From an uncultured bacterium (GTDB lineage: Bacteria; Patescibacteriota; Minisyncoccia; Phycocordibacterales; CAIZLB01): a stretch of 56,484 nt of DNA. Both the position numbers and the translations under genes were made by a program. Positions 1 through 56,484 of this stretch are shown piece by piece (within the stretch, counting starts at the first letter, position 1; each line of letters starts with the position of its first letter). The notes beneath the pieces are model-generated. The model searched no databases. It saw nothing but the letters and a program-made list of their open reading frames with translations, and was not told the origin of the DNA. The stretch spans positions 1-56,484 of the forward strand of contig CAIJKW010000039.1 in the NCBI GenBank assembly GCA_903821355.1, read 5' to 3'.

Positions 1-276
1 AAATAATAATACTGTTACAGAGACTACTCCTGCTCCAATCATTGTTTTTACAAACCACGGAACCCAAGCTAATTTATCTAACTTGCTCGCCATATTATCT
101 AACTTTTCGTTGATAACCTTGAAGTTATCTTGAGCGATAGCACAGTTATGTTCAACTCTTTCTATGATCATTTCGTGGTCTACTTTATTCTGTTTTAACT
201 GTTCTTCAATCACGCCTAACCTTTCTTCTGAGTTTACTCGTCTCTCAATATTTAATTGTTTTACTTCGGACTTCAT
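1..276 (-). CDS. small membrane protein, partial (runs off the left edge)
   Basis: The ATG at 276-274 overlaps the TGA of the upstream fibre gene (ATGA). The frame stays open to base 1. Translation MKSEVKQLNIERRVNSEERLGVIEEQLKQNKVDHEMIIERVEHNCAIAQDNFKVINEKLDNMASKLDKLAWVPWFVKTMIGAGVVSVTVLLF gives a coiled-coil N-terminus and a C-terminal TM helix. It is absent from the ORF track because there is no stop in the window. Confidence 0.6.
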   Translation of the reverse strand, partial: MKSEVKQLNIERRVNSEERLGVIEEQLKQNKVDHEMIIERVEHNCAIAQDNFKVINEKLDNMASKLDKLAWVPWFVKTMIGAGVVSVTVLLF

Positions 277-1916
277 ACTCTTTTCCAAACATAAATTGGA
301 ATACTATCTATCGTATATCCAGGAGCAATCGCTTCCCAGCTTCCGCCTAATTCAGTTGTTGGGTCTGTATTTAAAACCGACATATAAACAGAGCCGACTG
401 GGTGAGCTTCTAATTTAGCGTAGTTATCAATTCCTGTATTAACACCAATTTCTGTGTTAACACCTAGGTCGTTAAGTCCCCCAGACCCATTAAAAGTAAA
501 ACTACATCCCACTATCATATTATCGGTACTCGTCGCGTCTATGGTAACCCCGTACCCAGCGTTACCGTTTATCCCCCCTAAATTAACTCCAACCTCAGAC
601 GAATTAGATATTTCTACCCCATTAGCGTTTCCACTAAAGGAGCTTCCAGTTAGGGCACAGGAATAACTATCTAGGATAGATGCCCCATCTAAAGTATTCG
701 CTAAGAATGTTCCACCGACTGTCACACTATTACAGGTATCTAATTCTAATCCGTTTGTTCCATTACCCCCGATAAAAGCATTCACGATTGAGATATTAGC
801 ACACCTATCAAGCCTTAGTCCAAAATCAAGACACCCCACAACTCCAGGGGTTTTGTTCTCCATTAGGTGACAGTTTGTATAAACCTGTCCATATCCACAG
901 TAGTATGTTCCCACATTATTAAAGGTTCCATTAGCTGAATCAGTAACCGACATCCCCACACCAGAAGAAGCAATCATCAATGAATCAAACCCAAAGTTCC
1001 TTTGATATTGAGCCAAAACCCCAACATCAGCATTTAAAATAGTTAAATACAAAACCTGAGTATCTGTAACTGGTGTAGCAATAACATAGGCTGAATTTGA
1101 GAGAGGAGACCAAGAATATGGAGATACTAGGGTCAAAGAGGTGTCACTTTCTATACTCGCAATTTCTGCCCAAGATTCCTGTAAGAAAATCCAAGGAGCA
1201 TTCGCCATATCTACATCTGTCCAAGTCGTGCCAATACCCGTAACTACAATATCTCCAGGAGTCGCATCTACGAATCCATCCTTATAAACATTAGTCCCGA
1301 TTGATTTAATCCCGTGAGTGTTATCTAGGAAGTCTAAAATAGCTCCTTCGATGGTTTCTCCCCGAAGATAAACCCCCGATGGGATGTTAAGGTCATTATC
1401 CAAAGGATAATAACCATTTCTAAGCCCTAAAGTTCCACCAGTAACTGCCACCTCATCTATTAAATCTTGTAAGTTATCCCCCGGTACTGCTGAAAGCTGA
1501 CGAGTGTTGGTTATAATATCTTTTGCCACAACAGAACCATCTAAGCTTACCCTAAAAGGAGCTGTCGCTCTATCGGCAAACTTTTTTCCTGCATAAAAAG
1601 GATAATCAATTGGAGACATTCCTGCTGACTCAGCATCAGTGTCTCCGTCTCTCCAGATTTTATCTGTATCAAATCCCCAGTTACCGATTGAAAGAGTGCT
1701 ATCTATCGATGTCCATTGTAGGGGGCCGTTCGCTCCACCCAGATAAAAATTTCCCGTATTGTCCATATAGGTTATCCAATTAGGATGATTGTAATAACCT
1801 AAATGGGTATTATCGATAAACAAACCCTCTTTTTCAGGAGTGTCGGAAAAAGCAATAAGAGGGTTTGGTACACCCTTAGCATTTCCTAAACGATGAACGG
1901 ATGTTTTAGTAATCAA
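273..1916 (-). CDS. tail fibre / tailspike-like receptor-binding protein with a parallel beta-helix (pectate-lyase-like) core
   Basis: 547 aa; the last large gene of the tail module. GGTLGLRNGYYPLDNDLNIPSGVYLRGE is followed by repeated Gly/Asn/Thr-rich rungs (GGNGTNGLELDTCNSVTVGG, SGNANGVEISNSSEVGVNLGG, NAGYGVTIDATSTDNMIVG), as in beta-helix depolymerases. C-terminal knob motif HPVGSVYMSV..GGSWEAI..IYVWKRV. TTG start preceded by GGGGG. Confidence 0.7.
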   Translation of the reverse strand: MITKTSVHRLGNAKGVPNPLIAFSDTPEKEGLFIDNTHLGYYNHPNWITYMDNTGNFYLGGANGPLQWTSIDSTLSIGNWGFDTDKIWRDGDTDAESAGMSPIDYPFYAGKKFADRATAPFRVSLDGSVVAKDIITNTRQLSAVPGDNLQDLIDEVAVTGGTLGLRNGYYPLDNDLNIPSGVYLRGETIEGAILDFLDNTHGIKSIGTNVYKDGFVDATPGDIVVTGIGTTWTDVDMANAPWIFLQESWAEIASIESDTSLTLVSPYSWSPLSNSAYVIATPVTDTQVLYLTILNADVGVLAQYQRNFGFDSLMIASSGVGMSVTDSANGTFNNVGTYYCGYGQVYTNCHLMENKTPGVVGCLDFGLRLDRCANISIVNAFIGGNGTNGLELDTCNSVTVGGTFLANTLDGASILDSYSCALTGSSFSGNANGVEISNSSEVGVNLGGINGNAGYGVTIDATSTDNMIVGCSFTFNGSGGLNDLGVNTEIGVNTGIDNYAKLEAHPVGSVYMSVLNTDPTTELGGSWEAIAPGYTIDSIPIYVWKRV

Positions 1917-1924
1917 AGTGCCCC

Positions 1925-2389
1925 CTAGGCTGTTCGTTTAAACATATAAACAGTTATATATGGTTGAACCACTGACATAGCTAGAGACCTATCAGCTCCG
2001 CTTGTTGTGAAATTGTGTCCATGAATATTGATAGCAAACTGACTTGATCCATCGGAAGTTACATTCATATTATTATTTGATACACTGGTTGTCCCCGAAT
2101 GAAGATGATCTATACCATTAACAGTTTTAGCACCACCTGCTTTTTCGGCAACATTGAAATCTGCATCAGCTGCGTTTATTGCAACCAATGTTTGTCCCAA
2201 CCCGAAGGCAACCCATGTCCCAAACCCAAGAGAAGTTCCAGGGTTGGTAGAAACGACAGATAGATATATTGAGCCAACGGGGTAAACAGTATTTTTTAAA
2301 AAACTTAAATTATCCCTAACATAAGTATTCAAATCTGATGAACTTAAGGTTTCTTTATATCCCCAAGTTTTCGGTACGCTCCAAGCCAT
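1925..2389 (-). CDS. tail fibre-associated protein; stand-alone copy of the fibre C-terminal knob
   Basis: 154 aa. YPVGSIYLSVVSTNPGTSLGFGTWVAF ... ITVYMFKRTA parallels the C-terminus of the 547-aa fibre (HPVGSVYMSVLNTDPTTELGGSWEAI ... IYVWKRV). Lies in the tail module. Confidence 0.5.
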   Translation of the reverse strand: MAWSVPKTWGYKETLSSSDLNTYVRDNLSFLKNTVYPVGSIYLSVVSTNPGTSLGFGTWVAFGLGQTLVAINAADADFNVAEKAGGAKTVNGIDHLHSGTTSVSNNNMNVTSDGSSQFAINIHGHNFTTSGADRSLAMSVVQPYITVYMFKRTA

Positions 2390-2601
2390 TACTTACCCCC
2401 TAACTCAAAATAAAAACTTACTATCTTTTTATTACATTCGGGACAGAAGTCAAAATTATACTGAAACTGTTTCATTTCCTTTTTATCTTCTTCCTCTACT
2501 TCTTTCTCATAAAAACCCGTCATCCCGCCCAAAAGAGCCATCTCCCCATCAAGGGCAACCTCTTTTGAACAAATGTCGCAAACTAATTTTCTGTTAATCA
2601 T
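2389..2601 (-). CDS. small zinc-ribbon protein
   Basis: 70 aa with CDIC near the N-terminus and CPEC near the C-terminus. Its stop overlaps the start of the downstream gene. Confidence 0.5.
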   Translation of the reverse strand: MINRKLVCDICSKEVALDGEMALLGGMTGFYEKEVEEEDKKEMKQFQYNFDFCPECNKKIVSFYFELGGK

Positions 2602-2650
2602 AAATTTCCTTTCTTACTTAATCATATCCTTTTCTCTCTTTTTGTCAAAA

Positions 2651-4249
2651 CTACTCGCTTAAAACATCCGTCCCGTCTAAAATTGATTGGTCTAATAAGA
2701 ACCAACTCGCCAAAGTCTTAGATTGTAAATCTAAGTATTCAACATAATCCCCATCTTCAAGCAACTGCCATCTCTTTTTCTTGATAAATAAATTCTGCAT
2801 ATTAGTTCCGAAGTTCTCTGGAACTGTGACAATATCTCCAAGTTGTAAATAAGGTATTCCAACGACTTCCATGTGAATTTTAGTTAATGGGTCTTTTAAG
2901 TTAAAAAGTTTGTCATTGGCTAAGTTCTGAGCATAAGTTTCGTTCAGAATGTAATCATTTTCTATCTGTAAGATTTGGTCGCCATAAATCTGGATAGACT
3001 CATCATCTTGGACATCTACCTGAATTGCCTGAGTCACTCGTGCAATATCTCCCCTAATTGAGATGGAAGTTACATACCCATCCATTCCTGACTGGTTATC
3101 AACAGTAAATTTAACATCTTTAGCAAAGGCGTAAAAATCTTTTATATATAGATTGGAAGAAATATCTACCCCTGTTCCGTCTGACTCTGTATTTCCTTCA
3201 ATCATTGAACTCGGTGAAGCACTAGCAGAGCTGGACGGACTAACTGATGGACTTTGTGACGGACTTTTGCTAGGCGAAATGGAAGCACTTTCCGACCTTG
3301 ATGGACTCTGACTTGGACTAATGCTAGGTGATTTTGAAGGACTGCTAGAGCTTGAAACTGAGGCACTTGGGCTTCTGCTAGGACTAACAGAGGGACTAAC
3401 AGATGGACTAACGCTGGGGCTGATACTTGCTGAGGGGGATACTGACGGGGATGAACTGCCCAAAGAAGGACTCGCAGAAGAACTCGAACTTGGTGAATAA
3501 CTAGCACTAGGAGAACTTGACGGACTTCGTGAAGAACTTTGGCTTGGACTAGAAGAAGGTGATTTTGATGGACTCCTTGACACGCTTGAAGAAGCTGAAA
3601 CAGACGGAGAATAAGAAGCAGATGCACTTCTACTAGGAGAACTTGAGGGACTTCTTGAGCTAGAAGATGAATTTGAACTTGACGGACTTATGCTTGGCGA
3701 GTAACTAGCAGAAGGAGACGAAGATTGACTCACTGATGGCGAGTAACTGGCTGAGGGGCTAGCCGAAGGGGAAGAACTTTGAGGGATACCCTCGTCATAA
3801 TAAACTTGTACTTTGACAGAATCAGCACTTATTGTATCTCCTACATCCCTCCATATTTGTCTCAGATAAACTCTAAAATTAGCATTAGAGAAGTCATCAA
3901 CCACCCAAGACCCACTCCACAAGTCATTACTTGCCCCTAGTGTATATTCGGTATCGGTAGTTGTGATGGCTTGTGTCTTTTCTCTATAAGCAGTTCCATC
4001 ATATATGCCAAGTCCCAGGGAATAACCTGCCGCACCAGCTTTACCTTTTACTTTTACGATTATTCCAACTATTGTACTACCTGCTGGGATAGAGAAACCA
4101 AATGTTTTGTAATTTTGGTAGTGATCCTGTGTACCATCTATACAAGTTGCATAGGTGGCATCCTCTAAGTAGACATTGGTAGGGTTTGTCCAATAATTAT
4201 ATCCACCATACGCCTCGTTCCCTGTTGGTAACAATAATCCCGTATCCAT
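2651..4249 (-). CDS. tail-tip/baseplate-associated structural protein with an internal Ser/Pro-repeat linker
   Basis: 532 aa. A globular N-domain (about 155 aa) is followed by about 190 aa of SPSxSPS / SASYSPSVS repeats and a globular C-domain. Lies between the tail-tip protein and the fibres. The start overlaps the stop of the upstream gene. Confidence 0.6.
   Translation of the reverse strand: MDTGLLLPTGNEAYGGYNYWTNPTNVYLEDATYATCIDGTQDHYQNYKTFGFSIPAGSTIVGIIVKVKGKAGAAGYSLGLGIYDGTAYREKTQAITTTDTEYTLGASNDLWSGSWVVDDFSNANFRVYLRQIWRDVGDTISADSVKVQVYYDEGIPQSSSPSASPSASYSPSVSQSSSPSASYSPSISPSSSNSSSSSRSPSSSPSRSASASYSPSVSASSSVSRSPSKSPSSSPSQSSSRSPSSSPSASYSPSSSSSASPSLGSSSPSVSPSASISPSVSPSVSPSVSPSRSPSASVSSSSSPSKSPSISPSQSPSRSESASISPSKSPSQSPSVSPSSSASASPSSMIEGNTESDGTGVDISSNLYIKDFYAFAKDVKFTVDNQSGMDGYVTSISIRGDIARVTQAIQVDVQDDESIQIYGDQILQIENDYILNETYAQNLANDKLFNLKDPLTKIHMEVVGIPYLQLGDIVTVPENFGTNMQNLFIKKKRWQLLEDGDYVEYLDLQSKTLASWFLLDQSILDGTDVLSE
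3205..3787 (-). repeat. coding low-complexity Ser/Pro repeat (SPSxSPS, SASYSPSVS units)
   Basis: Read directly from the translation QSSSPSASPSASYSPSVSQSSSPSASYSPSISPSSS ... SSASASPSS. Same repeat vocabulary as the 1769-aa protein. Confidence 0.9.
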
Positions 4250-5763
4250 TAGGTTCTCGCTATCGGTTTAGTCGCTGCGGTAATTGGGTCATCAAGGGTC
4301 GCCCAGAAAGTTTTATTTTCCCCAGCCTTAATCTCCGTGGGAGAGTCAAGAGTCCAAATAACTTGGTTTTCTTGAACCTCTCTTGGAGAAGTTTTAACTA
4401 TAATATGATTTGATATTTCATTTTTATCTATTCTGTATGAAAAGTCTGCAATATGGTCCTTCATTGTAAAATTAAACTTAGAGTCTGAATTATTGTCGAT
4501 GTGGTCTCTGTTCCAAAAATTTAAAATTCCTGTTTCGTCAAAGAAGATTCTTCCCCCCTCGGCTTCGGCTACATTCGACATATAAAACCAAACCGACCCT
4601 TCTTGAACCCAGAAGAACGGCACGGTATTTTTACCTACATCAAAACTATAATCATCGGAAACGAGACCACCCATCTCTGCTAAGTGTCTTAAAAGGACAT
4701 CACTTCTCTGATTGACAAACATTACTGCTCCAGTAGAAACAGGAGTCACGGCAGGTTTTTCTTGTAACTCAGTCCCAAAATCGTAAGCGTGAATATTGAT
4801 AACATCATTTTTAAATTGATTCTCTAAAGTTTCGGTAAGTCCGACAAAGTTAGGAACAGTTCCACCAGCCCCGTCAGGCTTGTCTAGCATTGTAATATGT
4901 ACCTTAGAGGGTCTCCTCGGTAAAACAAAATCTCCAATAAAGTCGTTTTCATAACCAGTTAAGTTTCCTTTTTCAAATTGGACACAATCCACAACGGCAA
5001 TCTTGGTGGCCTGAATGGCGAAATCCAACCTAACCTTTCTTGCCCACGGGTGCATCCCCGATGTGACAGAGAACCTCTGGAAGGCTCCAGAATTAAGCGA
5101 GTAGGTCGATGTACCACTTGAGACAGCAAACGTGCCACTAGCGATGCATACGGCCCTTACAGTAAGGTCTCCAGTCCCCTTGGCAAAGAAGGAAGTCGTA
5201 TATGGTTGTCCAGAGACGATAGGATATTCATCTGAATAAAGGTAATTAGAAGTCAGAGCCCCAGAACCTAAATTTTTAATTAAAATAGCCTTCGAGCCTG
5301 AGACGATGCCTCTTTCCTCTCCGACAAGTTCATATCCCCCATTAGTCCCTTGAGTATTTTTAACATTCCAACCATTAGTAGATTCAAAAGAAGGATTTTC
5401 AATTAAGTTTTTATCAGTAGATGGAGTGTATCTTTGAGTCGTGTTGTCTAAAGTTAAGTCTATCTCCGAAAGAGCTGATTGAAAGTTATCCCCCCAAAGG
5501 TCAGAAGTCCCCTCGGCAGAGATAAGATTTTCTGATTCATCTTCGTAAATAAAAGAGTCCATCTGCGAGATTAACTCGTTAGGTTCTACTCCATTAGCAT
5601 AAGAGGTTAAGGTCAGAATATCCCCACTATCTAAAGTAGAAGAATCCAATCTGAACCAATTGGTCAGTTGAGTTGATCTATCCCAACAAACAGACGCTCT
5701 AACTCCTGGGCAACGAGAAGAAGCAACCGTTACTGACTGAATAAGAGCGTTTACGTTTTGCAT
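4249..5763 (-). CDS. tail-tip protein with a CBM4/9-like carbohydrate-binding insert
   Basis: 504 aa, immediately after the tape measure and small distal tail gene. The segment NLIENPSFESTNGWNV...GSKAILIKN...YTTSFFAKGTGDLTV...VVDCVQFEKG follows the NPxFE..W ... D.V.. pattern of CBM_4_9 / galactose-binding-like domains. Confidence 0.55.
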   Translation of the reverse strand: MQNVNALIQSVTVASSRCPGVRASVCWDRSTQLTNWFRLDSSTLDSGDILTLTSYANGVEPNELISQMDSFIYEDESENLISAEGTSDLWGDNFQSALSEIDLTLDNTTQRYTPSTDKNLIENPSFESTNGWNVKNTQGTNGGYELVGEERGIVSGSKAILIKNLGSGALTSNYLYSDEYPIVSGQPYTTSFFAKGTGDLTVRAVCIASGTFAVSSGTSTYSLNSGAFQRFSVTSGMHPWARKVRLDFAIQATKIAVVDCVQFEKGNLTGYENDFIGDFVLPRRPSKVHITMLDKPDGAGGTVPNFVGLTETLENQFKNDVINIHAYDFGTELQEKPAVTPVSTGAVMFVNQRSDVLLRHLAEMGGLVSDDYSFDVGKNTVPFFWVQEGSVWFYMSNVAEAEGGRIFFDETGILNFWNRDHIDNNSDSKFNFTMKDHIADFSYRIDKNEISNHIIVKTSPREVQENQVIWTLDSPTEIKAGENKTFWATLDDPITAATKPIART

Positions 5764-6093
5764 TTAAACCTCTGTTAATATAATTGAATATTGACCTGAA
5801 TACTCGGCAAGACCTGGCGTTATCACCCTATCGCTGACATCAATGTGAACTGTCGCATTTACACTTAAGTCTGTATTTACAAAAGTAACCGTCGTGTCTA
5901 GGTTATAAATTGAAAGAATATTCGCCAAATCTGTAACTGAAAGGTTGCTCCACTCCAGTGTGTAGGTTTTTTTCTTGTATCTAATCGCTCTTCTTGTCCC
6001 ACCCAATAAGGTTGTAACATAACCCCCGCCAACTTCAGTTGGTTGGCTATAAGCGTTAGGGTTGGGGAGATTAACTCCATTTAATATAAACAT
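5764..6093 (-). CDS. small distal tail component (Dit-like position)
   Basis: 109 aa, directly downstream of the tape measure gene and abutting the next tail gene. Called by position only. Confidence 0.4.
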   Translation of the reverse strand: MFILNGVNLPNPNAYSQPTEVGGGYVTTLLGGTRRAIRYKKKTYTLEWSNLSVTDLANILSIYNLDTTVTFVNTDLSVNATVHIDVSDRVITPGLAEYSGQYSIILTEV

Positions 6094-6095
6094 AT

Positions 6096-8804
6096 TTAAC
6101 TCGCAAACCTTCTATTATCTTGATTTAATAAATCCTGAATCTTTCGGGCAAACTCTCTTTGTTCTCCTGGCGTCGCTATCATTGTTCCGACATTTAAGTT
6201 AATGTTTGTAACCTGTGTCGTTCCACCCATACCACCATTCAATAACCTTTTCTGTTGGTCTCTATTTAAAACGATTTCTCCAGGAGTAAGGAGGGCTGGA
6301 ACCCTATCCTTAAGTGCCGAGGCTCCACCGACAAACCCATTTTGTGCCTTTACTATTCCGCCATAAGCGTATTTGGCTTTTTCAACAATGCCACCATAAT
6401 AAAGCTCTTGACCCGTAGCTGCTTTCCATCCAGCCGCAAACGCTCCGCCTAGAGAACCTAGAGAATTTTTAATTGCCCGACCAATAGAAATTGCTATATC
6501 CGCTCCGACACTAACTATATTCCAAAGATAGCCAGGGATTGAAGCAATCGCATCGCTAACCGCAGCCCCCATAGATGCACCCAATCCACTTAATGACCCC
6601 ACTATTCTGCCTGGCAATCCAGAGAACCAATTCATAACTCCGTCTATGAAAACAGGGAGATTGATCCATAACCAGTCAATAGCATTTCTAAATGAGTCTC
6701 CAATTGCGACTCCCAATCCTAGAAGAAAATTGAATATTTTCCCAGGAAGTGAAACAAAAAAATCAAACACTCCTTGAGCGATAATAGGAAGGTTCACAGC
6801 TAACCAGTTAAATGCATTTATAAATGCATCACCTATGGTCTTGCCCAAAGAAATCATTGCGTCTGGAATTGTCTTAGTGACAAAGATAAAAATAGTTCCA
6901 GCAATAAATCCAAGGGCAAACATAATTTTTTCTGGGATGCCAAGAATAAACCCTATCAAGGAATTTATTATCCCCGGGATAGCATTAACCCCAGTCCAGA
7001 ATATATTTTTGATTGTTTCCCACATAGTTACAAAAAAATCAAGTATCCCATTAAAAATATCTTTTGTTACTTGGGTTATTTTTCCCCAATTTTCTTTCCA
7101 TTTTTTATAAGTATTATAAATTCCATATCCTATTATTGCCCAGGCTGCCGCAAAAGCAATTATAAGAGACGCAGCAACACCAAGTCCTCCAGCCGCTGCA
7201 CCAAGGGTTGCAATTCCTTCTGCCGCTCCCCCTATCCTGGCAGCAGTTATTGCCGTCCCCAAAACTCTAAAGGCCGTAATCAGTCCCTTAATTCCTCCAA
7301 CCGCAAGTCCTGCTCCTTCAGATATTATTCCAATCAATTCTGCAAACGAAGCCAAAACAACTAACAATGGTCCTAAAACTGCAACAAGGGCAACTATCTT
7401 AAATATCCATTCTTGAGTTTTTGGACTTAAATCTGAGAACCAATTAACCAACGGGATAATTTGTTCATCTACCAACTTAGTTAAAATGGGTAAAAGTTTC
7501 ATTCCGATTTCTATTCCAGCTGCCTTTAAATTATTAATCGCAATTGTCATCTTGGCATAGTCTGTACTCTTAACAGCGTCTGCCATTCTCTTTTGAGCTC
7601 CAGCGGAGTCTTTTACAAGTTTTAAATATTCATCTAGCGATTTGGCGGTCTTTTTAATCTCTCCACCAAAGTCGGCGGCTGAACCCTCTCCGTCTACCAT
7701 TGATTTGGCAAGGGTTTGGGTTGCGTCACTAAACAGTTCGCTATTACCTGTTGCTGCTTCCATTATAGGAATAAAGCCCGTAGCAGCATTTCTATCAAAT
7801 ACCGTCGTTAAAATATTAAGTCGTTCTTGTTGAGAACCGACTGTTGCTAATTTATTTCCAAATTCTTTGGCTATCTGACTTAATGGTTTTATCGTTCCTT
7901 GAGCATCGGCAAAACTCAAACCAAGTTCATTCATCATCTCCGTACCTTGAGCTGAAGCCCCGCCTAGTTTAGTAAAGATAGCCCTTAAATAAAAACCCAT
8001 TCTCCCTGCGACAACACCCCTATCAGCCATCGCCATTAAAGCGGCTGAAGTTTCATCAAATGACTGTCCCGCGGCTCTGCCAGCTCCTGATGCCATTTCC
8101 ATAGAATGAACAAAGTCCTCAAAGTGAAGTTGAGTTGCCTGAACTGCGAGGGCAGTTTTGTCCATAATTTCTTGTAATGTAATCCCCGTCCCTGACCAAG
8201 CGTGTAATTGAGCCGAAGCAAACTGAGCCGCTGTTCCCATATCTAAAGCTGAGGCTGTCGCAAACTGAGCCACAAGTGGGAGCATTTTCATAGATTCTTC
8301 TACCGAATAACCAGCAGAAACAAGTTCGTAAAATCCTTTTGATATTTCTTCAGCAGATTGAATCGTTACTTTAGAAAGGTCAAGAACAGCTTGTTTCATT
8401 ATTGTATATTGAGCATCTGAAATCACCGCCGTGCTAGAAGCCGCTGCCTTAACTTGAGACATACTTTTATCAAAATTATAAGCAAGATAGGTGGCTGCTG
8501 CCCCTACCGCTACAATAGGTAAAGACATGTTATAAGTTAACTGACGACCAATGTATTGAGTTTGTTTGCCCCAGTTTAACATTTTGTCACCAGAAGCAGT
8601 AAGTGAGTTTCCAAATTGAGTAAGTCTACTGGTAGCAACTTTGGCTTCATCTGCCATTTGCTTATTAACTCGTCCTGCAACAGTAGCCCCCGCTGCGGCT
8701 GCGACACTTCCTTCGGCAGCTGCTTTTTGGATTGCCTTAAGTTGGGCCATGGTTAGTTGAAACCCTAGAACCCTTGTCTCAATATTTAAACTTGCTGTTG
8801 CCAT
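6096..8804 (-). CDS. tail tape measure protein
   Basis: 902 aa and Ala/Gly-rich with long hydrophobic stretches in the middle. Lies directly downstream of the frameshifted chaperone pair. The C-terminus VPALLTPGEIVLNRDQ is typical of tape measure proteins. Confidence 0.85.
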   Translation of the reverse strand: MATASLNIETRVLGFQLTMAQLKAIQKAAAEGSVAAAAGATVAGRVNKQMADEAKVATSRLTQFGNSLTASGDKMLNWGKQTQYIGRQLTYNMSLPIVAVGAAATYLAYNFDKSMSQVKAAASSTAVISDAQYTIMKQAVLDLSKVTIQSAEEISKGFYELVSAGYSVEESMKMLPLVAQFATASALDMGTAAQFASAQLHAWSGTGITLQEIMDKTALAVQATQLHFEDFVHSMEMASGAGRAAGQSFDETSAALMAMADRGVVAGRMGFYLRAIFTKLGGASAQGTEMMNELGLSFADAQGTIKPLSQIAKEFGNKLATVGSQQERLNILTTVFDRNAATGFIPIMEAATGNSELFSDATQTLAKSMVDGEGSAADFGGEIKKTAKSLDEYLKLVKDSAGAQKRMADAVKSTDYAKMTIAINNLKAAGIEIGMKLLPILTKLVDEQIIPLVNWFSDLSPKTQEWIFKIVALVAVLGPLLVVLASFAELIGIISEGAGLAVGGIKGLITAFRVLGTAITAARIGGAAEGIATLGAAAGGLGVAASLIIAFAAAWAIIGYGIYNTYKKWKENWGKITQVTKDIFNGILDFFVTMWETIKNIFWTGVNAIPGIINSLIGFILGIPEKIMFALGFIAGTIFIFVTKTIPDAMISLGKTIGDAFINAFNWLAVNLPIIAQGVFDFFVSLPGKIFNFLLGLGVAIGDSFRNAIDWLWINLPVFIDGVMNWFSGLPGRIVGSLSGLGASMGAAVSDAIASIPGYLWNIVSVGADIAISIGRAIKNSLGSLGGAFAAGWKAATGQELYYGGIVEKAKYAYGGIVKAQNGFVGGASALKDRVPALLTPGEIVLNRDQQKRLLNGGMGGTTQVTNINLNVGTMIATPGEQREFARKIQDLLNQDNRRFAS

Positions 8805-9450
8805 TTATCTTTTCCTCTGTTCTGCTTTTTGTCTGCGTTCTTCTGCTTCTCTGACTTTATTGACTTCCATATTTATAATCTCAAATGCTTCTATAACTTC
8901 GGCTGATTGGTCGTAATATCCCCCTGAATCTGGTAACACACTCCACTCTTTACAATTCGCATAAAGAGCCAACCTACTATCTGGGTTGGCTACTTTATAT
9001 CCTCTAGCAAACCTTTCGGCTTGTTCGGCAAGTTCTTTATTTTTTTTTAGACTTAGTTTCTGTTGGAACTAACCAAGGGTTGAAATCTCTGATATCCTCT
9101 AATAGCCCTTGGGATATATCTGAGTCCATTCTTTCCTGAATCCAACTCCAATCATTGGTTTCAAATCCATTCTTTAATGACTCGTTCCCAGCATCGTCTT
9201 CTGTCCAAACGTTGTAACCAACAACTGCGATATCAAATAACGCTTTTCGGTCAGAGCCTACCGACATGTCCATTTCGACAACTTCGGTAGCATTGTTATA
9301 GGCAACTCTATGAGATGTTTGGTCTTCATAGTTCCTTCTCTGGCCTTCTGTTAACTTACGATGTTCAATCCACTGTTCCTTGTCTTCTGGTAGGAAAAAC
9401 TTTTTTGTCTTCGCTTTTCCAAAGAAAACTTTGTTCTTTTCTTTTTCCAT
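8805..9450 (-). CDS. tail assembly chaperone, -1 frameshift fusion product (gpGT-like)
   Basis: A -1 slip in the A9 run (9048..9040) opens a 78-codon extension: NKELAEQAERFARGYKVANPDSRLALYANCKEWSVLPDSGGYYDQSAEVIEAFEIINMEVNKVREAEERRQKAEQRKR. It ends at TAA 8807..8805, which abuts the tape measure ATG (8804). Confidence 0.7.
9037..9450 (-). CDS. tail assembly chaperone (gpG-like, frame-0 product)
   Basis: 137 aa and acidic. Lies between the major tail protein and the tape measure. Ends ...TETKSKKK-TAA inside an A9 run. Confidence 0.75.
   Translation of the reverse strand: MEKEKNKVFFGKAKTKKFFLPEDKEQWIEHRKLTEGQRRNYEDQTSHRVAYNNATEVVEMDMSVGSDRKALFDIAVVGYNVWTEDDAGNESLKNGFETNDWSWIQERMDSDISQGLLEDIRDFNPWLVPTETKSKKK
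9040..9048 (-). other. slippery run A9 (A AAA AAA type) for a programmed -1 frameshift
   Basis: Minus strand reads tct aaa aaa aaa taa. The -1 frame is open for 78 codons up to the tape measure start. Confidence 0.7.
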
Positions 9451-9461
9451 GTTCCCCTTTC

Positions 9462-10445
9462 TTAATAACTCGCGGTACTATTCCTCAACGTAATCGTTGC
9501 TATGTCTTGTGTTCCCTTTACTGGAAGTAGATCTAATGTTTCTACGATTAAGTCATCTCCAGATAAAGTTAATGGAGCAAACTTAAAGACGGCTGTTGGG
9601 ATGTCGATATCCATTGTATATTTAGTCGTCGTAGAAGGAATGTAAACTCCGTCAGCACTCTCGAAAGATAAATGTAGAGCTCCGCTATAAGTTTGTTGTA
9701 ATCCTGAAGCAACTGTCGCACCTGCACTACCGTAGGTTGCCTTTTTATAGATGTTTGAATTAGTAGGTACAACGTCTATTGCGGCTGTAAGTTCTCTTCG
9801 TCTTTCTTGTAATTGACCTAAGAATTTAGAACCAATTCTGAAGTCGTCATCTACGATGTTGTTTTTGATTTCAAAACTAACATTCTTAACTGAGATGTCT
9901 GTACCTTCTAGGGTGACTTTACCACCAGCAAAAGTAAAGACTGGAGCTGTTTCAAAAGTAGCAGCTTGAGCTGTTTTACCTGATGTTTCGTTAATCGCAA
10001 TAAGTCCAACTGAACCCTTAGCGACTTCGCCAGCGGCACATTCTATCCTGAATGAATTAACTTTAACGTCAGTATAACCGAAAACTTCTAGGTTGCTTCC
10101 AACTTTCTCCTCAATAGATAAAGGTGGTACTGTTCCAGCAAACTTGAAGGTGTGTCCATAACCAGCCCCAATACCTGAAGAGGCTGAAGAACCCATTGCT
10201 CCTAAAATAAAATAACCAACTGCTTCTGGTCTGAGGTTGAACTCAACCGAACCAGAATACTTTAATGTTCCAGAATACGCAGCCACTATATCTCGCCCTC
10301 CCCCTATTTCAGAGTCGGTGATAATTAAGCTGTCATCTGGGTTGATATCGATACTGTTGGCATATAAATACTTCGCTGGAGTAACGTATGTTCCCGATGC
10401 GACCTGTTTTGCTATACCTAGGTATCCTTCTTGTGACTGTGCCAT
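9462..10445 (-). CDS. major tail (tube) protein
   Basis: 327 aa, immediately upstream of the G/GT chaperones. No sheath gene is present, which fits a siphovirus-type tail. Called by position and size. Confidence 0.65.
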   Translation of the reverse strand: MAQSQEGYLGIAKQVASGTYVTPAKYLYANSIDINPDDSLIITDSEIGGGRDIVAAYSGTLKYSGSVEFNLRPEAVGYFILGAMGSSASSGIGAGYGHTFKFAGTVPPLSIEEKVGSNLEVFGYTDVKVNSFRIECAAGEVAKGSVGLIAINETSGKTAQAATFETAPVFTFAGGKVTLEGTDISVKNVSFEIKNNIVDDDFRIGSKFLGQLQERRRELTAAIDVVPTNSNIYKKATYGSAGATVASGLQQTYSGALHLSFESADGVYIPSTTTKYTMDIDIPTAVFKFAPLTLSGDDLIVETLDLLPVKGTQDIATITLRNSTASY

Positions 10446-10454
10446 TTTTTCTCC

Positions 10455-10919
10455 TTAAATAATTAAATTCGTTTTTATCGATAAAGTGATAACCGACATG
10501 TGGAGAAATACAGTCTTTGCTTCCCCATTTTCGTAAGTTATCTTGTCAATGTCCATTTGGTATGGTACTTCACTAATGTTACTATCGTTATATGAAAGTG
10601 TCAAAACTTCTGAAGTAGAAAGAGACTTTATAATCCTTTTGACTATCTTGCTTAACCTATTAAGTCCGTTGTCATAATCTCCATCCTTGACCATTAAGAC
10701 TAAATCAAGGGTATAATTCCATCTCGTGGCGAGCCGTTGTCCTATCTCAAAATCAACTGGGACTTCTTGACTTGGAACGATTCCTAAGAAAGTTTCAGTT
10801 AAAACCGTATCTGGGAGTCTTCTTTGAATATTCTCAATCTTATCGTCTGTATAGGGAGAATTTAGTCCAACATTCTTAACCAGTTCATCATTTAGTTTTT
10901 GTACAATTAAATCTATCAT
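10455..10919 (-). CDS. head-tail joining / tail terminator-like protein
   Basis: 154 aa, between the neck proteins and the major tail protein. Position only. Confidence 0.35.
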   Translation of the reverse strand: MIDLIVQKLNDELVKNVGLNSPYTDDKIENIQRRLPDTVLTETFLGIVPSQEVPVDFEIGQRLATRWNYTLDLVLMVKDGDYDNGLNRLSKIVKRIIKSLSTSEVLTLSYNDSNISEVPYQMDIDKITYENGEAKTVFLHMSVITLSIKTNLII

Positions 10920-11443
10920 GACATTCCCATCTGAATCATTTTACCAAACCAACCAGCAAGACTCTCCGTTAAATAAATACTGTCTGAATTATTGAATCCA
11001 ACCATTGGTCTACTCCATTGTCTTATATTATGATTTTTACCACCCATCTCAGTGCCATCAGGATTTGGTGGATTACTCCCTAATTGGTGTATTCTATATT
11101 TAAAGTTTCTAATATTCCCGCCCCAAGACATGCTTAATCCATCTGTTCCCATACTTTGGTTTAATTGACCTCTCGTCGTAGTTACGCTTCTCATCAACCC
11201 ACCTGTTTTTCTTAGAATAGCGTGTCCTCTATCTTTTTTCTTATATCCCTCACTCCATTCCGCCCACGCAGTCCCATTTGACTCTTTGCTTCCTAGGAAA
11301 TTATCCTTAAAACTATCTCTCATGTGGGGGTCGGCATGAAGATAAAACCACTGTGAGATGCTGGGAACGCCAAGAGCTTTCTCGGCCGTATTCAGCATCC
11401 TCTTTACACGAACATCATCAATTGTTATTGATAGTTGAGCCAT
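10916..11443 (-). CDS. virion morphogenesis / tail completion protein (Mu G / P2 gpS-like)
   Basis: 175 aa. AILRKTGGLMRSVT resembles the IL..SG.L..S motif of the Phage_tail_S / Mu G family. Located in the neck module. Confidence 0.5.
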   Translation of the reverse strand: MAQLSITIDDVRVKRMLNTAEKALGVPSISQWFYLHADPHMRDSFKDNFLGSKESNGTAWAEWSEGYKKKDRGHAILRKTGGLMRSVTTTRGQLNQSMGTDGLSMSWGGNIRNFKYRIHQLGSNPPNPDGTEMGGKNHNIRQWSRPMVGFNNSDSIYLTESLAGWFGKMIQMGMS

Positions 11444-11961
11444 TATCTCTCCATATCATAAAAAGTCCCACCTGTTTCTCTCATTGGTCTATTGTAAAAA
11501 CTATTTGAATCTAACGCTTCGGTACTTGAGGTAAAACCCGTATCATAATTTTCTGGAGCATTAGAAAGAATCTTCCTCGGCTTAGATAAACTTGGGTTAG
11601 ATTCTAGGGTCGCTCCAATAAGAGTTATTTCTCCTTCTCGGATTTGTTTTAGATTAGATAAAGCCCTTCCTCTTAAATCTTTAGCATAACTATGTAAACT
11701 TTCAACTTCGTGAACCGAAGCCAGGGAAAGCAAAAACATCCCAGAAGAAAGATCCTCTTGGAGAGATTTTAATAAGTTAGTCGTTGTACCAGAAGTAACA
11801 GGATCAACTGAACTTAAAATAGAGATAGGTAAAGTATAAATCCCAGCAAAATAAGTATTCATAACTGCTTCTGCCTTGTTTATGAATTTAACTCTATCTA
11901 CTCCAGAACCGACAGGAATATCGCCTATTAAATCATCTATATCGTTTGTAGAACACCACAT
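11443..11961 (-). CDS. head-tail connector / adaptor (DUF1320/Mu gp36-like N-terminus)
   Basis: 172 aa, the first gene after the capsid gene. The N-terminus MWCSTNDIDDLIGD resembles the M.YCT..DL start of DUF1320 adaptors. Confidence 0.4.
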   Translation of the reverse strand: MWCSTNDIDDLIGDIPVGSGVDRVKFINKAEAVMNTYFAGIYTLPISILSSVDPVTSGTTTNLLKSLQEDLSSGMFLLSLASVHEVESLHSYAKDLRGRALSNLKQIREGEITLIGATLESNPSLSKPRKILSNAPENYDTGFTSSTEALDSNSFYNRPMRETGGTFYDMER

Positions 11962-11985
11962 TTTGCTCCTTTTAAGTTGCTAATT

Positions 11986-12004
11986 AAGGGGGTAAACCCC
12001 CCTT
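11986..12004 (-). terminator. stem-loop directly after the major capsid gene (attenuator or partial terminator)
   Basis: Minus strand reads AAGGGGGG-TTTA-CCCCCTT followed by AATTAGC. It lies 10 nt after the capsid stop. The U-tail is weak. Confidence 0.45.
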
Positions 12005-12013
12005 ATTAGAAAC

Positions 12014-13000
12014 CTAGACTATTGTAGCAATAACCAATTGGTCAGGATTTTGAATGACTGGGAGTTCTCGAACTCCTACAAGCATCCAAGTATCCACTGG
12101 GTCTTTAGTGACCCATGAATAACTAAATTTGCCAACAACTTTCTTAGTGGTATCGCCGACAGGAACGTCAGTAGGACTAACAAAAGTTTTGCCCAAACCT
12201 TCTCTAGCAACAAGGATAACCTTGTCGTTAGGGATGTAGTATTGAACATCTCCGTTGTCGTCTACATAAGTTGTGTCATAGACAGTAATATTGATACCAG
12301 CAAGAGTAGTTATATAACCATTCTTGGCAAGCATATCACCGACTTGATACTTAAGTAAGTCTCGGATATCAGAATTGCCGACTAAATAACGCATAACAGT
12401 TGAGTTACAGTACATATCTGTAGCATTAACTCCGCTGTCTTTGGCAATTAAGATTTTCCATTCTAGCAAATCATCCATTGGTTTAGAATTAGTCAAATCA
12501 TTCCATTTTTCAGTACCCGTTTTAGCTATTTTATGAGTAGCATCCATACCATAGTCTACAACGAATCTTACTGCTGGGTCTGACTGACTAACATCTAACT
12601 GGCCGTTAGTAAGGGCATACCATCTTGAAGCTTCTCTTCGATTCTCAATCATTCTATCAAGAGCTTCTAACTCGTCTGTAATGGCTTGCTCGCCATAAGG
12701 TTCGTCATAAGCACCTGGTCGATCGATGAAATTCTTGGTTGCTTCGTCAATGGTTTTTTTCTCTTTAATTAAAGCTGTGGCAGCAGACAATCTGAGCCTT
12801 GGCAATAATGTAGAGACATGAGCCTCTCCGCCTTGAGCGACATAACGAGCCATATTTCTAGCACCCTTTACAACATCCCAACCAGCAATCTCCCCAGCAA
12901 TTGGTTTCTCTGGGAAAAAAGCGGCTCCGATGTGTTGAGGTCTAGGAAATCTGCGTACAATTTCGGTCATCGTTCTTGATTTTAATACATCAAATTCCAT
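12014..13000 (-). CDS. major capsid protein (lambda gpE-like arrangement)
   Basis: 328 aa. Gene order scaffold - 116-aa decoration protein - this gene mirrors lambda C/Nu3-D-E. A hairpin follows, as is common after highly expressed capsid genes. Confidence 0.75.
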   Translation of the reverse strand: MEFDVLKSRTMTEIVRRFPRPQHIGAAFFPEKPIAGEIAGWDVVKGARNMARYVAQGGEAHVSTLLPRLRLSAATALIKEKKTIDEATKNFIDRPGAYDEPYGEQAITDELEALDRMIENRREASRWYALTNGQLDVSQSDPAVRFVVDYGMDATHKIAKTGTEKWNDLTNSKPMDDLLEWKILIAKDSGVNATDMYCNSTVMRYLVGNSDIRDLLKYQVGDMLAKNGYITTLAGINITVYDTTYVDDNGDVQYYIPNDKVILVAREGLGKTFVSPTDVPVGDTTKKVVGKFSYSWVTKDPVDTWMLVGVRELPVIQNPDQLVIATIV

Positions 13001-13008
13001 ATAACTCC

Positions 13009-13359
13009 CTATTTCTCATTCACGAAGAGAATACCCTTAAGGTCAGTTTTAGCGTTTGCGTCAAGACCAGTTAGTCTATCTTCGTAAACCGTTCCGTGAG
13101 TGTACATTGAACCCATAACTCCTGATGCCGTAGCGTCAAAAGCGTCGCACAAAATTCCTTTAGCAACATTTAATCCACCGGAACCAGCGTCATTGTAATC
13201 AGCGAAACAACCAGAGGCGACCCCTGTGTTATGTTGAGCAACAACCTGTCCCTTTACCAAAGCACCAGCACCACTAGCGATAGTGATACCTTGCTTAACG
13301 TAATGACTAGAAGCAAGAATTTCTGTTGGGGTTACTGATGTGCTTGAAATCCAACCCAT
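13009..13359 (-). CDS. head decoration protein (gpD-like)
   Basis: 116 aa and Gly/Ala-rich, directly upstream of the capsid gene. Size and position match lambda D-type decoration proteins. Confidence 0.55.
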   Translation of the reverse strand: MGWISSTSVTPTEILASSHYVKQGITIASGAGALVKGQVVAQHNTGVASGCFADYNDAGSGGLNVAKGILCDAFDATASGVMGSMYTHGTVYEDRLTGLDANAKTDLKGILFVNEK

Positions 13360-13383
13360 GATAATTCTCCATTTTTCTTAAGA

Positions 13384-14331
13384 CTAAACTTGCTTGCTTT
13401 CTTTACGAAAACGTTTAGTCAATTCTTCAGCCTTTTCGACCGCTTCTTTCTTCTCGGCTTCTTCAGTAGAAGTATCGTCAGCAGGTTTCTTGTCGTCCCC
13501 TGTGCCGGCTTCTTTGTCGAGTTCTACAAGTTTAGGCTGATTATCTTTAATTTCACAATACTTAGCGTATTGTTCCTTAGATAATGATTTTACAAATTCT
13601 TTCTCAGAAGTAGTGTCAGCAATTACTTTGCCATCTTTGGCAAAAGCATCAATCTTTTCTTCTCTTGAAAGTAACTCTGCGTCTGTTTGAGCTTTCTTAA
13701 ACTCTTCATTTTCTTTCTTGAATCCATCGTTCTCTTTTTTAAGAACTTCTAATTCTTTTTCGACTTTTCGAAGTTCTTCAACTTCTTTTTTCAACTGTAC
13801 AATCTCTTCCATGTTTTCTCCTTCATTATTATCTTTAATATCTTTTCTAAATATTTTTACATCTGCCATCCCCTCGACCTGCGGAATGTCTACAAATCCG
13901 AATCCCCATAAAACCTTCTCAAACAAATTACCCTGATTATCTTCATACGGACCAATCTCACTGGATCTATTTTTTAGGGTTCCTCTTTTAATCTTTTCCA
14001 TTGCATCTGGTTCAGTTATTTCAACGTCGGAAAAAAGAGATTTCCCCCGCCTATATAAATTTGTAATATACCCAATTACGCTTGAAACATCTTTTACCGA
14101 ATCATCTGTACTTCGATGACCGATTCTAACTGGTGGTTGAAAACCGACTGCTCCGTCTTTTAAAAGAGTGAAATTGGCAATCATCTCGTCTATATCCTCT
14201 TCAGTATAGGTCTTGTCACGATACGTTCCAGTCTTAAAGATTTCGACTTCTTTAAGTTCCTTTTCGTCTTTCGAGTAAACAAAAACATCTGTTGACTTAA
14301 AAGAAAATTCGTTATCTAATACTTTTTCCAT
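13384..14331 (-). CDS. scaffolding protein (possibly a protease/scaffold fusion)
   Basis: 315 aa. The C-terminal half is a highly charged E/K coiled coil (EIVQLKKEVEELRKVEKELEVLKKENDGFKKENEEFKK). Lies upstream of the decoration and capsid genes. Confidence 0.6.
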   Translation of the reverse strand: MEKVLDNEFSFKSTDVFVYSKDEKELKEVEIFKTGTYRDKTYTEEDIDEMIANFTLLKDGAVGFQPPVRIGHRSTDDSVKDVSSVIGYITNLYRRGKSLFSDVEITEPDAMEKIKRGTLKNRSSEIGPYEDNQGNLFEKVLWGFGFVDIPQVEGMADVKIFRKDIKDNNEGENMEEIVQLKKEVEELRKVEKELEVLKKENDGFKKENEEFKKAQTDAELLSREEKIDAFAKDGKVIADTTSEKEFVKSLSKEQYAKYCEIKDNQPKLVELDKEAGTGDDKKPADDTSTEEAEKKEAVEKAEELTKRFRKESKQV

Positions 14332-14355
14332 TTCACTCCCTTGTTATCTATAATA

Positions 14356-14383
14356 ATTAAACCACATATAATAAATGTGTCAA
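14356..14383 (-). promoter_or_regulatory. sigma70-like promoter upstream of the scaffold/capsid genes
   Basis: Minus strand reads TTGACA (14383..14378), a 16-nt spacer, then TGgTTTAAT (extended -10 ending at 14356). It sits in the 55-nt gap between the giant gene and the scaffold gene. Confidence 0.4.
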
Positions 14384-14386
14384 AAC

Positions 14387-17300
14387 TTAGATAACAGTTG
14401 AATCGATAGAGTACCAATCATAACCATCATAAACTTCTAACTTATTTGTTTCGGCATTATATCCAAACTGACCTTCGATTGGTGGAGTTGGTCTTTTTGC
14501 TGTTCCCCAAACAGGCATTTTTAATGGTCCGGTTTGTATAGCAAAATCATCCACTAAATCACATGGGAACATATTAATATTCAAACGATAGTAATCATCA
14601 CTTCCAGGAGATGGGCTTGCTGACGCACTTGAACTCGATGAACTTGAAGGACTAACAGATGGGCTAATGCTTGGGGATTGGCTAGAACTTACTGAAGGAC
14701 TTTGAGATGGTGATATTGATGGAGATATTGAAGGACTAACCGACGCACTAGAAGAATCTGATGAAGATGTACTAGCCGAGACTGAAGAACTTTCGCTTAA
14801 GGAAGGACTTAAGGAAGGGGAAACTGACGCACTGCTTGACTCAGAACTTGATTCTGAGGCAGAAACACTACTCGACTCCGATACCGAAGGACTCGACGAA
14901 GGACTGACTGACGGAGAAACTGATGGACTAACGGACGCACTTGAACTTTCACTAGAACTTTCGCTAATAGAGGCGGACGCTGATGAACTTTCACTAGAGC
15001 TTTCTGATAATGATGGGCTTGATGACTCCGAGCTACTTTCTGAAACCGAAGGGCTTAACGATGGCGAGATAGAGGGTGAGACCGATTCAGACTGACTTTC
15101 TGAACTACTTTCTGAACTACTTGGTGAAGCCGATGGAGAGACACTCTCTGAATAACTAGCAGACTCGCTAGAGCTTTCTGAAATTGACGCACTAGCACTT
15201 GACGACTCCGATGATGATTCGCTAGAAGAAGGACTTACTGATGGCGAGACTGAAGCTGAAGATGACTCCGAGATACTCGCTGAGTCACTTGAACTTTCGC
15301 TACTAGATTCACTGGCACTTTCTGATAAGCTAGGAGAAACGCTAGGACTGACAGAGGGACTTTCTGAGGAACTCATACTAGCAGAAGAAGATTCACTTGA
15401 ACTTTCAGATGCTGACTCTGAACTAGATTCGCTCGAAGACGCTGAAACACTTATTGAAGAACTTTCACTTATTGAAGCGGAAGCACTTTGAGACTCAGAA
15501 CTTGATTCTGAAGCACTTTCACTAATAGAGGCGGAGTCAGATTGAGATTCAGAAACCGAAGGGCTAACCGAGGGGCTGTATGAAGCTGAGGCACTGCGTG
15601 ACGGACTACTACTCGGACTTATTGAAGGGCTTACAGACGCACTAAGAGAATTTGAGGAGCTTTCGCTGATACTTGGGCTAACAGACGGACTAACCGAGGC
15701 ACTACTTGATTCTGAAACAGATTCACTAACACTCTCAGAAACTGAGGGTGAATAAGAGGCCGATTCTGAGCTTGACTCGCTTATAGAGGCGGATGAACTC
15801 TGGGATTCAGACATTGAGGCACTAACAGAAGGAGATGCCGACTCTGAGGGTGATTCACTAGAACTCTCACTTATAGAGGCACTTTCACTCCTTGACGCTG
15901 AAGATGATTCTGAAGCACTCTCGGAAGAACTAGCAGATGCAGATTCACTGCTAGACCCAGAACTTGATTCACTTAAACTGGGACTAACAGAGGGAGAAAC
16001 TGAAGCTGATATTGATTCTGAGCTAGACTCACTCACGGATTCTGATACAGAAGGACTGACAGACTCTGAAACGGACTCAGAGACGCTTGGAGAGTAAGAT
16101 GCACTTTCACTGCTACTTTCTGAGGTGGACTCTGAAACAGAAGGAGAATACGAAGCTGATTCACTAGATGATTCTGACAAGCTTTCCGAACTAGACTCTG
16201 AAACTGATTCAGATACGCTAGGAGAATATGACGCAGATTCACTACTGGATTCGCTTAATGATGGGCTAATACTTGGCGAATAACTAGCAGACTCGCTTGA
16301 AGATTCTGAACTTGATGGACTGGCAGAGACAGAACTTGATGGACTAGAAGATTCACTCTCACTCTCGCTAGAAGATTCAGATACACTAGGGCTGACGCTT
16401 GGAGAAACTGATGGTGAATAACTTGAACTAGGACTTTGACTATCTGAAGAACTGGGACTAACCGAAGCACTACTAGAGGCACTAGACGATGCAGAACTTG
16501 ATTCACTGGGGCTAACCGATGAACTTTCACTTATACTTGCAGATGGTGAGATTGACGGGCTGATTGAGGGACTTATACTTGGGCTGACGCTTGGTGACAC
16601 GGAAGCAGACGAGCTTTCAGATATTGAAGCACTGGCAGATTGAGAGGCTGAGCTACTCGGAGATTTAGATGGACTGACCGAAGGAGAAGCAGAGACAGAA
16701 GAACTTTCGCTGATTGAAGCTGATGAACTAGATGAAGGGCTAACTGATGGACTCTTACTAGAAGAACTACTCGCAGAGCTTGACACAGAGCTAGAAGCTG
16801 AAATTGACGCTGAAGCACTGCTAGAAGGACTACTTGAGGGGGATTTTGAATTACTGCTACTAGGTGAGCTACTAGGGCTTATAGAGGGACTATACGAGGC
16901 TGACGCAGAGCTTGAAACAGAACTAGAGGGACTCCTAGAGACACTGCTAGAAGCAGAACTAGAGGGACTGATACTCGGACTATAAGACGAACTAGCCGAC
17001 TGAGAGACAGAACTACTCGGAGACTTAGAAGGACTAACCGAGGGGCTGACTGATGGACTAAATGAAGGCGAATAACTAGAAGAAGGCGAACTAGAAGGAC
17101 TGCTACTTATTGAGGCAGAGACACTACTAGATGGACTTTTAGACGGACTGACACTAGGACTAACTGAGGGAGAAACTGAAGGGCTGACCGAAGGACTAAC
17201 CGAAGGAGAGAATGAGGGGCTGTAAGAACTACTCGCACTAGAAGAAACAGAACTAGACGGAGATTTGCTTGGAGAGACTGAGGGAGACGCTGACGGGCTG

Positions 17301-19696
17301 ACGCTTGGAGAATAACTAGAGGATGGACTAGAACTAATTGAAGCTGAGACAGAACTTGAAGGACTTACACTTGGAGATGCTGAAGGACTCACGCTGGGTG
17401 AGTAGGAAGCACTTGGAGAACTACTTATTGATGGTGAGTTTGAACTGCTAGGAGATTGGCTTGGACTAGAGCTAGGACTTACAGACGGAGAATAACTCGC
17501 AGAAGCTGAACTTGAAGGAGACCGACTAGATGAACTAGACGGACTGACGGAAGGTGAGACACTTGGGCTAACCGAAGGAGAATAAGACGCACTAGCCGAT
17601 GAAGAAGGAGAAACCGATGGAGAACTAGATGGACTCTCGGAAGGACTAACAGATGGTGAGTAACTAGCAGAAGCTGAACTAGAGGGACTCCGTGACACTG
17701 AACTTGAAGCCGAGATAGAAGCACTCGGACTAGATGAGGGAGATTTTGATGAACTAGAACTAGCCGAACTAGACACGCTTGAAGAAGCCGAGATTGAAGC
17801 AGAGGGAGACCTAGAGGCACTACTAGAAGCTGAACTAGAGACAGAACTTGAAGGAGACTTAGAGGGAGAGACCGAGGGACTATAAGAAGCACTTGCAGAT
17901 GAACTCGGTGAACTTGATGGCGATTTAGACGGAGAAACTGAAGGGCTAACCGAATTAGAAGCACTGGGACTCTTTGATGGACTTACCGAAGGTGATGATG
18001 AAGCAAACCCAGTTGTAAATGTTCCATCTGATGTAAATTTTCGTGTTGTATAATCACCGTTTGTATAAACATTGTTTCCACCAGAACAGTATCCAAAATC
18101 AGAGGTTAAATATCTTATAAGAACTAAACCAGAACCACCCGCGGCCCCAGGAATAGTTCCGCCCTGAGATGCACCCCCACCACCTCCACCGCCTGTGTTG
18201 GCAGTTCCAGCTACGGGATTAGAGACATAAACTACTGACCCTGCACCTCCACCACCAGAACCGCCAGGACTTGTTCCTGCGTCTCTCCCTGCTCCCCCAC
18301 CACCGCCTATCCAATGTACTCCAGCAATATCAACGCCAGCTTCTGCGTCCTGTAGCCATGTGTTATAGGTGCTAACCCCCCAACCTCCATTACCATCAAT
18401 AGTGTCTCCATGGTTGCCAACTTCTCCAGCTCCTCCGCCTCCACCACCACAGTTGTTAGTTAAAGTAGTCGCCGCTCCCCTGTATCCTCCATATTGTAAA
18501 TGAGTATAAGACCTGCAAGTAGAGTCCCCCGGAGCATATGGAACTGTAAAAGGAGCACCCCCCCCAGAACCACCAATCCCACCAGATACTGCGGGGTTTT
18601 TCCCTCCTCCGTATCCACCACCTACAATATACATATACCTTCCGTTAAAAGAAGAAGCCTCACCTCCAGTATCTGCCGCTCCTCCATCGCCAACCGTAAT
18701 AGTATAAGCTTGGTCATTAACAGCAACAGCCGATGAATAATAAACAGCCCCAGCTCCACCACCGCCACCATTGTTATTTGATAAAGCCCCCGAACCCCCT
18801 CCTCCGCCACCACAAACCATTAAAAGTTCTATTGATTTTAAGCCGATAGAAAACTCAGACATTCCCGTTGTAAATGTATGTATTGTATTAGTCCCAGAAG
18901 TGGTAATTGTCCCACCCTTGACCAAATATGCACTAAAATCTGCCGTAACATAAGAAATAATAACAACGCCAGAACCGCCCTTACCACCAGAGCCAGCCCC
19001 AGTGTTATCAGAACCACCTCCGCCACCTCCCCCAGTATTTGAGGTACCTGCAACTCCGTTGCCCGTATTTGTTCCAGAAACACCCGCTCCTCCTCCCCCG
19101 TTACCTCCACCTCCAGCAGTACCTACGGTACATCCAGCTCCACCTCCACCAGCAAGATAGTAAGTTCCACTGACATTTTGACCAGTAGTAGAGCCAGTTA
19201 TCGGATTGGCAGTCCCTACCCCCCCTGCTCCAGCTTGAGCTGAGGTAGCATTTGCTCCGACTGCAGCAGAACCTCCTCCACCACCCCCACCATATCCAGA
19301 ACCATTATAAGCGTTTCCTCCATCGTAACCCTGCCTTGGAGAGATATAGTCAGCGTCTCCGCCATAGGTCTGTCCTCCGCCTAAGGGATAGGCACTTCCA
19401 CCGCCAGATCCCCCTACTCCACCAGCACCAGTAGATGGATATGAATCTCCTCCACCGCTTCCAATAGCAGTGATGGAACTTTCCCCAAAAAAAATAGAAG
19501 TACCCCCAGGTGCCCCCCTAGTTCCGTTGGCTGTTGCTCCAGCTCCACCATCTCCAACAATAACTGGATAAATATTTGCTTCTACTGAAACAGAAGAATT
19601 ATAAACATAGCCGCCAGCTCCACCGCCACCACCGACTCTTTGTCCACCGCCACCACCCCCAGCGACTACTACTACTTTTATATTTCCAGCTGCCAT
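14387..19696 (-). CDS. giant virion-associated protein: two Gly-rich domains, about 1130 aa of Ser/Pro/Glu mucin-like repeat, and a small C-terminal globular domain
   Basis: A 1769-aa uninterrupted ORF. Residues about 1-560 contain two Gly-rich modules (VVVVAGGGGGG...GGGGGAGGY...VIVGDGG...GSGVVIISYV, then MVCGGGGGGSG...GSGLVLIRYL). SPSxSPS then grades into SESxSES repeats. The C-terminus is GQFGYNAETNKLEVYDGYDWYSIDSTVI. Confidence 0.8.
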   Translation of the reverse strand: MAAGNIKVVVVAGGGGGGQRVGGGGGAGGYVYNSSVSVEANIYPVIVGDGGAGATANGTRGAPGGTSIFFGESSITAIGSGGGDSYPSTGAGGVGGSGGGSAYPLGGGQTYGGDADYISPRQGYDGGNAYNGSGYGGGGGGGSAAVGANATSAQAGAGGVGTANPITGSTTGQNVSGTYYLAGGGGAGCTVGTAGGGGNGGGGAGVSGTNTGNGVAGTSNTGGGGGGGSDNTGAGSGGKGGSGVVIISYVTADFSAYLVKGGTITTSGTNTIHTFTTGMSEFSIGLKSIELLMVCGGGGGGSGALSNNNGGGGGAGAVYYSSAVAVNDQAYTITVGDGGAADTGGEASSFNGRYMYIVGGGYGGGKNPAVSGGIGGSGGGAPFTVPYAPGDSTCRSYTHLQYGGYRGAATTLTNNCGGGGGGAGEVGNHGDTIDGNGGWGVSTYNTWLQDAEAGVDIAGVHWIGGGGGAGRDAGTSPGGSGGGGAGSVVYVSNPVAGTANTGGGGGGGASQGGTIPGAAGGSGLVLIRYLTSDFGYCSGGNNVYTNGDYTTRKFTSDGTFTTGFASSSPSVSPSKSPSASNSVSPSVSPSKSPSSSPSSSASASYSPSVSPSKSPSSSVSSSASSSASRSPSASISASSSVSSSASSSSSKSPSSSPSASISASSSVSRSPSSSASASYSPSVSPSESPSSSPSVSPSSSASASYSPSVSPSVSPSVSPSSSSSRSPSSSASASYSPSVSPSSSPSQSPSSSNSPSISSSPSASYSPSVSPSASPSVSPSSSVSASISSSPSSSYSPSVSPSASPSVSPSKSPSSSVSSSASSSYSPSFSPSVSPSVSPSVSPSVSPSVSPSKSPSSSVSASISSSPSSSPSSSYSPSFSPSVSPSVSPSKSPSSSVSQSASSSYSPSISPSSSASSSVSRSPSSSVSSSASASYSPSISPSSSPSSSNSKSPSSSPSSSASASISASSSVSSSASSSSSKSPSVSPSSSSSASISESSSVSASPSVSPSKSPSSSASQSASASISESSSASVSPSVSPSISPSISPSISPSASISESSSVSPSESSSASSSASSSASVSPSSSDSQSPSSSYSPSVSPSVSPSVSESSSESESESSSPSSSVSASPSSSESSSESASYSPSISPSLSESSSESASYSPSVSESVSESSSESLSESSSESASYSPSVSESTSESSSESASYSPSVSESVSESVSPSVSESVSESSSESISASVSPSVSPSLSESSSGSSSESASASSSESASESSSASRSESASISESSSESPSESASPSVSASMSESQSSSASISESSSESASYSPSVSESVSESVSESSSASVSPSVSPSISESSSNSLSASVSPSISPSSSPSRSASASYSPSVSPSVSESQSDSASISESASESSSESQSASASISESSSISVSASSSESSSESASESSSESSSASMSSSESPSVSPSVSPSLSESASESSSESSSDSASISESSSASVSPSVSPSSSESSSESSSASASISESSSESASYSESVSPSASPSSSESSSESQSESVSPSISPSLSPSVSESSSESSSPSLSESSSESSSASASISESSSESSSASVSPSVSPSVSPSSSPSVSESSSVSASESSSESSSASVSPSLSPSLSESSSVSASTSSSDSSSASVSPSISPSISPSQSPSVSSSQSPSISPSVSPSSSSSSSASASPSPGSDDYYRLNINMFPCDLVDDFAIQTGPLKMPVWGTAKRPTPPIEGQFGYNAETNKLEVYDGYDWYSIDSTVI
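14605..18003 (-). repeat. coding low-complexity repeat (about 3.4 kb) encoding SPSVSPS / SASYSPSVS / SESSSES units
   Basis: Seen in the translation. Ser codons alternate between TCN and AGY, so the DNA is only degenerately repetitive. Confidence 0.9.
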
Positions 19697-21223
19697 TTAC
19701 TTTAAAATTCCCTCTAAGTTAATATCCGTTATTTTATCTATTGTACTCTCTTGCCAATTAGCACAGGTTGTTTTGTTTCTAAATTTATCTGTGCTCCATC
19801 TATTTTCTGTAAGATTACCAGAATGGCGAATATCAAGGTTGGCAATCGCTGAGTTCCACCTATCACTTCTACCGTCTCGTGTCCCTGGTTCATAGCCACC
19901 CTTATATGTTCCTGCTTCCATTTCCTTGACTATCTTTCTATATTCTTCTATTAAAAGTTCCCTATAAGCACACATCTGAGAAGTAGAGTCGTGGTCAAAC
20001 TTAACCGCAAAGCCATCATCTCTAACTCGCCAATTATTACCGTTATAGTAGAATTTGTCCTTAGAGGGTGGTATGAAGTCAAAATGACTCTTATGGTAAA
20101 TAACGTCGTGCTCACAGAAAAAGACTACTTCTTCAGGCATCGCTTCTAAGCCTGCTAAAATCTGTTTAAACATTGTCAGCTTCCCTCTTTTGAGGTGTAG
20201 GTGAAGATTCCGACCAAAGTCCATCTTCTTTAGAGATACAGAAGTAATTGGTAAACCTGATTCCTTTATATATATACGACACAACTTAGCGATTTTCATA
20301 TTTAATTGATTGTCGGTGTAATATAAAATCCCTTTAGTCGGTGTCCAATCGGGTGGGTTAAACTTCTTTAACAACCAGTCAAAGTCGTGGACTGCCTTAT
20401 CCCAATTATTTCCTTGAAAAAGTTTGCGAGAGTATTCTCTATTCTCTTGGACTTTAGATTCAGGATTCTCGTAAGGAAAGCTGAAATCGCCACCTTGAGT
20501 TCTGAACATATGAGCGTACCAAGTCGTACGATTTATCATCACTTTCCCACCTGAGAGCCAAGTTTTACAAGCCACTTCCACCCCTTGTTGTCCCCAAGAG
20601 TTAAACTCCTCAGAACATAGGTCTAATTCCCAATACTTTTCTCTGGTAACCATAAAGCAACTACCCTGGATAGACATTGATTCGGTTAAATCCCCTGTTT
20701 GTTTCTTTCCCCAATCATTCCAATATTGAAAGTGCATTGTTTTATCAAACCTATAAGCGGTACTTTGAGGGTTTCTTTTGCCAATCCATTTAATGTCTCT
20801 CTCGGTTTCTTCACCACACTCAGTACAAACTCCTGATGGCCCCTGGTATCTTCGGTGTCCATTCTTACAGACCCAATCAAAGGCGTGTAGGTTTCTCATC
20901 ACAGGAACCATCGTAAAGTCGTCTTGCATTAGATTCATCATCTTGACATCAAAGCCTTTACCAAAAGAACAATGAGCATCGCATTTCATCAAGTATTTAG
21001 CCTTAGATAGTCTAGCGAGTTGATTGGTTAAAACTCTCTGCCCGACAGACTCTCCTGTATGCAAAATAGTAACTCTGGGATTGTCTTTAATCGGTATTTC
21101 AGCCCAATCTCCATCTAAGCCGACTAATATCTCAGTATCACCTTCCATATTTTCTAAAATATCTTCTACGGTCTTGGTGACAAAGAGTTCATTTCTCGCT
21201 GGTATAAGAATTGAGAGCATCAT
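19697..21223 (-). CDS. two-domain glycosyltransferase: N-terminal GT-A domain with ppGalNAc-T (GT27)-like motifs, C-terminal domain of unknown function
   Basis: 508 aa. MLSILIPARNE is a GT2-type start. CDAHCSFGKGF carries a DxH motif as in FLDAHCEC. WGQQGVEVACKTWLSGG parallels WGGENLEISFRIWQCGG. WYAHMFRT parallels VGHVFRK. A CxxC Zn-ribbon-like insert (CKNGH..CTECG) is present. The start overlaps the stop of the upstream gene. Confidence 0.6.
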   Translation of the reverse strand: MMLSILIPARNELFVTKTVEDILENMEGDTEILVGLDGDWAEIPIKDNPRVTILHTGESVGQRVLTNQLARLSKAKYLMKCDAHCSFGKGFDVKMMNLMQDDFTMVPVMRNLHAFDWVCKNGHRRYQGPSGVCTECGEETERDIKWIGKRNPQSTAYRFDKTMHFQYWNDWGKKQTGDLTESMSIQGSCFMVTREKYWELDLCSEEFNSWGQQGVEVACKTWLSGGKVMINRTTWYAHMFRTQGGDFSFPYENPESKVQENREYSRKLFQGNNWDKAVHDFDWLLKKFNPPDWTPTKGILYYTDNQLNMKIAKLCRIYIKESGLPITSVSLKKMDFGRNLHLHLKRGKLTMFKQILAGLEAMPEEVVFFCEHDVIYHKSHFDFIPPSKDKFYYNGNNWRVRDDGFAVKFDHDSTSQMCAYRELLIEEYRKIVKEMEAGTYKGGYEPGTRDGRSDRWNSAIANLDIRHSGNLTENRWSTDKFRNKTTCANWQESTIDKITDINLEGILK

Positions 21224-22941
21224 AGTAGCCTCGCCTTTACTGCATTAAGTCTTGCATCAATAATCGGTATGTATTCCTCGGTCATCTCTATACCGATAAA
21301 GTCATAACCTAGTTCTTTAGCAGCGACTAGGGTTGAGCCTGAACCTGCAAAGGGGTCAAGGACTACTCCACCTTCAGGGGTTATCATTTGGATTAGGTAT
21401 TTCATTAGAGCAAGTGGTTTGACAGTGGGATGGTTGTTCTTTACTGGTTTTCGTTTTTCATCGGGCGTGTTCCCCATATTCTTTCTTGACCACTCATCCT
21501 GTGCGTAGTGACCATCGTGTTTATCCTCCATCCCCTCACACCCTCTATCTCGTTCAGACTTTGAGGCTTTAGCTTGATAAATCAGAGAACGATTTAGGTT
21601 TAGACCTGTTTCCGTTTCGCTTATTGGGGTGCTGTTTTTCATGGCATCCCGCACATAACCAAAGAATAAACTCAGGTCTTGAATAGTCGGGGTGGTGTCG
21701 GTGTTTACCCTCAGCTCCGCAAAGGATGCAAGGCATTTTGCCAGGATTTGCTGCTTGTGCTCGCTGATAGAACCCTGACCAAGAATTAACTCCAGGTCGT
21801 GGTCTTGCAAGGTTGCTGCAATGCTTTGAGCAATAATTGTTCCGCATAAGTCGCACAGGTTTCCCGCAGACTTTACATTTTGGACGAGATTTTTGTCTAG
21901 CAAGCCCTCCACATTCAAGGGAGCAGTATGGTCTTTTGTTGCTTGGGTAGTCCCAGAACTCTTTGCCACATTGTTTACATTTGTATTTTTCCATACACTC
22001 ATTGTATCATAACTAGCACTAATAGGCAAGGAACAAAGAGAGCATTCTTGTGGGAAGGATTTGAAGAAACGAGCAGCAGAGCCCTCACTTGATGGAAATG
22101 ACCTTTCTGTACCAGTATCGCCAAGTCCAGAGAAGAGGTCTGTCTTACCCCTTGAGTTTCTATCTCCACCACCACTCTTCGTATTCGGAAACTCCCTTAC
22201 TACTTCATCACTATTATCGTGGAGGAGGTTGGCAGGGAAGCGACCTTGCTGTGATACTGTTTGTTCGCTACCCTCATAACCACCCTCATATACATTTTGA
22301 GCGGCCTTATCTGTTTTCCAACTACCACCAAACGTTCTTGGGTCAGTAGCACCTGTGTATTCCACCCTACTCTCATCTATATTTATTCCACCTGTACCGT
22401 ATTTGAGGACATTACCTGCGACTGTACCCTCTATGGGTTTACGAGCAAGGCAGATAGGTTCGTGGGCTGGTTTGAGGGCAGTACCCCAGCCTTCCCAAGG
22501 AGATGTGCCTTTGGTTTCAGTGGCAGTCATCGTGCCTTTTCTATCCATCAAAGCGTTGTTGCGTATATCGTGTGTTTCGTATTCTCTTACGGTTTCTCTC
22601 TCATTCCCCTGTGTCTTATCCACTGCCTTGCCGATATTCAAAGACTTAGGGAATCCACTTCCATATACCCATTCCACCATATCTCGTATCTCAAATCCTG
22701 CATCCTCTATGGCTACTGCTTGTCGGTGATAAGTACGAGTACCTGAGAAACTTAAAAGGTGTCCACCTGGCTTTAGGACTCTTAGGACTTCACGCCACAT
22801 ATCAGGGTTGTTGGCGATACCTGAGCCATCCCAGGTCTTACCCATAAAGCCGAGTTCATAGGGAGGGTCAGTTACGCAAGAGTCAACCGAGTTGTCTTCT
22901 AACTCTTTTAATTTTTCTAAACAATCACCGTGTATTATCAT
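21220..22941 (-). CDS. DNA N6-adenine/N4-cytosine methyltransferase (beta-class, DPPY) carrying an insertion of about 160 aa
   Basis: 573 aa. Motif IV is VTDPPY at the N-terminus and motif I is DPFAGSGSTLVAAKELG at the C-terminus. Family-typical GRFPANLLHDNSDEVV, SAARFF and YQAKASKSERD..NNHPTVKPLALMKYL are present, but SAARFF and YQAKAS, normally adjacent, are separated by about 161 residues. Confidence 0.8.
   Translation of the reverse strand: MIIHGDCLEKLKELEDNSVDSCVTDPPYELGFMGKTWDGSGIANNPDMWREVLRVLKPGGHLLSFSGTRTYHRQAVAIEDAGFEIRDMVEWVYGSGFPKSLNIGKAVDKTQGNERETVREYETHDIRNNALMDRKGTMTATETKGTSPWEGWGTALKPAHEPICLARKPIEGTVAGNVLKYGTGGINIDESRVEYTGATDPRTFGGSWKTDKAAQNVYEGGYEGSEQTVSQQGRFPANLLHDNSDEVVREFPNTKSGGGDRNSRGKTDLFSGLGDTGTERSFPSSEGSAARFFKSFPQECSLCSLPISASYDTMSVWKNTNVNNVAKSSGTTQATKDHTAPLNVEGLLDKNLVQNVKSAGNLCDLCGTIIAQSIAATLQDHDLELILGQGSISEHKQQILAKCLASFAELRVNTDTTPTIQDLSLFFGYVRDAMKNSTPISETETGLNLNRSLIYQAKASKSERDRGCEGMEDKHDGHYAQDEWSRKNMGNTPDEKRKPVKNNHPTVKPLALMKYLIQMITPEGGVVLDPFAGSGSTLVAAKELGYDFIGIEMTEEYIPIIDARLNAVKARLL
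21569..21994 (-). CDS. HNH homing endonuclease, overprinted in another frame inside the methyltransferase insertion
   Basis: 141 aa. Two CxxCGK...YCSxxC zinc modules, then HRHHPDYSRPEFILWLCAGCHEKQH (HNH motif). Lies entirely within the 573-aa ORF in a different frame. Confidence 0.75.
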   Translation of the reverse strand: MEKYKCKQCGKEFWDYPSNKRPYCSLECGGLARQKSRPKCKVCGKPVRLMRNNYCSKHCSNLARPRPGVNSWSGFYQRAQAANPGKMPCILCGAEGKHRHHPDYSRPEFILWLCAGCHEKQHPNKRNGNRSKPKSFSDLSS

Positions 22942-23597
22942 TTCTTGTGACTCCGATACTCCCAGTAAGGGTAATCTTTAATCTTCTTGTCCATAACTTT
23001 GACTTCAATATCTTCTCTATCTAAGACCATACTCATCGTTAATTGGTCATCTAAATGATACCTTGAATCGTAATACCACCATTCTTTGAGGGCTTGGCAA
23101 ACACCCCCACTCAACCTGTAAGCAAAAATGGCTGCGTGGTAAGCAGGAAGTTTGCCTTTGTCGCTCCCATAAATTTCGTCTATCTCGCAGTAAAGTTCTT
23201 CTAATAGTTCTCCTTCATATCGTTGTTGAAGGTACTTACTTTTAGGAAGGTTATCTCTTAGGAAATCAAATTCCTGCATTACCGTATCGTGAAAAGGGTG
23301 AGGAAAAACAAGAATGTCCATATCATCATCTTCTGTCAATTCTTTAATCAGAAACTCAACTGCTCCCTCTTTTAAGATGTAGTTAGCATCTACCCAGACA
23401 TAAAAATCATACCCAGGGATTAAGTCCCAACCAAAACATTTAGGTATTTTACTCTGAGCGTGAGGAGTGAGAGCTTTTCGTAAAGGAAAGTTCTTTTCGT
23501 TATATCTCATTATATCGGCTGGCTGGTCTACCCATTCGTTGGGTTCGTCAAAACCATTAAAGGAAGCCGAAGTGATTAAAGTTTTGTGTAAAACCAT
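22938..23597 (-). CDS. putative glycosyltransferase (DUF616 / TOD1-MUCI70-like)
   Basis: 219 aa. The pattern QSKIPKCFGWDLIPGYDFYVWVDANYIL ... VFPHPFHDTVMQE ... WWYYDSRYHLDDQLTMSMVL follows the Y.iWiDg.i / H..R / WW....s.RDQLS layout I associate with DUF616. Confidence 0.5.
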   Translation of the reverse strand: MVLHKTLITSASFNGFDEPNEWVDQPADIMRYNEKNFPLRKALTPHAQSKIPKCFGWDLIPGYDFYVWVDANYILKEGAVEFLIKELTEDDDMDILVFPHPFHDTVMQEFDFLRDNLPKSKYLQQRYEGELLEELYCEIDEIYGSDKGKLPAYHAAIFAYRLSGGVCQALKEWWYYDSRYHLDDQLTMSMVLDREDIEVKVMDKKIKDYPYWEYRSHKK

Positions 23598-24106
23598 GAA
23601 GGAAAGTCCCTTTCATTAGTTACATTTATCTTGAGACCATAGGCGTGACCCCAACCGTCAATCGCAGTTTTTACCTGACACTCAACACTACTTCTATGAC
23701 TGTTATAGTCATGTCCTGCCACTATCCCTCCTTTGTGAACCTTTTTAGACCATGTGTCAACGTCGTCAATTATGTATCTAAAGCTATGGTTCGCATCCAG
23801 ATAAACAAAATCCAAAGACTCATCTTTAAACTGCTTTACTGCGTCCATTGACCAACCTTTAATGATCGTACAAGTATAAGGTTTTAGAAGTTTTTTAGTT
23901 TCTTCATAGTATCTGTCTAATTTGTCTTGTCTAGTGTGGTCACGATAGCCCTTGTAAACCGTCCAGGCATCTATACAGGAGAGTTTTAGCTTAGGATTGG
24001 CATCTAGTAGGGTTTTAGCAAAGTAACCCCTCTCCGTGCCTATCTCAGCCCCTTTGTTAAATTTCAATTCTGCGAAATGTTTTGCTAGTTCTTCTCTGTT
24101 TTCCAT
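23576..24106 (-). CDS. class I SAM-dependent methyltransferase (Methyltransf_24/TylF-like, probably sugar O-methylation)
   Basis: 176 aa. GAEIGTERGYFAKTLL (motif I-like) and LDFVYLDANHSF are present. Embedded among the glycosyltransferases. Confidence 0.6.
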   Translation of the reverse strand: MENREELAKHFAELKFNKGAEIGTERGYFAKTLLDANPKLKLSCIDAWTVYKGYRDHTRQDKLDRYYEETKKLLKPYTCTIIKGWSMDAVKQFKDESLDFVYLDANHSFRYIIDDVDTWSKKVHKGGIVAGHDYNSHRSSVECQVKTAIDGWGHAYGLKINVTNERDFPSWFYTKL

Positions 24107-24684
24107 ATCAACTCCTTCCTAATATTTAGTCCCCAAGAATCTGTTTTTCTATGACAGCCAACACACAAAGTTGTTCCATTATCTACTTCAAACCAAAGTT
24201 CTTCATGTTCACAAAATGGTTTTATGTGGTGTGGTTGTAATGTTACTTTTTTTCCATTTCCACCCCTTATTCCACACTCTTGGCAGGTATAATTATCTCT
24301 TTCAAAAACTGACTCTCTCCATTCTCTATATTCAGAAGATTTTCTGATTGCTTTATTTCTAGGAGTAACGCCACCCTTCCAATTATAGTTATTGCTGCCA
24401 GTATTTCTTTCAATTAACATTTTTTTGACATGGTCTGGCATCTTATGTCCCATCAGTGCTTCACTTAATTTCTTCTTGGTTTCTTCTTTTATCCTATACC
24501 CCAAGTGAGCTTGTCTTATATTCTCCTTGCCCTGTTCAGACATCGGTTTGTATTTTTTGCCAAGATGGGATAATCTAATTTTATTTTTAGTTTCTTCAGA
24601 AAGTTTTTTACCAGTATTCGCAATACTAAGTTTTAGTTTAGTTTCTTCAGACGTTGGTTTACGTTTAAATATTCCTGTTGGCAT
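24085..24684 (-). mobile_element. free-standing HNH homing endonuclease with NUMOD3 repeats
   Basis: 199 aa. Repeated SEETKxKLS..xxGKK units (NUMOD3-like), then NYNWKGG, then YTCQECG...HHIKPF...NGTTLCVGCHRK (HNH). Wedged between the methyltransferase and glycosyltransferase genes. Confidence 0.8.
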
Positions 24685-24686
24685 CT

Positions 24687-25559
24687 TTACTTATCCTTTC
24701 CGTATCTAATTTGTTCTTTCCAGTCATCTGGCCAATTAGGAACAGGCCAAAATTTCTCAACCAACCAATCAAAATTATGCACCCTATTTTTTAATGGTCT
24801 ATCGTTTATCCAAAAGTCATAAGAATATTTATAACTTTCTTCCGCTTCGCCCTTGTTAAAATGATACATTCGACCGTATGTGCGACCCTTATGCAAGTGA
24901 GCATAACTTGTCGCTTTATTTGTTACCACTCGACCCCCCGTTAACCATGTTGTAAATGAGACCTCCTCACCTTCCTGGCCCCACCCTTTATACCCATCTA
25001 TTTGCATAAAACCGCATCTGTTGTACCAATCCTTGGTCATAAACCAACAACTACCCTGAATAGTCATGGTATCATCTATCATTACATCAACCCTCTCAAG
25101 TGTTCTTGAGTCCCATTTATACCCGTGAAACCCATCTCTTTGCTTAACTGGTTTCCACATCAGATATTCATAATCTATCGGTGGTCTACCTTCCTGGTCT
25201 TGAATTTCCCATCTCTCAGCGTCTAGCCTGTGTCTACGAGGTATCTGAACCCAATTAGACTGATGATCTTTAGCCAGTTGCTCATCAAAACCTTTAGCGA
25301 CTAAGCAGTGAGCGTCTAAACTCATTACATAATCTCCTCTAGACTGTCTAACCATCTCATTAACTCCGTGGCGTTTTTTCATCTCTGGCGTAGATGGTAA
25401 ACGGATATATTTAACCCGTGAATCTTCTATCAGTTCGTCTGGTTCATAACCATCTAAGACTGGGAAGACCTCAATCTCCCCTGTGGCGTTTTCCAAAACA
25501 TCTTTAATGGTTTGGTTTAGAAATTTTTCTCCTTTGCTCGGGATGCAGATACTTAACAT
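24687..25559 (-). CDS. glycosyltransferase, GT-A fold with ppGalNAc-T (GT27)-like motifs; paralogue of the N-domain of 19697..21223
   Basis: 290 aa. Motifs MLSICIPSKGE, SLDAHCLVAKGF (DxH), WGQEGEEVSFTTWLTGG (Gal/GalNAc-T-like) and SYAHLHKG. It ends FDWLVEKFWPVPNWPDDW, matching FDWLLKKFNPPDW in the paralogue. Confidence 0.6.
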   Translation of the reverse strand: MLSICIPSKGEKFLNQTIKDVLENATGEIEVFPVLDGYEPDELIEDSRVKYIRLPSTPEMKKRHGVNEMVRQSRGDYVMSLDAHCLVAKGFDEQLAKDHQSNWVQIPRRHRLDAERWEIQDQEGRPPIDYEYLMWKPVKQRDGFHGYKWDSRTLERVDVMIDDTMTIQGSCWFMTKDWYNRCGFMQIDGYKGWGQEGEEVSFTTWLTGGRVVTNKATSYAHLHKGRTYGRMYHFNKGEAEESYKYSYDFWINDRPLKNRVHNFDWLVEKFWPVPNWPDDWKEQIRYGKDK

Positions 25560-26245
25560 AATTCCTCCTTTATATATTCCATCACATCTTTAGTTGGTTT
25601 CCAATCGGGTGTCGTATTTTTTAAATTAGCGTTCTTTAATTCTCCCTTTCTCCAATCCTCATATTTGATTGGTTTACCAATGGCTTTAGCTATTTCATTT
25701 ACCGAATAATTTTGTTCTGAGCCAAAATAATAAGTTCCTGTCGGCCAGTCGATGGCTTGTTTAATCCCTCTCACTAAATCGTCAATATGAACATAGGTTC
25801 TCATCGCACTTCCATCTCCATAAATTGTGATATCTTCATTTAGAAATTTATCAATTACGCTTCGTGAACCGTGTCCGTAGACATTGGCAAAACGTAAAAT
25901 AACATAATTTTTACTCATCAGTTTGACAAACTTTTCACCACAGAACTTAGAGAGTCCGTAAGGAGATTCTATTGTTTCCTGGATTGTCCCCCCACTTGAG
26001 GCGAAGATAAATTTAGCATCTTTATAATGATTTAAGAGTCTGACCGTACCTGTAATATTGTTATTAACCGTATGTACAGGGTCTTTCATTGAGTTTATTA
26101 CCCCAGGTTGAGCTGCTAGGTGAATTACAACGTCAGCGTCAGGAAGAGGACAAGATAAAATATTCTCTCCATCCTTAAGGTCAATTCCAACATCTGAGGT
26201 TAGATGTCCCCCGATAAACCCTTTGTGCCCCGTAAGTAAGACCAT
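25553..26245 (-). CDS. compact NAD-dependent sugar epimerase/dehydratase (extended SDR)
   Basis: 230 aa. LLTGHKGFIGGHL (GxxGxxG), SSGG, and SPYGLSKFCGE (YxxxK) are present. Shorter than the usual length of about 310 aa. Confidence 0.7.
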   Translation of the reverse strand: MVLLTGHKGFIGGHLTSDVGIDLKDGENILSCPLPDADVVIHLAAQPGVINSMKDPVHTVNNNITGTVRLLNHYKDAKFIFASSGGTIQETIESPYGLSKFCGEKFVKLMSKNYVILRFANVYGHGSRSVIDKFLNEDITIYGDGSAMRTYVHIDDLVRGIKQAIDWPTGTYYFGSEQNYSVNEIAKAIGKPIKYEDWRKGELKNANLKNTTPDWKPTKDVMEYIKEELC

Positions 26246-26262
26246 TTTTCGTCCCTTCTCTG

Positions 26263-26460
26263 CTAACTTATATCTTTTTTAACTAACTTATCTGATACCC
26301 AAGTATAATCCGTAGTTTCAATCCTATCTGGATAGGTGGCGACCTTTTTCATTAATAAATCTCCACTCCAGGTATAAACTACATCAGGTTTTTCTTTTGA
26401 CTCTTCAATTGAAGCGTCTAAAGTGTTTAATTTCTTTAAAACGTCTTCTACATTCGCCAT
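26263..26460 (-). CDS. hypothetical protein
   Basis: 65 aa. Abuts the portal stop. No recognisable motif. Confidence 0.4.
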   Translation of the reverse strand: MANVEDVLKKLNTLDASIEESKEKPDVVYTWSGDLLMKKVATYPDRIETTDYTWVSDKLVKKDIS

Positions 26461-28224
26461 TTAATACTCCTCGGAATAGGTTTTTTCGTTCCACGCTCTG
26501 CTAACGGCTTCTTCGGCTCTTCTTTGCGAGACAAAAACATTTTTGCTTATGTCGTATTCTTCTTTGAAGACATCCGTGAATAAATTTCGATAAATAACCG
26601 GCATCCTTCTAATATCGATAGACATATAAACTGATGCATCGATAAAGTCTGAATCTCTCGCAAGCCTAACCCCATCATTTAGAATTAACTCGGCCTTCTC
26701 AACCATCTTTTCTATTTTTTCTCCCTTAACAAACGAGTCCTGGAGACAAGAGATTATTTTTTTCTGTTTCTCGTAAAATTCATCGCCCTCTTCTTCCCCG
26801 ACCTTATCGAACATTCTTCCAACATAACCTAATTTTATTTTACTCAAATTATCGTATTGTTCTTGTAGAGTCGTGCCATCGTCGATAGATTTCCTTATCG
26901 AGTTTTCTAATCGAGCCATTTGTTTTTGAACTATCTCTTTTTTGGCTTCTTTCTTGTCAACTGGCTTTTCTTTCTTGTCAACTGGATTTCCATTCTTGTC
27001 AACCTTACCCTCAACATTGGTTGGTTCAGCCGTGACTATTTCTATCTCTTCTAATGGGATACCTAAACGCTTAGAAAGTTCTTCGGTTGAAGGTCTAATC
27101 ATCTTCCCGTTGACCATTGCCGTTACGATATTAACGATTAAATCTTCGTTTACCTTAGAAAGAGGTAGGTACTTAAATTCAGGCACTTGAGCCTTTTCTC
27201 CGAAATTATACTTAACTAAAGGTGGAACGACATATTTATTTATATACGCCGTAATGTCATCCATAATCCCCATTAAGCCTGCCAGGAAGGTCGCTTTATG
27301 TTCTTTTCCTAATTCATACGACCCCACGTCTCCTGCCCCTAAAAGTAAGTCAGGAATAAAGATAGCTCTCGCTTTTTCCATATCCAATCTTTTAAGATAG
27401 GTGTCAAAATCAACACCCCTCATTTGTGATTCTAAAATATTGATGTCATACAACTTATTTCCCTGGTCGTCAACATCGGATGGAATTGTCGCAGTGGCGT
27501 GAGACTTAACCCCCTCTAGGGTTGATTGCATAATATCCATTGCGTCTTTTTTACCACCGTAGGAATCTTCAACGATTTCATTTGGGGCTCTACCTAAAAG
27601 TAAAGGTTCGGCATACCTCTCGTAATATCGGTTCGCAAATAAATGAATAATCTCAGAGTTATACCAAGGTTTATAAGCAGCAACAAGACGACTTCTCCCG
27701 TAATAGTTTCCATCTTCCATTTCGTTTGGATACCATAAAGACTGATCTATTGGGATGTCTTCTTTCCTTGCTTCTCCTGGGAATTGAACAAACCCATCAT
27801 AGACCCCATCTTCACGAGTTTTGACAATACAAGTCTCAGGAGCAAGGTCTTTGATTCTTTTATAAATAACAAGTCCTTTATCGTCTAGGGTAAAGACTTT
27901 AACCATAGGCGAATACCCAGACCAAAAAGCCTTCGTAAAGCCTCTAATAAGTTCATTCCAAATTAATTGGATTGATTCTTCGATATGTTTTTTAGCTTTT
28001 GGACTTCCATCTTCAACATACCAATCTATTTTTTGTAAAGTAAAAGTTAGAACGTTTAGACAGGCATTTATTTGATAATCATTTCGCATCTTACGAAAAG
28101 TCGCAATTGAGATATTGCTCGGATTGTACTTCGTTCCATCTGGAAGATTGTACATATTAAAGGCATTTAATCCCCAAACGCCAGTCTTAGCATTTAGGGG
28201 GGCCTTGTTCTTTTTTGTAGGCAT
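26461..28224 (-). CDS. portal protein
   Basis: 587 aa, directly downstream of the large terminase with no gap. Acidic, coiled-coil-rich C-terminal region. Called by position and size. Confidence 0.7.
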   Translation of the reverse strand: MPTKKNKAPLNAKTGVWGLNAFNMYNLPDGTKYNPSNISIATFRKMRNDYQINACLNVLTFTLQKIDWYVEDGSPKAKKHIEESIQLIWNELIRGFTKAFWSGYSPMVKVFTLDDKGLVIYKRIKDLAPETCIVKTREDGVYDGFVQFPGEARKEDIPIDQSLWYPNEMEDGNYYGRSRLVAAYKPWYNSEIIHLFANRYYERYAEPLLLGRAPNEIVEDSYGGKKDAMDIMQSTLEGVKSHATATIPSDVDDQGNKLYDINILESQMRGVDFDTYLKRLDMEKARAIFIPDLLLGAGDVGSYELGKEHKATFLAGLMGIMDDITAYINKYVVPPLVKYNFGEKAQVPEFKYLPLSKVNEDLIVNIVTAMVNGKMIRPSTEELSKRLGIPLEEIEIVTAEPTNVEGKVDKNGNPVDKKEKPVDKKEAKKEIVQKQMARLENSIRKSIDDGTTLQEQYDNLSKIKLGYVGRMFDKVGEEEGDEFYEKQKKIISCLQDSFVKGEKIEKMVEKAELILNDGVRLARDSDFIDASVYMSIDIRRMPVIYRNLFTDVFKEEYDISKNVFVSQRRAEEAVSRAWNEKTYSEEY

Positions 28225-30909
28225 CTAATTCTCCGATGTCAGCCTAGGTGTTCCAAATTTATTTTTCCAAGAGGATAGACCCGATGCTGACTTTTTATTT
28301 GTTACTAAATTATAAACTACGCCTGCGACCGCATCTGAGACATCTTTTGAACCCTTTGGTTGGTGGTCAACCTTATTGCCATTAACGAGTTCAAGTTTGA
28401 CACATTCGTCTATAAATGGGTCGTATTTATAGTATTTCAATCTACCATCGTAAATTGCTTCTTTTAATGATTCGTAAGGTGCTGTGGTCCTGTCTATCGA
28501 CGAAAGTTCAGCTCTGATTTTTCTTCGTTTCATTTGTTGCAAGCTATCTGCTGATTGCCAACCATCCATCGTCACGAGGAAAATATGGAACCCTCTGTCG
28601 ATTAAATTATAAATAATCTGCCTCACATCTGAAATTTGGATTTCTCCACCAGGCGGTGCAGGTATTCTTATCATAAGGTCTATTTTAATAATTGGCAAAT
28701 CTTCGCCCCCTATTTTTGACATTTCCTTAATGTGCCCCATCGCTAGTCCGCATTTATCCCCCCCGTTCTTATTTAAACCAAGGTCAATATGGACTGTTCT
28801 CGGAACTCGGTCAAAGCATTTAAAGTCTAGTTTAAACTTGCCATCAAAGGTCATTGGGTGAGACATTTCAGGGTCAAACCCATCTATGACTTTTTCAGGG
28901 AAAGAAAAGAACGGTTCAGCCGCATAGGCGGGGATAGCCGCTAAATCTCTTAGGGCTTTCTCTGGATTCCTCTTAAATTCATCTTCGTATTCAACCGGAA
29001 CGTCTAATTCGGCTAAATTGCTTTTAAAGTGAAAAGTCCGTCCACAATACTCTGATTTGGGATGAGCCTCCCAAATTGGCAGAGTAACTGCGTGAATTGA
29101 TTTTCTATCTTCCGATTCTTTAATACGGGTCATAATAAAGCCATCAACCGTTTTTGGACTACCAATAATGATAACCATCCCCTTTCGACCAAACCGAGAC
29201 TTAATCCTTCCCTTAATCGCATCATACCCAACTTCAGCCGCATCTTTATCTTCTGTTTTAGTGTGAGAGTCGGCTTCGTCAATAATTCCTCCCAAGATGT
29301 TATAACCCTCAAAAAAAGTCTCACTTGAGTTTCCTGGGATGACGGAAATGTTCTTGGGAAACCTTAACTCGCTGGTCACGTTCTTATCGTAAAAGAAGTT
29401 ATTCCTAAACCAAGGAGAATGGTTAACCCTTTCGGAAATTTCCCCAAATACGACCTTTTGAGCTGATTTCTGGTTAACGGAGTTGTGAACTACCATTCCG
29501 TTTGCTATAAAATTATGATAACTGTCAATCGTGATATCATAAGTTTTTCTTTTGCCCATAAATTCGATATCCTTAATCTGACTAAACCCTATGTCTGGAA
29601 TAGAACGGTGTTTAGGTGAGCATTGTTCAAATTCACTCCCAAATTTACCTATTTCGTTTATAAACATTTGTACTGCTAACTGACGACCGCAAAAAACCTG
29701 ATAACCATCATTTGTATTCATTCCTTTAGTAAATCCGTAAGATGTATTTCTTTTAATAATACGACAAGGAACCTTAAATCTAAGTAATAATTCTCGTACA
29801 TCACAGGCAAGACCATAAGAAGATGTCGAATAAGTTAAAACCATTGACCCGCCACCATGACGATAGATACATCCATCGGTTGCCCACAATCTTGATAAAA
29901 ATATTTTTAATTGTTTATTATTAAGTTTAAATATTTCTTTAGGTATTCTTTTGGTTAAAGATGTTTTCCCCCATAAATCATATCTTTTACATAAATTGTC
30001 CAATTCCCTAGTAAATACTTCCCTAGTCTTTCCGTTACTTTTTTCTACCACTCGATATTTTGTAATCATTTTTGTAAATTCATCAAAAACAATCTTATTT
30101 GAGGTAGCAAAAGAAACATATTTTTTTGTACAACCGTCTCCAATTAAATAAGCTAGTTGCTTTATTGCGTTCTCATCCATAACTGCCGAACCATCAATCG
30201 GAAGGAAGTGAGGAGAAGCGATAGCATCACCTACCTTTAACTCTTTCAACTCCTGAAAATGTTTCATAGCAGTGTAAAACGGATGGTTGTCGGTACAGAC
30301 GATACTAAATCCGTTAGTCAGAGTCACCTTATAAGTATCTTTTTCCCCGTTATAAACAGAATCAACGACCGCAGATTCAATAAGTTTTTTATCTTTCGTC
30401 ATTGACAATACATTCGGTCTTAATTTTTTATCATGTAATTCACCAATTTTAATTTTGGTACCATCGGTTAAAAATATATCAGTATCATAATCAAGGCACA
30501 TATTCATAAAGTAAATATGCGTTCCTGGAGATTTGTGATAATAATCTGCGGGGTCTTTTAAGCAAGCAACGCAATAAATCATATACGCAACCGCCACTGA
30601 AGAAAAATAGCTTTTCCCCGACCCAATTCCAGCACAGAAGATAACCTCCTCATACTTAACATACATATCCTTAACCGTCCCTGAAAAAACCTCTTCCAGT
30701 TCTTGTTGGATACGAGGGTAGACTTTGCCCTTTAATTTTAGATACTCAGTGCCTTCAATAAATTCTTTTATTGGAACTGGAAATTCCTTAAACTCAGGAT
30801 TCTTCAGTAACCAATGAGCCATCTCTAGCTCTTTGGTATCGACGCTCCTTAAGGATACCTCCAATTGCTTCACCAAGTTGCTTTCTTTCTTCCCCTGTAA
30901 GTTGCTCAC
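28225..30909 (-). CDS. terL: terminase large subunit, intein-containing
   Basis: 894 aa. Walker A is CAGIGSGKS and Walker B-like is GGIIDEADS; a nuclease-half region (HIDLGLNKNGGDKCGLAMGH ... TMDGWQS ... DVSDA) follows. The intein sits between the Walker motifs. The real start may be the internal Met at 30822, because the 5' end overlaps the upstream ORF. Confidence 0.85.
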   Translation of the reverse strand: MSNLQGKKESNLVKQLEVSLRSVDTKELEMAHWLLKNPEFKEFPVPIKEFIEGTEYLKLKGKVYPRIQQELEEVFSGTVKDMYVKYEEVIFCAGIGSGKSYFSSVAVAYMIYCVACLKDPADYYHKSPGTHIYFMNMCLDYDTDIFLTDGTKIKIGELHDKKLRPNVLSMTKDKKLIESAVVDSVYNGEKDTYKVTLTNGFSIVCTDNHPFYTAMKHFQELKELKVGDAIASPHFLPIDGSAVMDENAIKQLAYLIGDGCTKKYVSFATSNKIVFDEFTKMITKYRVVEKSNGKTREVFTRELDNLCKRYDLWGKTSLTKRIPKEIFKLNNKQLKIFLSRLWATDGCIYRHGGGSMVLTYSTSSYGLACDVRELLLRFKVPCRIIKRNTSYGFTKGMNTNDGYQVFCGRQLAVQMFINEIGKFGSEFEQCSPKHRSIPDIGFSQIKDIEFMGKRKTYDITIDSYHNFIANGMVVHNSVNQKSAQKVVFGEISERVNHSPWFRNNFFYDKNVTSELRFPKNISVIPGNSSETFFEGYNILGGIIDEADSHTKTEDKDAAEVGYDAIKGRIKSRFGRKGMVIIIGSPKTVDGFIMTRIKESEDRKSIHAVTLPIWEAHPKSEYCGRTFHFKSNLAELDVPVEYEDEFKRNPEKALRDLAAIPAYAAEPFFSFPEKVIDGFDPEMSHPMTFDGKFKLDFKCFDRVPRTVHIDLGLNKNGGDKCGLAMGHIKEMSKIGGEDLPIIKIDLMIRIPAPPGGEIQISDVRQIIYNLIDRGFHIFLVTMDGWQSADSLQQMKRRKIRAELSSIDRTTAPYESLKEAIYDGRLKYYKYDPFIDECVKLELVNGNKVDHQPKGSKDVSDAVAGVVYNLVTNKKSASGLSSWKNKFGTPRLTSEN
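29482..30498 (-). mobile_element. class 1 intein with a LAGLIDADG homing endonuclease (339 aa) in the terminase ATPase domain
   Basis: Begins CLDYDTDIFLTDG (Cys1, codon at 30498..30496). Block B is CTDNHPF. Two LAGLIDADG motifs are present (LAYLIGDGC, FLSRLWATDGC). Ends GMVVHN followed by Ser+1 (Asn codon at 29484..29482). The spliced junction would read YFMNM-SVNQKSAQ. Confidence 0.85.
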
Positions 30910-31966
30910 TCAATTCCTCCATAGTCTTATTAACATCGTCCCATTTTACGCCCGATGGGTTTTTTATCATTAAAATTAAATCTTTGGCATTTTTAATTAG
31001 AGAATTTTCCAGCACGGTTGTCTCTGAAGACATCTGACCAGTCATTTCCTCTATTTCAACCGCCTTGCCATATCTAATGCCTTGATTTGAGATAACATCA
31101 GTTAAACCGTCATAGATTATCTCCAAATCTCTTGTTTTAAACTTCTCGGCCAGGACCTTAAACTTTTTCTGTTTCACGCATAAAGAATTATCGGCCCGAT
31201 CAATACATCTATCCGCCATTGAGCAATAATCACAGTTTTTAAAGGTTTGAGAGTAAAGTTCCCTACTTTCGACTCCTTTTCGGCTTATTTCTGTCACTTT
31301 TTCAGTTAGCATCGGACTTACAACGTTTTCTTTCACCTTTTTCTCTTTTTTAGCCTCTTTTTCCACCTTTTTGACCATTTCACCGTCATGTACCATGTAT
31401 AAATAAGATTTAATGTTAAATTCAACCAAAGTAGAGTACGAAGCGTTGTGTATGTCTTGATTCTTGTACCCTAAAAGGTCAATCATCTTCGTATATTTTA
31501 AAATCTTCCGCCAATCAGTAGAATCCACCCTCTTTCCGTTAGGTAGGATAAATTCTTTAAACATCGCCACCTGCTGAGGATTCACGGAAACGAAATCAAA
31601 ATTATAATTTACTAAAATAGAACTTGAGCTGACATTTAAACCAAAGAGATCTCCCGTCTTCCTCTCAAAACATTCTCTTAAAAAAAGTAAAGCCTTGGCT
31701 TTCTCCGACCGCATGTTAGGAAGTTTAACAGACATATCGCCTTTAAATTTATTCCAATCATCCCCCATTTTAAAAAGGGGAAATTTCCTCTTACCAATCA
31801 AAACGCAGTCATCACATTCTAAAGCATACTCTACGTCTGGGAAGTGCTTACTCATATACGAAGTTAAATTCAGGGATTTTTTCGTGACAGCTTTTAAGTT
31901 GAACATCGGAAGGCCTAAGCCTTTTAGTTCTTCAATGTAGGTTTCGGCATAATTAAAGTAAATCAC
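30794..31966 (-). CDS. hypothetical protein upstream of the terminase (possible DNA-packaging accessory or small-terminase role)
   Basis: 390 aa with a Cys cluster CDYCSMADRCIDRADNSLC. Position only. Confidence 0.3.
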   Translation of the reverse strand: MIYFNYAETYIEELKGLGLPMFNLKAVTKKSLNLTSYMSKHFPDVEYALECDDCVLIGKRKFPLFKMGDDWNKFKGDMSVKLPNMRSEKAKALLFLRECFERKTGDLFGLNVSSSSILVNYNFDFVSVNPQQVAMFKEFILPNGKRVDSTDWRKILKYTKMIDLLGYKNQDIHNASYSTLVEFNIKSYLYMVHDGEMVKKVEKEAKKEKKVKENVVSPMLTEKVTEISRKGVESRELYSQTFKNCDYCSMADRCIDRADNSLCVKQKKFKVLAEKFKTRDLEIIYDGLTDVISNQGIRYGKAVEIEEMTGQMSSETTVLENSLIKNAKDLILMIKNPSGVKWDDVNKTMEELSEQLTGEERKQLGEAIGGILKERRYQRARDGSLVTEES

Positions 31967-32205
31967 AGCCTACCTCTCAGGGAGCAGTTCCGATTGATAC
32001 ATTTCCCCTCGGATTTCAACTGTCCGCACTGACGGCAAGCATTGAGGTTGGTTGAAGCAGAAGTAACCGTTTGGTATTTGGGCTTTTTCGAAAGGGGTTT
32101 TATGGGACCCATATCTATTTTAATAAGAGTACGGATATACCCGTTTCCACATTCTCTAACATATTTCAGTTCTTCTTCTGATAGATACAAATTTATATAT
32201 GGCAT
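31963..32205 (-). CDS. small Zn-ribbon DNA-binding-like protein, first gene of the late operon
   Basis: The track ORF starts at 32232, but its first 9 codons are the operator palindrome. The Met at 32205 (MPYINLYLSEEELKYVRECGNGY...CRQCG...CINRNC) lies about 7 nt after the predicted -10 element. Confidence 0.45.
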   Translation of the reverse strand: MPYINLYLSEEELKYVRECGNGYIRTLIKIDMGPIKPLSKKPKYQTVTSASTNLNACRQCGQLKSEGKCINRNCSLRGRL

Positions 32206-32211
32206 GAACAT

Positions 32212-32240
32212 AGTATATGTACATATGTACATACTGTCAA
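32212..32240 (-). promoter_or_regulatory. sigma70-like promoter of the late (minus-strand) operon, with the palindromic operator in the spacer
   Basis: Minus strand reads TTGACA (32240..32235), a 17-nt spacer gtATGTACATATGTACA, then TATACT (32217..32212). Confidence 0.5.
32217..32232. promoter_or_regulatory. operator-like 16-bp perfect palindrome ATGTACATATGTACAT
   Basis: Two tandem copies of the 8-bp palindrome ATGTACAT. The flanking 15-mer TATATGTACATATGT recurs at 32395-32409. Confidence 0.5.
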
Positions 32241-32394
32241 ATCTTATTCATTTTCCCTCACGGGGGTGTATATTTTCGAAAGGCAGAAGTCACCATCCGT
32301 GAAGGGGGTCCCCCTCCAAAAGTTCGGTGGGGGTGCTTCAATTTATACTCTCTAAGCTCACCAGTGAGCCTACAACGTAAGTTTATTATTATTA

Positions 32395-32409
32395 TATATG
32401 TACATATGT
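32395..32409. promoter_or_regulatory. second copy of the operator-like sequence TATATGTACATATGT
   Basis: Exact 15-nt match to 32214-32228, 181 bp away, in the divergent control region. Confidence 0.45.
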
Positions 32410-32480
32410 TTTAATTATTATCGAGCCTTAGAACGCAAATTCGCGCCTAGTTATACACAAGTCATGGCGTGAATAATCTA

Positions 32481-32505
32481 TTGACACAACATAGCTTGAT
32501 ATAAT
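32481..32505 (+). promoter_or_regulatory. early promoter (extended -10)
   Basis: TTGACACAA...TGATATAAT. The TGnTATAAT element is at 32497-32505. The same TTGACACAA / TGATATAAT pair recurs at 34835-34854. Confidence 0.5.
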
Positions 32506-32724
32506 ACTATATATACATAGCACAACAAGGCGACGCTATAACACGCATGATATAGCGGATCAGATAAAACAATTTCAGCCTTGTTGTGCAAGGTAAAGTA
32601 GAGCAATAAAGTAAAGTTTAAAATGCTACCTATTTAAAACGATCTAGCTACTAACAAGCTATATAGAAGGCTTATAGATAGATAGAGGGATTGAATAAGA
32701 AGCAAAAAAAAGAAGGGCGGCGAT

Positions 32725-33387
32725 ATGAATTACTTAGAAGCAACAAAAACGCTTGATAATAGATCAAGCAAGAAGATTGCTAATAACACTTATTTGAAGC
32801 AATTGAATGACTGTATCGGGTTACTATATCATGATACCTATATAATCAAATTCTATTCTGATTATATGATACTTGATAATGGCGGTTATTATACCATGAC
32901 AACAAAAGAAAGACTTAACACTTTCGGGATTGTTGGAATATATCAAAAAAATAGTATCTGGTATCTTTCAGATAATAGCGCGTTTTATAACGGCGTCAAA
33001 ATAGATTATAGCAGCAACGTTATCAATCCAAAAGATCCAAAAAAAGATGAAGATCAAAACAAAAAATTGAAACTGAAAATAAATAAATATTCAAGTAAAT
33101 TTATTGAATATATCAATAAAGGCAAGTTACAAATTCCAAGTGGTGGTGATTGCTGGTTTTGCGCTATGAAAACCGATCAAAACATGGCGCTTGGTGATGC
33201 AACAAAAAATAACCAGCATTTACTAGATCATATTGCTGAAAATTATTTTGTACCATCACTGTTATTCAACGCTATAAAAGAAGCTGGTTATGGCAATCCA
33301 GAGTTAATTTATAGTGTTATTCAAAACGGTAATTTTGATGATGCTAAAAATATACTAACAAAATATATTTATAAACGGTTAAGGTAA
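32725..33387 (+). CDS. hypothetical early protein
   Basis: 220 aa, first plus-strand gene. RBS-like GAAGGGCGG lies upstream. Contains GGDCWFCAM. No family recognised. Confidence 0.5.
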   Translation: MNYLEATKTLDNRSSKKIANNTYLKQLNDCIGLLYHDTYIIKFYSDYMILDNGGYYTMTTKERLNTFGIVGIYQKNSIWYLSDNSAFYNGVKIDYSSNVINPKDPKKDEDQNKKLKLKINKYSSKFIEYINKGKLQIPSGGDCWFCAMKTDQNMALGDATKNNQHLLDHIAENYFVPSLLFNAIKEAGYGNPELIYSVIQNGNFDDAKNILTKYIYKRLR

Positions 33388-33397
33388 TTGATAGATA

Positions 33398-33419
33398 CCA
33401 GCTATTTTGTTATAGCTGG
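33398..33419 (+). terminator. hairpin after the first early gene
   Basis: CCAGCTAT-tttgtt-ATAGCTGG (8-bp stem), 10 nt after the stop. The T-tail is weak (ATTGTAT). Confidence 0.35.
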
Positions 33420-33470
33420 ATTGTATCAATTAATAAGTCAAAAAAGACTTTAAAATTAGAAGGGATTGAG

Positions 33471-33638
33471 ATGGATAAAAAAATAGCTGAAACATGGGAT
33501 TATTTGCTAGAACTCGGAGTAAATGAAGACGTTCTTAAAACCGTTACCAATATCAATGGGTATAATATTGAGAGCCTAAACGATATTATTTACGCTAAAT
33601 TTGGATATCACGATTTAGAACAATTAAAAAATAGTTAA
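33471..33638 (+). CDS. hypothetical small protein (55 aa, below the ORF-track cut-off)
   Basis: ATG preceded by AGAAGGGATTGAG. Translation MDKKIAETWDYLLELGVNEDVLKTVTNINGYNIESLNDIIYAKFGYHDLEQLKNS. Confidence 0.4.
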   Translation: MDKKIAETWDYLLELGVNEDVLKTVTNINGYNIESLNDIIYAKFGYHDLEQLKNS

Positions 33639-33645
33639 TAGATCA

Positions 33646-33665
33646 GAGCCGGCAAGCTCCGGCTC
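33646..33665 (+). terminator. hairpin GAGCCGG-caagct-CCGGCTC
   Basis: A 7-bp GC-rich stem 8 nt after the 55-aa ORF. No clear T-run. Confidence 0.3.
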
Positions 33666-33692
33666 AAATGTATTAATTAAAAAGGGGGTTTC

Positions 33693-33875
33693 ATGCTAAG
33701 TAAAAAAACTAAAAAAGCGATTGCAAGGCGTAAAAATAAAACAAGGCTAAAAAACCTTGTGAATTATCTTGCAATTGTAGCATTTTTTATCGGAGTTATT
33801 TTAGTCGGAATGGCTTTGATAGAGTGGGTTAACGCTGGAGAGTATGCCCATAATATGAATAATTTATTAAACTAA
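33693..33875 (+). CDS. small membrane protein
   Basis: 60 aa. Basic N-terminus (KKTKKAIARRKNKTRLK), then a TM helix LAIVAFFIGVILVGMALIEWV. RBS is AAAGGGGG. Confidence 0.5.
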   Translation: MLSKKTKKAIARRKNKTRLKNLVNYLAIVAFFIGVILVGMALIEWVNAGEYAHNMNNLLN

Positions 33876-33888
33876 AAAGGGGTTAAAA

Positions 33889-34047
33889 ATGACAACAATA
33901 AAAGAGATCGAATCGGAGTTATGGCGGTTTAGAAGTTTACAAGGTAAAAAAGAAGATGTCGCTGCTTATGCCGGAGTGACAACGGCTTACATTGTGGCTT
34001 TGGTAGAGAGAGATCAACTAAAAAAGCAAAGGGAGGAGCTAAAATGA
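33889..34047 (+). CDS. hypothetical small protein (52 aa)
   Basis: RBS AAAAGGGG. Translation MTTIKEIESELWRFRSLQGKKEDVAAYAGVTTAYIVALVERDQLKKQREELK (HTH-like). Its stop overlaps the next start (ATGA). Confidence 0.4.
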   Translation: MTTIKEIESELWRFRSLQGKKEDVAAYAGVTTAYIVALVERDQLKKQREELK

Positions 34048-34328
34048 GCGAATTATACAATCAAATGGCGAAGATGCAGGAGGAGACGCTAAAATCTTTT
34101 AAGCCTAAAAACACCGAGCCAGAATTTTTTAGCTTGTGGTCATTAAGACAATTACAAGATGAATGTGCAAGGTTAAATCAAGTCATTAAAGAAGCTTCAG
34201 AATTAACTTGGAAACTTGATAAAACCTTTGAGGGTAACGAGGTAGAAAAGTGTGTTTTGTGTGGCAAAAGAATAGCCCAAGAAAATAGTAATGTTTGTAA
34301 AAATTGTGGTAAAACTTTACCATATTAA
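34044..34328 (+). CDS. small protein with a C-terminal zinc ribbon
   Basis: 94 aa. CVLCGK...CKNCGK. Confidence 0.5.
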   Translation: MSELYNQMAKMQEETLKSFKPKNTEPEFFSLWSLRQLQDECARLNQVIKEASELTWKLDKTFEGNEVEKCVLCGKRIAQENSNVCKNCGKTLPY

Positions 34329-34340
34329 AAAGGAGTAAAA

Positions 34341-34541
34341 ATGGAAGAATTAAAAGACTATGGACTTGCGATTGAGGTTGAGAAGATAGCAAAGGCGATT
34401 GACGGAGACACAATAGATCAAACCTATGGCTTCTGCACTTATTGTGAAGCTGAAGAATTAAACGAGATATTAAAAGCCAATGACGGATTGTGCAGCCACT
34501 GTGCTGACGCTCAAGATATGGACTGGAGAGAGGCAAGATGA
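34341..34541 (+). CDS. small zinc-ribbon protein
   Basis: 66 aa. CTYCEAEE...CSHCAD. RBS is AAAGGAG. Confidence 0.5.
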   Translation: MEELKDYGLAIEVEKIAKAIDGDTIDQTYGFCTYCEAEELNEILKANDGLCSHCADAQDMDWREAR

Positions 34542-34738
34542 AACTAACGACTTGTTTTATCTGTCAAAAAGTCTATGAAGATAGCTTCGTTGAATGGACA
34601 ACGATAAAAACCGAACAAGGCGAAGCTCTCTTTTTGGTATGTAAAAAATGTCTTGCCGAGATTGCTAAAAACTCGAAGATAAAAACCGAGCAAGAGCTGG
34701 CGAGGGAAGCGATTAAAAATGGCACAGCGAGATTCTAA
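34538..34738 (+). CDS. small zinc-ribbon protein
   Basis: 66 aa. CFICQK...CKKC. ATGA overlap with the upstream gene. Confidence 0.5.
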   Translation: MKLTTCFICQKVYEDSFVEWTTIKTEQGEALFLVCKKCLAEIAKNSKIKTEQELAREAIKNGTARF

Positions 34739-34834
34739 CCTGAAGCATCTTACTAAAAAAATATAAACTAAAAATAGCTATGCTAAAACATTATTACAAA
34801 TTAGAGAGAGTGGAAAAGAAAAGATAAGTAATTA

Positions 34835-34854
34835 TTGACACAATGTGATATAAT
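34835..34854 (+). promoter_or_regulatory. second early/middle promoter (extended -10)
   Basis: TTGACACAAtgTGATATAAT, 18 nt upstream of the RBS AAAGGAG of the next gene. Confidence 0.5.
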
Positions 34855-34871
34855 GTAATTAAAGGAGTGAT

Positions 34872-35222
34872 ATGAAAAAGATGACAACAAAAGAAAAAGA
34901 AGAAGTCCGGAAACATCTCAAAGCTAAAGGCTGGGCAAAGGAAAAGTATGAGGATTATCTCTCAATGGATTTAATGATCCCATTATGTTCGGATTGTAAA
35001 AAAGAGCTTCGGTTTTGGCGAGAAGAATTTACGACCATAAACAACGAAGATATCTGTATGGCTTGTGCAGTTAAAAGAGAAAGAGCCTTGCTAAAATCTC
35101 AAGATGAAGCATTTAAATCTAAGCTTTCAAGTGATGAGATAAAAAGCATTGAGGGCTTTAAATTGAGCGAATTATCAGAAGAACAAATTAACAAGATTAA
35201 AGAAATCTTAAAGGAGAATTAA
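34872..35222 (+). CDS. small protein with a zinc ribbon
   Basis: 116 aa. CSDCKK...CMAC. Confidence 0.5.
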   Translation: MKKMTTKEKEEVRKHLKAKGWAKEKYEDYLSMDLMIPLCSDCKKELRFWREEFTTINNEDICMACAVKRERALLKSQDEAFKSKLSSDEIKSIEGFKLSELSEEQINKIKEILKEN

Positions 35223-35455
35223 TGACAGTTGAAGAACTAGCAAAAGATTTAGGCGTAAACTACCACCACGCTTACAATATGATTGCAAAATGTAAGCATT
35301 GTGGAAACTCGGTTTTAAAGGGTGGTAAAAATCCTTGTACCTGTGGGAAAAAAGAACCGTTTATTCACGCTTTTGATATTGGTCGAAAGACAACATCAGA
35401 GTGGCGGATCGAAGAAAAAGAAGTTGAAAGATATAAAAAGGAGAGAATGTTATGA
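35222..35455 (+). CDS. HTH (excisionase/MerR-like) DNA-binding protein with a Cys cluster
   Basis: 77 aa. MTVEELAKDLGVNYHHAYNMI followed by CKHCGN..C.C. Confidence 0.5.
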   Translation: MTVEELAKDLGVNYHHAYNMIAKCKHCGNSVLKGGKNPCTCGKKEPFIHAFDIGRKTTSEWRIEEKEVERYKKERML

Positions 35456-35811
35456 ACGAGTTAAAGTCATTATCGTCACCGGAAATAGATCATCTCTTAA
35501 TCTCTTTGCCCAGCTTGATAGCAAGAGAAGAAGAAATCTTAGGGAATATAAAATCTGACTTAAACGAAAAAGAAGCCTTGTATGAATTAGAGTACAGCCA
35601 GTCAATTAACAAGACCGAAAAAACAAGCGAGGATAGACGAAAGGCTGAAGCGATTATAAACACAGCCGATATTAAGGGAGAGATTTTACTCTTGGATAGA
35701 AAGTACCGGACTCAAATAGCCGAGTATCATAAATTATTAAATAAAAATTCAAATGCGGTGGAGATTGCTCGAAATAAACGAGCCGAGATAAAAGCAAGTA
35801 TCGAAATGTAA
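35452..35811 (+). CDS. hypothetical coiled-coil protein
   Basis: 119 aa. ATGA overlap with the upstream gene. Confidence 0.45.
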   Translation: MNELKSLSSPEIDHLLISLPSLIAREEEILGNIKSDLNEKEALYELEYSQSINKTEKTSEDRRKAEAIINTADIKGEILLLDRKYRTQIAEYHKLLNKNSNAVEIARNKRAEIKASIEM

Positions 35812-35821
35812 AGGGGGAAAG

Positions 35822-36796
35822 ATGGAAAAGTTTAGTTTAGAAAGTATCTGGAACGACACTTTGGCAAAACCGAAGAGACTTCCAAAAGAAAGAGACTACA
35901 TTTACGCATCAGAAATGGGTAAGCCATTTTACGAAAGGTGGCTTTCAATGAAGGGAACGACTCCTTCAAATCCATTAGAAGCGAGAGTCCTGAGAAAAAT
36001 GGCAACTGGACTTTGGTTTGAGGATATGATTGGTTATATCTTAGAACAAATTGGTATCTTACAAGAAAAACAATTTGAAGCGAAGATGCCAGAGACTAAA
36101 GATCTAATCGCAGTTAGTGGTCGAGGAGACTATATTGCCGGTGGGATATCAAATTGGAACGAAGCCAGGGAGAGAGTTAAAAATGCCCACTTCCCTGAAT
36201 TTGTGGAAGAAGTTTCTCTAAAATTGGTTGACTACTTTGAGCAGAAGCACCCTAAAGGCTTAATGTCCATTCCATACGAAATCAAGTCTGTCAATTCACA
36301 GGTCTTTTGGGCTAAGAAAGACTATTTAGAGGAGGCTTATCCACATCATACTCTCCAGTTATACACATACCTTAAAGCCTTAGATTTAAAGGGAGAAAAA
36401 TATCCTCTTGGCCGGCTTATGTACATCTCCAAAGATGATCTAACAATTAAGGAAATGGACATAAATTACCCAGATGAAAGATTAGAGAAAGTCTGGAATG
36501 ATGACCGACAACAAATGAGTGATTACTGGCTAAAACAAGAACAGCCACCACTCCCAGATATGATAGTCTTTGACAAACGAGGAAAGATAAACTTCCAAGT
36601 AAACAAAATCAAATACCAAATTATTGGTTGCTACAAGGACAACTGGATGGTCAAGTGGTCACAATATCTAACCGAAATGACAGGCTTTAAAACTGAAGAT
36701 GATTGGCTTGATTCACTTAAACCTGAACTTAAACTAAAGAACGATGATATCAAAGAAAAATATATCTTCGACCATAAATTAAAGGAGGAGAAATGA
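35822..36796 (+). CDS. PD-(D/E)xK family nuclease (recombination exonuclease-like)
   Basis: 324 aa. GRGDYIAGG ... PYEIKSV gives a D...E-x-K arrangement. Sits in the replication/recombination block. Confidence 0.45.
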   Translation: MEKFSLESIWNDTLAKPKRLPKERDYIYASEMGKPFYERWLSMKGTTPSNPLEARVLRKMATGLWFEDMIGYILEQIGILQEKQFEAKMPETKDLIAVSGRGDYIAGGISNWNEARERVKNAHFPEFVEEVSLKLVDYFEQKHPKGLMSIPYEIKSVNSQVFWAKKDYLEEAYPHHTLQLYTYLKALDLKGEKYPLGRLMYISKDDLTIKEMDINYPDERLEKVWNDDRQQMSDYWLKQEQPPLPDMIVFDKRGKINFQVNKIKYQIIGCYKDNWMVKWSQYLTEMTGFKTEDDWLDSLKPELKLKNDDIKEKYIFDHKLKEEK

Positions 36797-36975
36797 ATTA
36801 CGAAGAAATAAAGAAAATGAACGCAGTGGCTCAGGAAATTTATGAAAAAAGGCTTTCAGTGATTGCAGAACCAGTCTGTGAAGTGGTTTCGGCGAGAAGT
36901 ACTATTCTAAGGATGATAGCATTAGGATATATCCAGGGGTATGAGGATGGTAAAAAAGTAAAGGAGGAAAGATGA
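36793..36975 (+). CDS. hypothetical protein
   Basis: 60 aa, with overlapping stop/start on both sides. Confidence 0.4.
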   Translation: MNYEEIKKMNAVAQEIYEKRLSVIAEPVCEVVSARSTILRMIALGYIQGYEDGKKVKEER

Positions 36976-37241
36976 GTGAAGAAATTGATAGAGAAAAATG
37001 TAGGGTCCGTCTTACAAAGATATTGGACGATGAACATATTGATAAGTATGCCCACATTATGAGAATTATAGATGACATATTTATAGTGACTGAAAATAAC
37101 AAAGACCAGTTAGTTAGAGAGATAGAGCAATGGTGGGACAAAACCAATAAAGAACAAAATAGATTAGGGGATATCACAACCAATATCGTTTGTATCAACA
37201 GAGAAACAATCCCAGCTATAATTAGAGAGGAGAAGAAATGA
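36972..37241 (+). CDS. hypothetical protein
   Basis: 89 aa, translationally coupled to its neighbours. Confidence 0.4.
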   Translation: MSEEIDREKCRVRLTKILDDEHIDKYAHIMRIIDDIFIVTENNKDQLVREIEQWWDKTNKEQNRLGDITTNIVCINRETIPAIIREEKK

Positions 37242-37450
37242 ACACTCAATGTAAAAAAATCTTAGACCTATTATCGGATGGAAAAGAACACGCCAGCATA
37301 GATATTAGAGAAAATCTATACATCGTCATGGTGGCAACGAGAATTTGGGACTTGAAACAAAAAGGTTATGACATTGTAAAAGAAATGAAACCTTATCATA
37401 ACGGAGCGAGTGTAGCATGGTATAAATTAAACGAAAGGAGTTCAAAATGA
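37238..37450 (+). CDS. small winged-helix-like DNA-binding protein
   Basis: 70 aa. KKILDLLSDGKEHASIDIRENL...ATRIWDLKQKGYDI resembles a wHTH. Confidence 0.4.
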   Translation: MNTQCKKILDLLSDGKEHASIDIRENLYIVMVATRIWDLKQKGYDIVKEMKPYHNGASVAWYKLNERSSK

Positions 37451-38031
37451 ACTTTCCAGACATCCCAGAATCAGGCTCAAATTACATGAGTTTAGAATCT
37501 GGAGAAAACAGAATCAGAATCTTAGGTGAGCCAATCTTCGGGATTGAGTATTGGACACCAGAAAAAAAACCTATTCGGGTTAGATGGTTTGACCGAGAAA
37601 CAATTAACCCTGCAACTCCAGGAGCAGACAAGCAAAAATACTTCTGGGCATTACCTGTATGGAATTATCAAACAGGACGAGTCAATGTTTTAGAACTTAC
37701 CCAGAAAACGATTATGAAAGCAATTAAAGCTCTCTCAGACGACGAAGAGTGGGGAGATGCAACTAAGTACGATATCGTTATCAATCGTACTGGAGAGTCT
37801 CTAAACACCGAATACGCGGTTACACCCAAAATACCAAAAGAATTACCTGCCGAAGCTAAAAATGTTTGGGCTTCAGTTAAAGGGACTTTAGTCCTTGATG
37901 CAATCTTTACCGGTGGAGATCCCTTTGGTGGAACAGAAGTCCCTGAAGTGGAAGAAAAAACAGAGAAGATTGCCGAGGAAGTTTCAGAAGCAGCCGCAGA
38001 AGAAATTGACATATCAGGTATTGACTTCTAA
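37447..38031 (+). CDS. putative single-stranded DNA-binding protein
   Basis: 194 aa. The acidic C-terminal tail ends EEVSEAAAEEIDISGIDF, like the SSB and T7 gp2.5 tails. Adjacent to the replication organiser. Confidence 0.45.
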   Translation: MNFPDIPESGSNYMSLESGENRIRILGEPIFGIEYWTPEKKPIRVRWFDRETINPATPGADKQKYFWALPVWNYQTGRVNVLELTQKTIMKAIKALSDDEEWGDATKYDIVINRTGESLNTEYAVTPKIPKELPAEAKNVWASVKGTLVLDAIFTGGDPFGGTEVPEVEEKTEKIAEEVSEAAAEEIDISGIDF

Positions 38032-38141
38032 AAATAAAAAGATTAAAATTAAATTGTTGAATTGAGCAACATAAACAAGAACATATACAACGTCCCTCAG
38101 GTGCTCAATTCGCCTGAGGGATATTGTGTATAAGAGGGGAA

Positions 38142-38936
38142 ATGAAAAAAGAAAAGGGTCCATATATTTACCTATATCGAAAGATTCTCAAAAATGAGCC
38201 ACTATTGAGAGATCATACTGCCTTTGGTGTTTTTATTTGGCTACTTCTAAGGGCTGATTATAAAACAGGAAAAGTTGAAACGGGCAGATTTGTTGGGGCT
38301 CACGATTTAGGATTAAAACCAACTACCTTTTATCAAGCAATTCGTCGGTTGACAACGAAACACGAATTGGTTGACACCTCTAGTGACAACAGATTTACCT
38401 CAATTACAATCTTAAATTGGAACGATTTTCAAGGCAGTGATGACACCAGCGTTGACACCATATTGACAACAGAGAGACATCAAAATGACACTATACAAGG
38501 AATTAAAGGAATTAAGGAATTAAAGAAAGAGAATATAGAGATGAATACATCTCTTGTCGAAACCAAAAAGGTTTACGACTTGTTTGTTGATAAATTTGAT
38601 AAAAATCCTAATTTATACAAACTCACCACTAAGAGAAAGCTAAAAATTAAGGCAAGGCTAAAGGACTGTGGTTTTTCCTTAATTGAATCGGCAATTAAAA
38701 ACCTTTCGTCCTCGGCGTGGCATCGTGGCGACAACGATAGGGGGTGGGTCGCTGACTTAGATTTTATCCTGCGGTCTTATGAACAGGTTGAAAAATGGGC
38801 TAATAATGCACCTATTAAGCAAATGGCCTCAGATGGAATGGTCTACGACAACCCGAAACAAAAAGAAGAAAGAGAAAAATATCTATCAAAGTTAAAATTA
38901 GAAAAGGAGGCACAGAATGGAACCAGAAATAAATAA
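38142..38936 (+). CDS. replication initiator/organiser-like protein (N-terminal wHTH)
   Basis: The track ORF starts at TTG 38124; ATG 38142 with RBS AGAGGGGA is preferred. YIYLYRKILKNEPLLRDHTAFGVFIWLLLRADYKTGKVETGRF..GLKPTTFYQAIRRL is typical of phage replication-protein N-termini. Confidence 0.5.
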   Translation: MKKEKGPYIYLYRKILKNEPLLRDHTAFGVFIWLLLRADYKTGKVETGRFVGAHDLGLKPTTFYQAIRRLTTKHELVDTSSDNRFTSITILNWNDFQGSDDTSVDTILTTERHQNDTIQGIKGIKELKKENIEMNTSLVETKKVYDLFVDKFDKNPNLYKLTTKRKLKIKARLKDCGFSLIESAIKNLSSSAWHRGDNDRGWVADLDFILRSYEQVEKWANNAPIKQMASDGMVYDNPKQKEEREKYLSKLKLEKEAQNGTRNK

Positions 38937-39192
38937 AAATGGAGACGTGGTGGTTGAGTGGGTTAAGCAAGAGTTCCCATCAGGAAAGGCAGATTTAAAA
39001 CAAGATATTGGGTCATATAAATTTTTATATAGTTTTGGAAAAACAAAAGTTTTGGCTTTTAAAAGACCAGTATATAAAAACGAGACATTCTTACCCGAAC
39101 AAATAACAAGGGTGATAGACCCTGAAGAACTAGATAGGTTAGAAAGAATAGACGACAACAAACCATGGGAGAAATTAAATGGAAATATTTAA
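38917..39192 (+). CDS. hypothetical protein
   Basis: 91 aa. RBS AAAGGAGG. Confidence 0.45.
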   Translation: MEPEINKNGDVVVEWVKQEFPSGKADLKQDIGSYKFLYSFGKTKVLAFKRPVYKNETFLPEQITRVIDPEELDRLERIDDNKPWEKLNGNI

Positions 39193-39370
39193 ACCAATCA
39201 AGCCGGATTTTCTAAAATGCATAAAAGAAAAAGATTTTAGCTCAATATCGGTAGTAACAAATATTTCAAAAGAACTAAACAATAATTTATTAGAAGAAAG
39301 AGAACTTTTGACAATAGAAAATGAAGGAGTAGAGTTAGGAGAGGAGGAAGATGGATCACTATCAGGATGA
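39179..39370 (+). CDS. hypothetical protein
   Basis: 63 aa with an acidic C-terminus. Confidence 0.4.
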   Translation: MEIFKPIKPDFLKCIKEKDFSSISVVTNISKELNNNLLEERELLTIENEGVELGEEEDGSLSG

Positions 39371-39494
39371 ATCAAAACTAGGCTGTGCAGGGTGGGCGAT
39401 TGCTTTCCTGATAGTCTTTGCCCTATGTGCTATCTTCATAAATTATCTTATCTCAGCGATGATTTGGATTAGTATAAATTTCGTACAAAAGTAA
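39351..39494 (+). CDS. small membrane protein (47 aa, below the track cut-off)
   Basis: RBS GGAGGAAG. MDHYQDESKLGCAGWAIAFLIVFALCAIFINYLISAMIWISINFVQK contains two hydrophobic segments. Confidence 0.4.
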   Translation: MDHYQDESKLGCAGWAIAFLIVFALCAIFINYLISAMIWISINFVQK

Positions 39495-39503
39495 GGAGGA
39501 AAG

Positions 39504-39532
39504 ATGAGTAAGTCGGGCTTAGATAAAGTAAA
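39504..39532 (+). repeat. 29-bp direct repeat, left copy (the first 29 nt of the methyltransferase gene)
   Basis: ATGAGTAAGTCGGGCTTAGATAAAGTAAA, identical to 40205-40233. Confidence 0.95.
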
Positions 39533-40208
39533 CCAGATAATATGTGGCGATTGCTTAGAGGTGTTAAAGACCCTTCCTGACAATAGCGTGGATTTGGTAG
39601 TCACTTCACCACCTTATAATCTTGGGAACGACCATCATACTGGTAATATCAAGCACAAAACCTATGACGATAACCTACCAGAAGCAGAATATCAGAAACA
39701 GCAAGTAGAGGTTCTTACCGAAATATTCAGGATTCTCAAAGATACTGGTTCGGTGATGTATAACCACAAAAATAGGATAAAAGAAGGGAAACAGATAACG
39801 CCTTATGAGTGGTTGCTAAAAACACCTTTCACTATCAAGCAGGAGTTAGTTTGGTTCAATGGGTCGCAGAACTTTGACAAGATAAGGTTTTACCCAATGA
39901 CCGAAAGAGTTTACTGGTTGGCAAAAAGTCCCAAGACAAAACTTGATAACACAATTAACCACCACGACCTATTCAAGTGGACAGCAGTAGGAACTTCTGG
40001 AGAGCATAAAAGAGCGTTCCCTGAAAGTATGGTGGCAGACTTCTTGGCAGTATTCCCTGACGCAAAGGTAGTCCTTGACCCTTATATGGGAAGTGGCACA
40101 ACAGCGAAAGTGGCAAAGGAAATGGGTCGCCAATACATAGGGATAGAACTTAACCCAAAGTTTATAGCGATGGCGGAACAAAAACTAAGACAGGAGGTTT
40201 TATTATGA
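39504..40208 (+). CDS. DNA methyltransferase (beta-class N4-C/N6-A, SPPY motif)
   Basis: 234 aa. VVTSPPYNLG (motif IV) lies N-terminal and DPYMGSGTTAKVAKEMGRQYIGIEL (motif I) lies C-terminal. Confidence 0.85.
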   Translation: MSKSGLDKVNQIICGDCLEVLKTLPDNSVDLVVTSPPYNLGNDHHTGNIKHKTYDDNLPEAEYQKQQVEVLTEIFRILKDTGSVMYNHKNRIKEGKQITPYEWLLKTPFTIKQELVWFNGSQNFDKIRFYPMTERVYWLAKSPKTKLDNTINHHDLFKWTAVGTSGEHKRAFPESMVADFLAVFPDAKVVLDPYMGSGTTAKVAKEMGRQYIGIELNPKFIAMAEQKLRQEVLL

Positions 40209-40233
40209 GTAAGTCGGGCTTAGATAAAGTAAA
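40205..40233 (+). repeat. 29-bp direct repeat, right copy (overlaps the methyltransferase stop)
   Basis: ATGAGTAAGTCGGGCTTAGATAAAGTAAA, then GGAGGAAAGATGA. It encodes only a 13-codon remnant, MSKSGLDKVKEER. Confidence 0.95.
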
Positions 40234-40242
40234 GGAGGAAAG

Positions 40243-40383
40243 ATGATAGCTACTTGTCCGAGATGTAAAACACAATATAATTATGCTACCAAAAAAGTAT
40301 GTCCACAATGTTATGGTTATACAAGGACTTATCCATACATAGAGGGTTCAACATATAAACCAAAAGTAAAGGAGGAAAGATGA
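40243..40383 (+). CDS. small zinc-ribbon protein (46 aa)
   Basis: RBS AAGGAGGAAAG. MIATCPRCKTQYNYATKKVCPQCYGYTRTYPYIEGSTYKPKVKEER. Confidence 0.45.
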   Translation: MIATCPRCKTQYNYATKKVCPQCYGYTRTYPYIEGSTYKPKVKEER

Positions 40384-40541
40384 AAACTTGGAACACAGCA
40401 TCGTGGAGTGAGCAAGATTGGACTGAGCCTATTCAAAAGATAGACTGGTTACACCCAGATTATTCTATTAGCTTAGTCTCTTCGCCAGGAGAGAAAAATT
40501 ATTCATTTAACGAGGAATTACTTAAAGGAGGTATAAAATGA
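40380..40541 (+). CDS. hypothetical small protein (53 aa)
   Basis: Same AAGGAGGAAAGATGA junction. MKTWNTASWSEQDWTEPIQKIDWLHPDYSISLVSSPGEKNYSFNEELLKGGIK. ATGA overlap with the next gene. Confidence 0.4.
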   Translation: MKTWNTASWSEQDWTEPIQKIDWLHPDYSISLVSSPGEKNYSFNEELLKGGIK

Positions 40542-41083
40542 ACATAGACGAATATATATCAAAGTTTATTAAACAAGACATCTACATCTTAACTGATAAA
40601 GATGTTAAAGGATTGATTAAACTAATAGAATCACTAGTAGAGCGTGAAATTAAAAAAACACGTCCGACTGGGTTTGAAGACCACAACTTTAGGGTGGATT
40701 CTACTGGTTGGGAAAAAGAAGGAGAGTATCTCGTAAACAAAACTAAGGATATTTGGGAATTAACTGACGAGGGATATGAGGGAGAGCAATTATTCACCTG
40801 GTCAGAGGCTATGCGAGAAACCAAAAAAGCCAAGAAGCGAATGCCCACAGATAAAGAATTTACCAAATTACTTAAAACAAAAAAGGATATGCCCAACTTA
40901 GTGTATGCAGGCTACGGCTACGGTGGTTCCTGGGACCTTCTTGGTTCGGCCGGGCACTTTTGGTCTAGCTCGCAGAATGTTGTGTCTGCCTGGTATCGGT
41001 ACCTGAATCTCTCGGGCGCTCAGGTGTACCGGTACGCTGGTGGCAAGGCGAACGGTTTCTCGGTGCGATGCCTCAAAAATTAG
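40538..41083 (+). CDS. protein with a C-terminal FISUMP (Fibrobacter succinogenes major paralogous)-like domain
   Basis: 181 aa. LFTWSEAMRETKKAKKRMPTDKEFTKLL ... GYGYGGSWDLLGSAGHFWSSS ... GFSVRCLKN matches the lPT..EW..L ... YWSS ... SVRC pattern. Confidence 0.55.
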   Translation: MNIDEYISKFIKQDIYILTDKDVKGLIKLIESLVEREIKKTRPTGFEDHNFRVDSTGWEKEGEYLVNKTKDIWELTDEGYEGEQLFTWSEAMRETKKAKKRMPTDKEFTKLLKTKKDMPNLVYAGYGYGGSWDLLGSAGHFWSSSQNVVSAWYRYLNLSGAQVYRYAGGKANGFSVRCLKN

Positions 41084-41161
41084 TTTCAGTATATGGCGAT
41101 TCAAGTCGCCATTTATCTGCAACTAAGCAGGGTTCTTTCACAATTAGTTAGAGGAGGAGAA

Positions 41162-41323
41162 ATGTACACTGTAATCAAGCACGATAACAAGGAACTTCTG
41201 TTCGTTATCTGCCCTAAGTGTGGTTACTACACCCATCTCAACAAAGACAAAAGGAATCTTGCCTCCCAGGTTCTCAACCTGGAACAGTGCAAGGACTGCG
41301 GCATGTATTTCAGGGTGAAGTGA
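41162..41323 (+). CDS. small zinc-ribbon protein, paralogue 1 of a tandem trio
   Basis: ATG 41162 with RBS AGAGGAGGAG is preferred over the track start 41093. MYTVIKHDNKELLFVICPKCGYY...CKDCGMYFRVK. Confidence 0.5.
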   Translation: MYTVIKHDNKELLFVICPKCGYYTHLNKDKRNLASQVLNLEQCKDCGMYFRVK

Positions 41324-41499
41324 TGGACTTCTCAGATGAAACAGGGGTGTATGTCGCTATCGAATACAAGAATAAATTCTATCAATTCATCATGTGTCCG
41401 TTCGACCACGAATTGACTATGATTACTGGAAAAAAGAAACATCTCAAGGTGCATGTTTGCTGGAAGTGTGGTTCACACTTCATTGAGCCAGGGAGGTGA
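41323..41499 (+). CDS. small zinc-ribbon protein, paralogue 2
   Basis: TGATG overlap with paralogue 1. MDFSDETGVYVAIEYKNKFYQFIMCPFDHELTMITGKKKHLKVHVCWKCGSHFIEPGR. Confidence 0.5.
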   Translation: MDFSDETGVYVAIEYKNKFYQFIMCPFDHELTMITGKKKHLKVHVCWKCGSHFIEPGR

Positions 41500-41502
41500 A
41501 TT

Positions 41503-41672
41503 GTGAAGCCCACTCAACTTATCAGAGTTCAAGGTGAGTTAGTAATCGCAGCAGTTTGCCCTTTTGCCATAACTGGTGTCTAATCTGGGACAAGCAACTC
41601 GTTCTTTTTTACTGGTGTCACGCTTGTAAGGGGTGGTTTTATACCTACTCACTGAAAGCGAGGTGGTGGTGA
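41503..41672 (+). pseudogene. paralogue 3 of the zinc-ribbon trio, interrupted by a frameshift at about 41580
   Basis: GTG 41503 after GGGAGG gives VKPTQLIRVQGELVIAAVCPFAITGV-TAA (41581). The -1 frame continues (L)IWDKQLVLFYWCHACKGWFYTYSLKARWW and ends in a TGATG overlap with the next gene at 41672. Confidence 0.45.
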
Positions 41673-41917
41673 TGGATAAGATAGAAAACTATTACTTGCC
41701 AGTAGACGCACTCCAACAAGTTCTCATCGCTGTCATCTTCGTTGACGATAACGATGGGGACTACGAGAAGATGATGAGAGTTATCATTACCGAAATGAGA
41801 GCCTCTGGTATGCACAGCGACGCTGTGAGCTGGGGCTTCTCCCAAGGTAACGGAATCATCGCTGTCTACAAGAAGACGCCCCTGCTAGATATTTGGGGAC
41901 ACCTACATTCGTGCTAG
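41672..41917 (+). CDS. hypothetical protein
   Basis: ATG 41672 (MDKIENYYLPVDALQQVLIAVIFVDDNDGDYEKMMRV...) is preferred over GTG 41633. Confidence 0.45.
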   Translation: MDKIENYYLPVDALQQVLIAVIFVDDNDGDYEKMMRVIITEMRASGMHSDAVSWGFSQGNGIIAVYKKTPLLDIWGHLHSC

Positions 41918-41924
41918 AAATCGG

Positions 41925-41965
41925 TTGACAATGGGTTTACAAGGATTGAAATGGGTTTACAAGGA
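41925..41965 (+). repeat. tandem duplication TTGA(C)AATGGGTTTACAAGGA x2
   Basis: Copies at 41925-41945 and 41946-41965 are identical apart from a 1-nt indel. The second copy supplies the AAGGAGG RBS of the next ORF. Confidence 0.9.
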
Positions 41966-41971
41966 GGAAAA

Positions 41972-42106
41972 ATGGAACGGCATTGGGCATGTGGTTGTCC
42001 GATAGGTTCAAAGACTTGTGCCTATCAGAATCCACCCAAAGAACCCAAGAAAGACCCTCAGACTACTGGCTTCGGCTGGTGGTGGTATCTCTGCGGAGGT
42101 AAGTGA
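41972..42106 (+). CDS. small Cys/Trp-rich protein (44 aa)
   Basis: RBS AAGGAGG. MERHWACGCPIGSKTCAYQNPPKEPKKDPQTTGFGWWWYLCGGK. The stop overlaps the next start. Confidence 0.35.
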   Translation: MERHWACGCPIGSKTCAYQNPPKEPKKDPQTTGFGWWWYLCGGK

Positions 42107-42366
42107 TGGCTAAGTGCGGAATCTGTCATAAGTACATGAAGCCAGGGACAATCAACAAACATCATTATTGGTTTCCTAAGGCGAAGTTCGTGGGAACAAG
42201 CGAAGGTCGGATAACAACCCCACTACATTATCTTTGTCATAAGGATTTTCACTATCACTATCTCCATTACTGCACAGGGACATATAAACCCTGCGTTAAG
42301 TGGAAGAAGTGCGAAGCCTGCGAGTATCTGGACATCTGTTGCTACGCTGTCGCTCACATGGAATGA
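42106..42366 (+). CDS. Cys/His-rich protein, possibly HNH-like
   Basis: 86 aa from the ATG. CGICHK...KHHYWFPK...LCHKDFHYHY...C.KWKKCEAC. Only a weak resemblance to His-Me finger nucleases. Confidence 0.35.
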   Translation: MAKCGICHKYMKPGTINKHHYWFPKAKFVGTSEGRITTPLHYLCHKDFHYHYLHYCTGTYKPCVKWKKCEACEYLDICCYAVAHME

Positions 42367-42374
42367 GGTGAAAA

Positions 42375-43142
42375 ATGGAGATGAATGACAAGATAGTGGG
42401 TAGGGCAGTTAAGCTCAACAAGGTCAGCACCGAAGGTTCTAAACTCCTTGTACCAATAGGAGATGTTCACTACGGAGCCATCAACTGTGATGTTGACAAG
42501 TTTCAACGCACACTTGAGTTCTGTCGCAAAGACAACGCCTGGATTCTGCTGATGGGCGATATGTTGGAAAGCTCAACTCGCTATTCAGTAGGAGCTGGGG
42601 TTTACGAACAAGGTAATCCTGACAGTCAACTTTTCCAGATGATTGAGATGCTTGAACCTTATAAGGACCTGATTATCGGTTCTCACATTGGGAATCACGA
42701 GTTCAGGATTTATAAGGAAACAGGCATTAATGTAATGAAGGTCATCTGCAAGATGCTGAAAATCCGCTACCTCGGTTACGCTATGAACCATGTCCTTCAT
42801 GTTGGTTCTCAGCGTTACATTGTTTTCTCAACGCATGGATCAAGCGGTGCGACACTTCGTCACACCAAGATCAAGAAGGTTCTGGACATCTCGGCTTGGA
42901 ACAAGTCCGACCTCTACCTGTACGGGCATGTTCACACGCTGGATATGAAGTCCGACGAGTATCGTGAGTATGATGCTCGCAACAAGGTGATGGTCACCAA
43001 GAAGCGTTACTTCGTCCTGACAGGAAGTTTCCTGAAATATGACGACAGCTATGCTGAAATGAAAAACTACCAGCCAGAACGGGTTGGGGTTGCCAACATC
43101 CATCTTGACGCAGACCGTAATGACATCCATGTCTCTATCTAA
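42375..43142 (+). CDS. metallophosphoesterase (calcineurin-like phosphatase/nuclease fold)
   Basis: 255 aa with the full motif set: IGDVHYG (DxH), LLMGDMLE (GDxx), IGNHE (GNHE), STHGSSG, and LYGHVHT (GHxH). Confidence 0.85.
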   Translation: MEMNDKIVGRAVKLNKVSTEGSKLLVPIGDVHYGAINCDVDKFQRTLEFCRKDNAWILLMGDMLESSTRYSVGAGVYEQGNPDSQLFQMIEMLEPYKDLIIGSHIGNHEFRIYKETGINVMKVICKMLKIRYLGYAMNHVLHVGSQRYIVFSTHGSSGATLRHTKIKKVLDISAWNKSDLYLYGHVHTLDMKSDEYREYDARNKVMVTKKRYFVLTGSFLKYDDSYAEMKNYQPERVGVANIHLDADRNDIHVSI

Positions 43143-43366
43143 ATCTATGGGGAGTTATCAAAGCCTGAGTTACCACTCAGAAACAGGTGGCTCCCCAACC
43201 ACTTGCTTTTTCACTTGCCATCAGGATACCCTCCTCTGATGGTGAGTGTAAGAGTAAGAAAGGAGAAAAATGAAAAAGAAAAAAAGTATCTGGGATTATC
43301 TAAGACCCAGTAAAGTCGAGACGAGCACTTGTACAGCACCGTATAAATTTAATTACGGAGGGAAAA

Positions 43367-43462
43367 ATGAAAAAGTGTCCAAAATGTCTCACAAGAATGT
43401 CAAAAAGGGGTAAAAAATATGTTTGCCCCGCCTGTCTTCATGTCGAAGTTTTGGCTAAATAA
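43367..43462 (+). CDS. mini zinc-ribbon protein (31 aa)
   Basis: RBS GGAGGG. MKKCPKCLTRMSKRGKKYVCPACLHVEVLAK. It overlaps an alternative 47-aa ORF (43270..43413) that also has a good RBS, so it is unclear which is expressed. Confidence 0.35.
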   Translation: MKKCPKCLTRMSKRGKKYVCPACLHVEVLAK

Positions 43463-43562
43463 AACATTAGGTGTAATATTAACCCATAAATAGGAGGCTA
43501 TTTGAAAAAAATTCTTTGTTTTATCACTTAAAAAGGAGTTAAAGATTAACAAGAACAAATGG

Positions 43563-44030
43563 TTGGTGATAATCGCAGTCATATTCGTCATAACGATACC
43601 AACTCTAGTAATTGCACAGTCAGTAACGAAAAGAACAAAAGAAGTTTCAAAGAAAGAGTACCTTAAAATAGGAAATGCACCGATTGTAAGCCCCGTTAGG
43701 TCTGAAAAGGTAGAACTTAGCACCCAGACAGAAAAAGTGGCTTATATCGCACCAGAACAGCCCACAGAGCAAATTACAACCACCCCGACAACCGAAAATG
43801 TCGACCCTAAACTTTTTATCTATTTTCACGAAAGTGGGAATGACCCAACCCGATGGAACGGGTCAGGATGTTTAGGTCTCGGTCAAGCGTGTCCAGCAAG
43901 TAAACTTTTAGCAGTCTGTCCTAATATGGATTATGCCTGCGAAGATGCTTGGTTTACCGAATATGCCGTAAATCGCTACGGGTCGTGGCAAGGAGCTTAT
44001 AACTTCTGGCTACAAAATAATTGGTGGTAA
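43563..44030 (+). CDS. membrane-anchored or secreted protein with an APF/transglycosylase-like C-terminal domain (putative peptidoglycan-active)
   Basis: 155 aa from TTG. The hydrophobic anchor IIAVIFVITIPTLVIA is followed by FHESGNDPTRWNGSGCLGLGQACP...YAVNRYGSWQGAYNFWLQNNWW, resembling the ESGGN..A.N.SG..GLGQ ... YGSW..A..FW..NGWY domain of Gram-positive aggregation-promoting-factor-type proteins. An in-frame ATT at 43545, 6 nt after GGAG, would add MNKNKW. Confidence 0.55.
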   Translation: MVIIAVIFVITIPTLVIAQSVTKRTKEVSKKEYLKIGNAPIVSPVRSEKVELSTQTEKVAYIAPEQPTEQITTTPTTENVDPKLFIYFHESGNDPTRWNGSGCLGLGQACPASKLLAVCPNMDYACEDAWFTEYAVNRYGSWQGAYNFWLQNNWW

Positions 44031-44100
44031 GTGGACTTAAGTAATACCCTACCAATCACAATGTGGTTTCTATGCTTTCTGGCTGTTTACAAAATGTGCA

Positions 44101-44133
44101 AAAAAAAATAAAATACCCAGCTTTTGGGCTGGG
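44101..44133 (-). terminator. rho-independent-type terminator, oriented for the minus strand (or bidirectional)
   Basis: CCCAGC-loop-GCTGGG (44116-44133). On the minus strand it is followed by TATTTTATTTTTTTT. On the plus strand it lies 86 nt after the 43563..44030 stop but has no T-tail. Confidence 0.4.
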
Positions 44134-44135
44134 GT

Positions 44136-44201
44136 GTGGAGAGGTTCTTTCCGATCCCTTTGGTTCCTCCTTTTGGGTCGCCTTTCTCCTCTCCACGCTT
44201 T
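44136..44201 (+). terminator. long compound hairpin after the early region
   Basis: GTGGAGAGG (44136-44144) pairs with CCTCTCCAC (44188-44196). An inner CGATCCC/GGGTCG stem is present. Followed by GCTTT. Confidence 0.35.
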
Positions 44202-44217
44202 AGTCCAAAAATTGCTA

Positions 44218-44247
44218 TTGACAGAACATAATCTATGGGATTATGAT
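44218..44247 (+). promoter_or_regulatory. sigma70-like promoter of the glycan operon
   Basis: TTGACA (44218-44223), an 18-nt spacer, then TATGAT (44242-44247). Confidence 0.5.
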
Positions 44248-44334
44248 ATAAAAAAGGGGGAAGACAATTAGAAAACGCAGACCTTTGGGTAATGTCTGTA
44301 TAAAAAACTTATCCACAACTTATGAGCAAGTAAC

Positions 44335-44565
44335 AAATTGGGGCAATGTCGAGCCCTGACAACCCCGACTTGAACTTGCCTGTAAGCAAGAGTCGAAAGA
44401 CTATTGGCGTAAAGCACGACTGTTTCTGAGTCTCAGTTCCTCGCCCCGAAAGGGGACTTTGCTGAGGCTCGGTAACTGTTCCGAGGAGCGTTTCAGTAGT
44501 GAGTAGAGAGTTTTCTATACATCTCCCCAACGCCCCCTTGTAGATATTCAAGGAGTAAAGGGCTT
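44335..44565 (+). ncRNA. structured 5' leader (unassigned class) with two GAAA-tetraloop hairpins
   Basis: AGTC-GAAA-GACT (44391-44402), CCCC-GAAA-GGGG (44444-44455), CTGAG-t-CTCAG (44426-44436), and CTCGG-taactgtt-CCGAG. There is no convincing plus-strand ORF across about 330 nt between the promoter and the RBS at 44576. Confidence 0.35.
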
Positions 44566-44585
44566 TATGAAACAAAAGGAGGAAT

Positions 44586-44984
44586 ATGCCAAGTTGGAAC
44601 ACGAGTAAAAACAGACCTGCCGACACTCGATGGTCAAAATACATTAGAACCGAAGCCAGAATGTGCCAATTTGGAATTACTTGCCAACCTAAAGAGAGAT
44701 ATAAAGAGGACGGATCCTTAGACATTAGCTATATGGATTGCGTCCATTTTTATGGTCGGAGAAAAGAAAGCACTCGGTTTGATTCTCAAAATACGCTTAG
44801 CGGATGCAAGGGGTGTCATAAATATTTACACAACCATCCGACCGAGCATAAAGAATTTATGAAAAAATTTCTTGGAAAAGATTTTGACCTTTTAACAATT
44901 CGTGCCAACACCCCTTTAGGTATGCCAAAAGAATTTCAAGACAATAACGTGATTTTATTTTGCAAACAAAAGGAGAAAGAATGA
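44586..44984 (+). CDS. NinG/Rap-like Cys/His nuclease-type protein
   Basis: 132 aa. ADTRWSKYIRTEARMCQFGITC...CVHFYGRRKESTRFDSQNTLSGCKGCHKYL follows the FS.yIR.R...C..C...H...R....R.d..N....C..CH layout of NinG. Confidence 0.4.
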   Translation: MPSWNTSKNRPADTRWSKYIRTEARMCQFGITCQPKERYKEDGSLDISYMDCVHFYGRRKESTRFDSQNTLSGCKGCHKYLHNHPTEHKEFMKKFLGKDFDLLTIRANTPLGMPKEFQDNNVILFCKQKEKE

Positions 44985-46171
44985 AAATTTTATTATATGG
45001 GGATGTTTACTGGGATGCTTCTGGCTACGCAAAGATACTGTCTGACCTTATTCCTGAGTTTTTAAAAGCAGGTCACGAGGTCAGGCAGGTTGGGCTTAAC
45101 TACAACGGGGTCAGCAAGAGAGAAGAATTAATTCAAGTCTATCCTACGAGAGTTTGGGGAGTAAAAAGTCATTGGGCTCCAGAAGCCTTAGAAGTCGCTA
45201 TCAAAGATTTCGAGCCAGAGATTGTTTTTACTATCGGAGATTACTTTGCATTACCTGAAATCGTTCAAGTCTTATCTGCTCCAACTAAAGTTTCTTTTAA
45301 ATGGATTCACTACGGAGTAATGGACGGAGAACCCTTTAATAAAGATTTAATAAGTGCGACCTCTTGGTGTAATTATCATCTCTATCAAGCAGACTTTACC
45401 AAAAGAACAGTTGAAAATGCTATCCCAGGGATTAGAGGAAAAACCATTTACCCCGCCGTTAATAAGGAAGTCTTTCATCCTCTTGAAGAAAAAGAGAAAG
45501 AAGAATTAAGGAAAAATCTTCGAGTTGACGAAACCTTTAATGTCATCTTTGTGGGAAGAAATCAATACCGAAAAAACCTGCCAGCTCTTTTTACTGCTAT
45601 TAAAAAAGTTCATAAAATAATCCCCAATATTAGGTTGATTCATCACTCCATCCCTACGGTTGACCCATCAGGAGCTCCCAATTCTTACGACCTAGAAACC
45701 ATTATCCGAGAAATGGATATTGAGAAATTAGTCTCATATATTCCTGTAACTGAAGGTGGGATTCTGTCATTTGAAGTTGTTAACCAACTCTATAATCTAG
45801 GTGACCTTTTTGTCCTACCGACAATGGGCGAAGGCTTTGGTTTACCTTTAACAGAAGCAATGGCTTGCGGACTTCCTACAATCGGAACAGACTTCTCAGC
45901 GGTAACTGAGGTTATCGGAGACCGAGGTCTCTTAGCTAAGGTCGCTGAATATGTCTACGTTGAGGGCAACTTAAGACACGCTGTCGTTGATACAGATGAC
46001 TTGGCTCAATGTATTTACAGATTAAGTGGTGACCAAGATTTAAGAAAAACCTGTATCGAGAAAGGTTTCAAATTTACTGATACCTTAACGCCAGATAAAG
46101 TCGCCAAAAGAATTTTAAATGTGTTTGAAGAAGTTGTTAAAAAAGATTATCAACCAAAGGCAGTCGAATGA
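44981..46171 (+). CDS. glycosyltransferase, GT-B fold (GT4/GT1 family)
   Basis: ATG 44981 (ATGA overlap, RBS AAAGGAGAAAG). MKILLYGD... ends with the C-terminal signature PTMGEGFGLPLTEAMACGLPTIGTDFSAVTEVI (the E-x7-E region). Confidence 0.85.
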   Translation: MKILLYGDVYWDASGYAKILSDLIPEFLKAGHEVRQVGLNYNGVSKREELIQVYPTRVWGVKSHWAPEALEVAIKDFEPEIVFTIGDYFALPEIVQVLSAPTKVSFKWIHYGVMDGEPFNKDLISATSWCNYHLYQADFTKRTVENAIPGIRGKTIYPAVNKEVFHPLEEKEKEELRKNLRVDETFNVIFVGRNQYRKNLPALFTAIKKVHKIIPNIRLIHHSIPTVDPSGAPNSYDLETIIREMDIEKLVSYIPVTEGGILSFEVVNQLYNLGDLFVLPTMGEGFGLPLTEAMACGLPTIGTDFSAVTEVIGDRGLLAKVAEYVYVEGNLRHAVVDTDDLAQCIYRLSGDQDLRKTCIEKGFKFTDTLTPDKVAKRILNVFEEVVKKDYQPKAVE

Positions 46172-46929
46172 GAGTCACAATTTCTCTTTTAACTTATGGT
46201 TCCCTCCCCTATACAAAACAATGTTTAAAAGCGTTAGTTCATAACACGCCCAAAATTTATAAGTTAGTCATTTTAGACAATAAGTCAAAAGACGATACGG
46301 CTGATTGGATAGTTAACGAATCCAACCTCCCTGACGGAACTGATTTTATGCCAAGTCCCAAGAATTTAGGCTATGGGGGTGGACATAATTTAGTTACTGA
46401 AAAAAAAGGAGATACCGAGTTTATGGTCTTTTTGAACAACGATACTATCCCGATGAAGGGTTGGCTTGAGCCTATGATAGAGGTTATGGATAAGTACCCT
46501 GACTGCGAAGTCGTGGGGAGTAAACTTATCTCACCCTTTCTAGGAGGTCTACAACACGCTGGGGTTAATTTCAAGGGAACCTTTCCCGTTCATCGATTCT
46601 TCAATTTCCCTGTCGATTTTCCCGATGCTAATATTTTAGAACAAGTTCCGGCTGTAACGGGTGCTTGTTTTATGGTTCGAACCAAGACTTTCAAAGAATT
46701 GAAGGGGTTTGACCCTCATTATTTTTGTGGGTGGGAAGATATCGATTATTGTTTAGAGATAAACAAAATGGGGAAAAAGGTTTTTTACCAACCGAAGTCA
46801 GTCCTCCATCACTACGAAGGTAGGAGTGAAGGCAGATTTGTAGCAGAGGATTCAAACAGAGAGTATTTTATGAAAAAGTGGTATAAAGATATAAGTAAAT
46901 GGATAAAGGAGGAGAATGAAAAAGTTTAA
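46168..46929 (+). CDS. glycosyltransferase family 2
   Basis: 253 aa. ISLLTYGSLPYTKQCLKAL..ILDNKSKDDT..FLNNDT..GACFMVRTKTFKELKGFDPHYFCGWEDIDYCLEI. Confidence 0.85.
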   Translation: MRVTISLLTYGSLPYTKQCLKALVHNTPKIYKLVILDNKSKDDTADWIVNESNLPDGTDFMPSPKNLGYGGGHNLVTEKKGDTEFMVFLNNDTIPMKGWLEPMIEVMDKYPDCEVVGSKLISPFLGGLQHAGVNFKGTFPVHRFFNFPVDFPDANILEQVPAVTGACFMVRTKTFKELKGFDPHYFCGWEDIDYCLEINKMGKKVFYQPKSVLHHYEGRSEGRFVAEDSNREYFMKKWYKDISKWIKEENEKV

Positions 46930-47140
46930 AGTAAACTTTGGTCCAAAAGGTTCTAGCACTAACCGAAACTGTTATGAATGTGGTATAGAAGAATTTGACG
47001 AAAGTCGGTTCTATACCAAAAAAGACATTAAGGACATTGGAAACTTGGAAGTTGGTGAAACTTGGATAGACCCCGACAAAGACCTAACAGATATACATCA
47101 TAAACAAAAATCAAATCTCCGTTGTAGGCGATTGGAATGA
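46916..47140 (+). CDS. hypothetical protein
   Basis: 74 aa. RBS AAGGAGGAG. No motif recognised. Confidence 0.4.
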   Translation: MKKFKVNFGPKGSSTNRNCYECGIEEFDESRFYTKKDIKDIGNLEVGETWIDPDKDLTDIHHKQKSNLRCRRLE

Positions 47141-47251
47141 CGAGATAGTACCCAACTACCCTTTTACAATAAAAGTCGATTGTAGGTGGTCTGTGGACTA
47201 CCAGAAAGCAAATTAGAAGATACTTGTATAACATAAATAGGAGGATAAAAA

Positions 47252-47452
47252 ATGTTAACATTGAAAGACCTAGAAAAAAGAAAGAATTTATATTTTTTTC
47301 CTGGAAACGAAAACGGTTTCTCAAAAGAAGCAGCAGAAAATATTTTATATTACAATAATTGGATGGAATATAAAATACCGATATCTCAAGTAACTTCTGA
47401 AGCTTTTGCAAGGATAATTCAAGAAATTGAAATATTAAAAACGAAAGGATAA
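47252..47452 (+). CDS. hypothetical protein
   Basis: 66 aa. RBS TAGGAGGA. Confidence 0.4.
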   Translation: MLTLKDLEKRKNLYFFPGNENGFSKEAAENILYYNNWMEYKIPISQVTSEAFARIIQEIEILKTKG

Positions 47453-47454
47453 AC

Positions 47455-48336
47455 ATGTTAAGCGTAATAATTCCAACATACCAAAGAGAGAGAAATCTAC
47501 CCCTGACACTCACGGCTCTCAAGAATCAAACCAATAAAGATTTTGAGGTCATTGTCGTAGACGATGGCTCAACAGACAAAACAGCCGAGGTGGTTAAAGA
47601 CTTTGATGTTAAGTATTTGTACTTAGGAGAGAATAAAGGCTATCGTCAATCTAGGGCTCGTAATGCGGGAGCGAAGATATCGACGGGGGATTTTCTTTTT
47701 CTTGATGCCGATGTTCTCTTGTTTCCAGATGCGATTGAACTTTTTAAAGAAGACTTAAAGAAAGAAAAAAATAGAGTTATCTGCGGTCGTTATGAGTGGG
47801 GGAATCCGATTGAAATCACAAAAGAAGATGTTGAAAAAAGATTTGATGATGTTGTAAATGAAAGACTTCCTTTTATTCAAGACGCTCAACCTCACGGGAT
47901 GCAAGGAATCCCCGATATAAGAGATGCTATGTTTAATGATCTATCTCCTGAGACTCTTTGTTTCCAAGATGGTCATTACCTAGGAGCTTTCGGTGGAAAC
48001 ATTTTAGTCCCGAGAAAAATCTTTTATGAAATGGGGATTTATAACAAAGTTTATAATACAGAAAATAGTGAGTTTTGCGGATACGACCAACACTTTACTG
48101 CTCCGATAGAAGATGGCGATTTTGGGCTTACCCTAAGAGATGTTGGTTATCCTATTTCTTTCGATAACCGAATAAAAGGCTATCACGTTTGGCATCCTCG
48201 CAATATTTCAGAAATTCAAAGAGTAACAACCGAGCAAATTCCTTACTTAGATGAAAAGCATCACATCGATGTTGTTAAAAAGACACAACAAGTTTACCGA
48301 AGTTGGCTTAAAGATGAAAAGGAGTTAGAGCTATGA
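47455..48336 (+). CDS. glycosyltransferase family 2
   Basis: 293 aa. LSVIIPTYQRERNLPLTLTALKNQTNKDFEVIVVDDGSTDKT...FLDADV (DxD). Confidence 0.85.
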   Translation: MLSVIIPTYQRERNLPLTLTALKNQTNKDFEVIVVDDGSTDKTAEVVKDFDVKYLYLGENKGYRQSRARNAGAKISTGDFLFLDADVLLFPDAIELFKEDLKKEKNRVICGRYEWGNPIEITKEDVEKRFDDVVNERLPFIQDAQPHGMQGIPDIRDAMFNDLSPETLCFQDGHYLGAFGGNILVPRKIFYEMGIYNKVYNTENSEFCGYDQHFTAPIEDGDFGLTLRDVGYPISFDNRIKGYHVWHPRNISEIQRVTTEQIPYLDEKHHIDVVKKTQQVYRSWLKDEKELEL

Positions 48337-48845
48337 TTTACATGGGCAAACATTCCTACTGTGCAAATGACGATATTCACTGTTATGAAAAGCTAGATTT
48401 AATCATTGGAAACTTTTGTAGTATCGCGGCTAGATTAAGAGTAGAAAGTGGTCTACATCCCTGTATTAGAAATCCCCAAGTAGTTTCGCAATATCCTTTT
48501 TATGAACAATGGAAAGTAAGTTATCCACCATCAATAGACGGAGATAATGTCATCATTGGAAACGATGTTTGGGTCGCAGGAAATGTCAGTATTTTAACAG
48601 GGGTAAAAGTGGGTGACGGAGCAATAATAGGCTGTAATTCTGTCGTCACCAAAGATGTTCCACCTTACGCTTTTGTCGCTGGTAATCCTGCAAGAATAAA
48701 AAGTTATCGTTTCTCTCCTGAAATTATTAAAAAGTTATTAGAAATAAAGTGGTGGGACTGGGACGATGAAAAGATAAGATTTGAGGTCATTGTCAATGAA
48801 GATTTTAACGATATTGACAAGTTTATAGAAAAGTGGGGAAAATGA
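48333..48845 (+). CDS. hexapeptide-repeat acetyltransferase (left-handed beta-helix, Vat/CatB-like; probably sugar O-acetylation)
   Basis: 170 aa. VIIGNDVWVAGNVSILTGVKVGDGAIIGCNSVVTKDVPPYAFVAGNPARIKSYRFSPEIIKKLLEIKWWDW. Confidence 0.8.
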   Translation: MIYMGKHSYCANDDIHCYEKLDLIIGNFCSIAARLRVESGLHPCIRNPQVVSQYPFYEQWKVSYPPSIDGDNVIIGNDVWVAGNVSILTGVKVGDGAIIGCNSVVTKDVPPYAFVAGNPARIKSYRFSPEIIKKLLEIKWWDWDDEKIRFEVIVNEDFNDIDKFIEKWGK

Positions 48846-49660
48846 AAACAAGTTTAATTTATCCAGTATTCGATAGGGGGATACTTTTAGAGAATAGCCT
48901 TAAACGCCTTCGCCTTCTCCCGACTCAACCCGATGAAATCATAGTTGTAGACGACGGTTCTGAAAAGGATGATATAAAATCAATCTGTGATAAATTCGGT
49001 TGCGATAAATACATAAGAATAGAAAATCCTCAGTATGATGCCTGTTCAAGACCAAAAAATGTCGGTCTAAAAAAAGCAAGTCACGAAGTCGTTATATACT
49101 CAGAGCCAGAAGTCATGTTTGTTTCTGATGTCATTGGACAAATAGGGGAATTGCTAGAAAAAAACTCAGATAAAATTATTTCCTGTGGAACAATGTTTTT
49201 TGAAAAAAGAAATTTTACATTAGACCATAATAAATCATTAGAAGAAACAATGGAAAATGCTCCCATAAAAGAATGGATACATGGGACAATAGATGTTCAT
49301 GCTGACGACAGTTGCTTGACCAAATCAATTGGAATGATGGCATTATTTACTCTAGGAGCATATAAGAAAAACTTAATTTCTGTCGGTGGATGGGATGAGG
49401 ATATGATGTTGGGAAATGGTGGTGGAGGATATGGGTTTGATGATACCGATTTATGTACAAGGTTACGAGTCAACGGGAATAACCAGTTGGTTGATGAAAA
49501 TTTACAGGCACTACATCAATGGCATGACAGAGTTCCTTTTCCTCAAGCCGATGGGTGGAAAAGAAATGAAGAAATATTCAATTCTAAAAAAATAGATGGG
49601 GATATATCAAAAGAAAATGTTGTTTCAAATAAAAATAGAAAGTGGGGATTCATTGGCTAA
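48842..49660 (+). CDS. glycosyltransferase family 2
   Basis: ATG 48842 (ATGA overlap). MKTSLIYPVFDRGILLENSLKRL..EIIVVDDGSEKDD. Confidence 0.7.
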   Translation: MKTSLIYPVFDRGILLENSLKRLRLLPTQPDEIIVVDDGSEKDDIKSICDKFGCDKYIRIENPQYDACSRPKNVGLKKASHEVVIYSEPEVMFVSDVIGQIGELLEKNSDKIISCGTMFFEKRNFTLDHNKSLEETMENAPIKEWIHGTIDVHADDSCLTKSIGMMALFTLGAYKKNLISVGGWDEDMMLGNGGGGYGFDDTDLCTRLRVNGNNQLVDENLQALHQWHDRVPFPQADGWKRNEEIFNSKKIDGDISKENVVSNKNRKWGFIG

Positions 49661-50054
49661 GAATTGGAACTGCATAGATTGTAATAAGCTAATTTGGAAC
49701 AGATATACCAGATGCCAATCCTGTGCAAAGACAGGAAAACTTAATAACCGTTTTGAAAATGGGCTGAAAGGAAAAGACAACCCCAATTGGCAAGGAGGAA
49801 TATCCATGGATAAGCATACCTATAATTTTAAGAAAAAACTTTCACCAACAATTAGGAGAATTATGCCAAGATGTCAACAATGTTATACAGATAAAGATTT
49901 AGTTGTCCATCATATAGATTATAATAAAAGAAACGACCAAACTAATAATCTCATCACTCTTTGTCGTTCGTGCAATGCTAAGGTAAACTTTCATAAAGAA
50001 AATTATCGTCTATTATTAAGTTATAAGCGTGAAAAAGGAATGATAAAATTATGA
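49596..50054 (+). mobile_element. free-standing HNH homing endonuclease
   Basis: 152 aa. CIDCNK..CQSCAK..NPNWQGG, then PRCQQCYTDKDLVVHHIDYNKRNDQTNNLITLCRSCNAKVN. The 5' end overlaps the GT2 gene by 65 nt, so the true start is uncertain. Confidence 0.8.
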
Positions 50055-50542
50055 ACAACTTGAATTTAGGCTGTGGGAACGTCAAACAAAAGGACTGGGT
50101 CGGGATTGATATCAGAAACTTCCCCGAAGTTGACTATGTGATGAATGTTGGCAAAGAACCCCTGCCCTTTATGAATAATTCAGTAGATAAGATCCACGCT
50201 GACCATCTTTTTGAACACTTCTATCCAGAAGAGCTTTTCTTTTGTGTCGAAGAATGTTTTAGAGTTTTAAAACCAAAGGGACATCTCTTGGTTTCCGTTC
50301 CTAAGGGAAATTCTCCCGCTTTCTACATTCACCCAGACCATAAGATTCATTTTATGGAAGATACTTTCGCCTTCTTCCAAGTCCCAGCAGATGGGAAAGA
50401 TATTTTGGGATACTTAAAGGGGTTTTGGCATATCACTATACTACAGGGGTCAAATCCTCACGCTTTTTCTGTTGAAATGTATCCAAACAAACCAAGAGGA
50501 AAGTATAAGTATAAAAAAATTAAATTATTAGGAGAACTATGA
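50051..50542 (+). CDS. class I SAM-dependent methyltransferase
   Basis: 163 aa. LNLGCGNVKQKDWVGIDI ... VDKIHADHLFEHF ... RVLKPKGHLLV (Methyltransf_11-like). Confidence 0.7.
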   Translation: MNNLNLGCGNVKQKDWVGIDIRNFPEVDYVMNVGKEPLPFMNNSVDKIHADHLFEHFYPEELFFCVEECFRVLKPKGHLLVSVPKGNSPAFYIHPDHKIHFMEDTFAFFQVPADGKDILGYLKGFWHITILQGSNPHAFSVEMYPNKPRGKYKYKKIKLLGEL

Positions 50543-51546
50543 AAATCTTAGTTACTGGTGGGGCGGGATTTATCGGCACAAATATCTGTTTAAAAGCACT
50601 TGAGAAAGGTCACAAAGTAATCGCTTTTGACTCATTGATTAGAAAGGGTGTTGAAGATAATATCCTAGACGATAAGAATTACACTCTAATTAGGGGGGAT
50701 GTCCGAAGCAAAGAAGATTTGAAAAGAATCGGAAAAATAGATGGCGTGTTTCACCTCGCCGCTAACCCTGGCATCCCGTGGTCTATCAATAATCCAATGT
50801 ATGATTTCGAAGTAAACGCTGGGGGGACTTTGAATCTTTTAGAATTAGCCAGAGAAAGAAAAGTCCCTTTAATCTACGCTTCGACTAACAAGGTTTATTC
50901 AGATAAGGTAAATACTATACCTTTAGTAGAAGGAAAAACGAGATATTCATACAAAGACACTAAGGGCATAAAAGAAACCTTTCCCCTTGATGCCCAAGGA
51001 AGATTTTCTCACTCTCCTTACGGGTGTTCCAAGTTAGCAGGAGATATTTACTGCCAAGAATACTTTCACACCTTTGGCGTTCAGACCGTTGTGAATAGAA
51101 TGTCCTGTATCTATGGTCAACATCAAATGGGTGTTTCCGACCAAGGTTGGGTTGCTTGGTTTATGATTGCCAAACTTTTAAATTTACCTCTTACTATTTA
51201 CGGAGATGGCAAACAAGTTAGAGATTGTCTCTACGGAGAAGATGTCGCTGAACTTTACTTAATGGAATTGGAGAACATAAAAACACACGCAGGTCAAGTG
51301 TACAACATTGGTGGTGGACCAGAGAATACAATAAGCGTCAATGAACTTATAAGTTGGATAGATGAGTATGGTGGAAAGATGAAAAAGACCTATACAAAGT
51401 GGCGACCAGCTGACCATAAAGTTTACATTTCTGACATAACAAAAATTTCTAAGTATTGGAAACCCAAAACTTCTTTAGAATTAGGATTAACCGAAACCTT
51501 TGATTGGGTTGAAGCAAACATAGACTCCATTGAAAGGACTCTATGA
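50539..51546 (+). CDS. NAD-dependent sugar epimerase (extended SDR; CDP-paratose 2-epimerase-like)
   Basis: 335 aa. KILVTGGAGFIGTN, SPYGCSKLAGDIY (YxxxK), and RMSCIYGQHQMGVSDQGWVAWF, which resembles the QGW.GWF segment of the paratose/tyvelose epimerases. Confidence 0.75.
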   Translation: MKILVTGGAGFIGTNICLKALEKGHKVIAFDSLIRKGVEDNILDDKNYTLIRGDVRSKEDLKRIGKIDGVFHLAANPGIPWSINNPMYDFEVNAGGTLNLLELARERKVPLIYASTNKVYSDKVNTIPLVEGKTRYSYKDTKGIKETFPLDAQGRFSHSPYGCSKLAGDIYCQEYFHTFGVQTVVNRMSCIYGQHQMGVSDQGWVAWFMIAKLLNLPLTIYGDGKQVRDCLYGEDVAELYLMELENIKTHAGQVYNIGGGPENTISVNELISWIDEYGGKMKKTYTKWRPADHKVYISDITKISKYWKPKTSLELGLTETFDWVEANIDSIERTL

Positions 51547-52154
51547 ACGCTGAATTAAATTCTTGGATTTGTCATAGCGAAGAAGAGAGAGAAAGGAAAG
51601 CCGAAAGAGAATTTTGTCGTTATCCTAAACTAATCGAAGAGATGGGTCTTTACTTAATCAGAACTGATAATAAGATAGTCCTAGATATCGGTTGTGGTCC
51701 AAGAGGGATTTTATCTTGTCTAGAGGCTAGACTTAAAATAGGCCTTGACCCTTTAATAGATGAGTATAAAAAGTATTATGATTTAACCTTTTTAGATGTC
51801 ACGAAAAAAGGCGTGGGCGAAAAGATTCCTTTTACTAATGATTCATTTGACCTTGTGACTTCTGTTAATAGTTTAGACCACTGTTCAAATCCTATTAAAG
51901 TCGTTAACGAGATTCGCAGAGTCTTAAAACCTTCAGGATATTTTGGGGTTCACTTCTGTTTAGACCTAGCTAAGAACAATCCTCACCCCTCTCACTCACT
52001 CAATATAAGTAAAAAGAAATTTCACGATATGATTGATTCAGATTTTGAGACAGTTCACGAAAAAGAAGTAAAGTATGGTTGGGTCAAGCATCAAGGCAAG
52101 GTCGGTGAACCAGCCCTCGCTGGATTATTTAGATTGACCACCAAAGGAGCGTAA
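51543..52154 (+). CDS. class I SAM-dependent methyltransferase
   Basis: 203 aa. VLDIGCGPRGIL ... FDLVTSVNSLDHCSNPIKVVNEIRRVLKPSGYF. Confidence 0.75.
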   Translation: MNAELNSWICHSEEERERKAEREFCRYPKLIEEMGLYLIRTDNKIVLDIGCGPRGILSCLEARLKIGLDPLIDEYKKYYDLTFLDVTKKGVGEKIPFTNDSFDLVTSVNSLDHCSNPIKVVNEIRRVLKPSGYFGVHFCLDLAKNNPHPSHSLNISKKKFHDMIDSDFETVHEKEVKYGWVKHQGKVGEPALAGLFRLTTKGA

Positions 52155-53092
52155 TGGAAAAAGTCGTAATTGCTGGTGGTGCGGGATACCTAGGTTCACA
52201 TTTAGCCGACAGGATTTGCGACCGATATGATGTTTATATTGTCGACAGCTTAGTTACGGGAAGATTAGAAAATATCAATCATTTACTAAGACTTAACCAA
52301 GTCAGATTTATACAAGATTCTATCGAGAATATTAACTACTTAAACTTAGGAAAAGTCGACAAGGTTTTTCACTTAGCCTCAATTGCTAGTCCAAAAGTCT
52401 ACCAAGAACTTCCCCTAGAAACAGCGATGGCAAACTCAGCGGGGACTTTAGCCGTTCTTAACTTTGCCAAAAATAATGGAGCAAAAGTTTTATATACTTC
52501 TACAAGTGAAGTTTATGGCGACCCCCAGGTAAATCCTCAACCAGAAACCTACTATGGTTCAGTTAATTGTCACGGAATCCGTGCTTGTTATGATGAGTCT
52601 AAAAGATTTGGTGAAACCCTTTGTTTTATTTTTAAAGATTATGTCGACGTTAAAATAGTTCGTTTGTTCAATTCTTACGGTCCAAGGATGAACCCAGAAG
52701 ATGGACGAGTCTTTACAACCTTTATTTCTCAAGCGTTACGGGGAGAGTCTCTAACCATATATCAGGGAGAACAAACCCGTTCTTTCTGTTATTCCTCAGA
52801 TACCATTGATGGAATTTTGAAAGTAATGGAATTTGGAGATTCAAATCCTTATAATATTGGTAACCCAGATGAAAGAAAAATAATAGAAGTTGCCGAACTT
52901 GTCATCAAATTAACGGGCTCAAAGAGCAGATTAAGAATTTGCCCCTTACCCAAAGATGACCCCAAGAAAAGATGTCCAGATATCTCTCGAGTCAAGGAGC
53001 TGGGGTGGAATCCTAAAATAGATTTAGAAGAAGGTTTAAGTTTAATGATTAAGAAAGTGAAGGAGGAGTTATGTTTGACAGGAAAGTTGTAA
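52154..53092 (+). CDS. UDP-glucuronate decarboxylase (UDP-xylose synthase)-like SDR
   Basis: 312 aa. VIAGGAGYLGSHLADRI. HLASIASPKVYQELPLETAMANSAGTLAVLNFAKNNGAKVLYTSTSEVYGDPQVNPQPETYYGSVNCHGIRACYDESKRFGETLC is colinear with the UXS signature HLASPASP..Y..NP..T...N..GT.N.LGLAKR.GA..L.ASTSEVYGDP..HPQ.E.YWG.VN..G.R.CYDEGKR.AE. Confidence 0.8.
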   Translation: MEKVVIAGGAGYLGSHLADRICDRYDVYIVDSLVTGRLENINHLLRLNQVRFIQDSIENINYLNLGKVDKVFHLASIASPKVYQELPLETAMANSAGTLAVLNFAKNNGAKVLYTSTSEVYGDPQVNPQPETYYGSVNCHGIRACYDESKRFGETLCFIFKDYVDVKIVRLFNSYGPRMNPEDGRVFTTFISQALRGESLTIYQGEQTRSFCYSSDTIDGILKVMEFGDSNPYNIGNPDERKIIEVAELVIKLTGSKSRLRICPLPKDDPKKRCPDISRVKELGWNPKIDLEEGLSLMIKKVKEELCLTGKL

Positions 53093-53877
53093 AAGTAAAG
53101 ACGGGTATCTATGGTTGTGGAATGGTAGGGGGAGCGATGAAGTATCTTTTCCCAGACTCTCTAGTTTATGACCTAGACCCAACAAGAGCAAATGCGACCA
53201 AGAAAGACCTGAACAAATGCGAAGTGGTTTTTATCTGCGTTCCCACTGATGGAACAGACGAAGGATACGATTATAATCCCCTTAGAGAAGCGATTGACTC
53301 ACTAGACTCCCCAATCATCGTTATTAAGTCTACGGTTCAACCAGGGACCACTCAGTGGCTCCAGAAGATGACTAAGAGCGACCTTGTGTTCAGCCCTGAA
53401 TTTTTAAGAGAAAAACATCGTTTTGAGGACATTGATAGGGAAACAAGAATTATTTTAGGAACAAATAGTAAATCTACTTTCGAACTTTTAAGAGATTTAT
53501 ATTTTGAATCTTATGACTCAGACAAAGTAGAAGTTCTACAAACAGAACCAATTATTGCCGAATTTGTTAAGTTGATAAATAATTCTTTCTTGGCGACTAA
53601 GGTTACTTTTTGTAACGAGGTTAAGAAAATAGTCAATAAACACGGGATAGACTATGAAGAAGTTCGTAAGTTATGGCTAACCGATAAACGAATCGGACGG
53701 AATCATACCATCGTTACAAAAGACGGTGGTTTTTCTGGTTATTGTTTGCCCAAAGATTTAAGGGCGATGATAAATACGGCTGAAAAATTAAGTTATGACG
53801 CTGAGTTTCTAAAGTCTGTCTGGGATGCAAACTGTGATTTTAGAAAAGAATACAAGGACAAAAAATATGTACGCTAG
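53071..53877 (+). CDS. UDP-glucose/GDP-mannose 6-dehydrogenase-like protein lacking the C-terminal domain
   Basis: 268 aa. GIYGCGMVGGAM (Rossmann), VFICVPT, IKSTVQPGTT, SPEFLREKH, AEFVKLINNSFLATKVTFCNE, and GGFSGYCLPKDL (catalytic Cys motif). It ends about 40 aa after the catalytic Cys. Confidence 0.7.
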   Translation: MFDRKVVKVKTGIYGCGMVGGAMKYLFPDSLVYDLDPTRANATKKDLNKCEVVFICVPTDGTDEGYDYNPLREAIDSLDSPIIVIKSTVQPGTTQWLQKMTKSDLVFSPEFLREKHRFEDIDRETRIILGTNSKSTFELLRDLYFESYDSDKVEVLQTEPIIAEFVKLINNSFLATKVTFCNEVKKIVNKHGIDYEEVRKLWLTDKRIGRNHTIVTKDGGFSGYCLPKDLRAMINTAEKLSYDAEFLKSVWDANCDFRKEYKDKKYVR

Positions 53878-54556
53878 TCTCTGTGTTCTTAGCTATGAAA
53901 GATTGCCTTACTTAAAGAGGATGATGGAATCATTATTAGAAATTAAGGCTGGGGTTGAATATGAACTAATCGTTCACGATGATGGAAGCGACCCAGAAGT
54001 AAAGGACTATCTCTATACCCTTCTAAAGGAAGGAAAAATTTCTTATTTAATCCTAAATGGTGGAAAAAATAGAGGAATTGGAGAAGCTGTTAGAAATTGT
54101 TTTAAGGTAGCTTCAGGAGATTATCTTTTTAAACTAGATACTGACTTAGAATTTAAGGAAGGTTGGCTCAAAACAGCGGTGGATATTTTAGACAAACCAG
54201 ATGTCGGATGTGTTTCACTTCTCAACTATAACAATTACAATCCAGAAGATGATAGATTCAAAACAAGAGAAGACAGGGGGGATTACTTAATAGTTAGTGA
54301 TTTTATCTCTTGTTTATATGGAGTAAGGCGAGCAATCTATGAAAAAAACAAGGATAGTCTTGATACCGACGGATGGCACAAAACTATTGATAATTATCCA
54401 TTTGAACCTTGGGATAAGGGAGAACAACTTGCTATCTCAAAAGAAGATATGATTACTAACTTTGGGTTTGGTCTTGGAAAAAGTATTTATGTTAAACAAA
54501 ATGAAAAAGGAGAGATTGTTACGACAGAAACACACAAAGAACCTTTGATTTTTTAG
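53867..54556 (+). CDS. glycosyltransferase family 2
   Basis: ATG 53867 is preferred. MYASLCVLSYERLPYLKRMMESLLEIKAGVEYELIVHDDGSDPEV...KLDTDLEF. Confidence 0.75.
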   Translation: MYASLCVLSYERLPYLKRMMESLLEIKAGVEYELIVHDDGSDPEVKDYLYTLLKEGKISYLILNGGKNRGIGEAVRNCFKVASGDYLFKLDTDLEFKEGWLKTAVDILDKPDVGCVSLLNYNNYNPEDDRFKTREDRGDYLIVSDFISCLYGVRRAIYEKNKDSLDTDGWHKTIDNYPFEPWDKGEQLAISKEDMITNFGFGLGKSIYVKQNEKGEIVTTETHKEPLIF

Positions 54557-54563
54557 GAGGAAT

Positions 54564-55268
54564 ATGAGAGGGATATTAGTCGCAGGTAAAAATACCAGAC
54601 CACATGGCAGGTATATTGAAAATAAATATTTTATTAGAATCTATGATAAGCCGTTAATAATGTATCCATTTTTAACTCTAGTTAATATGGGGATTAAAGA
54701 TATCTTAATAATCATAAGTTCTGATGGAGGGAGTATTATTAACTTACTCCAAGACGGTATCGAGTTTGGAGTTAATATAACTTACGCCTATCAAAAAGAC
54801 CCACTTGGAATCGCTCATGCTATTGGAAAAGCTGAAGATTTTGCTCAAGGAGACGATATAGTGGTCGTACTAGGGGATAGTATTTTTACTAAAGATATTG
54901 AGATAAAAGCCCCTCCACACCTTTATCTATCCCATTCGGACTGTCCCAAAGATTTCGGGGCAGTTTGTTTTTATGGTGAGAATATTATGAAAATAGAAGA
55001 AAGATGCGAAAATCCCAAAAGTAAATTCGTAACTACGGGGATATATATTTATCCCAATAATGTTTTTAAAGTAATCAAAAAGTTAAAAGTATCTAAAAGA
55101 AATAAATTAGAAATATCAGACATAAACAATCATTACTTACCAAAAATGGCGTACACAATTCTTGATGATGGGGTTTGGTTTGATACCAACGACCCAGAGC
55201 AAGTGTATAACGCCATTTTTAAGGCAAGGTTAAATCACCTAGAAATAAAAGCTATTTCCCAGCGATAG
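54564..55268 (+). CDS. sugar-1-phosphate nucleotidyltransferase (RmlA/GalU-like) with a degenerate G-x-G-T-R loop
   Basis: 234 aa. GILVAGKNTRPHG replaces the usual LAGGxGTRLxP. Also YDKPLIMYPFLTLVNMGIKDILII, QKDPLGIAHAIGKAEDF and VVVLGDSIF. Confidence 0.65.
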   Translation: MRGILVAGKNTRPHGRYIENKYFIRIYDKPLIMYPFLTLVNMGIKDILIIISSDGGSIINLLQDGIEFGVNITYAYQKDPLGIAHAIGKAEDFAQGDDIVVVLGDSIFTKDIEIKAPPHLYLSHSDCPKDFGAVCFYGENIMKIEERCENPKSKFVTTGIYIYPNNVFKVIKKLKVSKRNKLEISDINNHYLPKMAYTILDDGVWFDTNDPEQVYNAIFKARLNHLEIKAISQR

Positions 55269-55425
55269 CGAGACGAACAGCACCTAAGCCTAAAAAGCCG
55301 AGGATGATGTTTGCAGTTCCGATCCAACTAGCGTCAATGTATCCAAGGGATACAAGACCGTTGAGGATAACCGCAACAACTACAATGATATAAGTTTTGT
55401 AGTTTTTCAATAGAAGTTTTTTCAT
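55252..55425 (-). CDS. holin-like small membrane protein (57 aa, missing from the ORF track)
   Basis: ATG 55425..55423 overlaps the endolysin stop (TAATG). MKKLLLKNYKTYIIVVVAVILNGLVSLGYIDASWIGTANIILGFLGLGAVRLAIAGK has two TM helices. Its 3' end overlaps the convergent nucleotidyltransferase gene by 17 nt. Confidence 0.6.
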   Translation of the reverse strand: MKKLLLKNYKTYIIVVVAVILNGLVSLGYIDASWIGTANIILGFLGLGAVRLAIAGK

Positions 55426-56156
55426 TACTTCTCCTTTCTAAATAAATTAATAAACCATTCAAATATATGAACAATCAGTGCCTGTATTTTTTGTAACTCA
55501 GTCGGCGGTTCTATTGGTACTGGCTTTGGTGGGACTTCTTCTAAGTCTGGTTCTTCTACAACAGGTATTTCAACTGGTGGTATAACAATCGGTGGGATTG
55601 GGTCAGGTATTGGTGCTACTGGTGGAGCTGGGTGTAAAGGTCTGTTCTCTCTGAACCCGTAGTGCATCCAATGAGAAACTGGGTCAACCCCTGCTTGAGC
55701 AACATCTGGGTTAGCGGCTAGATAATCAGCTGAACTCCAACCTGATGGATAGTCTAAAGCCATATTGGGTCTAAACCAACCCACCACACCGTTGTAATCG
55801 TGTTCACACACTTTTGAAGGCTCTGTATTATAAGCAAGTCCTTGTGGCCAGTTCTGGTCTAAACTAACGAACGTATTCACATTCCCTGTAACACAAATAG
55901 CCACGTGTCCATAGGTCCAGGCGTTCCAAATAACTATATCCCCTCGTTGAGGGCAATTAGACGGGTCGTTGCCTATCTTATAACACCAATCTAAATCTAA
56001 GTTCCAAAAGTCTTTAGCTCCTACTACCCAAGGGACATTCCCTTGTAGGACTAATTGTATATATGAGTCGGCTAAATCGACACACTGAAATCCGTAGTAT
56101 CCATCCCAGTCCACCCCGTACCCGCCAACCTTATCAAACCATTCCTGGATCGTCAA
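55425..56156 (-). CDS. endolysin: N-terminal CHAP peptidase, Pro-rich linker, C-terminal hydrophobic/amphipathic helix
   Basis: 243 aa with a TTG start. YYGFQCVDLADSY (Cys) and GDIVIWN..YGHVAIC (His) indicate CHAP. The middle carries YLAANPDVAQAGVDPVSHWMHYGFRENRP. Then PAPPVAPIPDPIPPIVIPPVEIP, and the tail is LQKIQALIVHIFEWFINLF. Confidence 0.75.
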   Translation of the reverse strand: MTIQEWFDKVGGYGVDWDGYYGFQCVDLADSYIQLVLQGNVPWVVGAKDFWNLDLDWCYKIGNDPSNCPQRGDIVIWNAWTYGHVAICVTGNVNTFVSLDQNWPQGLAYNTEPSKVCEHDYNGVVGWFRPNMALDYPSGWSSADYLAANPDVAQAGVDPVSHWMHYGFRENRPLHPAPPVAPIPDPIPPIVIPPVEIPVVEEPDLEEVPPKPVPIEPPTELQKIQALIVHIFEWFINLFRKEK

Positions 56157-56157
56157 T

Positions 56158-56304
56158 TTACGCCTCCTTTATATTAAACATTACTCGGTCTTTCATTTCT
56201 TCTTGCTTCCCATCACTTGCCGCACTTGTTGGTTTATAATATCCAACAATTCTTTTATACACCTCACAAGGTGTTCTTAACTTTTCTAATTCTAATTGAG
56301 TCAT
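56158..56304 (-). CDS. hypothetical small protein (48 aa)
   Basis: ATGA overlap with the upstream ORF. MTQLELEKLRTPCEVYKRIVGYYKPTSAASDGKQEEMKDRVMFNIKEA. Confidence 0.4.
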   Translation of the reverse strand: MTQLELEKLRTPCEVYKRIVGYYKPTSAASDGKQEEMKDRVMFNIKEA

Positions 56305-56468
56305 CTGTAACCTATCCATTTCTCATAACAACCTTCGCAAAGTAAAGATTTCATTTCTTTTTCCTTGACGCAACTATCACAAAGTTCTATTGGTTCGTTA
56401 TGGTGAACCCCATCTCGTGTATAAAACTCTGTCGTGTCCTTGTCCTCTTTACACAGTGAGCAAATCAT
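56301..56468 (-). CDS. small Cys-rich (triple CxxC) protein (55 aa)
   Basis: RBS GAGGGG. MICSLCKEDKDTTEFYTRDGVHHNEPIELCDSCVKEKEMKSLLCEGCYEKWIGYR. Confidence 0.45.
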   Translation of the reverse strand: MICSLCKEDKDTTEFYTRDGVHHNEPIELCDSCVKEKEMKSLLCEGCYEKWIGYR

Positions 56469-56484
56469 AATAATCCCCTCTTAA

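Follow-up and report, generated by a model that had tools for sequence, protein, structure and literature searches.

Two GT27/GT60-like glycosyltransferases beside a giant serine-tract protein suggest a protein O-glycosylation module in a phage of uncultured Patescibacteriota

The window considered here is the whole 56,484-nt stretch of contig CAIJKW010000039.1, assembled from an uncultured bacterium of the Patescibacteriota and carrying a phage genome. Between the portal gene and a gene for the head maturation protease lies a block of sugar-related and accessory genes that ends in a giant open reading frame. An earlier, sequence-only reading of this DNA had named most of these genes, and every ORF that it named was recovered on the minus strand with the same boundaries. 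The gene that it had taken for a scaffold is, however, the prohead protease. The features needed for the argument are as follows.

2651..4249, minus strand: tail protein of 532 aa, two globular domains separated by a Ser/Pro tract (translation and PHROGs)
13384..14331: head maturation protease, or prohead protease (phrog_976)
14387..19696, minus strand: giant ORF of 1769 aa (translation with Pfam and PHROG domains)
14387..14605, minus strand: C-terminal module of the giant protein, about 70 aa, then the stop codon (phmmer)
14606..17980, minus strand: aa ~573-1697 of the giant protein, (S-x)n serine tract, proposed O-glycosylation substrate (composition)
17981..19696, minus strand: aa 1-~572 of the giant protein, two Gly_rich_2 domains, probable globular "head" (PF21722, phrog_2295)
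19697..21223, minus strand: GT508, long two-domain glycosyltransferase of 508 aa (paralogue of GT290; matches to ppGalNAc-transferases)
21220..22941, minus strand: N6/N4 DNA methyltransferase, 573 aa (PF01555, E 3e-38; phrog_67, E 1e-78)
22938..23597, minus strand: TOD1/MUCI70 (former DUF616)-like putative glycosyltransferase, 219 aa (PF04765 via homologues)
23576..24106, minus strand: Methyltransf_24 class I SAM methyltransferase (PF13578, E 3e-15; weak TylF, E 0.029)
24085..24684, minus strand: NUMOD3 plus HNH homing endonuclease (PF07460, E 7e-10; PF01844; many HNH PHROGs)
24687..25559, minus strand: GT290, short GT27/GT60-like GT-A glycosyltransferase of 290 aa (PDB sequence matches, profile, AF2/Foldseek)
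25553..26245, minus strand: compact SDR nucleotide-sugar epimerase/dehydratase, 230 aa (PF01370, E 6.6e-28; phrog_540, E 1.4e-40)
44960..55268, plus strand: second glycan cluster, about 10 kb, on the opposite strand (Pfam)

The giant protein begins with a glycine-rich region that is recognised by both PF21722 (E 1.4e-34, best stretch aa 284-529) and phrog_2295 (E 1.5e-47, aa 4-277), and for which a sequence search of the PDB returned no relative. The serine tract that follows was predicted to hold about 1130 repeat residues and measures about 1125, with the quoted motifs in place (SPSVSPS 34 times, SESSSES 20 times and SASYSPS 12 times in the protein). It contains 670 Ser (60%), 123 Pro, 82 Ala, 78 Val and 73 Glu, with 566 occurrences of the S-x-S spacing, and passes from a Pro-rich first half (SPSxSPS) to a Glu-rich second half (SESxSES). 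This composition had been described as mucin-like. Threonine is nearly absent; being a pure-serine tract of the (S-x)n type, it is closer to the bacterial serine-rich repeat adhesins than to the Thr/Pro-rich mucins of animals. Matches in NCBIfam to the ClfA SD-repeat region and to "serine-rich protein" models are compositional and far below cut-off. The tract is repetitive as protein and is not a simple or tandem repeat of DNA: Tandem Repeats Finder (TRF) reported two tiny arrays only in 6 kb at the giant gene, and all six serine codons are interleaved along the tract, a scrambling which argues that selection acts on the peptide. The ORF is a real gene, open for 5.3 kb in DNA of 40% GC and with flanking domains recognised by Pfam. 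Its C-terminal module, to which phrog_8309 gives a weak match and Pfam and PDB searches give none, is common to serine-tract proteins with different N-terminal domains and is found by phmmer at the C-termini of those from loci L007 (E 1e-17) and L018 (E 9e-12). The 1769-aa protein is probably a substrate for glycosylation and would form a fibre of the virion.

A smaller tail protein with similar repeats had been noted as well. In this 532-aa product, about 218 aa do form a Ser/Pro tract (nt ~3131..3784; 117 Ser among 233 windowed residues). PHROGs for tail fibres and minor tail proteins match the C-terminal domain (E 1e-6 to 7e-3). The protein is a second candidate substrate.

The two glycosyltransferases had both been placed directly upstream of the giant gene. 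This is true of GT508, whose TAA abuts the giant ATG, whereas GT290 lies 5 kb further up. GT290 consists of the catalytic domain alone, with neither a lectin domain nor a membrane anchor; in GT508 a Cys/His knuckle interrupts the GT27/GT60-like domain at the N-terminus, and the C-terminal part is a second GT-A-like domain that is also found as stand-alone genes in related cassettes. They are paralogues, as proposed (30% identity, E 1e-37), and the three motifs quoted for them are exactly present, in GT290 and GT508 respectively: MKCDAHC and SLDAHC, WGQQGVEVACKTWLSGG and WGQEGEEVSFTTWLTGG, and YAHMFRT and YAHLHKG. GT290 D82, H84 and H221 are invariant among 41 homologues and GT508 D82, H84 and H238 among 43, and these residues align with D209/H211/H344, the Mn ligands of GalNAc-T1 (PMC4202792). 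The GT508 family alignment also shows C119, C133, C136, E371 and D373 without variation, and H123 in at least 90% of sequences.

Evidence for a relationship to GT27, as had been claimed, came from both sequence and fold, even though identity to that family is 17-22%. As single sequences, both proteins matched ppGalNAc-transferases and nothing else in the PDB (E 3e-6 for GT290). The family profiles gave the same enzymes, at E 7e-7 to 1e-4 over positions 3-259 of 284 for GT290, and at E 5e-7 to 7e-3 for GT508, there in the region of the Gal/GalNAc-T motif only (positions ~161-273 of 523). For both profiles, generic GT2 structures (3bcv, SpsA, GalT1) appeared at E values of at least 9e-4, with the match confined to the first 80-100 residues, the N-terminal nucleotide-binding part. 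Pfam, in contrast, assigned Glycos_transf_2 alone to both proteins, with no match to Glyco_transf_7C. A firm placing of both enzymes in polysaccharide-type GT2 families, with no GT27 relationship, would have refuted the earlier reading; the profile searches gave the opposite. The AF2 models (pLDDT 91.6 for GT290 and 92.1 for GT508) were compared with the PDB by Foldseek: the top 50 hits of GT290 were all GT27 (E 4e-15, TMq 0.6-0.73), and those of GT508 were GT27, matched by its N-terminal domain, together with the two-domain chondroitin polymerase of E. coli K4, which aligns over ~555 columns with the second domain included. Only in GT27 and GT60 does DxH stand in place of DxD; the two families have polypeptide Ser/Thr O-glycosylation in common, and GT27, GT60, GT7 and chondroitin polymerase form one clade (Taujale et al. 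2020, PMC7185993), the same clade that supplies the secondary matches of the phage enzymes, namely GT7 and chondroitin polymerase. GT290 and GT508, with their Mn ligands intact, fall within the DxH clade of enzymes that O-glycosylate Ser/Thr in polypeptides. The structures compared include no GT60 member; GT60 may be a better label than GT27, or the family may lie beside both. A tblastn search with both proteins against 50,697 GenBank phages found no match.

The remaining genes of the block are of several kinds. The epimerase gene, correctly recognised before, follows the portal gene and opens the cassette; the best NCBIfam match of its product, far below cut-off, is GalE. The 219-aa protein had been called DUF616-like; by itself it is sub-threshold against Pfam TOD1_MUCI70 (E 0.083), but about 33 of 57 homologues carry a precomputed PF04765, two of them with the nucleotide-diphospho-sugar transferase domain PF03407 as well, and the gene occurs in a subset of cassettes only. 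The supposed sugar-type methyltransferase of 573 aa proved to be the N6/N4 DNA methylase, in which about 250 aa inserted at the centre separate the two parts of the PF01555 match (aa 2-210 and 457-561). The candidate sugar O-methyltransferase, its substrate being inferred, is rather the Methyltransf_24 protein, a family present in 1 to 5 copies in almost every related cassette.

The second cluster is located within the phage genome, between the replication module and the endolysin gene (55425..56156). It encodes one GT4 (44960..46171) and four GT2 glycosyltransferases, a hexapeptide acyltransferase, two methyltransferases, two SDR dehydratase/epimerases, a UDP-Glc/GDP-Man dehydrogenase-like protein and a sugar-phosphate nucleotidyltransferase, along with an HNH gene. 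The only thing that suggests a link between this cluster and the serine-tract system is their shared theme.

The cassette, in the form of a short glycosyltransferase, Methyltransf_24, variable extra glycosyltransferases and a long glycosyltransferase, was found at 61 distinct metagenomic loci. Downstream of the long glycosyltransferase, 31 loci extend for at least 1 kb, and at 18 of them the next ORF on the same strand encodes a serine-tract protein (22 of 35 when four loci are included in which the long enzyme has a short form), often with the start and stop codons overlapping or abutting; in several other loci the serine-tract gene immediately precedes the short glycosyltransferase. The control set consisted of 79 portal-related phage loci without these glycosyltransferases (853 kb, 603 ORFs). 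Serine tracts of at least 150 aa occur in 24/61 cassette loci and in 0/79 control loci (Fisher p = 9e-11), and the related phage L068, with a portal 52% identical, has neither the glycosyltransferases nor serine tracts in the 21-kb stretch examined. The proposed association of the enzymes with serine repeats is supported by conserved synteny as well as by the control set. In phages the tracts that follow the cassette run from 150 to 1350 aa and are joined to unrelated globular domains, whether Gly-rich, LamG-like (by motif inspection only) or matching tail, minor-tail or baseplate-hub PHROGs. The serine tract is a portable module, and its carriage by unrelated domains argues that the feature kept beside the glycosyltransferases is the tract and no particular protein.

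Known systems offer several points of comparison. GT27 enzymes are the initiators of mucin-type O-glycosylation. The phage enzymes share with the animal and protist ppGalNAc-Ts a GT-A catalytic domain of the same two-subdomain layout, the DxH and distal His ligands and the WGxE "Gal/GalNAc-T" motif; these are the best and essentially sole PDB matches in sequence and fold, and the presumed phage acceptor is likewise a dense, Ser-rich, Pro-containing low-complexity tract. They differ in being soluble and cytoplasmic, without a ricin-type lectin domain or signal anchor, in having WGQEG or WGQQG for WGGEN, in the knuckle insertion and second GT-A domain of the long paralogue, and in an acceptor tract with Ser only and no Thr. 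GT60 enzymes are not known to have a lectin domain and include cytoplasmic members; those from prokaryotes are uncharacterised. As polypeptide alpha-GlcNAc-transferases of the sister family to GT27, they too carry DxH for DxD and act on Ser/Thr of polypeptides, and have been reported from prokaryotes and protists only (PMC7185993).

A closer parallel on the substrate side is found in the serine-rich repeat glycoproteins (GspB, Fap1, PsrP; GtfA/GtfB) and the staphylococcal SD-repeat proteins (SdgA/SdgB), where very long (Ser-x)n tracts are also flanked by globular domains, which are binding domains in the bacterial systems. These are O-glycosylated in the cytoplasm by enzymes encoded beside the substrate gene, and further glycosyltransferases extend the glycan (PMC5207161, PMC6973325, PMC3794999). 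They are, however, bacterial adhesins with GT-B/GT4 initiation, accessory Sec export and cell-wall anchors, whereas the phage tract has GT-A DxH neighbours, no export genes and a place in a structural operon.

Among phages, Che8, Corndog and Myrna of the mycobacteriophages reportedly modify their own structural proteins with phage-encoded glycosyltransferases, and the glycans are said to reside on the C-termini of major capsid and tail-tube subunits (Freeman et al. 2023, as cited in later work). The window phage would likewise have its own enzymes act on its structural proteins; the difference is that the window capsid and tube proteins have no visible extension of this kind, and the substrate proposed here is a serine tract of kilobase scale dedicated to the purpose.

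We consider it reasonably probable that with this block the phage carries a cytoplasmic module for protein O-glycosylation, whose substrates are long (Ser-x)n tracts in phage fibre or tail proteins. The observations behind the sequence-only reading are confirmed and its main proposal, GT27-like enzymes with a serine substrate, is supported; the recurrence of the cassette, the enrichment of serine tracts, the HNH gene in the block and the second 10-kb sugar cluster are additions to it. The location of GT27-related enzymes beside a giant serine protein, and the recurrence of this pairing in many uncultured phages, argue that the phage probably makes heavily sugar-coated, mucin-like fibres. From sequence we infer that the tract serves as acceptor, is glycosylated and enters the virion within the 1769-aa protein. 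The DxH enzymes, one or both of them, would move hexose or HexNAc from a UDP-sugar to serine hydroxyls of the tract in the late phase of expression; the second GT-A domain of GT508 and the DUF616-like protein, possibly with GT4 and GT2 enzymes of the second cluster, would lengthen the glycan, and one or more methyltransferases would O-methylate the sugars. Nucleotide sugars could come from the epimerase and the second cluster, and the same phage does encode such supporting enzymes (epimerase, methyltransferases, additional glycosyltransferases and a nucleotide-sugar pathway). Once densely glycosylated, the tract would become an extended stalk of bottle-brush form that resists proteases and reaches, for 1125 residues, at most roughly 0.3 um if extension is mucin-like, standing in the giant protein between the two glycine-rich globular domains and the short conserved C-terminal module, and forming a spacer inside a tail component in the 532-aa protein. 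Animal GalNAc-Ts favour Thr, and the near absence of this residue from the tract counts against the proposal.

The cassette glycan might instead go onto another acceptor, such as capsid or tail-tube proteins in the manner of mycobacteriophages, a polymer of the host envelope, or a polysaccharide that is lipid-linked or free, with the serine tracts being unmodified flexible spacers that share an accessory-gene hotspot. About 40% of informative loci have no serine-tract gene beside the cassette, and in the genome_contigs set, whose members come mostly from Patescibacteria (CPR) MAGs, just 2/21 loci have a tract that reaches 150 aa. Ordinary host genes flank at least three loci of this set (L050, L059 and L066); L066 carries a 908-aa serine-tract protein, and L050 and L059, with host genes upstream, have no tract of that length within 10 kb. 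In such settings the enzymes must have other acceptors or distant substrates. The polysaccharide style of the second cluster fits this explanation too, as does the interpretation of sugar genes in Patescibacteria phages as O-antigen-type auxiliary genes (PMC12911398). We nevertheless judge it unlikely, given that the DxH clade is known for polypeptide acceptors (PMC7185993), that serine tracts are essentially absent from the GT-less related loci, and that immediate adjacency of cassette and tract is kept across different phage backbones and different carrier proteins.

Rather less probable still is a division of labour in which the tracts are glycosylated but another enzyme, for example the GT4 of the second cluster, is the true initiator, and the GT27/GT60-like enzymes add sugar onto sugar. 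GT-B/GT4 enzymes start the known bacterial serine-repeat systems, GtfA/B and SdgA/B among them, and Glycos_transf_1 genes lie near the cassette in L003. Among four Pfam-annotated loci, however, L003 is the only one with a GT4 beside the cassette, and the constant partners of the tract are the two DxH enzymes. The clade does include enzymes with sugar acceptors, GT7 and chondroitin polymerase, but DxH is specific to the polypeptide-acceptor families (PMC7185993).

That the glycosyltransferases hypermodify phage DNA, or that the giant ORF is an artefact of low-complexity sequence that codes for nothing, is highly improbable: DNA-glycosylating phage enzymes are known (as cited in PMC12619734) and the window has two DNA methyltransferases, one of them inside the block, but the window ORFs scanned gave no match to a hydroxymethylase or other base-hypermodification enzyme and the fold is that of polypeptide glycosyltransferases, while the length, flanking domains and codon scrambling of the giant ORF, and its homologous architecture in many loci, speak against an artefact.

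Two minor observations concern the middle of the block. PHROGs labels the Methyltransf_24 family "DNA methyltransferase". The homing endonuclease gene, inserted between the genes for the short glycosyltransferase and the methyltransferase, is a mobile intruder outside the glycosylation chemistry; L013/L014 and L033 also have an HNH gene at this junction, and most other cassettes do not.

The late operon of this tailed-phage genome segment lies on the minus strand and runs, in gene order, from the small terminase through the large terminase, the portal, a 12-kb insert, the prohead protease, a lambda-D-like decoration protein, an HK97-type major capsid protein, the tail tube and the tape measure to the tail proteins. 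Within the insert, transcription passes from a compact SDR epimerase to the short glycosyltransferase GT290, an HNH gene, a Methyltransf_24 gene, a DUF616-like gene (219 aa), an N6/N4 DNA methylase, the long glycosyltransferase GT508 and finally the 1769-aa giant protein. The plus strand carries a replication module, a second sugar cluster and an endolysin, and no tRNAs were found in the window.

Genes and regions of the window
2651..4249, minus strand: 532-aa protein with a Ser tract
13384..14331, minus strand: prohead protease
14387..26245, minus strand: 12-kb insert between portal and prohead protease
14387..19696, minus strand: giant protein, 1769 aa
14387..14605, minus strand: C-terminal module of the giant protein, about 70 aa (...MPVWGTA.RP..P.EG.FGYNAETN.LE.YDG..W)
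19697..21223, minus strand: GT508, long GT-A glycosyltransferase, 508 aa
21220..22941, minus strand: N6/N4 DNA methyltransferase, 573 aa
24085..24684, minus strand: NUMOD3/HNH homing endonuclease, at the junction of GT290 and Methyltransf_24
24687..25559, minus strand: GT290, short GT-A glycosyltransferase, 290 aa
26461..28224, minus strand: portal
28225..30909, minus strand: large terminase with an apparent intein, 894 aa
35822..36796, plus strand: 324-aa protein of the early region
39504..40208, plus strand: uninterrupted paralogue of the N6/N4 DNA methyltransferase
44960..55268, plus strand: second glycan and nucleotide-sugar cluster
49596..50054: second HNH gene

The stop codon (TAA) of GT508 abuts the ATG of the giant gene, with a spacer of zero. 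The second cluster, 10 kb long and within the phage genome, encodes one GT4, four GT2 enzymes, a hexapeptide acyltransferase, two methyltransferases, two SDR dehydratase/epimerases, a UDP-Glc/GDP-Man dehydrogenase that looks truncated (268 aa) and a sugar-phosphate nucleotidyltransferase. The cassette (GT290, Methyltransf_24, a variable gene set and GT508), the giant gene (5.3 kb) and this cluster occupy about 22 kb of the 56-kb window, or roughly 40%. The 573-aa methyltransferase was rejected as a sugar enzyme and is a DNA methylase; its Pfam matches fall in two pieces (residues 2-210 and 457-561) separated by an insertion of about 250 aa that matches no family.

The giant protein consists of two Gly_rich_2 domains (PF21722, E 1.4e-34), then a (S-x)n tract some 1125 aa long, then the C-terminal module. 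Its earlier description as a mucin-like protein, with a repeat vocabulary shared by a second tail protein, proved accurate when checked again. The tract contains 670 Ser (60%), 123 Pro, 82 Ala, 78 Val and 73 Glu and is nearly devoid of Thr; it forms 566 S-x-S pairs, and is Pro-rich in its first half and Glu-rich in its second. At the DNA level it is no tandem repeat, TRF finding only two negligible arrays. The six Ser codons are all used and interleaved, with AGY codons much commoner there than in the globular part of the protein; these features indicate selection on peptide composition. An origin of the open reading frame as a simple-sequence artefact was rejected, since the codons are scrambled and the tract is not a DNA repeat. 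Neither a signal peptide at the N-terminus nor an LPXTG anchor is visible in the translation. Neither the Gly-rich region nor the C-terminal module found a significant sequence match in the PDB, and the module has no Pfam match. The same module also ends two Ser-tract proteins with different N-terminal domains in metagenomic cassette loci (L007 13995-16331 and L018 3621-8171), and may serve for attachment to the virion. The 532-aa protein carries a 218-aa tract of the same vocabulary and a C-terminal domain that matches tail PHROGs; tail-protein domains are likewise found on the Ser-tract proteins of loci L021 and L031.

The claim that the two GT-A enzymes resemble the animal polypeptide GalNAc-transferases (GT27) more than generic GT2 enzymes was borne out by profile searches, in which GT27 gave the top hits for both. 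Searched as single sequences with phmmer, GT290 (E 3e-6) and GT508 (E 6e-6) matched ppGalNAc-transferases and nothing else in the PDB. Family profiles were built from 41 homologues of GT290 and 43 of GT508 and run against the PDB with hmmsearch. The GT290 profile aligned with GT27 chains at E 7e-7 to 1e-4 over positions 3-259 of 284. The GT508 profile did so at E 5e-7 to 7e-3, in alignments limited to the region of the Gal/GalNAc-T motif (positions ~161-273 of 523). Generic GT2 structures aligned with the first 80-100 residues only (E >= 9e-4), and beta4GalT7 matched the motif region weakly (E 0.03). Confident AF2 models (pLDDT 91.6 for GT290, 92.1 for GT508) were compared with the PDB by Foldseek. 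The best 50 hits to the GT290 model were all GT27 (E ~4e-15, TMq up to 0.73), and the best 50 to the GT508 model were GT27 enzymes and the chondroitin polymerase of E. coli K4. The latter, an enzyme with two GT-A domains, aligns across about 555 columns of the model, which argues that the C-terminal half of GT508 is a second GT-A domain. Residues E371 and D373 in that half are invariant; Pfam gives no match to it.

The candidate metal ligands are intact in both enzymes: D82/H84/H221 of GT290 and D82/H84/H238 of GT508 are invariant among homologues. The proposal that they correspond to the Mn ligands D, H and H of GT27 stands on sequence alignment with GalNAc-T1, fully for GT290 and in part for GT508. 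All three residues of GT290 align with D209/H211/H344 in the HMMER alignment, as does the distal His of GT508, and the DxH of GT508 meets that of GalNAc-T1 only in a sub-threshold stretch, being aligned to the GT290 DxH in the alignment of the paralogues. A predicted match to the Pfam model Glyco_transf_7C (PF02709) failed for both enzymes at E <= 0.1; their Gal/GalNAc-T motif region still aligns to GT27 chains. Both have a soluble architecture, with no hydrophobic N-terminal segment visible in the translations. Neither has a lectin domain, GT290 ending at residue 290 and the second domain of GT508 being GT-A-like. No NCBIfam model matches GT290, GT508, the DUF616-like protein or the Methyltransf_24 protein.

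According to a published GT-A survey, DxH takes the place of DxD in GT27 and GT60 alone, both of them polypeptide Ser/Thr O-glycosyltransferases, which cluster with GT7 and chondroitin polymerase; GT60 is reported solely from prokaryotes and protists (PMC7185993). The evidence from sequence, fold and ligands, combined with this published distribution of DxH, places the phage enzymes in the GT27/GT60 clade. As judged from sequence and modelled structure, they are GT27-like by every test run, and their lineage would be GT27, GT60 or a neighbour. Formal membership in GT27 is unproven, with two of its defining features present (catalytic-domain similarity, and DxH with the distal His) and two absent (the PF02709 match, and the lectin domain and anchor). 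The GT508 family also has a Cys/His knuckle inserted in the GT-A domain at residues 119-136 (C119, C133 and C136 invariant, H123 at least 90% conserved). Neither the short paralogue nor the GT27 structures have this knuckle, which may bind zinc or help to recognize the substrate.

Relatives of these enzymes are abundant in metagenomes. The GT290 family comprises at least 1303 clusters at 90% identity and 317 at 50% identity (E <= 1e-30), and GT508 as query brought up at least 5954 clusters, both paralogues included; the closest relative of GT508, P0121, is 92% identical and lies on a 40-kb contig. Among 50,697 GenBank phages, megablast with the block and tblastn with GT290 and GT508 found no match. 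Sixty-seven cassette loci, 61 of them distinct, were retrieved, and the cassette has one conserved order in all of them: GT290, Methyltransf_24, a variable set and GT508. The variable set includes stand-alone copies of the second domain of GT508, DUF616-like glycosyltransferases and further methyltransferases.

The pairing of the cassette with Ser tracts is also conserved. The next same-strand open reading frame after GT508 encodes a Ser-tract protein in 18 of the 31 loci whose downstream sequence extends for 1 kb or more (22 of 35 when the four loci with a shorter GT508 are included), with tracts of about 120-1350 aa, and in several further loci a Ser-tract gene directly precedes GT290. As a control, 80 IMG/VR loci were collected with the portal profile. 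In the 79 that lack the glycosyltransferases (853 kb, with 603 open reading frames that reach 150 aa), no Ser tract attains 150 aa and a single one of 95 aa occurs. Tracts of 150 aa or more are present in 24 of the 61 distinct cassette loci, a difference with Fisher p = 9e-11 by locus and 4e-7 by open reading frame. The tract carriers are unrelated outside the tract, with Gly-rich, LamG-like (by motif inspection), tail, minor-tail or baseplate-hub domains, which argues that it is the tract itself that travels with the glycosyltransferases.

No adjacent Ser tract is present in about 40% of informative loci, and only 2 of the 21 loci from genome contigs, mostly Patescibacteria (CPR), have a tract of 150 aa or more. 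Host genes lie upstream in three of the genome-contig loci (FtsH, TypA and TatC, recognized by eye from N-terminal sequences), one of which, L066, encodes a 908-aa Ser-tract protein. The missing tracts and the chromosomal contexts imply that the enzymes must have other or distant acceptors there. Four Patescibacteria MAG contigs (L050, L059, L060 and L056) carry an expanded cassette, with up to three or four short-glycosyltransferase paralogues and up to five Methyltransf_24 genes, usually with no Ser-tract gene within 10 kb; in L050 and L059 it adjoins ordinary host genes (two-component system, TatC and TypA, by eye). The CPR link belongs to the glycosyltransferase family, for which Patescibacteria/CPR MAGs supplied 14 of 23 genome hits, and not to the backbone of this phage, whose portal profile found a sole match among genomes in one distant Streptomyces prophage.

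Mucin-type initiation is regarded as a eukaryotic invention, and to our knowledge glycosylated virions have been documented for only a handful of phages. We tentatively propose that uncultured phages, and some chromosomal loci of Patescibacteria (CPR), possess a prokaryotic counterpart of mucin-type O-glycosylation, in which dense O-glycans on Ser tracts of kilobase length would be started by soluble enzymes of the GT27/GT60 clade, giving rise to sub-micron bottle-brush glycoprotein fibres on virions, for adhesion or shielding; the enzyme family would then be prokaryotic and viral relatives of the eukaryotic mucin initiators. The tract serines would be O-glycosylated in the cytoplasm by one or both DxH enzymes in a UDP-sugar-dependent reaction. 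Extension might fall to the second domain of GT508, to the DUF616-like glycosyltransferase (an assignment supported through homologues) and perhaps to the GT4 and four GT2 enzymes of the second cluster, with sugar methylation by Methyltransf_24. The SDR epimerase and the second cluster (nucleotidyltransferase, dehydrogenase-like gene, two SDRs and acetyltransferase) could supply the precursors, and the end product would be a mucin-like stalk. Comparative support for the predicted glycosylation of the tracts is strong. It is unlikely that the glycan goes elsewhere and that the Ser tracts are bare linkers: the control set is free of tracts of 150 aa or more, the immediate adjacency is maintained across different phage backbones, and the DxH clade has a polypeptide-acceptor character.

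The proposed glycosylation system resembles mucin-type initiation in enzyme ancestry, but the animal GT27 enzymes have a lectin domain and a membrane anchor, whereas the phage enzymes lack both and the Glyco_transf_7C match as well. GT60 is a further candidate family, with whose general description the DxH motif and the missing lectin domain of the phage enzymes would agree. A long (Ser-x)n repeat region is common to the giant protein and the serine-rich repeat proteins (SRRPs) of the accessory Sec system, where such regions flank a binding domain. In that system the initiating GT4-type pair GtfA/GtfB adjoins its substrate, whereas here GT-A DxH enzymes adjoin the giant gene and the single GT4 is found at a distance of 25 kb on the opposite strand; initiation by this GT4, with the DxH enzymes extending, is quite improbable. 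The SRRP system also features SecA2/SecY2/Asp export genes, a signal peptide and an LPXTG anchor, and no Sec genes were found among the window open reading frames scanned. The phage system does not belong to the SRRP/accessory-Sec group: a GT4 pair next to the substrate gene, export genes and a wall anchor are all missing. In function the proposed system would be like the glycosylation of bacterial serine-rich-repeat and SD-repeat adhesins and that of mycobacteriophage virions. The limited literature collection searched yielded no account of a pairing, whether in phages or in CPR bacteria, between Ser tracts and GT27/GT60-like enzymes. DNA glycosylation, or an artefactual giant open reading frame, is scarcely credible in view of the control set, the adjacency across backbones and the polypeptide-acceptor DxH clade.

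If the proposed O-glycosylation is correct, a widespread metagenomic module equips phages with mucin-like glycoprotein fibres, with effects on adsorption, protease resistance and recognition. It would also make available polypeptide O-glycosyltransferases that are small, soluble and free of lectin domains and that come with natural substrates of their own, of possible use in bacterial glyco-engineering. Furthermore, it would be relevant to how the GT27/GT60 clade arose, and would advise caution against the default reading of phage sugar genes as host-directed "auxiliary metabolic genes".

Several other features of these genomes deserve mention. The HNH gene at the GT290/Methyltransf_24 junction is also present in L013 (8034-8567), L014 (8784-9317) and L033 (10850-11422) and is missing from most cassettes; this NUMOD3 homing endonuclease may be a mobile element that homes into the conserved cassette. 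The second HNH gene breaks up the plus-strand sugar cluster. The large terminase has an apparent intein of about 350 aa, seen in translation as an insert that starts at ...NMCLDYDTDIF and ends at ...GMVVHNS, and by PHROG coverage its terminase matches pick up again only past about residue 480. The 324-aa protein of the early region matches Cas4-domain/PD-(D/E)XK exonuclease PHROGs (E 4e-11). Finally, some metagenomic relatives (P0300, P0306, P0307, P0309, P0311 and P0314; 1051-1352 aa) are very large proteins of several domains, with two or three GT27/GT60-like stretches per chain.

Follow-up and report, generated by a model that had tools for sequence, protein, structure and literature searches.

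The question raised by this locus is what a tailed phage would build with an operon of about 11 kb for sugar activation, glycosyl transfer and glycan tailoring, and onto which acceptor the product would be placed. The operon lies on the + strand of a contig of 56,484 nucleotides from an uncultivated tailed phage (the window, i.e. the whole stretch of DNA analysed), beside the replication genes and outside the structural block, and its ORFs are intact and tightly packed. Profile and sequence searches recovered all twelve enzyme classes of a preliminary description as intact + strand ORFs where it had placed them, and thus confirmed the enzyme identities behind the term sugar-activation and glycan-tailoring operon; an HNH endonuclease and two small ORFs, which that list had passed over, also lie inside. 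The features are:

44218..44247, + strand: sigma70-like promoter candidate, TTGACA-18-TATGAT, a consensus match only (11/12)
44248..44585, + strand: structured untranslated leader of ~340 nt (MFE -108 kcal/mol, z -5.0)
44586..44984, + strand: NinG/Rap-like junction endonuclease gene, non-glycan (phrog_5034, E 5.9e-10)
44981..46171, + strand: GT4 (GT-B) glycosyltransferase, core (PF00534, 6e-18)
46168..46929, + strand: glycosyltransferase GT2a, core (PF00535, 8e-16; kept in L003 and L005)
46916..47140, + strand: 74-aa ORF of no family, not found in relatives
47252..47452, + strand: 66-aa ORF, 111-nt gap before its start
47455..48336, + strand: glycosyltransferase GT2b, core (PF00535, 4e-30)
48333..48845, + strand: hexapeptide-repeat O-acetyltransferase (Vat/CatB-like), accessory (Vat family, E 3e-34)
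48842..49660, + strand: glycosyltransferase GT2c, core (PF00535, 7e-11; 78% identity in L003)
49596..50054, + strand: HNH homing-type endonuclease (PF01844, 4e-6)
50051..50542, + strand: SAM methyltransferase, core (family match, Methyltransf_11)
50539..51546, + strand: CDP-tyvelose 2-epimerase-like extended SDR, putative NDP-hexose 2-epimerase, core (sequence match)
51543..52154, + strand: SAM methyltransferase, core (family match, Methyltransf_11/23)
52154..53092, + strand: UDP-glucuronate decarboxylase (UDP-xylose synthase, UXS), accessory (human UXS1, E 4e-85)
53071..53877, + strand: short two-domain nucleotide-sugar 6-dehydrogenase (UGDH-like), 268 aa, core, no UDP-binding domain
53867..54556, + strand: glycosyltransferase GT2d (PF00535, 6e-19)
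54564..55268, + strand: RmlA-like sugar-1-phosphate nucleotidyltransferase, accessory, divergent G-loop

The operon had been described as standing behind its own promoter and a long leader, with almost all genes coupled through ATGA overlaps. A sigma70-like site does occupy exactly 44218-44247, yet the evidence for a promoter is weak because a scan of the region found four such sites against 2.0 +/- 1.4 in shuffles. The structured leader, which has no Rfam match and is not conserved in relatives, accounts for only the first part of the supposed leader, the remainder of which is the NinG/Rap-like gene, preceded by a strong AAGGAGG ribosome-binding site and joined to GT4 by an ATGA overlap. Coupling proved less uniform than described: twelve of the 15 junctions overlap but only seven are of the ATGA type, and three are gaps of 2, 7 and 111 nt.

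The core of the operon, consisting of GT4, GT2a to GT2d, both methyltransferases, the extended SDR (SDR335) and the short UGDH-like dehydrogenase (short UGDH), is syntenic at 40-78% identity in two other phage contigs, L003 and L005, the former being the closest relative (MCP 72%, TerL 74% identical). GT4, with orthologues of 65% identity in L003 and 40% in L005, has generic relatives among solved structures (BshA, MshA, 6kih), and it reaches 20 bits with the GtfA model (cut-off 574). The closest solved relative of GT2b is the GalNAc-transferase (A1) half of the chondroitin polymerase K4CP (residues 94-298, E 6e-23; next match 1.7e-10), and GT2d, which directly follows short UGDH in all three related phages, weakly matches the start of the second, GlcA-transferase half of the same enzyme (residues 377-491, E 4e-6). 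The acetyltransferase, whose score falls under the Vat equivalog cut-off, is seen only in the present phage, its gene being absent from L003 and L005, while the HNH endonuclease has an orthologue of 58% identity at the same place in L005. No operon protein contains a hydrophobic segment, the maximum 19-residue Kyte-Doolittle mean being 1.57 compared with 2.72 for the tape measure protein, and Pfam and PHROG scans of the window ORFs found no Wzx, Wzy, GtrA or GtrC types.

We put at roughly 55% the probability that the operon constitutes a self-sufficient cytoplasmic glycan-building module by which the phage glycosylates phage proteins; most plausibly, the glycan coats its own Ser/Pro-repeat fibre proteins. 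We infer the substrates, the order of the steps, the acceptor and the location of the glycoprotein on the virion as follows. The RmlA-like enzyme would provide NDP-glucose, which short UGDH would oxidize, most likely as UDP-Glc, to the uronic acid, and UXS would decarboxylate UDP-GlcA to UDP-xylose, while the tyvelose-epimerase-like SDR may supply a 2-epimer. Subsequently, one GT4 and four soluble GT2s would build a hetero-oligosaccharide, to be tailored by two methyltransferases and one acetyltransferase. The glycan would be placed on a soluble phage protein and not on a lipid carrier, the most likely acceptors here being two proteins with SPS repeats, the Ser residues of which would first be primed by the polypeptide-GalNAc-transferase-like enzymes of a second gene cluster. 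These features are:

19697..26245, - strand: cluster 1, outside the operon, glycan genes and others
14387..19696, - strand: 1769-aa SPS-repeat protein, candidate glycan acceptor, adjoining cluster 1
2651..4249, - strand: 532-aa tail-region protein with ~180 aa of SPS repeats, second candidate acceptor

Cluster 1 comprises genes for a compact SDR, a GT27-like glycosyltransferase (290 aa), an HNH-NUMOD3 protein, a Methyltransf_24 protein, a 219-aa unknown protein, a DNA methylase and a two-domain GT27-like glycosyltransferase (508 aa). Together with the operon it yields 17 putative glycan genes covering 24% of the window, in agreement with the earlier estimate of about 17 genes and a quarter of the genome. 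All significant PDB sequence matches of the cluster-1 glycosyltransferases are polypeptide GalNAc-transferases, which also make up nearly all of the top 50 Foldseek matches (E about 1e-14) of the predicted structure (pLDDT 91), the remainder being E. coli K4 chondroitin polymerase. In the 1769-aa protein, a Gly-rich N-terminal part is followed by SPSxS repeats over ~1130 aa, and the C-terminal domain is 70 aa long. Hundreds of IMG/VR contigs, as well as Patescibacteria MAGs, show this pairing of glycosyltransferase and repeat protein. Directly downstream of the 508-aa glycosyltransferase homologue, 51 of 66 IMG/VR loci have an S/T/P-rich ORF measuring 300 aa or more, and ORFs of this kind occur in 64/80 loci of such homologues versus 3/80 control viral loci. 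Of the 80 loci, 37 have short UGDH within 10 kb of the homologue, often immediately beside it, and in a phage with a 92% identical glycosyltransferase short UGDH forms one continuous block with the cluster-1 genes.

These neighbourhoods favour the Ser/Pro-repeat target proposed in the preliminary description, whereas L003 carries the operon but lacks cluster 1 between its portal and protease genes, the portal being followed directly by the protease, and shows no long SPS-repeat ORF in the ~31 of 46 kb read (about two-thirds). The 10 kb size difference between L003 and the present phage matches the 11.9 kb of cluster 1 plus repeat protein. Hence, the operon does not strictly depend on SPS proteins, and the assignment of the target is tentative. 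The position of the operon among the replication genes and the altered G-loop of the RmlA-like protein also count against the favoured reading.

The situation in L003 would also fit remodelling of the host envelope, an unlikely reading in which the operon alters a wall polymer or a lipid-linked glycan, for instance to block superinfection or to keep progeny off debris. At the inner membrane face, soluble glycosyltransferases can also act on acceptors that are lipid-linked or wall polymers, and wall teichoic acid is known to be modified by soluble glycosyltransferases of phages. Moreover, the operon adjoins the lysis genes both in the window and in L003, and the N-terminal 115 residues of GT2b match PHROGs annotated 'GtrB-like'. 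On the other hand, host-envelope modification is disfavoured by the lack of membrane segments throughout the operon proteins and by the window, in which no flippase, polymerase, ligase or GtrC-type enzyme was detected. Since neither an integrase nor a repressor was seen, lysogenic conversion is unlikely as well, and twelve genes would be a heavy cost for a transient effect. The linkage of short UGDH to the glycosyltransferase/SPS-protein pair in many phages likewise speaks against it.

For the glycosylation of phage proteins, the activated-sugar supply likely includes a route to UDP-xylose in which the dehydrogenase is unusually short. The evidence for UXS is strong: the match to human UXS1 spans residues 3-306 at 48% identity (next class 4e-38), and the alignment retains the TSE, YxxxK and Arg positions. 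SDR335 matches two solved CDP-tyvelose 2-epimerases with E values of 6e-75 and 1.5e-71 (next class 3.5e-34). In the RmlA-like protein, which is 36% identical in L003 and absent from L005, AGKNTRP replaces the GGxGTRL loop. Of the canonical sequence UDP-Glc to UDP-GlcA to UDP-Xyl, as originally proposed, the second step would fall to the strongly assigned UXS, an accessory gene absent from L003 (a UXS-like gene occupies the same place in L005), while the first step is one we infer, since the dehydrogenase departs from canonical UGDHs. Solved UGDHs all possess the C-terminal UDP-binding domain missing here, and no separate window ORF supplies one; the substrate of short UGDH, the window's sole such dehydrogenase, is therefore uncertain. 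The protein belongs to a large short family common in viral contigs, in which GxGxxG and the catalytic Thr, Glu, Glu, Lys, Asn, Cys and Asp are kept (26 family members), and its predicted structure (pLDDT 94) fits the first two UGDH domains with a TM of 0.83 by query length and 0.5 by target length.

It is rather improbable that this protein is no UDP-glucose dehydrogenase but oxidizes acceptor-bound glucose or another substrate, with UXS drawing on host UDP-GlcA. The C-terminal domain is missing in 80/80 viral homologues and nowhere separately encoded, short UGDH stands most often beside a glycosyltransferase, and it is retained in L003 without UXS. Against this, all residues acting on the sugar C6 and NAD are kept, and UXS-like genes lie directly upstream of short UGDH, overlapping it, in two of the three related phages. 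Immediate neighbours at 80 viral loci are mostly nucleotide-sugar enzymes, namely SDR epimerases/dehydratases (24/128 ORFs), besides GT2s (18/128). To our knowledge, no member of this family has been known to act on a bound sugar.

That the glycosyltransferases place sugars on modified phage DNA bases and so evade restriction is highly improbable. In its favour, the operon comes after the genes of DNA metabolism, with coupling to the NinG-like nuclease gene, phage clusters glycosylating 5hmC or 5hoC exist (10.1101/2023.12.21.572611; PMC13326640), DNA arabinosyltransferases match the same generic GT-B enzymes as GT4, and two DNA methylases are present. However, both are of the N6/N4 and not the C5 type, Pfam searches of every ORF of at least 200 aa found no thymidylate-synthase (ThyA) homologue, TET/JBP dioxygenase, dNMP kinase or dCTPase, and no described DNA-sugar cluster is as large as the present set of eight glycosyltransferases, at least three O-methyltransferase-like proteins and one acetyltransferase, the described ones making mono- to tri-saccharides (10.1101/2023.12.21.572611; PMC13326640).

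Among known systems, the cluster-1 glycosyltransferases share with polypeptide GalNAc-transferases (CAZy GT27) the GT-A catalytic fold and the WGGEN...H motif region, and their genes adjoin those of S/P-rich tandem-repeat proteins, reminiscent of mucin-type O-glycosylation; however, identity is only 15-18%, the ricin-type lectin domain is absent, donor and acceptor are putative, and the 508-aa enzyme resembles K4CP in possessing a second GT-A-like half. Gram-positive serine-rich-repeat glycoproteins (GtfA/GtfB, accessory Sec) likewise display very long Ser-x dipeptide repeats, which are O-glycosylated by cytoplasmic soluble glycosyltransferases and then O-acetylated, but the candidate initiating enzymes here are GT-A rather than GT-B, and no GtfB or accessory Sec genes were found in the present phage. 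Canonical UGDH-UXS pairs, present in bacterial MAG loci, resemble the operon in the adjacency of dehydrogenase and decarboxylase genes but lack the short two-domain form of the dehydrogenase found here; a true UXS neighbour of that form was seen at only two of the loci examined, those of the present window and L005. In chloroviruses and mimivirus fibrils, both nucleotide-sugar enzymes, including UGDH, and glycosyltransferases are virus-encoded, as here; xylose and methylated sugars occur in the glycans, which cover virion proteins or fibrils (PMC4691112). Those viruses infect eukaryotes, have genomes of several hundred kb or more and encode a full-length UGDH, whereas the present phage is tailed, measures 56 kb and has a truncated UGDH along with SDRs of bacterial type. 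Mycobacteriophage systems comprise a few glycosyltransferase and methyltransferase genes and are not known to include any for nucleotide-sugar synthesis, and their targets are the C-terminal tails of capsid and tail-tube subunits. The present phage, on the contrary, possesses 17 genes including its own sugar-activation steps, and its MCP and tube lack such tails, the candidate acceptors being long SPS-repeat proteins. The likeness is that mycobacteriophages, too, encode glycosyltransferases and methyltransferases, with which their own structural proteins are decorated in the cytoplasm of the host (Freeman et al. 2023, as summarised in PMC12619734). Taken together, the glycan machinery of this phage is far above that described for any cultured phage.

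The window spans an entire contig of 56,484 bp and represents a siphovirus-like phage with a CHAP lysin encoded at the contig end, the main gene blocks being the following:

0.3 to 32 kb, minus strand: tail fibre-like proteins, tape measure and tail tube
0.3 to 32 kb, minus strand: lambda-E-type major capsid protein (MCP), gpD-like decoration protein, head protease and Mu-like portal
0.3 to 32 kb, minus strand: intein-bearing large terminase and small terminase
32.7 to 44 kb, plus strand: replication and recombination genes
44218-55268, plus strand: the glycan operon under study

Megablast of the window and of the operon against 50,697 GenBank phage records returned no match, and the capsid protein shares at most 28% identity with any of these records. 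Neither tRNAs nor a terminal repeat were found in the window. Homing-type elements are numerous in this phage and comprise the LAGLIDADG endonuclease domain in the intein of the large terminase (28225-30909, minus strand) and three HNH genes (24085-24684, 21569-21994 and 49596-50054), with two such elements residing within glycan clusters. The Pfam match of a 573-aa N6/N4 DNA methylase (21220-22941, minus strand) breaks at roughly residues 316-458; at this break the 141-aa HNH-like ORF 21569-21994 is located on the same strand in another frame, and both frames are open across the insert.

The operon itself is real. Each of the enzyme classes named in the preliminary description, among them a GT4, four GT2 enzymes (GT2a to GT2d), two methyltransferases (MTs) and an acetyltransferase, which is of the Vat/CatB hexapeptide type, was found as an intact plus strand ORF; the annotation is largely right and the interpretation placed on it partly supported. 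The 'long leader' survives in part: a sigma70-like site at 44218 (11 of 12 positions matching) is followed by an untranslated 340-nt stretch (44248-44585, plus strand) whose folding beats every shuffle (z -5.0), with no Rfam match for the leader or within the whole window. The remainder is a NinG/Rap-like gene that ends in an ATGA overlap with the start of GT4, and hence the leader is partly a gene. The 340-nt stretch shows no conservation in related phages; it is closely preceded, at 44116-44200, by a long inverted repeat and by a terminator-like hairpin on the minus strand. A 155-aa protein encoded at 43563-44030 (plus strand) carries a hydrophobic N-terminal segment and has no Pfam match, while its C-terminal part resembles, by eye, Gram-positive aggregation-promoting-factor domains or transglycosylase-like ones. 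Within the operon, the enzyme genes are accompanied by two small ORFs devoid of a family and by a gene for an HNH endonuclease. ATGA coupling at almost all junctions had been claimed too widely, as only seven of the 15 junctions are of this form; twelve overlap and three have gaps.

The firmest enzyme call of the operon is the product of 52154-53092 (plus strand), strongly predicted to be a UDP-glucuronate decarboxylase, or UDP-xylose synthase (UXS). It aligns to human UXS1 over residues 3-306 with an E-value of 4e-85, the next SDR class reaching 3.7e-38, and its GGAGYLGSH, STSEVYGDP, ACYDESKR and GEQTRSF segments align with residues of the human enzyme. The GxxGxxG NAD site, the Thr/Glu pair, the YxxxK pair and the active-site-closing Arg are all kept, the roles of these residues being presumably those of their counterparts in hUXS1. 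UXS-like genes of more than 38% identity occur in about ten of the 50,697 GenBank phage records, mostly unannotated gut contigs. 'Aphanizomenon phage Yong-DA', which encodes a UXS and a full-length UDP-glucose dehydrogenase (UGDH), was rejected as a comparator because these genes lie within an exopolysaccharide cluster of the bacterial Wzy/Wzc type. By a similar comparison, the 335-aa SDR is by a wide margin closest to two solved CDP-tyvelose 2-epimerases (6e-75 and 1.5e-71, next class 3.5e-34) and is thus probably CDP-tyvelose/paratose 2-epimerase-like. The nucleotidyltransferase encoded at 54564-55268 has the NTP_transferase fold (PF00483, 5e-28) and is RmlA-like (1.4e-35); given its loop AGKNTRP instead of GGxGTRL and a TIGR01207 score of 135, below the NCBIfam equivalog cut-off of 361, it is predicted to be a relative of RmlA rather than RmlA itself.

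With regard to the proposed UDP-Glc to UDP-GlcA to UDP-Xyl pair, the decarboxylase assignment is therefore strong, whereas the dehydrogenase is truncated and UDP-glucose its presumed substrate. This 268-aa protein (53071-53877, plus strand; hereafter short UGDH) comprises only the NAD-binding domain PF03721 (2.6e-14) and the central domain PF00984 (4e-24), aligns to residues 76-281 of a 393-aa UGDH and ends about 40 residues past the catalytic Cys, the C-terminal UDP-sugar-binding domain PF03720 being absent. All of the best 120 homologues among 5.8 billion proteins measure 235-307 aa, and in each of 80 IMG/VR loci encoding a relative the protein ends about 14 residues beyond the aligned region; hence, the truncation is no local accident. 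The usual C-terminal domain of 130-145 residues is present in 62 of 80 genome loci versus none of the 80 IMG/VR loci. A split UGDH was ruled out since the window encodes no C-terminal domain: an HMM of 61 canonical C-terminal domains gave a best E-value of 3, and the sole tblastn match was a GT domain fused to a bacterial UGDH ORF. Nevertheless, T88, E110, K167, N171, C225, D229 and the NAD loop are invariant in 26 members of the short family and E114 is kept in at least 90% of them, these seven residues constituting what we take to be the UGDH catalytic set. The AlphaFold model (pLDDT 94) superimposes on UGDH structures with a TM score of 0.83 by query and about 0.5 by target length, and the NCBIfam NDP-sugar dehydrogenase score is 157 against a cut-off of 190. 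Short forms annotated as 'UDP-glucose dehydrogenase' adjoin a glycosyltransferase in Microbacterium phages and are also carried by Campylobacter phages, and in 80 viral loci the genes immediately flanking the short UGDH mostly encode SDR epimerases/dehydratases and GT2s. TOD1/MUCI70 GT-like domains are likewise among its neighbours in other loci, and in several IMG/VR contigs (L090, L103 and L116; about 11070-20790) it is directly followed downstream by an ORF of some 3200 aa which is not S/T/P-rich.

These findings lead to the conclusion that the short UGDH is a probably active sugar 6-dehydrogenase of glycan synthesis. The best support for UDP-glucose as the substrate comes from the UXS-type gene, which overlaps the short UGDH gene in the window and directly precedes it in the related phage contig L005 (E 2e-69 to human UXS1); a less likely alternative is that the dehydrogenase oxidises glucose which has already been transferred. 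The family poses the question of how substrate is bound in the absence of a UDP-binding domain. Exact look-up of the protein in public assemblies gave no record, and single-protein scans found no relatives of the short UGDH in the genome and viral collections or of the portal in the genome collection, such relatives requiring alignment-based queries.

The operon is syntenic in two other phage contigs, L003 and L005, with core identities of 40-78%. The shared core comprises the GT4, GT2a to GT2c, a 163-aa MT, the tyvelose-epimerase-like SDR, a 203-aa MT, the short UGDH and GT2d, while the acetyltransferase is confined to the window, UXS is not in L003 and the nucleotidyltransferase is not in L005. 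From the lack of UXS in L003 it follows that the xylose branch is accessory to an older module. As regards the product, the GalNAc-transferase half of chondroitin polymerase is by a wide margin the closest match of GT2b (6e-23 versus 1.7e-10 for the next match). The best match of GT2d, which follows the short UGDH in all three related phages, is weak and falls at the beginning of the glucuronyl-transferase half of the E. coli enzyme (K4CP; 4e-6). Together with UXS, these matches suggest, as a lead, that uronic acid and xylose may be part of the product.

A second group of glycan genes, cluster 1 (19697..26245, minus strand), is situated directly upstream of the gene for a 1769-aa protein (14387..19696, minus strand), which consists of a Gly-rich N-terminal part, about 1130 residues of long SPSxS repeats and a 70-aa C-terminal domain; a 532-aa tail-region protein (2651..4249, minus strand) contributes about 180 further SPSxS repeat residues. 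The two GT2-annotated proteins of cluster 1, of 290 aa and of 508 aa (the latter at 19697-21223, minus strand), are paralogues, and their only significant PDB sequence matches are polypeptide GalNAc-transferases (E 3e-6 and 6e-6). For the model of the 508-aa enzyme (pLDDT 91), the Foldseek top 50 are nearly all ppGalNAc-Ts at E-values of about 1e-14, the rest being K4CP. Alignment of K4CP over both halves, the C-terminal half as a second GT-A domain, suggests two GT-A domains in this enzyme, and Pfam reported no ricin-type lectin domain. From the sequence and structure matches, both are predicted to be polypeptide GalNAc-transferase-like GT-A enzymes closest to GT27. A compact 230-aa SDR (25553-26245, minus strand), matching the Epimerase profile at positions 50-227 only, takes the first place in cluster 1, and a 219-aa protein devoid of a family match (22938-23597, minus strand; 85% identical in locus L170) accompanies GT27-like genes in many loci.

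With E <= 1e-20 as the limit, the 508-aa GT family encompasses at least 5953 protein clusters, and members at 48-70% identity are encoded in 377 IMG/VR loci, yet the family corresponds to no PHROG and has no match in the 50,697 GenBank phage records. In 51 of the 66 IMG/VR loci with room for it, the GT gene is closely followed, on its own strand, by an S/T/P-rich ORF of 300 aa or more; overall, such an ORF is present in 64 of 80 GT loci versus three of 80 control viral and two of 80 genome loci, and the repeats elsewhere take the same SPSxS form. In addition, the short UGDH gene lies within 10 kb of a 508-aa-type GT in 37 of 80 loci, in many of them ending exactly at the GT start. A phage with a 92%-identical GT has the order short UGDH, GT, Methyltransf_24, 219-aa ORF without family and 508-aa GT, the first place thus being held by the short UGDH where the window has the SDR. 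Since the only short UGDH of the window is the one in the operon, it is this association elsewhere that ties the two clusters together most strongly.

A Patescibacteria host is a reasonable, if tentative, inference. Among 26 GTDB genome loci with the 508-aa GT family, 20 belong to Patescibacteria (including Saccharibacteria, Zambryskibacteria, Paceibacterota and Woesebacteria) and one to a DPANN archaeon, and the short UGDH likewise finds its best full-length cellular matches mostly in Patescibacteria or DPANN. Several of the 26 loci are on large contigs (130-570 kb). The regions flanking the GT/SPS module there are partly phage-like and partly not, with a tail-collar domain in one case and TPR, IS200 and dockerin proteins in others, so some copies may be cellular rather than prophage. 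The small biosynthetic capacity of Patescibacteria would explain why the phage brings its own sugar-nucleotide enzymes.

Concerning the target, no operon protein has a hydrophobic segment and no flippase, polymerase, ligase or GT-C enzyme was detected in the window, which speaks for a soluble acceptor. None of the MCP, decoration protein and tail tube carries an S/T-rich tail such as those of mycobacteriophages. We hold with moderate confidence that the operon glycosylates phage proteins, and with less that the SPS-repeat proteins are the acceptors. The latter proposal, already made in the preliminary description, gains from the comparative link between cluster 1 and the short UGDH but is set back by L003. 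This closest relative (MCP 72%, TerL 74% and tube 65% identical), in which a protease gene directly follows the portal gene, has the syntenic operon and no long SPS ORF in the approximately 31 of 46 kb read, and its size difference to the window of 10 kb approximates the 11.9 kb of cluster 1 plus repeat protein. Within the part read, the operon thus predates these acceptors and its target in L003 must be something other than SPS proteins. The fullest reading, to which we assign a probability of roughly 0.3, is that small tailed phages of one lineage, with Patescibacteria as their probable hosts, build mucin- or proteoglycan-like fibres autonomously: GT27-like enzymes would start O-glycans on the SPS repeats, phage-encoded nucleotide sugars would supply glucuronic acid, xylose and both methylated and acetylated sugars for lengthening the chains, and a new two-domain class of sugar 6-dehydrogenase would function without a UDP-binding domain.

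That the operon modifies the host envelope instead is rather improbable. Lipid-linked or wall polymers can serve soluble GTs as acceptors, and the lysis genes adjoin the operon, but nothing membrane-bound is encoded in the operon and no lysogeny genes were seen in the window. Serotype conversion of the Gtr type (GtrA/GtrB/GtrC) would furthermore call for a flippase, a membrane-anchored bactoprenol GT and a GT-C transferase, none of which was detected in the window, and GT2b matches GtrB-like PHROGs over its N-terminal 115 residues only. Sugar hypermodification of phage DNA is very unlikely, as it requires a thymidylate-synthase homologue or a 5mC dioxygenase making a hydroxylated base, neither of which was found by a Pfam scan of all ORFs of at least 200 aa, and both DNA methylases are of the N6/N4 type.

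About a quarter of the 56 kb genome is devoted to glycan synthesis, or a third with the candidate acceptor. Two components appear worth testing, namely the truncated UGDH family and the GT27-like enzymes paired with SPS-repeat proteins. Searches of a limited body of literature found no description of this operon type, the short UGDH or phage GT27-like enzymes. Uncultivated phages very commonly carry the wider GT/repeat-protein module, which is absent from the 50,697 GenBank phage records. Protein glycosylation by phages involves a handful of genes in mycobacteriophages, and to our knowledge giant eukaryotic viruses are the only ones to encode the full pathway, from the activation of sugars to the tailoring of the glycan. 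If the proposed reading is true, such an autonomous glycosylation strategy exists also in ordinary tailed phages, and compared with the mycobacteriophage case the system is a new, much larger form of phage-encoded protein glycosylation.
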